From: a virus
Taxonomy: Duplodnaviria > Caudoviricetes
Length of the DNA stretch: 31,508 nt
IMG/VR virus record: IMGVR_UViG_3300044513_001732
Location: 1-31,508 of that record
Reading direction: 5' to 3' (one strand)
The notes under the pieces were generated by a model, which worked only from the letters and a program-made list of their open reading frames with translations, searched no databases and was not told the origin of the DNA. The first letter of the stretch is position 1. Each line of letters opens with the position of its first letter. Both the position numbers and the translations under genes were made by a program. Positions 1-31,508 of the stretch are shown one piece after another.

Positions 1-1
1 A

Positions 2-451
2 TATTGGAATGACCGGATGTGTAGCGGCCCTATTATTGACCGCAAAAATCCAGAAGTTTACAATATCATTGAGAAATACATTGATAAAATGGCGCATGAG
101 GTTGAAAAGTTTTTCAATGTTAAAGTCTATGGGCGTGCCCCTGTTTTAATGCGATGGTTTGAAGGCATAGAGCAACAGCCGCACGCAGATAAAGAATTAA
201 ACGATGGTAGTCCGAATCCATTTCCAACATATGATTTAAACTCACTGTTTTACTACAACGATGACTTTACTGGTGGTGAACTATATTTCCCACAGCACGA
301 TATTGAGATTACCCCTAAGCCGGGATTAGCGTTAATGTTTGTTGGAGACCGTAACTATCTACACGGAGTTCGCCCGATTACCAGCGGCGAAAGATGGACT
401 ACACCCTCGTTTTATACGGTGGTAGAAAATCTGCGAGAATCCACGTCATGA
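2..451 (+). CDS. Fe(II)/2OG dioxygenase (prolyl-4-hydroxylase-like), probably 5'-truncated by window edge
   Basis: Frame open from position 2 (YWNDRMCS...); HxD (PHAD), YYNDDFTGGELYFP, distal His (YLHGV), Arg (GERW). Confidence 0.9.
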   Translation, partial: YWNDRMCSGPIIDRKNPEVYNIIEKYIDKMAHEVEKFFNVKVYGRAPVLMRWFEGIEQQPHADKELNDGSPNPFPTYDLNSLFYYNDDFTGGELYFPQHDIEITPKPGLALMFVGDRNYLHGVRPITSGERWTTPSFYTVVENLRESTS

Positions 452-1020
452 AAGAAAAAGACGGTGTAGTAGTTGTACCTAACTTCATACCTCCTGATGT
501 AATGTCAGTGTGTACTGAAGAAATTGCAGAGTTAGAGCGTTACGATATAGTTGGCCATGAGCATGATAAATTTATCCAAATGGGAGAGAGCGATGTTTTG
601 CGCCCCCTAATGGATGATTTAAAACTGAGTGTTAAAAACTTTATTGAAGATTACTACTCATGTGTTGTAGGTCAGGAAGAACTTGCATCTCTGGTTAGCG
701 GGCTTCCGGGGTGGGAACTACAATTACATTCAGATAACTTTGAAGACAAGACTCTCAACCTAGAGACTTACTCAGGATACCCTTCTCGTGACATTTCAAC
801 GCTACTGTATTTTAACAACCACGGTGTTGACTTTACTGGAGGGGAATTATTTATGGCAAAGCAAGACCTTTTTATATTCCCAAAAGCCGGAACCCTTGTA
901 GCGTTCCCGTCGTCTGATAATTATCTGCATCAAGTAGGTAAAATTGAATCAGGTGAGAGACTCAACACAACTACCTTTTGGCATATACTTGAAAGATTTG
1001 ACTCCACCCGCTACGTTTGA
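448..1020 (+). CDS. Fe(II)/2OG dioxygenase (P4H-like)
   Basis: ATG 448 overlaps upstream TGA (ATGA); LHSD, FTGGELF, YLHQV, GERL. Confidence 0.9.
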   Translation: MKEKDGVVVVPNFIPPDVMSVCTEEIAELERYDIVGHEHDKFIQMGESDVLRPLMDDLKLSVKNFIEDYYSCVVGQEELASLVSGLPGWELQLHSDNFEDKTLNLETYSGYPSRDISTLLYFNNHGVDFTGGELFMAKQDLFIFPKAGTLVAFPSSDNYLHQVGKIESGERLNTTTFWHILERFDSTRYV

Positions 1021-1026
1021 TACGAT
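998..1026 (+). promoter_or_regulatory. sigma70-type promoter for leaderless mRNA
   Basis: TTGACT-17-TACGAT, ATG 6 nt after -10, no SD. Confidence 0.6.
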
Positions 1027-1032
1027 AACAAC

Positions 1033-1896
1033 ATGAGTTACGGTAATCACAACACTGAATCAAAGTTTAACTACGAGTATATTGGCGATCCTCATTTGGG
1101 AATCGTGGTGTATAAGAATTGTTTAGACGGGGTAGACTATGTTCCTACTCGCCTACATAAAGCGTTGGACGACAGTGAGCATGATTACTTTAAGTGGCAC
1201 GACTCACTGGTTGGTGAAGGTGTCAAGATGCCCGAGTACCGAGACTGTGTAGACTTTAAGATGGCTGAAGAGTACATTCCTAACACTCCTTCAGAGTTTT
1301 CTGAGGTTGTTGGAGTTTACACAGATGTATCTTCTAGGATTAACGACGGTCTTAAGCATTATCAGAGCATGTACAACATCACTATGCGTTACATGGAAGC
1401 AATCAACTTTGTTAAGTATGGTCCGGGCGAGCACTTTGCTGTGCATACTGACCACGGCTTCTCATACATTTGTACTGTGTCTAACATCGTGTATCTCAAT
1501 GATGGCTACGAGGGTGGCGAGTTACACTTTCCGTTACTAGACATCACTTACAAGCCGGAGGCGGGGGACTCTATATTCTTCCCCTCAACGTACATATATG
1601 CCCACGCTTCCCTTCCAGTGACGGAAGGTGTAAAGTATTCAGCGGTCACCATGTTTGACTATAACGATGATGCACATAAGCACGGAGGATTTTCAAGAGA
1701 CTTTGGTCAAACAAATGAACAGCCCGCAAAACCCTCATTTCCCGACGGTGGGCAAGAGCAGGTAATGGGCTTTGACGAAGAGCATTTACGAAAAATTATT
1801 CATGAAGAAATTCATAAGTACGCTGTAGCAAGTTGGGAAGCCCAACAGCAAGCAGGGAACACAAATTATACCTATCAATACGGTACACAATCATGA
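1033..1896 (+). CDS. Fe(II)/2OG dioxygenase (P4H-like) with C-terminal extension
   Basis: VHTD, YLNDGYEGGELHFP, YAHAS, Lys in place of the 2OG-binding Arg (GVKYS). Confidence 0.9.
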   Translation: MSYGNHNTESKFNYEYIGDPHLGIVVYKNCLDGVDYVPTRLHKALDDSEHDYFKWHDSLVGEGVKMPEYRDCVDFKMAEEYIPNTPSEFSEVVGVYTDVSSRINDGLKHYQSMYNITMRYMEAINFVKYGPGEHFAVHTDHGFSYICTVSNIVYLNDGYEGGELHFPLLDITYKPEAGDSIFFPSTYIYAHASLPVTEGVKYSAVTMFDYNDDAHKHGGFSRDFGQTNEQPAKPSFPDGGQEQVMGFDEEHLRKIIHEEIHKYAVASWEAQQQAGNTNYTYQYGTQS

Positions 1897-2624
1897 GCAA
1901 ACTTACTTTAGTAAGAACACATCAAGCCTCTCCACACGTTCAACAATCTGATTTGCGTCGTGACTGGATGGATGACACCTACAATAAACATGCTTACCGC
2001 TGTTTACCGGTTACAATGGCCAATGTTAACGGTTGGGAAGTTTTACTTCCTTGTGATGTTGTCGTTAAGTGGGATGGCGGTCAAACTGTGCCTACATTAA
2101 TTGAAGGAGCCGAGCACGATCACCGCATGGTCGCCAACTGTAATAAAATAGGCATGGTTGACTTTCAGTTAGGGTGGGCTTTTAATACCGAGGAAGGTTA
2201 CCACACATGGCTGACTGGCTCTCCTAACTACTTCGTGGATGGGGCTACCCCGTTGTCTGCCATTATTCCTAGTGACTGGTGGCCTGACGAAGTTCAGATG
2301 GCGTGGAAAATTACAGAGGTGGGTAAAGAAGTGGTATTTCCGAAGGGAACTCCTTTCGCATTCTTTTTTGTTTTTGACACTAACCTAATGCCTAACATGG
2401 AGTGTACGGTTGAGAACTTGTGGGATAAGCCCCAACTAATGGAAGACCGGATGAAGTACAACAAGGCAAAAATGCAAAAAATGCAAGATGAGCCGTGGAC
2501 ATGGATGAATGGAATCCGAACCGGATTAGATGCTGACGGCAATCGGATTGGCCCACGTCATGACGGTTTGGTAGATTTACAAGACCCTGAAATACCGGAG
2601 GTTCCAAATTGGCTTATGCAATGA
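1893..2624 (+). CDS. DUF6065-family protein
   Basis: ATGA overlap; RDWMD..HAYRCLPVTMANVNGW, GSPNYF, FPKGTPF motifs recalled for DUF6065. Confidence 0.75.
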   Translation: MSKLTLVRTHQASPHVQQSDLRRDWMDDTYNKHAYRCLPVTMANVNGWEVLLPCDVVVKWDGGQTVPTLIEGAEHDHRMVANCNKIGMVDFQLGWAFNTEEGYHTWLTGSPNYFVDGATPLSAIIPSDWWPDEVQMAWKITEVGKEVVFPKGTPFAFFFVFDTNLMPNMECTVENLWDKPQLMEDRMKYNKAKMQKMQDEPWTWMNGIRTGLDADGNRIGPRHDGLVDLQDPEIPEVPNWLMQ

Positions 2625-2932
2625 CCGTACACACCCCACTAGGCCATGAAAAGTTTTTGTTACATTTACCTACTGGGGACAACTGCGGTAGTGCCCACAT
2701 GTTTAAGGGCGGTTTAGAGTTTACCGAATATAATCGGATTAACGAAACTTATGTTCTTTCTGCGTTTTCTAACGTACCGTTCGACTGTATGGTTCGTATC
2801 CAGTGCACACCAGTTGCCGATATGCTGGCGGGGACGGTAGAGATAATTGACCCAGATACCGGTAAGCAAATGTTTTCGTGCCCTGTTGAGGGCAAGGTTT
2901 CTGACAACCCACATCCTTGGAGCGAGCAATGA
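2621..2932 (+). CDS. hypothetical protein
   Basis: ATGA overlaps at both ends. Confidence 0.7.
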   Translation: MTVHTPLGHEKFLLHLPTGDNCGSAHMFKGGLEFTEYNRINETYVLSAFSNVPFDCMVRIQCTPVADMLAGTVEIIDPDTGKQMFSCPVEGKVSDNPHPWSEQ

Positions 2933-3546
2933 GCATTTATGACATTCAGATGAATTCAATTGATGGCGATCCAGACTTCTTGCAGCAGTTTGAAGGCAAG
3001 GTTACTCTCGTGGTCAACACAGTTTCAAAGTTAGGGTACACTCCACGCTGTAGTACGTTTTGGTCGTTTGCTCGCACTACCCGACAGTTCTGGCAATTGC
3101 AACAAGTGCATGACGAGTTTAAGGACAGGGGTTTTAGCGTTGTTGCTTTTCCGTGTAATCAGTTTGGAAAAATGGAGCCGTCTGAGAATAGTGAAATCTC
3201 TGCTTGGATGAAACAGTCGTATCCGTTCGTTAATTTCCCTATGTCAGAAAAAATTGACGTAAATGGTAAAGAAGCCAGCCTAGTTTATTCGGCGTTACTT
3301 GGGAACGTGGTTCGGGTTAAGGATGCTTCTCCTGCCGATACTTCCGAGGCTGCTTTTGAAGGTTGGAATAAGGCTGGAGGTGCGGTTGCACGTATTTCTC
3401 ACAGTTGGGAAAAGTTTGTTGTTGGTCGTGATGGCCAGATGATTACACGGTTTAATTGGCAGAGCGACCCGCTAGACGATGTTCCTTTAACTACCGGTGA
3501 AAGTTGGACAATACGAGAGTGCATTGACGAAGTACTGGACTATTAA
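2929..3546 (+). CDS. glutathione-peroxidase-fold protein with altered active site
   Basis: GKVTLVVNT, GFSVVAFPCNQFG, EKIDVNG, EKFVVGRDG; peroxidatic Cys position reads SKLGYT. Confidence 0.85.
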   Translation: MSIYDIQMNSIDGDPDFLQQFEGKVTLVVNTVSKLGYTPRCSTFWSFARTTRQFWQLQQVHDEFKDRGFSVVAFPCNQFGKMEPSENSEISAWMKQSYPFVNFPMSEKIDVNGKEASLVYSALLGNVVRVKDASPADTSEAAFEGWNKAGGAVARISHSWEKFVVGRDGQMITRFNWQSDPLDDVPLTTGESWTIRECIDEVLDY

Positions 3547-3578
3547 TCGGTATAATAATATCGGAGGAAGGTGTTGCC

Positions 3579-4424
3579 ATGCGTCTAACTAACAGCGTAC
3601 AGAAGATTGCCCTTGAAGACAAGTTAAGTAAGTTGCGTCCCTTGTTGGACGTATCTATTCGTGATGCCGGTTTTGATCCTGCCGACTATGCCGATGTTCA
3701 GGGTCTAATTGATTCGTTACCGTCTATGCTAAATACTGTTAATGATGGTGCGACTGATAGGTTTGCAAAAGTTTATAGGCTTTGGGCGTCCGTTCCAAAA
3801 GAAGATAATAAAGACCATTGGATGTACCCACTGTGTTCGGCAACAGACACCCACCTCTCTAAAACATTGGATGAACTTTATGGTCGTGAAGACTATAAGT
3901 CGATGGTGTTAGAGCATATTGAAGACTTCCTTAGCATGATTGTAAAGCACCTTACCTTGTTTCACGAGCCTGACTTGGGGTACATTATTTACACACAGGT
4001 AAGTGCTTCAGGAGATGGGCTTTTGGCACGAACCGCTTTAATCCACCCCTACTTTGGGTCACCGACGTTACATGAGTTTTTCAAACTAATGCTAGAATGG
4101 CAGTGGGCAAAGTATCATGCGGATAATGATGAGCCAGTTGCTCATCTTGCCGACAGACTCCTAACTCATTTCGGCCTACACGTAGACGAGACGGATTCTA
4201 ATAAAGTTGTGAAAGACTTAATGGCTTTACCTGATCAGCAGATAGCACAGTACTTTAAGACAGGCACATGTATTGCTAATGCGGATGAGCCGGAAATGCC
4301 GATGTCTTTCAGGTTATGGGCGGCAGAGAATGGCCTGATGGAGCAACCACGCCCGCTACTTGCACAACTATATAAAGATTGTGTATCATATAAGAATACA
4401 GAGAACGATTTAGCACGATTGTGA
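3579..4424 (+). CDS. hypothetical protein
   Basis: 281 aa ORF, GGAGG SD, TATAAT at 3551. Confidence 0.8.
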   Translation: MRLTNSVQKIALEDKLSKLRPLLDVSIRDAGFDPADYADVQGLIDSLPSMLNTVNDGATDRFAKVYRLWASVPKEDNKDHWMYPLCSATDTHLSKTLDELYGREDYKSMVLEHIEDFLSMIVKHLTLFHEPDLGYIIYTQVSASGDGLLARTALIHPYFGSPTLHEFFKLMLEWQWAKYHADNDEPVAHLADRLLTHFGLHVDETDSNKVVKDLMALPDQQIAQYFKTGTCIANADEPEMPMSFRLWAAENGLMEQPRPLLAQLYKDCVSYKNTENDLARL

Positions 4425-4431
4425 GGAACTT

Positions 4432-4650
4432 ATGGCTGTAACCGTTTCAGAAGCACAACGCCAGAAGGCAAAGGAAAAGGCAATTGATTTTTTGAATCAG
4501 AATATTGTCTCTATGGCGATGATGTTGAATGTAGACACTTCAACTCTTGATTCAAGTTTTGTTATCCCGGTTGCTGAGGCTGACGCTGATTATCCTGCGT
4601 ACCGGTCTTTGTTAACTATGGTAGAGAATTTAGAAGCATTAGAGTCATGA
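4432..4650 (+). CDS. hypothetical protein
   Basis: GAGG SD, operon context. Confidence 0.7.
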   Translation: MAVTVSEAQRQKAKEKAIDFLNQNIVSMAMMLNVDTSTLDSSFVIPVAEADADYPAYRSLLTMVENLEALES

Positions 4651-4922
4651 AGAAGTATACCGTAACTGATGGTGCCGTGGAAACTGAGGCACAAGCCCGA
4701 GGTGTTGATATTAATGCTTTTGGCGAGTCCGACGAAGGCCCCGAACCGACTGACGCTTCACATGTTGCTGAAGAGCCAGTAAAGTTTGATACGTCCACGA
4801 CAGCGTGGAATGTTCCATCAGGCGACGGGTTCCTGTGCCATTTCTATTCGGGTGACACTGATCCGTTACGCACTGCGCTGCCCTTGACCGCTGAGAGTTT
4901 GGATGAGTTTGCTGATGAGTAG
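4647..4922 (+). CDS. hypothetical acidic protein
   Basis: ATGA overlap, operon context. Confidence 0.7.
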   Translation: MKKYTVTDGAVETEAQARGVDINAFGESDEGPEPTDASHVAEEPVKFDTSTTAWNVPSGDGFLCHFYSGDTDPLRTALPLTAESLDEFADE

Positions 4923-5214
4923 AACTGGAAATGCTAGTACACCCGCATACGATGCTGCTGCTGACTTGGCTCACGTAGAACGGGAATTAATTACCGTTAT
5001 GTATGTTTTGGGTATGGCAACAGACAATATTTCATCTTCATCGTTTGATGATATTGTTGCTCAGATCAAATCGACTTTCCCGTTCTTGCGTTTGGAGGAA
5101 GGTCGCAGTTTGGCGTCTAATGATGCGTTAAAGGAAGTTAATGTGCTTCTGATGGTTAACGTGCGGCGATTGTGGCACCGCTTTCAGTTAGCAAGGAGTA
5201 TTGTCAATGGATAA
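4915..5214 (+). CDS. hypothetical protein
   Basis: Overlapping operon ORF; start could be 4903. Confidence 0.7.
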   Translation: MSRTGNASTPAYDAAADLAHVERELITVMYVLGMATDNISSSSFDDIVAQIKSTFPFLRLEEGRSLASNDALKEVNVLLMVNVRRLWHRFQLARSIVNG

Positions 5215-5950
5215 GATTTTAGGTAACAAGTTTTTAATTGCAAACGCCCTCACGTATGAGTTTTCTAAAAACTCTTCTCAAGCGTTGGATTATAACTTCT
5301 TTGCTGTTTACGACGACATTGTTCGTGCTGTAAACACGGATTGGACTTCTCGTAGCCTTGATCGTAGATCAATTGCGGTTGGAACCGATTTTTACCTTCA
5401 TGTCTGGGATTTACTTTCAGGTAAGGTTTCTGGCTGGAAGGAAATGGTGTACATTTCTACAGGAATCTATTCGCAGATGGTTGTCGATTTGGTTAAGCCT
5501 ACTACCGCTCTCGTGGCTTCGCCGGACAGGAACTTTGACTTTGTGGCTGACCTGAACAGAAAGGGTGTTGCTCTTACGTTTCTTAACAACGATTGTCTAC
5601 AGGCTTTTGAGGCACACGTTTTGACGCACCCTGAGTATCCATTTACTGGTGACTACACTGTGATTGAAGTCGAAGAACTAGAAGCCATGACCGAGCCGCA
5701 GTTTGATTTGGTTCATATGCATTCCCCAGACTTGACTATCAACTCTGGTTTAGTAGATAAAATTGTTGACGTTACTAACTCAGGTGGAGCGATTTACATT
5801 TCTGCTGCTAACGAGATGATGCGTCTGTACTCACCAGACTACTACATTGAGCCGCTGTACGACATGTACGAAGCGCTAGACGACCGTACAGACATTACAA
5901 GTTATCACATTCCCCACGCTATTGGGTTCCAAATCTTAGTTAAGCAGTAA
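5207..5950 (+). CDS. class I SAM-methyltransferase-like protein with degenerate motif I
   Basis: LVKPTTALVA, QFDLVHMH, TNSGGAIYIS resemble O-methyltransferase segments; no GxGxG. Confidence 0.5.
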   Translation: MDKILGNKFLIANALTYEFSKNSSQALDYNFFAVYDDIVRAVNTDWTSRSLDRRSIAVGTDFYLHVWDLLSGKVSGWKEMVYISTGIYSQMVVDLVKPTTALVASPDRNFDFVADLNRKGVALTFLNNDCLQAFEAHVLTHPEYPFTGDYTVIEVEELEAMTEPQFDLVHMHSPDLTINSGLVDKIVDVTNSGGAIYISAANEMMRLYSPDYYIEPLYDMYEALDDRTDITSYHIPHAIGFQILVKQ

Positions 5951-5951
5951 A

Positions 5952-7019
5952 ATGACAGACGAAAATATTCAGCCCGAAGACTGGCGTAGCGGTGACCCGC
6001 ACCCTGACACTCCTACAATTGATGACGATGCCGTCAAGGAAATTGGCGAGTTTGAAGTAGAGGACTTGGGAGGCGGCGTACTAGTTTTCCGCAACGCTGT
6101 AAAGGGTGACACCGAAGAAGTTTTCAAGTATATTGACGCACAGTCTGAAGTGTCTCATCAAAACAGGTGGGAGTACATCGTTGGTGAGGATGGTGAAAAG
6201 TATGGAATCAATGAAGATGGATTCCGTTACCGCCCTGAAGATATTCCAGCAACTCCTGTACGACTGCTTCATCCTGTTACTGAAGAGACGCCTGACGTTC
6301 CCCGTGAGTTCTTCCACAACATGGAAGACACTATTTACAAGGCGTTAATTCGTTACATTGACTACTTCCCTCTCATTGTTGGATGTGTGTGGTGGAAGAA
6401 CCGTGGACACATTCTTCGCTACGCTGACGAGGGAATCCTCGGCGCTCACTGCGACAATGATACAAACTATAAAGTCACTGAAGGGGTCAGATACATGCCT
6501 CGTGGACAGATGGCCGCACGACAGACCTGCGGATGTCTTGTGTACCTAAACGACTCGGTGGATAGTGAGGAAGAGTTAGACGGCACCAACTTCACAGGGG
6601 GCGTTCTAGAGTTCTTCCACCTCGGCATTGAGTACAAGCCCAAGAAGGGCGACATCGTGTTCTTCCCCACGAACTACATGGCCTCACATCAGGTTAGTCG
6701 TATGGATGCCGGTGTGCGGTATAGTTACCTGTCTTTCTTTGGTCAGGGTTCCCCGCACCAAGAGGCTAATATTAACATTGTTGAACCTGCTGACAGTTAT
6801 CAGTGGTGCCCTGCGATGTGGATGAACAACATTTACGACGACTACGAAAAGTATTGCAAGTCAGAGTATTCACGATTCTCCACTGGCGAAGAGCAGAACA
6901 TTGGCATCAATCCTGTCTATCAGGGTCGGTGTGTAGCGCAGTACGGTACCACTCACGATGCTGAAACGGTAGATGACTCGGCTAACTGCGGAACTGACGG
7001 TGTACCAATCGAATCATGA
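5952..7019 (+). CDS. Fe(II)/2OG dioxygenase (paralogue family A)
   Basis: EDLGGGV, CVWWKNRGH, GAHCD, FPTNYMASHQV, GVRYSYL. Confidence 0.9.
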   Translation: MTDENIQPEDWRSGDPHPDTPTIDDDAVKEIGEFEVEDLGGGVLVFRNAVKGDTEEVFKYIDAQSEVSHQNRWEYIVGEDGEKYGINEDGFRYRPEDIPATPVRLLHPVTEETPDVPREFFHNMEDTIYKALIRYIDYFPLIVGCVWWKNRGHILRYADEGILGAHCDNDTNYKVTEGVRYMPRGQMAARQTCGCLVYLNDSVDSEEELDGTNFTGGVLEFFHLGIEYKPKKGDIVFFPTNYMASHQVSRMDAGVRYSYLSFFGQGSPHQEANINIVEPADSYQWCPAMWMNNIYDDYEKYCKSEYSRFSTGEEQNIGINPVYQGRCVAQYGTTHDAETVDDSANCGTDGVPIES

Positions 7020-7837
7020 TTGATGTAGTCCGTTGCTCGTATGCGGATATCATGCGTGACCCTGAATACTTTGCTTGGAAGTTTCTTCACGATGGGGTTT
7101 TCGGTATACGTGGTTTGCACGCCACGGAAGAACAACAGTTAGATATTATTCTGGCTATTGGTGACTACGTAGGTTGGACGCCTAGACACGCTGATTTTGA
7201 TGAAAGTTTGCTAAGGCGGTATGAGGAAGATCACTCGCACACATTTAAACATAAGGAGCATACTGAGAAAGACCTGTCTGTAAACTGGCACTTAGAGCAT
7301 GTTTTTTCTTCACTGGAAAACTCTACGGTAGCGGGGTTTTGGAATATGTTGAAGTTTGATTGCTCACCTACCGTTGGTATGACTTACTTTAGAGATAATT
7401 CTAAGTTAATAGAATTTTTACCAATAGAGGTTGTAGACTTTATGAGAAAGTCAGTAATTTCTAGTTCTGAGATTACTGACAGAAAAGGTAACTTAACTTC
7501 TGTAAACCACAGAAACGCAATAGAGAAGCATCCTTTTAAAGATTCTGAAGTGTTGCGGATATGCCAAGGAGATATTAAGTTAGTTTCTTTTGATGGGCGT
7601 GAGCCTACCATATCGGAGCATGAACAGTTCCATCAGCACGTAGCAACGATTGAGATAGAGATAGTTTACAATTCATCGAAGAGGTTAATATGGAACTGGG
7701 AAGTTGGCGATTTACTCGTAAGTGATTTGTTTGTAATGTCTCATGCTGTTGCAGGCGGTTTCAAGCCGGGAGAACGAAAGTTCTTAGGTTACTTCTGTAG
7801 CCACCCCTCCATTGACAGCGATTATTTGTTTCAGTAA
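7016..7837 (+). CDS. TauD/TfdA-family Fe(II)/2OG dioxygenase
   Basis: GVFGIRG, WHLEH (HxE), GMTYF, HPF, WEVGDLLVSD..MSHAV..GER. Confidence 0.8.
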   Translation: MIDVVRCSYADIMRDPEYFAWKFLHDGVFGIRGLHATEEQQLDIILAIGDYVGWTPRHADFDESLLRRYEEDHSHTFKHKEHTEKDLSVNWHLEHVFSSLENSTVAGFWNMLKFDCSPTVGMTYFRDNSKLIEFLPIEVVDFMRKSVISSSEITDRKGNLTSVNHRNAIEKHPFKDSEVLRICQGDIKLVSFDGREPTISEHEQFHQHVATIEIEIVYNSSKRLIWNWEVGDLLVSDLFVMSHAVAGGFKPGERKFLGYFCSHPSIDSDYLFQ

Positions 7838-7840
7838 AAT
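7812..7840 (+). promoter_or_regulatory. sigma70-type promoter for leaderless mRNA
   Basis: TTGACA-17-TAAAAT, ATG 6 nt after -10. Confidence 0.75.
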
Positions 7841-7846
7841 ATCTGT

Positions 7847-8740
7847 ATGTTTATCAAGTACAATGACCCAGAGCCTGAAGATTTAGGCGGTGGCGTAGTT
7901 ATTTTCCGTAACGCTGTTTCTTGTGATTGGGATAAAGTATATGACGAAATTTCTGTTTTAGTAGACGAAGAATATGCGAGCATGTACACTGAAGTTACCG
8001 ATCCTGAAACCGGTGAGATTGCCTACGAGAACAAGAGTGGGTATTTGTTTGGATTAGAAACCTATGAGTCCATGCCCCGTAGGGGATCGTCACTTCACCT
8101 GAACCCCAGTGCAGATGTTCGTGAGTTGTTAAACGAACTAGAGGCTGCTAAAGATGCGTGCCTATTAAAGTACTTTGCATGTTATCCTTTGGCGTACAAC
8201 TGTGTGTGGTGGAAGGTGAAAGGGCACGTCGTTTCTTACGGAGATGGAGTATACCTCGGATCACACTCAGATATTAGCGCTGAGTATATATACGGAGTTC
8301 ATCGCACGTCGCAAGAGTTAGCCCTACGTAATGTCGTGTCTAACGTGACATACCTAAACTCATCGGTATCAGAAGCCGAACTAGACGGTAGAAACTTTAC
8401 TGAAGGTACGCACAACTTCAACTATTTAGACATTGATCCGATTATTCCTGAAGCGGGAACAATTATATTCTTCCCATCCAATTACGTTGCTGCCCACGAA
8501 GTTCGTCCCGTCGGAAAGGGTAGGAGAATGTCGTACTTGGGGTGGTACTCTCAAGGCACACCCAACCCTGCCGTAAGAGAAGACGTTGTTGACCCGCTAC
8601 AGAATCCAGAAGGGGCAGAAGTCAGCACTAACGTGTGGATGCCTACACTGCGAGAAGATTATCGGGCATTTTTAGATGAGCGTGGCTACGACCACAACTC
8701 AGAGCAATATCGTACTACTTTACTTAATTCGGAGGGATAA
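7847..8740 (+). CDS. Fe(II)/2OG dioxygenase (paralogue family A)
   Basis: EDLGGGV, CVWWKVKGH, GSHSD, FPSNYVAAHEV, GRRMSYL. Confidence 0.9.
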   Translation: MFIKYNDPEPEDLGGGVVIFRNAVSCDWDKVYDEISVLVDEEYASMYTEVTDPETGEIAYENKSGYLFGLETYESMPRRGSSLHLNPSADVRELLNELEAAKDACLLKYFACYPLAYNCVWWKVKGHVVSYGDGVYLGSHSDISAEYIYGVHRTSQELALRNVVSNVTYLNSSVSEAELDGRNFTEGTHNFNYLDIDPIIPEAGTIIFFPSNYVAAHEVRPVGKGRRMSYLGWYSQGTPNPAVREDVVDPLQNPEGAEVSTNVWMPTLREDYRAFLDERGYDHNSEQYRTTLLNSEG

Positions 8741-9507
8741 TGATTACATCAGAACATATTGGCATGGGGGTAGTTATTTGTCGTAACGTGTTAGACATTG
8801 ATCCTGACTTTTTTGCAGAATACTGCGGTTGGTTGACCGGTCAATCTGAGCAAACTTTCAAGTTTGAAAAAGATCATGCTGTTAATCAGACAGGATTCAA
8901 GTTTAGTATTGAGGATATCGGTATGGCACCCCAACGGTTCCTAGATACCCGTGGACGCAACCGTAATGAAGAAGTGCCTCAGAAGTACTTAGACTTTGTT
9001 GACTCATGCGAAGATGCGTTGTACTGTGCCCTTGTTGAGTACTGTAAGATTTTCCCCGATGCGGCCACGACTGCTTGGTGGCGACCACAAGGTCACGTTG
9101 CCGTATATGATGCAGGGCAGAACATAGGCCCTCATTGCGATGATCAGGTTCCTTTTGAGTGGGGCGAGTCTCCACCGAACCAAGTGTCAATGCACAATAG
9201 CACCAGTATAAATCTTTATCTAAACAACTGTGGAACCGATTATACCGGTGGCGAAATTAACTTCCCTCATGCCGGTCAAGCATTTGCTCCTGAGGCTGGC
9301 TCTGTTGCCATATACCCGTCTAGTTATGTTGGCCGTCACGAAGTCTATCCTGTAGAATCTGGAAGGCGGGTCGCATTTTTAAGTATGGCCTGCTACGGTG
9401 TTGATACCACCAACAATGAAGTTGTTGGGCAGGAAGGCCCTAGAATTTGGATGCCTGATCTAATTAAAGACAGTCAGGAAGGGTCGATGGGCGGACGACG
9501 ATCATAG
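8740..9507 (+). CDS. Fe(II)/2OG dioxygenase (paralogue family A)
   Basis: EHIGMGV, AWWRPQGH, GPHCD, YTGGEINFP, GRHEV, GRRVAFL. Confidence 0.9.
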   Translation: MITSEHIGMGVVICRNVLDIDPDFFAEYCGWLTGQSEQTFKFEKDHAVNQTGFKFSIEDIGMAPQRFLDTRGRNRNEEVPQKYLDFVDSCEDALYCALVEYCKIFPDAATTAWWRPQGHVAVYDAGQNIGPHCDDQVPFEWGESPPNQVSMHNSTSINLYLNNCGTDYTGGEINFPHAGQAFAPEAGSVAIYPSSYVGRHEVYPVESGRRVAFLSMACYGVDTTNNEVVGQEGPRIWMPDLIKDSQEGSMGGRRS

Positions 9508-10070
9508 ATTGAGAAGTCTACGTTCGGTGTCATGTTAGGCTCTGCGGGGTCAAAGTTAGCACCAATTACAAGTCTAGTTTCAGGTGACTGCTGGCGCTCT
9601 GTCCAATGCATAACATACGAAGGAAATATAACGTACATTCCTGACTGTGGTTGTATGTGGATATTCTTATGTACGGTGTTGCACCAAGTTGCCGATAGTA
9701 TGAGTTTGGCAGAGCCTTCATCTGCGATTGGGTAATACACTGCTGACCAGTAGTCCTCAGGGTAGATGTGAAAGTTAGCGTGGTGCGAGTGAGGGCCTAC
9801 ACTCTTCCCTTCTTGCAAGTTTAGTGCCCACTGCGATTTTAAAACTAGAGTTTGATCTTCTGCGGCGTATTGCACTAGCCGTGTAAGCCTAGTGAGTAAT
9901 TCGTTGATTTCTGGAGAGTCCGGTAGCAGGATGTCTTGGTCGTCCCACGGCTGGGTTTCGTCTCCGCAGGGTTCTCCATATTGTTCGATTTGTTGTGCAA
10001 TCAATTCATTGTCAACATCTTCTGTTAGCCCAAAAAAGTATGGGATATTAACTAGAGGCATTTTCTGCAT
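9474..10070 (-). CDS. putative Fe(II)/2OG oxygenase, HxH type (TIGR02466-like)
   Basis: QWALN, PHSH, WSAVYYP, IFPSYVMHWT, RLVIGANF. Confidence 0.8.
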   Translation of the reverse strand: MQKMPLVNIPYFFGLTEDVDNELIAQQIEQYGEPCGDETQPWDDQDILLPDSPEINELLTRLTRLVQYAAEDQTLVLKSQWALNLQEGKSVGPHSHHANFHIYPEDYWSAVYYPIADEGSAKLILSATWCNTVHKNIHIQPQSGMYVIFPSYVMHWTERQQSPETRLVIGANFDPAEPNMTPNVDFSIYDRRPPIDPS

Positions 10071-10908
10071 GATTTATTTCCTTTCGTGTGCCTGTTGAGT
10101 TAAAGGCTCTGTGAATTGGTAGTAGTAAGTCTTCGCTAAGTTCGTTGTATTTCACGTAGTTGGCATAGTCTTTGAATAGGTTATGCATCCACACTTGACC
10201 ACTGTTGATGTTGTGGTCATCTTCGATTATTGTCACCCCGTAATCCGGCGCAGAGGAACCTTGCCCAAAGTATGACAGGTAGGCGTATCTGTTGCCTGCC
10301 GTGATTGGCTTGACTTCGTGGGCACAAATAAAGTTTGCTGGAAACATTAGAACGTCTCCGGCTTTGGGGGAGTAGGTTACGTCTGCGTATGGGAAAACAA
10401 TTTCGCCTCCCTCATAGTCGTCGTTGAGATAAGCAATTGCTGCTAGGACGTGTTTGATGCCGAGTTGGTAATCAGGCTCATGGTGTGGTTGATAGTTGAT
10501 GTCGTTGTCTGCGTGAAGCCCTAATGCTGATCCGGGCTTGTATGACAGCACGTGTCCTTTTGTTTTCCACCATAAGCAAGGTATAATCATGGGAAACTGC
10601 GTTGCATATTTGAGCAAGGCATCGTAGATTTCAGTCTCCAAGTTTTTAAAGTAGGCTGATTGCCAGTCCTCTTCAAGTTCATGAAAGTTGTTTATTCTCA
10701 CACAGTTTGCGTCTAGTTCTTCGGGTGTGAACCGGTGACCGCTTAGGTTGGTGGCGTGTAGAATCTTACCTTTGTCGTCACGGACGTAGGTGTAGTGGTT
10801 GTCTAGGGCTGCTTGCCGTAGAGATTCAATGGCTGGAAAAATGTCAGGATTAATTGTTACGCCGTTTGAAATTTTAACTATGCCTGTCCCTAAGTGTTCA
10901 ATGTTCAC
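10048..10908 (-). CDS. Fe(II)/2OG dioxygenase (paralogue family A)
   Basis: EHLGTGI, CLWWKTKGH, GLHAD, FPANFICAHEV, GNRYAYL. Confidence 0.9.
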   Translation of the reverse strand: MNIEHLGTGIVKISNGVTINPDIFPAIESLRQAALDNHYTYVRDDKGKILHATNLSGHRFTPEELDANCVRINNFHELEEDWQSAYFKNLETEIYDALLKYATQFPMIIPCLWWKTKGHVLSYKPGSALGLHADNDINYQPHHEPDYQLGIKHVLAAIAYLNDDYEGGEIVFPYADVTYSPKAGDVLMFPANFICAHEVKPITAGNRYAYLSYFGQGSSAPDYGVTIIEDDHNINSGQVWMHNLFKDYANYVKYNELSEDLLLPIHRAFNSTGTRKEINHAENASS

Positions 10909-11663
10909 TGTGTACTCCTAAATTTAGTTATGGCTTCGTTAAGAGCATGGTAGGGTTCGCCTAATGCTGTTGTTGTGTTGTAATCGGTGTGCATAAACGT
11001 AAATATGTAATACTTTTGCCCGCCAGTTATTTCTAAACAGGCGTGTTCAAGTAGACAGGGTAAGAACACGATACTGCCTGCCGATGGGGATAGATATGTA
11101 TCTGTTCCGGGGAAATACAGTTCCCCTCCTTGATAATCGTCGTTAAGGTATAGTAGAGCCGTCCAATCCATTGTGTTGTTAGGATTATCTGTGTTTCTAT
11201 CAATGTGTGCTCCCATTGCGGCACCTGTACGATATTTACGAAGACAGTAGTTTCTGGTGATGTACTCTGGCATAGTGTTACCGGTAAGGTCAGCCCACAC
11301 CTGTAAGGCTTTGATGTAGTCTGGTTCGATTAAGTTTATAATTTCGTTTGCGTGTTTGTGCGCTTTACTGAAGTCTGGCGTGACTGTTATCCGAGGCCAA
11401 TTTTCGTTTTGATTATTTTCTGTTATATCCCAGTCAAAGTGTTTAGCGACTCCTCTTCGCTGACCTTCTTCGTAAGAGAATATCTGTTGCCACCCCTCTC
11501 CTGCTTTAACTGGCGCTCCGTCCCACCATTCTTCCCACGGCGGTATAACACGAAAAAGTTCATGATTTCTATCTTGTGCGTTTATTTGATCAATGAATTC
11601 TGCTGCGTTTGGTAAGGCGTTTTCTATATAAAGAACGTTATCTTGTAACTCATGTACTTTCAC
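10905..11663 (-). CDS. Fe(II)/2OG dioxygenase (P4H-like)
   Basis: GAHID, YLNDDYQGGELYFP, LEHAC, GQKY. Confidence 0.9.
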   Translation of the reverse strand: MKVHELQDNVLYIENALPNAAEFIDQINAQDRNHELFRVIPPWEEWWDGAPVKAGEGWQQIFSYEEGQRRGVAKHFDWDITENNQNENWPRITVTPDFSKAHKHANEIINLIEPDYIKALQVWADLTGNTMPEYITRNYCLRKYRTGAAMGAHIDRNTDNPNNTMDWTALLYLNDDYQGGELYFPGTDTYLSPSAGSIVFLPCLLEHACLEITGGQKYYIFTFMHTDYNTTTALGEPYHALNEAITKFRSTQ

Positions 11664-12351
11664 TGTAAAACTCTCCTGTGCTGAGTGCCATTGGTGGATT
11701 ATCTTTATGCCATACGTTGACCACCATCACTTGGCGTGTCCCCGACTTAACTACTGTTGTCTCGTGGAATCTGCGCCCAGCATCGAAAATAATTAATCTA
11801 TTTGGCTTGTATGCGATGCGTTCCCTTTCATCAGGCGGGCTTAGATATGTGCTAACATGATCAGTTTCTAATACTTCTGGAGGAGAGCCTTCGATGCGGG
11901 GACGATGGATTTCTAACATCCCTCCTTCGTCTGATTCAGTAAAACCGTACCAGATGCACCCACTGATGGGGGCATTAAATGTTTTATCGTAAGCATATTG
12001 AAACGTGTCTTCGTCCACATGGTGCGGTAGATACTGGGGTGGAACAAAAGTTCGTGTCCAGTACTCAAATCCAATAACATCTTCTAGATTAAAGTCTCGT
12101 TTGTCAGGGTGCTCCCATATAGCCTGAATGACTTTCTTTTTGAGCGTATCGGCAGGAGAGTTCCACCAACCATCCCAGAACATGTAGGGTGCGAAGCATG
12201 ATGCCTCTTCACTATGATACTGCTGTCCCCGATAGTCTCCAAGACTTCCACGATCTTCAAAAGTATCCATGGTAGGAGGGAAAAAGGTATCGTCCTGTTT
12301 TATGGCTTCTATTAGATTTAGGTCTGTGATGAAGTTGTCCTGCACGTACAT
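11650..12351 (-). CDS. Fe(II)/2OG dioxygenase
   Basis: GFEYW, HHVDED, GGMLEI, PNRLIIFD..FHET..GTR. Confidence 0.85.
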   Translation of the reverse strand: MYVQDNFITDLNLIEAIKQDDTFFPPTMDTFEDRGSLGDYRGQQYHSEEASCFAPYMFWDGWWNSPADTLKKKVIQAIWEHPDKRDFNLEDVIGFEYWTRTFVPPQYLPHHVDEDTFQYAYDKTFNAPISGCIWYGFTESDEGGMLEIHRPRIEGSPPEVLETDHVSTYLSPPDERERIAYKPNRLIIFDAGRRFHETTVVKSGTRQVMVVNVWHKDNPPMALSTGEFYSEST

Positions 12352-12357
12352 GTAAAT

Positions 12358-12386
12358 ATTTTACTCAAATAAGCCCGCTAATGCAA
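12358..12386 (-). promoter_or_regulatory. sigma70-type promoter for leaderless mRNA
   Basis: Minus strand TTGCAT-17-TAAAAT, ATG 6 nt after -10. Confidence 0.65.
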
Positions 12387-12415
12387 TGGCTTTACTCTGT
12401 AAAATGTGCTAGTAT

Positions 12416-12805
12416 ATGGCAATGAGAAGCGATGAACCCACTAAACGAGTTGTGCTGGCTGAGGGGTACGCTGTACCTGTTGATGAAAAGCAGTTTGAGC
12501 ACATGATTTCAACATCTGCCAAGCCTGTGCTTGTAGACTTTTGGGCTGACTGGTGTGGCCCGTGTAAGGCAATGGCTCCAGTTTTGGATGACTTTGCTGC
12601 AAAGTACGCAGATGACATTCAGGTGATTAAGGTTGAGGCCGATAAGTCTCCCTTACTCATGGAGCGATTTGATATTTCTAGCATCCCGACGTTGATGGTG
12701 TTTATTGACGGTAAGGCAGAGTACAGTATGGTGGGGGCACGGCCACTTGACATGCTGGAAAAGGAACTCGGTGGATACATCGACGTGATGACTAAGGAAG
12801 CCTGA
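12416..12805 (+). CDS. trxA: thioredoxin
   Basis: VLVDFWADWCGPCK, SIPTL. Confidence 0.95.
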   Translation: MAMRSDEPTKRVVLAEGYAVPVDEKQFEHMISTSAKPVLVDFWADWCGPCKAMAPVLDDFAAKYADDIQVIKVEADKSPLLMERFDISSIPTLMVFIDGKAEYSMVGARPLDMLEKELGGYIDVMTKEA

Positions 12806-12972
12806 TGCCTGACCTGTGGGATGATCTGCCGACTGAAATGCTTGGTGATCGTCCCCCAGTAGAAAATTTGTCTAAGCAAGTAGCAACTCCGGCTGAGGTT
12901 TTAAAGAAGGAGCGAGGCCAGAATGTGGAAGAAAGTTTGCGCAAAGTTTTCGGATCACCCGAAGTTAAATAA
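12805..12972 (+). CDS. hypothetical protein (55 aa, not in ORF track)
   Basis: TGATG overlap; MPDLWDDLP...GSPEVK*. Confidence 0.6.
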   Translation: MPDLWDDLPTEMLGDRPPVENLSKQVATPAEVLKKERGQNVEESLRKVFGSPEVK

Positions 12973-12973
12973 G

Positions 12974-13132
12974 ATGACATACGGTGACCATTTCATGTTC
13001 GCCGCAGGACTTGCTTTAGAGTTTGTTGTCGTCGGCTTTATGCTGTTTATCCACGCCGTGTTTCCATTCTGGTTTAAGAATGATGCCTCAGAGTTTGCTG
13101 AGTACGCTAACGAGGTAATGAACAAGCACTAG
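12974..13132 (+). CDS. DUF6356-like small membrane protein
   Basis: MTYGDHFMFA...FIHAVFPFWFKNDAS; start could be 12923. Confidence 0.6.
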   Translation: MTYGDHFMFAAGLALEFVVVGFMLFIHAVFPFWFKNDASEFAEYANEVMNKH

Positions 13133-13134
13133 CG

Positions 13135-13163
13135 TTGACCTGTCTGCGTGGGTGTGCTATAAT
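13135..13163 (+). promoter_or_regulatory. sigma70-type promoter for leaderless mRNA
   Basis: TTGACC-17-TATAAT with extended TG; ATG at 13170. Confidence 0.75.
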
Positions 13164-13169
13164 GTCGGT

Positions 13170-13262
13170 ATGACTTATTGGCACGCTTTTGGAATTGGTT
13201 GCGCTATCGGTATTATTATTTTGATGACGTGGCTGTTCAACACTGACGGGGACTGGGAATGA
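13170..13262 (+). CDS. 30-aa membrane peptide (leaderless)
   Basis: MTYWHAFGIGCAIGIIILMTWLFNTDGDWE*; ATGA-coupled to next gene. Confidence 0.55.
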   Translation: MTYWHAFGIGCAIGIIILMTWLFNTDGDWE

Positions 13263-13792
13263 TAGTTTCCTTAGAGCCTTGGGAGTGGGTCCACGCTTTG
13301 AATGTGGCCGCTCGTCGTCAAGAAGCGAATTGGGATTCATCTGACCGTACGCATTACGACCGTAAGCGTATGGAGGATGACAGAACCGCACAGGCTAGAG
13401 CGTGCGTTTGCGAACTAGCCGTTGCTAAGGCCACGAATAGATACTGGTCGGGTAGCGTGTGGGCTAAAAGTAGTCACAGCAAGTATAAGAACTCTCATGC
13501 TGACGTTGGAACCAATTTTGAAGTTCGGTGCGTTAGGTCTAGAGATGATGTCGCTGTTAGGGAGTGGCAGGTTGGGCAGGGGCTGCACTTGTTTGCGGCC
13601 CGCACGACTGATGCAGAACTAACCCAAGTTGAGATTATCGGTCATATGAAGTATGACGACGCATGGGAGTTGGGAACTACACCTAACTATATTAAGCATG
13701 AGGAAGTGCCCGGAAAGCGAACACGTGCCGTACTGTTGAGCGATCTTCACCCTTTTCCAGAAAACTATACAGATAATAGGAGTATTGGATGA
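13259..13792 (+). CDS. hypothetical phage protein (possible nuclease fold)
   Basis: ELAVAK, ADVG..FEVR pattern. Confidence 0.7.
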   Translation: MIVSLEPWEWVHALNVAARRQEANWDSSDRTHYDRKRMEDDRTAQARACVCELAVAKATNRYWSGSVWAKSSHSKYKNSHADVGTNFEVRCVRSRDDVAVREWQVGQGLHLFAARTTDAELTQVEIIGHMKYDDAWELGTTPNYIKHEEVPGKRTRAVLLSDLHPFPENYTDNRSIG

Positions 13793-14157
13793 CATCTACT
13801 GCTATGGCTTTGGCTGTCAACACCGCTGAAAAATCAGATCACGATAAGTGGCGTCTAGGCTCTGTTGTATGGCGAGGCGGTTCCGTGCTTTCCACGGGCT
13901 TTAATCGTGTGAAGAACGATCCTTCCGTTGTAGAGGATGATAAGCATTTCCATTGCTCTATTCATGCCGAAGCGGATGCTTTGCGGAATGCTGGTGATAC
14001 TCAGGGTGCTAGGTTGTTTGTTGCTCGTGTTACTCGGGGCGGCAATTTGGCGCTTGCTAAGCCTTGCTCTCGTTGCATGGAAGCGATTAGGGAGCATGGA
14101 ATCAAGAGAGTTTACTACACCGATGAGAATGGTGAGTGGACGTTCTTTAGAGTCTAG
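13789..14157 (+). CDS. zinc-dependent cytidine/dCMP-deaminase-family protein
   Basis: TGFN, HAE, PCSRC. Confidence 0.9.
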   Translation: MTSTAMALAVNTAEKSDHDKWRLGSVVWRGGSVLSTGFNRVKNDPSVVEDDKHFHCSIHAEADALRNAGDTQGARLFVARVTRGGNLALAKPCSRCMEAIREHGIKRVYYTDENGEWTFFRV

Positions 14158-14159
14158 CC

Positions 14160-14188
14160 TTGACACACTGCGCCGAGGCTAGTATAAT
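14160..14188 (+). promoter_or_regulatory. consensus sigma70 promoter
   Basis: TTGACA-17-TATAAT. Confidence 0.9.
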
Positions 14189-14218
14189 ACTCACAGTCAA
14201 CGACAAACAAAGGAGATT

Positions 14219-14506
14219 ATGTTGATTACGAAGAAGGCAATTATTCAGGCGGCTACCGAGGTTGCGGAGCGTGCTCCGTCCGCCCGTAACCGTTCATCGA
14301 AGATGGTGACTTATCGCCATCCTCGTGGTCTGATCGGCAATGCTTTGCATACCGCTGGTCTTTCGCCTCGTGAGATTCGTTCGCTTCAGGGTAACCGGAA
14401 GTATGAGCGTTTCCTTAACCCTGCGGCTACCGCTTGGGTTCGGGAGGCTAACAGCCGTGCCAACAAGGGCATGGCTTGGGGTGAGGTAGTTTCCACTACC
14501 CGATGA
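14219..14506 (+). CDS. hypothetical basic protein, monocistronic
   Basis: AAGGAG SD, own promoter and terminator. Confidence 0.8.
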   Translation: MLITKKAIIQAATEVAERAPSARNRSSKMVTYRHPRGLIGNALHTAGLSPREIRSLQGNRKYERFLNPAATAWVREANSRANKGMAWGEVVSTTR

Positions 14507-14550
14507 CCCCTATGTTGCATTGGGCAACATAAACAAATATGAAAGATAGG

Positions 14551-14599
14551 GGCTACCCGTTGGATTGGGAAGATTCGGCGGGTAGCCTTCTTTTTTTTT
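14551..14599 (+). terminator. intrinsic terminator
   Basis: GGCTACCCG...CGGGTAGCC stem followed by T9. Confidence 0.85.
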
Positions 14600-14613
14600 A
14601 GCAGAGGATTGAT

Positions 14614-15543
14614 ATGCTGACGAAAAAATCATTTCTACTTTCGATTCTGTTATTAGGGTGTACTGCTCCGGTCACGAGCGTGCGTACACCCACTGTTCCT
14701 GAATCAACCACACCGACTACCACTACTTCGTCTTCCACTTCGACTACGACGAGTACTACTAGTACAACGACGACCACTTCGTCTACTTTACCTCCCGTGA
14801 TTCTACATAAAACTGTTGTTGCGGTTGGTGATATGGTGTGTTCTGCTGATTCCACTGCTACTTGCGCTCATAAAGATACCGCATTGTTGGCGTCTAGGTT
14901 TGATCCTGACATGGTATTGGCTTTAGGTGACCTACAGTATGAGTCGGGCGCTCTTTCTGAGTTTGAGACCACCTACGATTCTAGTTGGGGGCGCTTTAAA
15001 GGCGTAACTTACCCTGCGGTCGGAAACCATGAATACTATTCGATGGGTGATGGAATCAGAGAATACTTTAACTTAGATTCTTTCTACTACTCTATTGACG
15101 TAGATAACTGGCATATTATCGCACTAGACTCCGAGTATATGTCTACAGAGCAGGACGAATGGCTTGCTAATGATTTGGCTTCTACAGACGCTGAATGCAT
15201 CATAGCGTATTGGCACAGCCCCAGATGGTCATCGGGTGTGCACGGCTCTCAGAAGGCCATACAGAGGCTCTGGGGACCAATCTCAGATGCCGGTGGAGAC
15301 ATTGTTCTGTCGGGCCACGACCATCACTACGAAAGGTTTGAGCCTATTGATGGTATGACACAGTTCGTTGTGGGCACAGGTGGTAAGAGCCTGCGAAACG
15401 TCGGTAGGTTAGAGGATGGTTCTGCTGAGATGTTTGATTCAGATTTTGGTGTTTTGGTTTTGGATTTGATGGAGGACTGGTACCAGTGGACTTTTGTTAC
15501 TGTTGATCGGGTTGTGCTTGACAGTGGTTGGGGAGTGTGCTAA
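14614..15543 (+). CDS. lipoprotein metallophosphoesterase (calcineurin-like / acid-phosphatase type)
   Basis: Lipobox LLLGC, Thr/Ser linker, VGD, LGDLQY, GNHE, WHSP, GHDHHY, VGTGG. Confidence 0.9.
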
Positions 15544-15553
15544 AATCTGTGTT

Positions 15554-15638
15554 GGAACGGTGGCAGAGCGGCCTAATGCACTTGTCTTGAAAACAAGAGA
15601 CCTTACGGGGTCCGGGGGTTCAAATCCCTCTCGTTCCG
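15554..15638 (+). tRNA. tRNA-Ser(UGA)
   Basis: Cloverleaf, CTTGT-CTTGAAA-ACAAG anticodon arm, long variable arm, GGTTCAAATCC. Confidence 0.95.
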
Positions 15639-15642
15639 CCGC

Positions 15643-15716
15643 TGGGGTATAGTTTAGTGGCAGAACAACGGCTTCCAAACCCGTTGGCGTGGGTTCGATT
15701 CCTACTACCCCTGCCA
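15643..15716 (+). tRNA. tRNA-Trp(CCA)
   Basis: Cloverleaf, loop TTCCAAA, G73, encoded CCA; U1.U72 and C31.C39 mismatches. Confidence 0.8.
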
Positions 15717-15746
15717 GTTTAGTAAATATATAACAAAGGAGAAGTT

Positions 15747-16049
15747 ATGGTAAGTATTTTTGATGGTAACGGCGACCAAGAAGGGGCACGTAAAGACCCT
15801 CGCCTTAAGAAGCAGTTGGTGCGTGTATATGACGTACTTGCTGAAGGGGTTTGGTTGTCTTTGAGTGATATTAGTGTCCTTGCGGACGCTCCTGAGGCTT
15901 CAGCATCTGCACGTATGCGTGACTTGCGCAAGAAGAAGTTTGGTGGGTTTGATTTGGAAACTCGTGTTCTTCCGCATAACAACGTTTATGAGTACCGGCT
16001 TGATGTCAGCAGTGGCGATCCTGAGCGTGTGACTGACCCTCTTAAGTAA
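15747..16049 (+). CDS. winged-HTH-like phage protein
   Basis: WLSLSDIS..PEASASARMRDLRK..YEYRL; AAGGAG SD. Confidence 0.7.
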   Translation: MVSIFDGNGDQEGARKDPRLKKQLVRVYDVLAEGVWLSLSDISVLADAPEASASARMRDLRKKKFGGFDLETRVLPHNNVYEYRLDVSSGDPERVTDPLK

Positions 16050-16058
16050 GTTGGTTTA

Positions 16059-16131
16059 GCCCTCGTGGCCTAACGGATAAGGCGGCAGACTTCTAATCTG
16101 TAGATTGCAGGTTCGATTCCTGCCGGGGGCG
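16059..16131 (+). tRNA. tRNA-Arg(UCU)
   Basis: Cloverleaf, GCAGA-CTTCTAA-TCTGT, GGTTCGATTCC. Confidence 0.95.
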
Positions 16132-16135
16132 CTTC

Positions 16136-16208
16136 GCCGGATTAACTCAGTTGGTAGAGTACTTCACTTGTAATGAAGATGTCGTCAGTTCGATTCTGAC
16201 ATCCGGCT
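16136..16208 (+). tRNA. tRNA-Thr(UGU)
   Basis: Cloverleaf, CTTCA-CTTGTAA-TGAAG, AGTTCGATTCT. Confidence 0.95.
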
Positions 16209-16268
16209 CCGAGTGGCTTAAGTCCACAGTTTATGGTAAAATAACAGTGTACGCTCTAGTGAAGGAGA

Positions 16269-16481
16269 ATGATATACATGAACAAGGTCCATAGGTTGCG
16301 CAGTTGGATTAGGTACGGTAAGCCCGCCTTTGAGGGCTATACATTTGATCAAGATGTGTACAAGCCTATCACTGGGGAAGACTTTGAGTCTGTGACGGTG
16401 CTTGATTCTCCGGCAGACACTGAGATTAGTCGCCGGTGGGACCGATTTAAGCCGAACCGTAAGGCGCAGGGTTACAAGTGA
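16269..16481 (+). CDS. hypothetical protein
   Basis: AAGGAG SD. Confidence 0.65.
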   Translation: MIYMNKVHRLRSWIRYGKPAFEGYTFDQDVYKPITGEDFESVTVLDSPADTEISRRWDRFKPNRKAQGYK

Positions 16482-16580
16482 TTGCGTTCGGTATGCTAGA
16501 TATTATTGCGATTTTGGCTATCCCTGCTATTTATCTGTTGATTAGATTTCTAGGGAATGATTGAAAGAGAGAACTACCTT

Positions 16581-16748
16581 ATGACCGAAACCGATGTTAC
16601 GTTTACGCAGGTTGATGCTATGATCACACAGATTGAGTCGATGCTCCAGAGTGTGTCTAAAAAGAATCTGGTTGAAGCATCATATATCCAAGACGGGTTG
16701 CTTGACCTGCTGAATATGGCGAATTCATTGGAAGGGAAAGAGCAGTGA
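16581..16748 (+). CDS. hypothetical protein
   Basis: Helical ORF in operon; start could be 16557. Confidence 0.6.
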   Translation: MTETDVTFTQVDAMITQIESMLQSVSKKNLVEASYIQDGLLDLLNMANSLEGKEQ

Positions 16749-16751
16749 CCT

Positions 16752-17006
16752 ATGAAACGATTCTTAAAGTATGCTTTTCGTTGGCAATTATCCACTCCTG
16801 TGCTAGCATTGTGTATTGTTGTCATCCCCGGTGGGGCGCTGTGGCAAACGCTTATAGCAAACGCAGTAGGGGCAGCAATATTCTACCACGTAGACAAAAA
16901 GATATTTAAGCACAAGACTCATCCTGCTAACAGGTCGTCAAGTCAGGAAGTTATTCCCTATAGGATTGCAACTACATTGAAAAATAAGATTAGGTTTTGG
17001 TCATGA
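16752..17006 (+). CDS. small membrane protein (GtrA-like)
   Basis: Two hydrophobic segments; RWQLSTP..IANAVGAAIFY.VDKKIF. Confidence 0.6.
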   Translation: MKRFLKYAFRWQLSTPVLALCIVVIPGGALWQTLIANAVGAAIFYHVDKKIFKHKTHPANRSSSQEVIPYRIATTLKNKIRFWS

Positions 17007-17266
17007 TTTGTGAATTTACAGCGGGAACACAGCATTGGTATGTTGATACTGACATCCAGTATGTGAAGATTGTGGATAAACTCACTGATACTGTGATGAA
17101 AGAATCCTATAGTCTAGGTTTATTGGGGCAGTTGGAGGAGCGTCGGGTCGCTGCTTACGAGAGTACTTACGCTATGATTGGTGTATCTCCCCGCATCAAG
17201 TCGGATCATTACTTCCTTGCGGACTGTGAGAACCGGATTATCTGGATGGAGGATACTTCCAAATGA
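17003..17266 (+). CDS. hypothetical protein
   Basis: ATGA overlaps at both ends. Confidence 0.65.
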   Translation: MICEFTAGTQHWYVDTDIQYVKIVDKLTDTVMKESYSLGLLGQLEERRVAAYESTYAMIGVSPRIKSDHYFLADCENRIIWMEDTSK

Positions 17267-17727
17267 CCGAAACCGCCTATAAGCAATTCGATAAGCAGTT
17301 ATATGACACCTATGATGCAGAGGGCAGGGAGATTGTCAAGAAATATATCCACGATAACTACCCTCATCTTGTAGCCAAAGATAACCTAGATCAGTATGCT
17401 GTAGACCTATGTATCTATAAGGAAGGTACTTTGGTGGGGTATGCTGAGGTGGAGGTTAGGACGAATTGGAAGTCTGAGGCGTTCCCGTTTAGGACGTTGC
17501 ATGTACCTGAGCGTAAGACCAAACTATTAAACAATACTTTACCTACGCTTTTCTTTTCGATCAACGAGCATATGACCCACATGTTTTACTGTAAAGCACA
17601 GACCGTTCTGGACTCACCGCTCGTAAACGTACCCAACAAATACGTATCAAACAACGAACATTTCTACGATGTACCCGTCAGAAACCTCACAAAAACCCCT
17701 ACGAACTGGGTTCAGGGTTGGGGTTAA
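17263..17727 (+). CDS. PD-(D/E)xK-like nuclease-fold phage protein
   Basis: YAVDL...YAEVEVR, HVPERK. Confidence 0.55.
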   Translation: MTETAYKQFDKQLYDTYDAEGREIVKKYIHDNYPHLVAKDNLDQYAVDLCIYKEGTLVGYAEVEVRTNWKSEAFPFRTLHVPERKTKLLNNTLPTLFFSINEHMTHMFYCKAQTVLDSPLVNVPNKYVSNNEHFYDVPVRNLTKTPTNWVQGWG

Positions 17728-17882
17728 TGGAACCATTATGGCTACCCCCTATGTATTGTGAACACTGCGACGTATACTGGGAATCGACAGACACCCAATG
17801 CTGGCTGTGCTCCGATCCCGGCGAAGAACAAAAACGGTACATCCCCAAAGCAACACGGTTAGAAGACGCAGATGCTGAATGA
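17727..17882 (+). CDS. 51-aa zinc-ribbon protein
   Basis: TAATG overlap; CEHC...CWLC. Confidence 0.55.
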   Translation: MEPLWLPPMYCEHCDVYWESTDTQCWLCSDPGEEQKRYIPKATRLEDADAE

Positions 17883-18399
17883 ACTACTACTCGCATCAGT
17901 CATAGGATGGATGCTCACAGGGGCACTCGCAGGATGCTACACCATCTATAAAGTAGTAACCATCATTGTCAAAAAGTACATAAAATCATCTACAAAAGGA
18001 ACCCCAAATGACAAAAATTAGACACTACCTACAGGAAGCAAAAACCGTCTGGATCATGCTCGCCAACATCCGATACGGTATAGACCTACGCCCAAACACC
18101 GGCAACGAACTTCCAAATGACGAAAAAACAGATTCCCAATGAGCCAATTCCCCAACCTAAACGACGACTTCACAAAACGGCTCATCACCGGCCTATGGAG
18201 AACAACCATCACCGTACTCGTCGTCCTAGCAGCCATCAAAGCCTGCACCCCCGACCCAATACACACACCCTGACAAAAGAACTCCCAAATGACTAAAACC
18301 GCTATTTTCTTGACAGTTACCATACTTGCAGGGTACAATGCACTACGAAAGGTCATCGAAATACTGATCGACTGCGAAATGGGTACACTACCCGAATAA
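17872..18399 (+). other. run of four small ORFs (17872-18021, 18008-18142, 18139-18273, 18289-18399), several with hydrophobic segments
   Basis: Overlapping or adjacent ATG-started ORFs with predominantly A/C third codon positions. Confidence 0.5.
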
Positions 18400-18512
18400 A
18401 GCGGCGGCTAATCCTACCACGATACAAAAAGTATCCTAAACCCCATAGTACACACATAACACTATATACCCATATACCGGTATACACAACACCCACACAC
18501 CCAACCTACCCC

Positions 18513-18541
18513 TTGACAAAACTGTAAACAAACAGTAACAT
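18513..18541 (+). promoter_or_regulatory. sigma70-type promoter upstream of whiB
   Basis: TTGACA-17-TAACAT. Confidence 0.65.
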
Positions 18542-18604
18542 ACCCCTAAAGGGGCCTACTAGTAACTATCAAAACACACATTTACACTAGAAGGACCCTC
18601 CACA

Positions 18605-19006
18605 ATGGAACCAAACACAAACCCACTCCAAAACATAACCAAAAACATCCGAACACCTATACAACAACACGAACCACCAAAACCCCCCAAAACACCCCAA
18701 AATACACCACCAGAAACCACCCAATATCACTGGTCTCAGGATGCTTTATGTAGGGGTAAGACTGGTAAGATGTTCCCTCGGGAGCATAAGGATTTGTCGT
18801 ATATTAGTGAGGCTCGTCGTTTGTGTAGGCAGTGTCCTGTGCGTAAGGAGTGTTTGGATTATGCGTTGTCGTTTCCTGCTTCGGATCAGCATGGTGTGTG
18901 GGCTGGGTTGACTCCTAGGCAGTTGGATGCTGAGGCTAAGCGTAGGGGTGTGCGTGCGGAGAAGTTTACTTTGGCTCAGATTTGGTCGCAGTTGAATCGT
19001 AGTTGA
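18605..19006 (+). CDS. whiB: WhiB-family Fe-S transcriptional regulator
   Basis: W..DALC, CRQCPVRKECLDYAL, GVWAGLT. Confidence 0.95.
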   Translation: MEPNTNPLQNITKNIRTPIQQHEPPKPPKTPQNTPPETTQYHWSQDALCRGKTGKMFPREHKDLSYISEARRLCRQCPVRKECLDYALSFPASDQHGVWAGLTPRQLDAEAKRRGVRAEKFTLAQIWSQLNRS

Positions 19007-19051
19007 GTGTCTGTGTATATCGTTGTGCTATCATAGTGGTGGAGGCGTGGT

Positions 19052-19672
19052 ATGGATTCTAATAAACTTTCTAAGGAGTTTTTGGCTGAGCGGGATTCTC
19101 GTATTTTTGGGTTGAAGAAGTCTGGGTTGTCTAATCAGGATATTGCTAAGCGGTTTAATATGACGGCTGCTGCGGTGGCTGCTGCTACTCGGCGTCAGTT
19201 GGGTAGGTTGAATTCTGAGGCTTGGTTGTCGTATCCTGAGGTGTTGCGTTTGGAGTTGGAGCGTTTGGATGAGTTGCAGAAGTCGTTGTGGCCTTTGACT
19301 CAGTTTAGGCGTGAGGTGTTGGATGATGGTTCTGAGGTTATGTTGGAGCCTGATCAGAAGGCTGTGTCTACTGTGTTGGGTATTATGGATAGGCGTGCTA
19401 AGTTGTTGGGTATGAATGTGGAGCGTACTGAGGTTGCGATTTCTGGTTTGGAGGGGCGTGAGGTTGTTGATGTTACGTCGTCTTTGGTTGGGGGTCGTGA
19501 GGTGGTTGTTGATAGGGGTGATGCTCGTGGGGAGTCTTTGGCTTTGTTGGAGTTGATGGCTTCGTCGGGTGTGTTGGATGCGGGTGTTGTGAATAATATT
19601 TTGGATAGTGTTGGTGGTTCCGAGGTTGTTGAGGCTGAGGTTATTGATGAAAGTGAGGACAGAGATGTCTAG
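19052..19672 (+). CDS. HTH protein, probable terminase small subunit
   Basis: N-terminal HTH (GLSNQDIAKRF), LELERLDELQ..LW, AV..VL.IMDRRAKLLG as recalled for actinophage TerS-like proteins. Confidence 0.6.
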   Translation: MDSNKLSKEFLAERDSRIFGLKKSGLSNQDIAKRFNMTAAAVAAATRRQLGRLNSEAWLSYPEVLRLELERLDELQKSLWPLTQFRREVLDDGSEVMLEPDQKAVSTVLGIMDRRAKLLGMNVERTEVAISGLEGREVVDVTSSLVGGREVVVDRGDARGESLALLELMASSGVLDAGVVNNILDSVGGSEVVEAEVIDESEDRDV

Positions 19673-19994
19673 TGATTATTTTAAACAAACTTTTTTGTCG
19701 GATGAGGTGAAGAAGTCTAAGGCTGCTGAGGCTGTTGATTCGGCTCTTGCTGATGATTCTGTTGAGGTTGCGGATGAGGTGCGTGATAAGCAGGTGCTTA
19801 TTCGTGTTTCTGAGTCGCAGCGGGAACAGTGGCAGAATGCTGCGGAGGCTGATGGTTTGTCTGTTTCTGAGTGGCTTCGGCAGATGGCGGATAACAGGTG
19901 GCGTGAGATTTTCACCTGTACTCACCCTTTGGAGAAGCGGCAGTCGTATCCTTGGTCTGAGTTCTGTTTGGATTGCGGTACGAAGATTCGTTAG
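19665..19994 (+). CDS. ribbon-helix-helix-like DNA-binding protein with C-terminal Zn site
   Basis: QVLIRVSESQREQWQNAAEADGLSVSEWLR; CTH...CLDC. Confidence 0.7.
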   Translation: MSSDYFKQTFLSDEVKKSKAAEAVDSALADDSVEVADEVRDKQVLIRVSESQREQWQNAAEADGLSVSEWLRQMADNRWREIFTCTHPLEKRQSYPWSEFCLDCGTKIR

Positions 19995-20009
19995 GGACGC
20001 CATAGGAAC

Positions 20010-20125
20010 ACCATTGGGGGTTCATTTATTGGGTGGGCTAGCCCCGGCTTCGGTTGGGGGTTGGTGCGTCCCGGCTGGTTTGGCGGTGTGGACCAGCGGG
20101 GGCGGGGCTGGTTGACCCTCTAGTG
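20010..20125 (+). ncRNA. candidate structured RNA (two stable hairpins)
   Basis: C(UUCG)G-capped hairpin about 20037-20065; second hairpin CGTCCC-GCTGGTTT/GGACCAGC-GGGGGCG 20067-20104. Confidence 0.35.
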
Positions 20126-20142
20126 TGTTTCTGGGTAAATGG

Positions 20143-20179
20143 GAAAGGGACCCCGGCTTTGCTGCTAGGGTCCCTTTTC
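20143..20179. terminator. probable bidirectional intrinsic terminator
   Basis: GAAAGGGACCC...GGGTCCCTTTTC between convergent units. Confidence 0.8.
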
Positions 20180-20204
20180 TTTGTTTTATTTTGTTGTTTT
20201 TGTT

Positions 20205-20348
20205 TTACCGCCAGTGGGAGGCAGACTTGAGGATTTCTCGTTCCGTCTCGTCTGTCCATTGCCGTCTGTCTTGCGGCACCCAGACTCCGTTGTAGTAGTA
20301 CTCTTTGCGGTGGCGTCGTTGTGCTACGAGTTGTTTAAGTTTAGTCAT
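20205..20348 (-). CDS. 47-aa hypothetical protein (not in ORF track)
   Basis: SD AAGGAGGTGA; promoter TTGCTA-17-TATACT at 20407-20379; MTKLKQLVAQRR...SHWR*. Confidence 0.65.
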   Translation of the reverse strand: MTKLKQLVAQRRHRKEYYYNGVWVPQDRRQWTDETEREILKSASHWR

Positions 20349-20438
20349 TTGTGTGTTTCACCTCCTTAGTACACTGTTAGTATAACTAGGGGCTGTTTGG
20401 ATAGCAACCCGGTTGTTAGTGAAAGCGGTCACAAAGTT

Positions 20439-20517
20439 TGGTACGGGAGTCGGGAATTGAACCCGAGACCACCATTTTATAAGAATGGTTGCAGCAACCA
20501 GCGCCGCACCCTCCCGC
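20439..20517 (-). tRNA. tRNA-Ile(UAU), atypical D-arm
   Basis: GCGGGAG/CTCCCGT acceptor, A73, CCA; CCATT-CTTATAA-AATGG; TCGGG-TTCAATT-CCCGA. Confidence 0.8.
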
Positions 20518-20564
20518 TAGGTACACCATTGGATGTTTATTGAGGAAGATGGTATTATATAAAT

Positions 20565-20789
20565 ATGAGTGATGTGTTTGATATCAACGGGCCGGGGCGT
20601 CCACCGAAGAGAGCAGATTTATCTGTTGCTTCCGTGGGCATGTCGTTCAAAGTTGATCCCCGTTTAAAGAATTTGCTTTTAGATATTGCTGATGGGTATG
20701 GCATTTCTATGACTGAGTTGCTGTTGATGATGGCGATGAAGGAAGCAGGTGTTGAGCAGTTGGAAGATTTGGATGAGCGATCCGAATAA
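20565..20789 (+). CDS. RHH/CopG-like DNA-binding protein (leaderless)
   Basis: GPGRPPK, MSFKVDPRLK..A..YGISMTELL; TATTAT 6 nt before ATG. Confidence 0.7.
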   Translation: MSDVFDINGPGRPPKRADLSVASVGMSFKVDPRLKNLLLDIADGYGISMTELLLMMAMKEAGVEQLEDLDERSE

Positions 20790-21108
20790 GCAAGTGTCGA
20801 TTCATATTTCGATGCCTGCTTGGGTGAAAGAGTTGGTTGCTGAGGCGGCGGAAGAAGAGGGTATGTCGGTGTCACAGTACTGTGCTCACGTTCTCGCTAT
20901 GCGTGCTAGGGACACCATTGGCATTCCTAACCCTCCGCCCGCTGTCGTTCCAATCCCGACGGTCTCTGATGTGTTGCGTACATACGTTGATGGCAGCAAG
21001 ATGATCGGGCCGTGCGGCGAGCCGTGGCCCTGCGAGTACCGTGAGGAGAGCAGTAAGTTCATCGGGGACGCTGAGTTCTGTGGGGCGTGTAACGTTAGGG
21101 TCCATTAG
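20773..21108 (+). CDS. RHH-like DNA-binding protein with C-terminal Cys4 site
   Basis: VSIHISMPAWVKELVAEAAEEEGMSVSQY; C..PWPC...CGAC. Confidence 0.7.
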   Translation: MSDPNKQVSIHISMPAWVKELVAEAAEEEGMSVSQYCAHVLAMRARDTIGIPNPPPAVVPIPTVSDVLRTYVDGSKMIGPCGEPWPCEYREESSKFIGDAEFCGACNVRVH

Positions 21109-21338
21109 AATGGCTCCACTGCTGTAGCGTCGCAGCCGTCTGGGAGTTCAAGCAGCCTGATGATGCCGAACGTTCCGCCGTAGGACTGTTCCATTATCAG
21201 TTCCATTTGTTTAAAGGTTCCCATTGAGAGCACGAAGTTGTCTTCCATGTCTACTAGACAGAAGTCGTCAGGGATCAGCCATGCTTTGATCTGGTAGTAG
21301 TAGTGCATCAGTAGGTTGTAGGTCATGTATTTAGCCAT
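21105..21338 (-). CDS. hypothetical protein
   Basis: AAGGAG SD before ATG 21338. Confidence 0.55.
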   Translation of the reverse strand: MAKYMTYNLLMHYYYQIKAWLIPDDFCLVDMEDNFVLSMGTFKQMELIMEQSYGGTFGIIRLLELPDGCDATAVEPF

Positions 21339-21679
21339 TCGTCCATCTCCTTTTGTCCGTGGTTTTCCTGCTCGTATAGTTCCACGAACATTTCTACCTT
21401 GTCGGCGTTGCGAAAGATGAGAGTTAGGTCGTGGTATTTCTTGTTGCCGGGGTTCCGCCCGTTGTGCCAGTCGGATAAGGAACAGCCGATGATTGCTTTG
21501 CGACATGTGTCTGCACCGTATGCTTTGATTGCTGCTGAGAGTTTCTTGCTTCGTGCGTCGTCTAATACTGTTGTTGATCGCTTGCCGAATGTTTCTTTCC
21601 AGAAGTCGAAGAGTTCTTGGATGCTGTCCGTAGGGACACCATTGACTTCTTTATGACCGAATAAGTTGAGGTCTTCCAC
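21323..21679 (-). CDS. protein resembling the C-terminal domain of phage replication initiators
   Basis: FDFWK...KAIIGCSLSDWHNGRN..KKYHDLTLIFRNADKVE; AAGGAGG SD before GTG. Confidence 0.55.
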   Translation of the reverse strand: MEDLNLFGHKEVNGVPTDSIQELFDFWKETFGKRSTTVLDDARSKKLSAAIKAYGADTCRKAIIGCSLSDWHNGRNPGNKKYHDLTLIFRNADKVEMFVELYEQENHGQKEMDEWLNT

Positions 21680-21759
21680 TGTTCCTCCTTTCAAACTGTA
21701 ATTGTTGAGTTAATATATTCATTGAACGGTTTTCGTCGGGGTTAGCCGTTCAGAACGAC

Positions 21760-21799
21760 GGAAGGGCCGGGGGATGAGAGGATTTCCCCCGGCCTTTCC
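21760..21799 (-). terminator. terminator-like hairpin after VWA gene
   Basis: GGAAGGGCCGGGGGA / TCCCCCGGCCTTTCC. Confidence 0.7.
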
Positions 21800-21814
21800 T
21801 GATTATGAGAGGCA

Positions 21815-23407
21815 TCAAGCCGTCTGCCCAATCAACTCCTTCCAACGAGGCAGGATATTAGGCTTGTATGCGTTGCCCCTCTTGAGTCCGTTCAGGTATT
21901 CGATTGCTCCCTGCGGAGAGAATTCCATGTGGACCCTGTTCTTCTGCGCAAACTTGGCGCATTCGATTTCGTCAAACTGGCCTGCGCCCCGTGGGCGGTA
22001 GACCATGCCGTCGGTGACCCAAACGACTGGAGCCTTGGCGTTCTGCCGTTGCTTCACTGCGTACTGGATGGCTGGCATGTCGTTGCCGTTGCCGCCGCCC
22101 ATCTTGGGAAGTTCGTCACAGATTTTGCCCTTCTCACCGAGAATGTAGCAGTTTGGCTCGTAACTCCTCCAGTGCGCCGAGTAGGCAAGTACTGTGCATC
22201 CGGGAGCGGCCACCATGAGTTCACGGACATCCTCTTTGGAGAGTGACATGGAGCCTGAGCAGTCGATTAGAATCACACCGCCGCTGGCCTTCACATACTT
22301 GTCGAAGATGCGCTTCTCAGGGTCTGTGATGAGCCTGTGCATACGGCGAGGGTTGCGCCCCATGTTGGTGGCAACACGCTTACGTCCGATGGCACCGGGA
22401 ACGGTGATGCTCATAGGCATACGCTTCACGTTGAGTTCTAGCCAGTCACCTACACCTTGGTGTCCGATGCGTCCGTTTAGAATCTCTTTGGCTCGCTTCT
22501 GAAGGTCCTTGCGATTAATTGTCTTATCTTTCTTCTCCTGAAGGTCCTCCGGCTCTTCGTCGTCTCCGAGTTTGGCGGCACCTCCGGGGCCGTTGCCCGA
22601 AGCCTCAGCGTCATCTGAGTCCTCGGTGTCGTCGGCCTCGTCGGCCTCGTCTGCATCGGCGTCATCTTCTGCCACGTCATCCTGTTCCTGAACCTGTGTG
22701 GGTGCAGGTAGGGCCGCAATGGACTCTAGAAGCATGGCCAGTTCGATGGTGAAGTTCATACCCACGATGGTCTGCGAGTTATGGTTCGGAGCAGTGTTGC
22801 CGTAAACAGACAGTGCATGACTCTGGTCGGTGTTGTTGACTCCGTACAAGCGTCGCTTGATTTCACGGATTTGCTTGTTTTGGAATGCGACGATTTCCTT
22901 GGCGATGTTGCGCAAAGAGTCGGCCCACACTGGGTCAATACGTCGGATACCTACCAGCAGTGGGTTAAGACTGCCCGTGTGGACTGCCGCCGCTACTGCG
23001 AACACTGCCGCTTCCCAAGCGCCCTGAGTGGCCAGCATCTCACCGTCAAACTTCTCTGAACCGGTCTCCATGGCCTTCATAGGGAAGCCTAGTTGTGAGG
23101 CAATGTAGTTAACACGTGCTTCCTCTGCCGCACGGATAGCCTGTTCGCCTGTCACCTCGTTGATGTAGTCGTTCAGGTCCTGCGGAGAAACTTTAACGTG
23201 AATTTGTTCGTGTGCCCGGATTGCCTTGGCAAGTTGCGAGTCGTCAAGTGGGACCCGCATGATGCGCCCACCTACAGTGATGTAGGGTTCGCCTCGCACC
23301 GCACGAACATTACCCACATCCCATCCGCCTGTGTTGCGGATATCCTTGCGGGTAAACAGTTCAGGCATCGGCCTGTTTCTGTTGTGTACTTCGTCAATAA
23401 TCGTCAT
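21815..23407 (-). CDS. VWA-domain protein with N-terminal HExxH metallopeptidase-like domain (CobT-like architecture)
   Basis: AHEQIH..EEARVN, acidic linker, MIDAS DCSGSM, GGGN, VWVTDG. Confidence 0.85.
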   Translation of the reverse strand: MTIIDEVHNRNRPMPELFTRKDIRNTGGWDVGNVRAVRGEPYITVGGRIMRVPLDDSQLAKAIRAHEQIHVKVSPQDLNDYINEVTGEQAIRAAEEARVNYIASQLGFPMKAMETGSEKFDGEMLATQGAWEAAVFAVAAAVHTGSLNPLLVGIRRIDPVWADSLRNIAKEIVAFQNKQIREIKRRLYGVNNTDQSHALSVYGNTAPNHNSQTIVGMNFTIELAMLLESIAALPAPTQVQEQDDVAEDDADADEADEADDTEDSDDAEASGNGPGGAAKLGDDEEPEDLQEKKDKTINRKDLQKRAKEILNGRIGHQGVGDWLELNVKRMPMSITVPGAIGRKRVATNMGRNPRRMHRLITDPEKRIFDKYVKASGGVILIDCSGSMSLSKEDVRELMVAAPGCTVLAYSAHWRSYEPNCYILGEKGKICDELPKMGGGNGNDMPAIQYAVKQRQNAKAPVVWVTDGMVYRPRGAGQFDEIECAKFAQKNRVHMEFSPQGAIEYLNGLKRGNAYKPNILPRWKELIGQTA

Positions 23408-23562
23408 ATCAATCTCCTCTCTAGATGATGACATCATTTTAGCATAGATGGTTGGTTGCTGTCAAATCGAAAGCGAGGGGAGGGAGGCCAACCAATCCTC
23501 CCTCCCCTCTGTGTGGGTGAGGGAGCAGCACCACTCTGCTCAACCTCACCGGACTGGCACGG

Positions 23563-24282
23563 TCAGTCAGCCATCTGGAAGCGGTCAATCTTGATGGCTT
23601 CCAAGAAAGCGTCGGCACGTGGTCCGAGAATAAGTTGTGCAGCCTTTTCCTCGCCCATCTGGTTAGACAGTTTGTGCATGGATTGGAACAGACGGAGCGA
23701 CATACGCTCGGTGCCTGCGTCGGCCATACGGTCTGCGTAGTTCCTCCAGTGTGGAGGCAACGTCAGAAGAGCGTCAGGGTGCGGACGGTCGATTCGGATG
23801 CGAACTGGGAACCGGTCAGTAAGAGCCTCTGGGAGTTCTCCCACCTGTTCCACGTTGGTCGTCATGATGACCGTGTAGCCCGGAGAAGGGTATGTCTTTT
23901 CGCCGGTAACGGGATGCTCCCACTCGGCAGACTCCGAAGAGTCCGTCATGTTGAGAAGGGTAGCGAACACGTCGCCACCTGCCTTGTCAATCTCGTCAAT
24001 AACGAGTCGGCCACCTGAACGACGTGCCTTAATGGCCGCACCTTCAATGTAGTCGAAGCCGCTCCCGCTAGGGAGAAAGCCGCCGATGACTTCCATGTTG
24101 GTCATGTCGTCGGTGCAGGTGAGTCGGTGTGATTCCTGTCCGGGCCGCTTGTTCACGTGCAGTGACGTGAAGGTCTTACCGGTTCCGGGTGGGCCGTAGA
24201 GTACGATTCGGTCTACGCCTGCGGCTAGGACCTGATTGAAGGTGTCCCAGCAGTTTGTTTCGGTTTGGGTTGCGGTTGTCAT
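23563..24282 (-). CDS. MoxR/CbbQ-type AAA+ ATPase (CobS-like)
   Basis: Walker A GPPGTGKT, Walker B LVIDEID, MTTN, ALTDRF. Confidence 0.9.
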   Translation of the reverse strand: MTTATQTETNCWDTFNQVLAAGVDRIVLYGPPGTGKTFTSLHVNKRPGQESHRLTCTDDMTNMEVIGGFLPSGSGFDYIEGAAIKARRSGGRLVIDEIDKAGGDVFATLLNMTDSSESAEWEHPVTGEKTYPSPGYTVIMTTNVEQVGELPEALTDRFPVRIRIDRPHPDALLTLPPHWRNYADRMADAGTERMSLRLFQSMHKLSNQMGEEKAAQLILGPRADAFLEAIKIDRFQMAD

Positions 24283-24334
24283 GGTTGGTTCCCTTTCGGT
24301 AGTGGTTGATTACGTTCGTAAGTTTAGCAGATGG

Positions 24335-24730
24335 TCAGACGCTTGTCAAGTTCAAAGCGGCATTTAGATTGACCCAATCTCGCCAAGGCATGTGATGGGT
24401 CATGTTTTCATCAATATCCATGAAGCCGACGATAGGCTCCTTGCCCCATCCGGTCCAGACGATGCTAGGGCTGTCATGGCTGATGTCAAAGGGTCGGCAG
24501 TCGTCACCGATGATGATGCCGTAGCCAGTGCTACCGCCTTCCAGTTCGGTGAGAGTGTCGAAAATGATGCGGGCACAGTAGGCGTCGTCGGTGATTCGAC
24601 CTTCGCTGTCTGCTCGCTGTAGGGCATCGGATACGACGGTGTTCACTTCACTGCCTCGCCAGTGGGTGTAGAAGTGGATGGCGGTGTCGCTTCCTTCTTG
24701 CTTGATTCGGATGGTTGCTCTGTCTCCCAT
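24335..24730 (-). CDS. hypothetical phage protein
   Basis: AAGGAGG SD; MGDRA..IHFYTHWRG. Confidence 0.8.
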   Translation of the reverse strand: MGDRATIRIKQEGSDTAIHFYTHWRGSEVNTVVSDALQRADSEGRITDDAYCARIIFDTLTELEGGSTGYGIIIGDDCRPFDISHDSPSIVWTGWGKEPIVGFMDIDENMTHHMPWRDWVNLNAALNLTSV

Positions 24731-24840
24731 GATGGGCCTCCTTGTGGTTGTTGGGTTGGTGTTCCACATTATAGTGCATGTGGATGTGGGCTGTCAAGTA
24801 TTTCTTTTGATGCGTGCGCTAGGGACACCATAGAGGTGTA

Positions 24841-25146
24841 TTAGAAGTCATCAGTCAGACTCAACTGGCCCTCTAACTCTTGGTTAAAGTTTTCGCTGAT
24901 GTAAGACCGGATAGCGTCTGCTTCTGAGTTAACTCGGTCCCAGCGCATCCAATCAATCCACTCATCGAAGGTCATGCCGACAGTACTAACGACTTCGCCA
25001 ATCTCTCCTACGTAGTGGTCCATGATGATCCCCTCTTGGGTAATGGTGACGTTGAGCGTTACTCCGTCACCTAGGTCAATGTCTCCTCGCCATAAGTCAC
25101 CGTGGCCAGTGTGAACGTTTAGGTAAACCTTCTCAGTCAGCATCAC
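24841..25146 (-). CDS. hypothetical protein
   Basis: Overlaps upstream gene by 4 nt. Confidence 0.7.
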   Translation of the reverse strand: MMLTEKVYLNVHTGHGDLWRGDIDLGDGVTLNVTITQEGIIMDHYVGEIGEVVSTVGMTFDEWIDWMRWDRVNSEADAIRSYISENFNQELEGQLSLTDDF

Positions 25147-25481
25147 ACACCCACCGTCTGATAGGCGAGGCGATCATCTACGGAGTGGATACCGGTAACC
25201 CACCACTCACGGTCGGCGTTGAGTTCGGCCCACTGTGCGGCGTCATCCCATGACAGGAAAGGTCCGACAATACGAATGCCGTCGAACACGTTACCCACGA
25301 CTACGACGTGAAGATTATCTAGAGTGTCGTTATTGAACACTGCCGTTTCGACCAGTTCGTGATCTTCAGGCCAGATAGCGGTATCGTCTGTGTTGACTAG
25401 AACACACTCGTCGGCCTTCAGGATAGTTCCCGTGCCTCCGTGAACGATGAATGTGGTTTGATCTGCGGGATAGACTTTCAT
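25143..25481 (-). CDS. hypothetical protein
   Basis: AAGGAG SD, own promoter. Confidence 0.75.
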   Translation of the reverse strand: MKVYPADQTTFIVHGGTGTILKADECVLVNTDDTAIWPEDHELVETAVFNNDTLDNLHVVVVGNVFDGIRIVGPFLSWDDAAQWAELNADREWWVTGIHSVDDRLAYQTVGV

Positions 25482-25545
25482 GTTTACTCCTTTGGTTAGT
25501 TGGTTGAGATGAGCAGTTTATCATCATGCTCAGGATGGTGTCAAA

Positions 25546-26445
25546 TCAGACGGCGGCGAGAAGCATCTCACGTGCCGTCAGGGTCAGGGTCTGAGCATCC
25601 TGAGGGTCGGTGACGACCTTGGTCTGCTTCATTTCCTGAGCCTTACCCTTGGTACCGAGGTGGTACTCGTAAGACTGCACTGCTTGGTAGAGGCTGAAGG
25701 CGTTCTCACCGAACTTCTCCACTTCCTCGCCGTAGAAGTACATGATGCCGTCACGGCGCTTCTCAGCGAAGTTTACAGCCTTCTGGTTGGCATCGGGGTC
25801 GGTGATGAGAGGTGCTACCTCGTCCAGAATCCGGTTGCGGAGACTGTTGGTCATCTGAAGCCCCTTCAGCATTGTGGCGTTAGTGATAAATGCTTGGAAG
25901 CGATTCGCCGCCTCTGCCATAATCTGAGCCTTGCTGAACAGCATCTCGTCGTGGTTCTTTGACCGCTTCTGAGACATCTGGAGTTCGCCCAGACCTTCCT
26001 GATTGGTGCAGAAGGGTCGGAAGGTGAATCCGATGGCACGAGTGCTGAACGTGCTGTTCATGCTTGCCGTGTACATGATTGAACGGGTGAGGCTGTCACC
26101 GTCAGCAAACGTGTAAGGCTCGTCAATGTCCTGAGTGAACACGAGGATGGAACCGTGGTGCCACGTTTTCATGCCAGTGACTGACTCGGGAAACATCGCC
26201 TCAGCAGTGTTCAGAATCGACTCGTATGAGCCGCTGTAGTAGTTGGCACCAGCGCCAGCCTTCAGCACAGCCTGAGTACCGTCTGCGTACTCACGGTAGA
26301 TGGTGAAGGTGTCCTTATCTTCCGTCTTGTTAGGAAGGATGGTGCCTACCTTCTTGGGTGTGAACAGTGCGTTGTTGTCCAGAGCCGCATCCATTGCGGA
26401 GACTCCGTTCTCGTACTGCTTGTTGGTGGAGAGCATGTAGCCCAT
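25546..26445 (-). CDS. DUF932/DUF945-family protein
   Basis: TFRPFCTNQ, AFSLYQAVQSYEYH resemble DUF932 motifs. Confidence 0.65.
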   Translation of the reverse strand: MGYMLSTNKQYENGVSAMDAALDNNALFTPKKVGTILPNKTEDKDTFTIYREYADGTQAVLKAGAGANYYSGSYESILNTAEAMFPESVTGMKTWHHGSILVFTQDIDEPYTFADGDSLTRSIMYTASMNSTFSTRAIGFTFRPFCTNQEGLGELQMSQKRSKNHDEMLFSKAQIMAEAANRFQAFITNATMLKGLQMTNSLRNRILDEVAPLITDPDANQKAVNFAEKRRDGIMYFYGEEVEKFGENAFSLYQAVQSYEYHLGTKGKAQEMKQTKVVTDPQDAQTLTLTAREMLLAAV

Positions 26446-26522
26446 TTTGTGTGACCTCCTTGGTCGGTTGTTGTTACTGATGTAACTTTATCACAGGTTT
26501 CCTACGCCTGTCAAGTTTTGTT

Positions 26523-26879
26523 TCAGATTTCTTCGGAATCTTGGCATTCGCCGTTGCACCAGCGGGTGGACTCGCCACAGTTCCAGCACTCGTCGTCCTC
26601 GTCCTCCTGAGGATCGAAGTCGATGGTGATGCTGACGATACGGTTCCCGCTGTAGGTCGCCGTGACGGGGTAGCAGCCGTCACCGTAGGCGGTGCTAGTG
26701 ACCACTCCGCCAGCGACCTCGCCAGCGCCGTTGTCGCCTAGCGTGATACGGCAGGCGGCATCGTAGTTACCGCCAGTCGGCTCACCGCCGGGGATGAAGT
26801 GGTCGCTCCAGACGTAGCACGGGTCGATGAGCAGAATCTGCCCGCTATCTACTCCGCAGTATCCGATGATTTTTTCCAT
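26523..26879 (-). CDS. DUF4241-like protein with Cys-rich tail
   Basis: GVDSGQILLIDPCY, TAYGDGCYPV; AAGGAGG SD. Confidence 0.65.
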   Translation of the reverse strand: MEKIIGYCGVDSGQILLIDPCYVWSDHFIPGGEPTGGNYDAACRITLGDNGAGEVAGGVVTSTAYGDGCYPVTATYSGNRIVSITIDFDPQEDEDDECWNCGESTRWCNGECQDSEEI

Positions 26880-27158
26880 TGTGGTGACCTCCTTGGTCGG
26901 TGGGTTGTTTCTCAACCTTACCACATCCCTGTGACACCTGTCAAATCGTAGATAAGGTTTGTTGTTGAGGGTGATAACCCTATCAGTATCCACCAGCAAC
27001 CACAACCCCGTAACACAATCGTAACATTTTACAAAAACAACTCTTCACAAAAGCGCCGGATTTTCAGAAAAGTTCGCAGCCGCTGCCGGACAGCCCCGCT
27101 TCGGTGGCAAGGGTAAGCCAGCCCCGCATAGCAGCAAAGCAGCCGGGACGTTCCGACC

Positions 27159-27227
27159 CTACCTGTTCTTGATGTAAGTAAGAACAATCAAAGTGATGAT
27201 GGGAAAGATGATACTCAAATAAAGCAT
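27159..27227 (-). CDS. 22-aa hydrophobic peptide (leaderless)
   Basis: TTGACG-17-TAAGAT-6-ATG; MLYLSIIFPIITLIVLTYIKNR*. Confidence 0.45.
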   Translation of the reverse strand: MLYLSIIFPIITLIVLTYIKNR

Positions 27228-27280
27228 ACTATTATCTTATTGCGAGTCGGGTACTCCGTCAATACCACAGTTCCAAATAG

Positions 27281-27307
27281 AAAAGCCCGCCACCAGAAGT
27301 GACGGGC
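27281..27307 (-). terminator. intrinsic terminator
   Basis: Minus strand GCCCGTCAC-TTCTG-GTGGCGGGC-TTTT. Confidence 0.75.
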
Positions 27308-27329
27308 AAACGGGTAAGGATAATGCAAC

Positions 27330-27581
27330 TCAGGCTTGGTCTAGTTCGTAAGTATCTTCTAGGATACAGAACATAGTCCAGTTGTAGTGCGATGCGATGT
27401 CGGCAGCAAAGTGCTTCTCATCGGGGTCGTTCCAGTCGTCTGTTAGGACTTGTAGAACGTCGGTAGGTATCTCGGCTAAGGGTTCCTCGGCCTCAATGTC
27501 TACCGATTCGGGAAGGGTTTTACGATTGCTGTAAAGTACCCATCCGATTTCTCGTACAAAGTTATCTCTTGTTAGTTCCAT
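27330..27581 (-). CDS. hypothetical acidic protein
   Basis: Operon context; start could be GTG 27587. Confidence 0.7.
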   Translation of the reverse strand: MELTRDNFVREIGWVLYSNRKTLPESVDIEAEEPLAEIPTDVLQVLTDDWNDPDEKHFAADIASHYNWTMFCILEDTYELDQA

Positions 27582-27596
27582 TTTCACCCCCTTTCC

Positions 27597-27767
27597 TCAG
27601 TTGTCCATGTTCTGCTCTATGTGGATTACTTGGTCGCACTCTCCAGTATTACCATCCCACTCGTCAATGACTTCGTAGTCACCAACGTAAATGGCTTCCT
27701 CGCTGTCGGCTTCGACCAGTTTGTGTGTGTAAATCTCATCTAAGACGAGGATGGTGTATTTGCTCAT
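27597..27767 (-). CDS. small acidic protein (DpnD/PcfM-like)
   Basis: GGAGG SD; VEADSEEA. Confidence 0.6.
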   Translation of the reverse strand: MSKYTILVLDEIYTHKLVEADSEEAIYVGDYEVIDEWDGNTGECDQVIHIEQNMDN

Positions 27768-27768
27768 G

Positions 27769-27990
27769 TCAGTCGTCCTCCTCAATGTCAATGGATTGGA
27801 ACGTGATGCGTCCTAACTTCTCGCTGATGACAGTCCAGTAGCCGTCCTCATCGTCGGCTTTAGCAGAAAACATAGGCATGGCTTCTGATTGTTCGACGTA
27901 AAAGGGGTCTCCTCCTTCATCCCATCCAACGACAAGCAGGGAACCGTCGTCCCTGCCGTCGTAATCGGTGAACCGCAGATACTGCTTCAT
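27769..27990 (-). CDS. hypothetical acidic protein
   Basis: GGAGG SD before ATG 27990. Confidence 0.7.
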   Translation of the reverse strand: MKQYLRFTDYDGRDDGSLLVVGWDEGGDPFYVEQSEAMPMFSAKADDEDGYWTVISEKLGRITFQSIDIEEDD

Positions 27991-27991
27991 G

Positions 27992-28183
27992 TCAGTTGTC
28001 CTCCCATACGTTGATGGGGCAGTAGTCGTCGTCATCCTCAGGGACAACAACGGTGGTGTCGGGAATCCACCAAAGAACAGAATCCCACTTCTCGTATTCC
28101 TCTTGAGCAATCTCGGTTGCTTCTTCAGGGCTGTCAGCCACAACGTCGATGGTGAAAGTCATTGTCTGTCGGTAGCGTGCCAT
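27992..28183 (-). CDS. small acidic protein (DpnD/PcfM-like)
   Basis: FTIDVVADSPEEATEIA. Confidence 0.6.
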   Translation of the reverse strand: MARYRQTMTFTIDVVADSPEEATEIAQEEYEKWDSVLWWIPDTTVVVPEDDDDYCPINVWEDN

Positions 28184-28184
28184 G

Positions 28185-28535
28185 TCAGTTGTCCTCCTGT
28201 TCCTCGGGATATTCCACTTCATCCCAGATGATTGAGTTTAGGCACTCCCAGCCCTGCTCGCACATCCATTCTTCCATCCACCTGTTCCAGCCACCGCTGT
28301 TCATGACAGCATAGACAGCCTCATCCATTTCTTCAGGGATGTACGGCTCTTTACCGTCTGCGTCACGACGCTGTTTGATACTTTCTCTAACGTCGTCCTC
28401 GCTGAACATGGTGCCTGCCCATCCGAACTCTTGCCTCATAGCGTGGAGAAATAGGAAGGCTTGTGTCTCATCCATGATGACGGTTTGGTTTCCCACTTCG
28501 ATGGACTTGTATTGGTTGTTGTCGTCGGTATTCAT
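28185..28535 (-). CDS. hypothetical acidic protein
   Basis: GAGGAG SD, own promoter. Confidence 0.75.
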   Translation of the reverse strand: MNTDDNNQYKSIEVGNQTVIMDETQAFLFLHAMRQEFGWAGTMFSEDDVRESIKQRRDADGKEPYIPEEMDEAVYAVMNSGGWNRWMEEWMCEQGWECLNSIIWDEVEYPEEQEDN

Positions 28536-28630
28536 GTTGCTCCTCTCGGTTGGTTGATTATTGCATTATCCCACAAAAGGGAGAGGACTGTCAAGTCCTC
28601 CCCCCTCCGTAGGGACACCATAGGGATGTA

Positions 28631-29359
28631 TTAGAAGTCTACTAACGCCCCCTGCATAGCAGCGATGCGTTCGTGGTAGTCGATGAGCCGGTCACGAACG
28701 TCATCTTGGATTTCCCATGCGTCGTCGTTGTCCCAGTCAAAGTCCTCGGGCAGATGGTCGCTAAACGAACCGGAACTATCGTAGGTCACACCGTCGATGA
28801 TGACGCTTGCCCCGATAAAGTCCATACCTCCCTCAAAGTAGGTCAGGCTGACCTTCACCCCGAACTTCTGGCTAACCTTTTCCAGTAGAGCGATAGGCGG
28901 TGCCCATGCCGTGTTGCCACTAATGTGGATGGCCTCGGGGTCACGGTCTACGTCGTAGGTGTAACTAACGACATCCATGCTCCACTTCGTGCCCCACTCG
29001 TTGTTTGCCCACGAGTACCAGTCGGCATAGCCGGTCTCGGCCTTCGCACGTTCGGCACGTTCGATGAGAGCGTAATGCTCGGCCTTGTCCTCCTCGTAAT
29101 GCTCGGGAGTCCAACGCTCGTTAGCAGGGTCGTCTACGAGAGCCTGCCAACGCCCCTCGGGGTCGTATTCGCCGGTAGGGGCAGGCGCACGAGTCCCCTG
29201 TAGTACCTCGGGCATGGGAACGAGTCGCATAGGCTGACCCATCTCAGGGTCGCTGTCTGCGCTACGTTCGTAGCCCTCTGACTTCATGATGAAGTCGATG
29301 TTGGAGAGCCTACCGTAGTCGCCCTCAATCGTAATGTGGTTCTCGCACCAGTTAGGCAT
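28631..29359 (-). CDS. DUF1281/YubB-like ferredoxin-fold protein
   Basis: MPNWCEN, WYSWANNEWGTKW, TAWAPP, YFEGGMDF.G. Confidence 0.8.
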   Translation of the reverse strand: MPNWCENHITIEGDYGRLSNIDFIMKSEGYERSADSDPEMGQPMRLVPMPEVLQGTRAPAPTGEYDPEGRWQALVDDPANERWTPEHYEEDKAEHYALIERAERAKAETGYADWYSWANNEWGTKWSMDVVSYTYDVDRDPEAIHISGNTAWAPPIALLEKVSQKFGVKVSLTYFEGGMDFIGASVIIDGVTYDSSGSFSDHLPEDFDWDNDDAWEIQDDVRDRLIDYHERIAAMQGALVDF

Positions 29360-29372
29360 AATGTGTCTCCTA

Positions 29373-29546
29373 TCAGTTGTAGTTGGGGTTGTCTGCGTCG
29401 TAGCCGTAGTCATCGGCACGCTGAGTAACGTAGGCACCAAAGCCGTAGTCCTCAGCCATCTCCGCTAGGTCGTCGTAGTCGATGTCAAAGTCCTCAGGGT
29501 CGTAGCCCTCGGTGTCAATGTCGTAGTGGTCGGTGTAGGTATCCAT
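29373..29546 (-). CDS. 57-aa Asp/Tyr-rich protein (not in ORF track)
   Basis: GAGGAG SD, own promoter; MDTYTDHYDIDTEGYDPEDFDIDYDD... Confidence 0.7.
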   Translation of the reverse strand: MDTYTDHYDIDTEGYDPEDFDIDYDDLAEMAEDYGFGAYVTQRADDYGYDADNPNYN

Positions 29547-29633
29547 GATGCCCTCCTCAGGGTCGTTGTGGTTGGTATTAGTAAAACTAGCATATGGGGG
29601 AGGCTCCTGTCAAATCGGAGCCTCCCCGATGCC

Positions 29634-30026
29634 TCATCGCTTCGGCTGAGTGACCTTCACGGCCTTCACGTTAGCCACCTTCGTGAACTTGTCCACGATG
29701 GCTTGCTTCAGCCACCCTGCGCTCACGGCCTCGTCTACGAGAGCCTGCTGAACGACTCGCTTGCTGAGTCGCTGATGCTGACCCTCTGGCAGAGCCTCAC
29801 GAGCACCCTCTTGGTCGATGGTGCGACGGTTCTGCTCAACGATGGCGACCTTCGTGCCATCTTCCAGAATGACCGCATCGGTGTTGAGAGCACGGAAGGC
29901 TTCCTCAGCCTTCTCTGCCTCAGCCTTAGCCTCTGCGAGCAGAGCACGAGCCTCAATGACTCGCCGTGCCGTCATCTCGTTCACCTTGTCGGTGTTGATG
30001 TTGATGGTTTCGGTGTTGGTGTTCAT
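29634..30026 (-). CDS. hypothetical coiled-coil phage protein
   Basis: AAGGAGG SD; EARALLAEAKAEAEKAEE. Confidence 0.8.
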   Translation of the reverse strand: MNTNTETININTDKVNEMTARRVIEARALLAEAKAEAEKAEEAFRALNTDAVILEDGTKVAIVEQNRRTIDQEGAREALPEGQHQRLSKRVVQQALVDEAVSAGWLKQAIVDKFTKVANVKAVKVTQPKR

Positions 30027-30111
30027 CTGACCCTCCTTAGGTCTGTTATTTGATGATGATTACATCTTACAGCAAGGGTGTGACATTCACAACCCCTGCC
30101 GAAAGATTATT

Positions 30112-30393
30112 TCAGATTTCTTCTCCGCATAGGTAGCACTCGCTACCGACGGGCTGAGTGGTGAAACAGCATGTGGCTTCTTCTACTCGCATAGGTGCGG
30201 TGGCGGTGTCGGCTTCACACCCGCAAGGCTCAGCGTGGAGAATGTAGGTATCGGTGTAGCGGTGCGTCTGTCGGCAGACGTTCGGGTGCTCACGGAGTAG
30301 GTGCTGAAGGTAGGTGTCACGCTCTCGGATAGTGCGCTCGCCGTTGGCTAGTGCTTCGGTTACTCGTTGGTTGATGAGTTGTGTTTTGTTCAT
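30112..30393 (-). CDS. hypothetical Cys-rich protein
   Basis: GGAG SD; ends CYLCGEEI. Confidence 0.65.
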   Translation of the reverse strand: MNKTQLINQRVTEALANGERTIRERDTYLQHLLREHPNVCRQTHRYTDTYILHAEPCGCEADTATAPMRVEEATCCFTTQPVGSECYLCGEEI

Positions 30394-30570
30394 GTCTCCA
30401 TTCTTACCACCGATTGAGACAGAGTGCAACACTCAAAACTTCATCTTCATAAAACTGTAACATTAGAAGAAATCTTGCCGATGGGGTTGCGGTTGGTTCC
30501 CGATGATGGTAGTATCGGTGTCGTACCCGATGAGGTACACTAACTAAACCAACTAGAGAAGGAGCCAGAG

Positions 30571-30762
30571 ATGGCTAAACGTAAGATAAAAGTAGAGTTC
30601 ACCGAAGCAGACCAGCGTAAGGCGCTGGCTCGGATGAACTGGGAGCGTAGTGTCGCAGAGATGGCTGAAGGTCGTCGCCTGCGTGCTACTACGTTCGCAG
30701 ACCGACGCAAGAAGGCTAGCCGTGAGGCGTGCCGGAAGCAGAACCGTCAGGAATGGTTCTGA
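30571..30762 (+). CDS. small basic hypothetical protein
   Basis: AAGGAG SD; RATTFADRRKKASREACR. Confidence 0.75.
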   Translation: MAKRKIKVEFTEADQRKALARMNWERSVAEMAEGRRLRATTFADRRKKASREACRKQNRQEWF

Positions 30763-31040
30763 TGGCTTCCAGAGCAGATGCGACCCCTCTCTCCCTCGGA
30801 GATAGGTTCTATCTAGTCTTAGAAGCCGTCAACATGATTGAGGAAGGTCTAAAGGCTCTCCACGATGAGGCAGTAGATGATGGTATCAAACCCGATGACT
30901 ACGAACTACTGGACTCGCTAGACGAACTCCGCACAACGTCATACGCTTCGCTACTCGCCACAATGGTGAACGACAGAGAAGAAGCAAATGCGATAGTTGC
31001 ACTCATGAAGCAGGAAAGCAAAGCACTCAACAACGAGTAA
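30762..31040 (+). CDS. hypothetical protein
   Basis: TGATG coupling. Confidence 0.7.
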   Translation: MASRADATPLSLGDRFYLVLEAVNMIEEGLKALHDEAVDDGIKPDDYELLDSLDELRTTSYASLLATMVNDREEANAIVALMKQESKALNNE

Positions 31041-31056
31041 AATAGAAAAAGAACCG

Positions 31057-31088
31057 GAGAACCCCGTCAGAAATGGCGGGGTTTTCTC
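31057..31088 (+). terminator. intrinsic terminator
   Basis: GAGAACCCCGTCA-GAAA-TGGCGGGGTTTTCTC. Confidence 0.8.
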
Positions 31089-31123
31089 ATTGCTGCGGGA
31101 CGTTCTGACCGTACACTAGAAGT

Positions 31124-31508
31124 ATGAACTGCGAACGGGATTATCAAAGAACTTGGTTGTATCGCTCCGAATGGGAGATACTTGATGACTTTGATGAACT
31201 TTCGCTGCTAGAATGTTGGCGTTTTCTGGCAGAAACTATCACAAACAAGAAGTTTGTCAAGCGATTTCCACAAACTTATGAGTATTTAGCGGGAAACTGG
31301 GACAAAGCGGGGCGTGCTGACCCGCAGGAACACCGAAGGAAAAGGCTGCTGTATCTTCACCTCGGTGATAAGCGTGGCGGCCTAAAACTACGCCCCGGAT
31401 ACAGAAGAAGGTACGCTGAAGCCCATTGTTCCACGATTACTTTGCCTTGTTGGAGTAGGAATAAACTTACGTTATTGCATGAACTCGCACACATTTGTTG
31501 TTGGAGTG
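31124..31508 (+). CDS. HExxH metallohydrolase (Rv0185/TIGR04338-like), 3'-truncated
   Basis: Open to window end; RDYQRTWLYRSE ... LPCWSRNKLTLLHELAH; TACACT 6 nt before ATG. Confidence 0.75.
   Translation, partial: MNCERDYQRTWLYRSEWEILDDFDELSLLECWRFLAETITNKKFVKRFPQTYEYLAGNWDKAGRADPQEHRRKRLLYLHLGDKRGGLKLRPGYRRRYAEAHCSTITLPCWSRNKLTLLHELAHICCWS

Follow-up and report, generated by a model that had tools for sequence, protein, structure and literature searches.

In an uncultured aquatic phage and its close relatives, nearly all silent third codon positions go from A/C to G/T at a point within whiB, and relatives carry another such switch beyond a block of putative early genes, at its far boundary. 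The best explanation, to which we give about an even chance, is that the two switches are the ends of a direct terminal repeat of 23 to 29 kb, where 3' ends would prime error-prone DNA synthesis. The window analyzed is the whole stretch of 31,508 nucleotides; features around its switch are collected in Table 1.

The switch inside whiB

A log-likelihood ratio (LLR) scan of the window gave a value of 92 at 18,730 and a maximum of 8.5 anywhere more than 2 kb away, while in shuffle controls the highest value was 12.6 when single bases were shuffled and 25.8 when 50-base blocks were (300 shuffles each). G+T content was 0.26 over the 500 bases to the left and 0.68 on the right, with GC skew going from -0.48 to +0.58 and AT skew from +0.42 to -0.36 around the switch. 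Within whiB, whose domain scored 58.8 bits against a curated Pfam cutoff of 23.6, 3 of 38 codons left of 18,730 ended in G/T, compared with 83 of 85 to the right (Fisher P = 8e-25). Third positions were G/T in 186/192 cases in the adjoining TerS-like gene and in 91/100 in the next gene, and a weaker tail of the right arm (0.67 to 0.78) reached ~21,700. To the left, four small open reading frames (ORFs) at 17,727 to 18,273 gave third-position values of 0.22, 0.20, 0.14, and 0.03; genes elsewhere (7.8 to 17.7 kb and 20.2 to 29.4 kb) gave 0.47 to 0.76. The original prediction of a sharp inversion near 18,730, with the coding strand the same on both sides, was thus borne out. The proposed check by cumulative skew placed the minimum of the walk at 18,730, but the skew was not kept over whole replichores: it decayed within 1.3 to 2 kb, and whole-record profiles were flat away from the switches.

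Coding strand or amino acid content was ruled out as the cause, since third positions carry the effect and genes of both orientations show it. Amino acids of the whiB N terminus were also altered, having been recoded to A/C-rich codons. No conserved motif, inverted repeat, or hairpin was found at the switch, and between 17,400 and 20,600 the largest repeat families listed included no repeat longer than 35 bases. An assembly chimera was ruled out as well: contigs cross the switch unbroken in sequencing runs X1 (18,391 to 19,350) and X2 (18,391 to 19,338), which answers the suggested check for spanning sequence, and the flip was present in 7/7 close viral loci. The search of related phages that had been advised found the same switch in 25 related whiB genes. 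Shares of 0.18 to 0.27 in the sequencing-run search represent relatives rather than this genome.

TABLE 1 Features around the switch in the window
Feature	Position	Strand	Remarks
Switch point, A/C-rich to G/T-rich on + strand	18724..18731	.	whiB codon 41-43; putative left end of long terminal repeat
Left arm: bottom strand G/T-rich, top A/C-rich	17700..18730	-	Third positions 0.03-0.34 G/T on +; background by ~1.3 kb
Right arm, saturated part	18731..19994	+	Third positions 91-98% G/T
whiB-family transcription factor gene, contains switch	18605..19006	+	Pfam PF02467, E 8e-16
Sigma-70-type promoter-like site TTGACA-17-TAACAT	18513..18541	+	~190 bases before switch
Second promoter-like site	18310..18339	+	11/12 matches
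Five small ORFs, 36-51 aa, in left arm	17727..18399	+	No family hits; vary among relatives
Helix-turn-helix protein, likely small terminase subunit	19052..19672	+	Far from terL
NikA-like ribbon-helix-helix protein gene	19665..19994	+	PF21983, E 2e-8
tRNA-Ile (TAT anticodon)	20439..20517	-	
Two small genes of one family	20565..21108	+	Second with weak ribbon-helix-helix match
Mostly minus-strand gene block converging on whiB operon	21105..31508	-	Replication-initiator-like gene, AAA ATPase, DUF932, many unknowns

Each arm was G/T-rich on the strand whose 5'-to-3' direction leads away from the center, the orientation expected if a 3' end at the center were being extended. On this outward strand, T/(C+T) and G/(A+G), pooled over 19 related and non-independent loci, were 0.78 to 1.0 within 750 bases on both sides and then fell together. 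The C-to-T-type and A-to-G-type biases were equal and faded jointly over 1.3 to 2 kb, so G·T mispairing fits better as their source than the deamination of exposed single strands that had been put forward. At four-fold sites of the right arm, swaps between G and T made up 40 of the 41 differences from a related locus (L001), with 1 transition in 140 sites; outside the right arm, the same comparison gave 356 transitions in 1,809 sites. A mirror-symmetric, strand-specific footprint that fades with distance from a fixed place was supported. The flip was not fixed at the junction of CCAATATCAC and TGG, as first supposed, since its position ranged over whiB codons 28 to 75 in 19 loci, a drift of 140 bases.

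The bias is patchily spread over the tree, and relatives exist that hold the same genes without it. The complete relatives G004 and G022 had no two-armed flip, and the bias was eroding in L007. Several centers were seen in G018 (near 13,440, 17,960, and 18,560) and in G020 (11,500 and 14,091), and in other lineages the switch lay in or beside homologues of the two small genes at 20,565 to 21,108. The promoter 150 to 190 bases upstream of the switch was conserved in the window's clade, the TTGAC of the promoter-like site being invariant in 17 aligned loci; no promoter of this kind preceded the centers in other lineages, and the promoter was rejected as a general determinant. A Pol A-type polymerase was encoded by 4/4 long records of this clade and by 0/21 other records searched. 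Those others include partial records of flip-bearing lineages (Pol A was not found in the partial G016 and G017, from two such lineages), and the distribution is therefore confounded with clade; phage Pol A as the on/off factor is unproven.

A second switch, the likely terS gene, and contig depth

Contrary to the single site first envisaged, a second switch was seen in relatives where the putative early-gene block ends on its opposite side, immediately beyond the 3' end of a gene for a Snf2-type helicase (G026, at 16,727, LLR 97; G027, at 104,536, LLR 92). Codons ending in G/T numbered 6/605 and 4/605 in these two helicase genes, compared with fractions of 0.44 to 0.51 in six records without a strong flip, and the helicase-side bias reached up to ~6 kb. 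No contig carried both strong switches: the whiB locus is missing from G026 and G027, and G001, the one record with the two sites (29 kb apart), has them in weakened form (helicase, 157/604; TerS-like gene, 0.67 G/T). On the G001 branch, third positions changed from G/T to A/C 41 times and in reverse 4 times. This joint weakening points to one process. The genes between the two switches encode small unknown proteins, DUF932, and an AAA ATPase (gene content only). Twelve DnaA-type boxes lay beside the second switch of G027 and none at that of G026, where LexA-type boxes and 26-base repeats occupied the corresponding place. An apparent extra flip at 29,862 in G026 was produced by a poly-threonine stretch, and a flip at 92,067 in G027 sits in the homologous gene.

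The gene at 19,052 to 19,672 is likely to encode the small terminase subunit. Its modeled product has an N-terminal helix-turn-helix (helices 3 to 56), which matched known helix-turn-helix structures at up to Z 9.0 (root mean square deviation [rmsd], 3.0 over 54 residues). In solved TerS proteins, a two-helix oligomerization domain follows this motif. The top matches in the PDB were SPP1-like and G20c TerS (E, 0.06 to 0.25); superposition of the model, with a pTM of 0.31, on G20c TerS gave a Z of 6.8 and an rmsd of 8.7 over 105 residues. An annotated TerS in BFVD matched with an E of 4e-5, and no cultured-phage match was found in a search that sampled very distant homologues less fully. Adjacency of terS and terL is usual but not obligatory, and here terL lies 57 to 79 kb from the TerS-like gene in record coordinates (G001 to G004 and G007) and 50 kb from it in G005. 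The nearest cultured TerL proteins are those of psiM2 (45% identity) and of Gordonia phages such as Chidiebere, with Felix O1-like coliphages also among the neighbors. Phage psiM2 and Gordonia phages such as Chidiebere have circularly permuted genomes. The link to the TerS-like gene in the original prediction proved to be loose: in three loci the flip was 1.4 to 2.2 kb downstream of the start of that gene, and in G003 and G005 a weak flip remained by whiB with the TerS-like gene ~40 kb away. A general tie was rejected; the flip follows whiB instead.

In 4/4 runs from two studies that cover one edge, the median depth of contigs to the right of the window's switch exceeded that to the left by factors of 1.66, 1.83, 2.06, and 2.46; these figures are per-contig sums, not copy number, and are confounded by strain divergence. 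Against the highest left bin, the ratio was only 1.23 to 1.67. Depth looked flat on each side, without a peak, and in X1 and X2 the contig crossing the switch had low depth (13.2 and 15.4) out to ~19,340. X3 and X7 showed that strain divergence alone can give a larger step; the region left of the switch was almost uncovered in these two runs, which are uninformative on copy number. The higher depth inside the block is a weak hint of a terminal repeat.

Proposed genome ends and the alternatives

Among the options originally listed (replication origin, pac site or terminus, and recombination site), a genome terminus is the best reading, held at even probability. The block between the switches, whose boundaries are placed by skew, would be the terminal repeat; the mostly minus-strand genes from 21,105 to 31,508 would be early genes inside it, with its far edge beyond the window. 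Free 3' ends at the ends of the repeat would prime short tracts of DNA synthesis in which G·T mispairs stay uncorrected, and synthesis would proceed from each boundary in both directions. Outward, a genome end would invade or anneal to the other repeat copy. Inward, synthesis would follow the T7-type model, in which the repeat is duplicated from a nick at packaging. In the new strand, template T would be paired with G, and template G with T, until the template held almost only A and C. A trans-acting factor of host or phage would set whether errors persist, which would account for the patchy spread. The layout is supportive: in Jay2Jay and T5, convergent genes meet a short way inside the left end, an arrangement that is repeated here. 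A terminus inside a gene and twofold depth over the repeat (PMC3556154) have precedents, as do terminal repeats as long as 22 and 66 kb (PMC5852040); G/T mismatches are described as the commoner replication error, and Actinobacteria as lacking MutS (PMC6159521).

Several observations count against this reading. The multiple centers of G018 and G020 exceed what one end per side explains; the 140-base drift differs from the base-exact termini of phiCbK-like phages, although a skew switch is only a proxy for an end; no flip is seen at known ends of cultured phages, and the complete G004 and G022 lack a two-armed one; and the nearest TerL proteins come from circularly permuted phages. A bolder form of the terminal-repeat reading is offered tentatively. 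Both chromosome ends may carry a zone of directed G·T hypermutation, acting in every generation and switched on in trans, by which entire genes would come to use just two letters at their silent positions (99% of 605 helicase codons). The extra centers would then be past shifts of the repeat boundary, genome ends would be readable from sequence alone, and GRINS would arise from the same 3'-end-primed chemistry.

We consider it unlikely that the whiB switch is instead a headful pac start, at which scattered TerS/TerL cuts leave two ends that both prime recombination-dependent synthesis, with the helicase-side switch a separate site such as an origin. The TerS-like gene lies only ~320 bases away, a depth step below twofold suits a short headful series, and the transition zone and positional drift suit scattered cuts. 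In psiM2, with its related TerL, the best up-flip (LLR 20) falls in the terS gene, but the flip there covers little sequence and comes nowhere near saturation, and neither the P22 pac site nor Chidiebere has such a flip. The flip also keeps near whiB where the TerS-like gene is distant, and the second switch is equally sharp and fades with the first in G001, as expected of one process. Replication starts share the observed polarity, and quite unlikely, in our estimation, is a scheme with a promoter-primed R-loop origin in whiB and a DnaA-type origin by the helicase, the first 1 to 6 kb of the leading strands going uncorrected. The conserved promoter, the DnaA-type and LexA-type box arrays flanking the second switch, and the clade's Pol A-type polymerase agree with it. 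Against it, the skew does not span a replichore, neither DnaA nor LexA boxes were found at the window's switch, the G026 switch has LexA-type boxes and 26-base repeats in place of DnaA boxes, centers in other lineages have no preceding promoter, Pol A was not found in the partial records G016 and G017, and depth looks flat rather than peaked.

Repeated internal double-strand breaks made by a homing nuclease, host defense, or mismatch nuclease, with error-prone repair from an intact copy or G·T-favoring gene conversion, would account for patchy spread, several centers per genome, and centers within genes that are conserved. At 1 kb from the switch in the window there is a PD-(D/E)XK-like gene (a weak match, E 0.0017), but none was found in the flip-bearing L001, L006, L007, and L011. 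Bias at 99% of 605 sites would probably need an event in a large share of generations, and breaks would not explain why the switches flank one gene block or why depth steps up; we regard such scars as very unlikely. Selection for a G/T-only strand, which might tell a packaging or recombination protein its direction or prevent exposed single strands from folding, seems highly improbable. The near-complete purity and the altered whiB N terminus speak for it; the lack of a motif or long repeat at the switch, the free interchange of G and T, the relatives with the same genes and no bias, and the erosion in L007 speak against it.

If the terminal-repeat reading is right, the switch is a sequence-only marker of genome ends for an abundant family of uncultured phages and also records the place at which synthesis of new strands begins at a long terminal repeat, a step about which, to our knowledge, little is understood so far. 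Such a switch would further provide a natural on/off system of very strong local mutation bias that may bear on unexplained GRINS-type skews in Actinobacteria. Because close relatives with and without the bias exist and one lineage is losing it, the cause is testable.

Comparison with known systems

A literature search at the level of titles found no description of such a switch at phage ends, and nothing was found on psiM2 packaging. Known ends served as positive controls: both ends of T5, SPO1, phiCbK, and Jay2Jay and the P22 pac site all gave LLR values of ≤0.2. These four long-repeat phages thus differ from the present ones in having no switch between G/T and A/C at their ends. The boundaries of long-repeat phages are mapped and, in the phiCbK group, conserved to the base, whereas those here are inferred and vary in position by 140 bases. 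The headful pac sites of P22 and psiM2, located within or close to terS, are similar in the adjoining TerS-like gene and the scattered center but differ in that P22 has no flip, and in that here terL is 57 to 79 kb away and a second sharp switch exists. The sign of the skew matches that at a bidirectional origin, where the strand leaving the site in the 5'-to-3' direction is rich in G and T (a leading-strand bias; PMC6159521); unlike at an origin, the effect is local (extending 1.3 to 2 kb, or up to ~6 kb next to the helicase gene), approaches 100% at silent positions, and has its center in a coding gene.

GRINS are described as duplicated stretches of >500 bp under gene conversion, for which error-prone copying of G and T is proposed. 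The likeness to them lies in GC and TA skews that are intense, correlated, and most pronounced at third positions, in abrupt changes, and in an actinobacterial setting; absolute GC and TA skews here exceed the GRINS threshold of 0.15 over >500 bp. Unlike GRINS, the switch lies in single-copy DNA in the region examined (no duplication of >500 bp at >80% identity among the largest families listed, 17,400 to 20,600), is mirror symmetric about a point, and is graded with distance. In architecture, there is a close resemblance to phages with long direct terminal repeats (T5, SPO1, phiCbK, Jay2Jay, and XacN1), which share small genes converging inside one boundary, a noncoding and repeat-rich far edge, a boundary inside a gene, DnaA-type boxes near a boundary, and higher depth inside, the last a weak hint in the present phages. 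Such boxes lie 70 to 90 bases from the Jay2Jay end and also occur in the injection-stop region of T5.

The switch at 18,730 and its occurrence in related phages

Within whiB, the G+T fraction rises from 0.26 to 0.68 at 18,730, with a log-likelihood ratio (LLR) of 92 compared to at most 8.5 elsewhere in the window and never more than 25.8 in 300 block shuffles. Third codon positions of whiB are G or T in 3 of 38 codons before this point and in 83 of 85 after it, and the bias continues through the adjacent gene (186 of 192) and the following one (91 of 100). The sharp A/C-to-G/T inversion of the original prediction was confirmed, and contigs from two sequencing runs (X1 and X2) span it. The window is a 31.5-kb piece of a large tailed phage whose relatives (128 to 148 kb) carry sheath, baseplate, capsid, and terminase genes; whiB points to an actinobacterial host.

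A flip in the same direction with an LLR of at least 25 was present at 11 of 80 viral loci where the TerS-like gene 3' of whiB has a homologue. Of 44 distinct whiB rows, 26 contained the switch or its G/T side (the window plus 25 relatives; one weak, three cut short), 3 lay wholly within an arm (the biased stretch on either side of a centre), 14 were unbiased, and 1 was uninformative. Thirteen of a further 69 whiB loci, from four lineages, reached an LLR of at least 38. A quick tree built from the TerS-like protein showed a patchy bias, present in the window's clade, in L047 without its sisters, and in L031 and L048; the two-armed flip was absent from the complete records G004 and G022.

The centre ranged over whiB codons 28 to 75 across 19 loci and elsewhere lay at the whiB end, in or beside small ribbon-helix-helix-like genes, or in a replication-initiator-like gene. 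The switch therefore marks a neighborhood, the hinge of two converging gene blocks, and not a sequence. Multiple centres occurred within 3 to 5 kb in G018 (13,440, about 17,960, and about 18,560) and G020 (11,500 and 14,091). A sharp reverse switch was also seen near 18,190 in G018, between two of its centres.

A second switch beside the helicase gene

In G026 and G027, long records of the window's clade located via the Pol A gene, an equally sharp second switch was found just downstream of a Snf2-type helicase gene, at the far edge of the small-gene block. Helicase codons ended in G or T in 6 of 605 (G026) and 4 of 605 (G027) cases. Two partial loci gave 4 of 373 and 22 of 397, and six records lacking a strong flip gave fractions of 0.44 to 0.51. 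Arrays lie inside this edge: 26-base repeats with LexA-type palindromes in G026, 12 DnaA-type boxes in G027, and palindromes in G001. Both sites occur in G001, 29 kb apart and weakened. G030 and G026, which do not overlap and whose names have a common prefix, probably represent one genome; taken together, they put the block at 22.5 kb or more.

Dense DnaA-type/LexA-type box arrays occur in or edging the block of likely early genes across the family, including where no flip was seen, and are possibly decoys for host proteins. The contigs of G028, L324, L325, and G027 break off within an arm or shortly beyond a switch, perhaps because of low complexity or a step in depth.

Positions of features in the window and related records
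Record	Feature	Position
Window	Single cluster of nine genes matching 2OG-Fe(II) oxygenases, both strands	17-11,663
Window	Five tRNA genes: Ser, Trp, Arg, Thr, Ile (unusual TAT anticodon)	15,554-16,210; 20,439-20,517
G026	Second switch	16,727
G027	Second switch	104,536
G001	One-sided A/C-rich third-position gradient, about 10 kb, up to palindrome arrays	30-39.8 kb
G003	Box array	90.6-92.8 kb
G005	Box array	115.4-117.6 kb
G002	Box array	39.4-39.6 kb
G013	Box array	1-3.5 kb
G026	Box array	16.3-16.7 kb
G027	Box array	104.6-104.9 kb
G001	Sigma factor, Pol A-type polymerase, separate DnaQ-like exonuclease cassette	71.7-75.6 kb
G006, G008, G009, G026-G028	Cassette homologues	
G026 (L350)	IMPDH/GMP-reductase-like gene	11,091-12,095
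G026 (L350)	Pyrimidine-dimer-glycosylase-like gene	15,239-15,826

The kind of change

On the strand running 5' to 3' outward from the centre, values of T/(C+T) and of G/(A+G) lie between 0.78 and 1.0 within 750 bases and decay jointly over 1.3 to 2 kb, the counts coming from related and hence not independent loci. Because deamination is much quicker for cytosine than for adenine, exposure by itself would be expected to lengthen the C-to-T arm. Of the exposed-strand C>T and A>G footprint originally proposed, strand specificity on both sides held, but the C-to-T arm was no longer than the A-to-G arm. Mitochondrial gradients show that exposure could still cause such a bias. At four-fold sites of the right arm, 40 of 41 differences from L001 were G/T swaps, indicating that sites evolve, yet every A or C is removed. 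The biasing force has stopped in L007 (the G001 branch), where 41 changes led from G/T to A/C and 4 in the opposite direction.

Misinsertion on the new strand, with G placed opposite T and T opposite G, yields exactly the observed pattern. Passages of PMC6159521 describe G/T mismatches as the commoner error and Actinobacteria as lacking MutS, with EndoMS/NucS and the clamp dealing with G/T mismatches. In these phages the errors presumably escape repair.

A proposed terminal-repeat model and its alternatives

We give about an even chance to the reading that a long direct terminal repeat makes up the block and has the switches as its ends. Each boundary would offer a 3' end, from which synthesis would run outward once the repeats have recombined and inward during duplication of the repeat for packaging; together, at both boundaries, these extensions would account for all four arms with correct polarity. 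Across the switch, the depth of long near-identical contigs rose from 13.3 to 21.2 (X1), 15.2 to 26 (X2), 72 to 126.1 (X5), and 19.5 to 41.4 (X11), with median right/left ratios of 1.66, 1.83, 2.06, and 2.46, respectively, contig depth not being copy number and divergence causing larger steps in X3 and X7. Medians were taken over 8 left (10,336-15,671) and 6 right (19,674-24,342) bins; of the 30 bins, 16 were omitted: eight at 5,000-10,335 for their patchy coverage, five at 15,672-19,006 because of tRNAs and variable genes, the one at 19,007-19,673, one where relatives are missing a gene, and the last. Depth in X5 was 48.5 at 18,548 versus 113.9 at 18,736; in X1 and X2 the bridging contig stayed low to about 19,340. 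The step is a weak hint of a terminal repeat.

The predicted model of the TerS-like protein, which is probably TerS, shows a helix-turn-helix at the N terminus and a pair of long helices; Foldseek matched it best, weakly, to small terminases among solved structures and more strongly to annotated small terminases among predicted viral structures. Its gene lies 50 to 79 kb from terL in record coordinates. The closest matches to TerL come from psiM2 and Chidiebere-like phages, presumably headful, which counts against the terminal-repeat model. That the whiB switch is instead a pac site and the second switch a separate origin appears unlikely, and no flip was found at the P22 pac site. In psiM2, the best up-flip of the genome (LLR 20; 4,127-4,961, ORF7 and terS) lies inside terS, directly preceded by A/C-rich third positions.

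Molecule ends were not seen at the switches in assembled contigs, and the flip was absent at T5, SPO1, phiCbK, and Jay2Jay ends as well as at the P22 pac site, so ends alone are insufficient. That both switches are replication origins is distinctly unlikely; internal breaks are very unlikely, and selection is the least likely of all. Under the terminal-repeat model, the extra centres of G018 and G020 need a further explanation from past events, for instance boundary shifts or mosaic joins, and a trans-acting factor would be involved. Among the records searched, Pol A is confined to the window's clade, as is its cassette. IMPDH-like and pyrimidine-dimer-glycosylase-like genes sit close to Pol A at 15 of 20 loci. 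G001 and G006, the two long records in which the bias is weaker, do not have them, which is no more than a lead.

The layout resembles that of Jay2Jay and T5: immediately inside the left end, genes run towards one another, and DnaA-type boxes lie near a boundary. Parts of PMC3556154 describe the phiCbK end as inside a gene and detected by twofold depth, and parts of PMC5852040 describe terminal repeats of 22 and 66 kb. A literature search at the level of listings turned up no paper describing switches of this kind at the ends of phage genomes. The nearest described elements are GRINS of Actinobacteria, which have skew in common with the switches but, in the passages of PMC8256042 that treat them, are defined by duplication.
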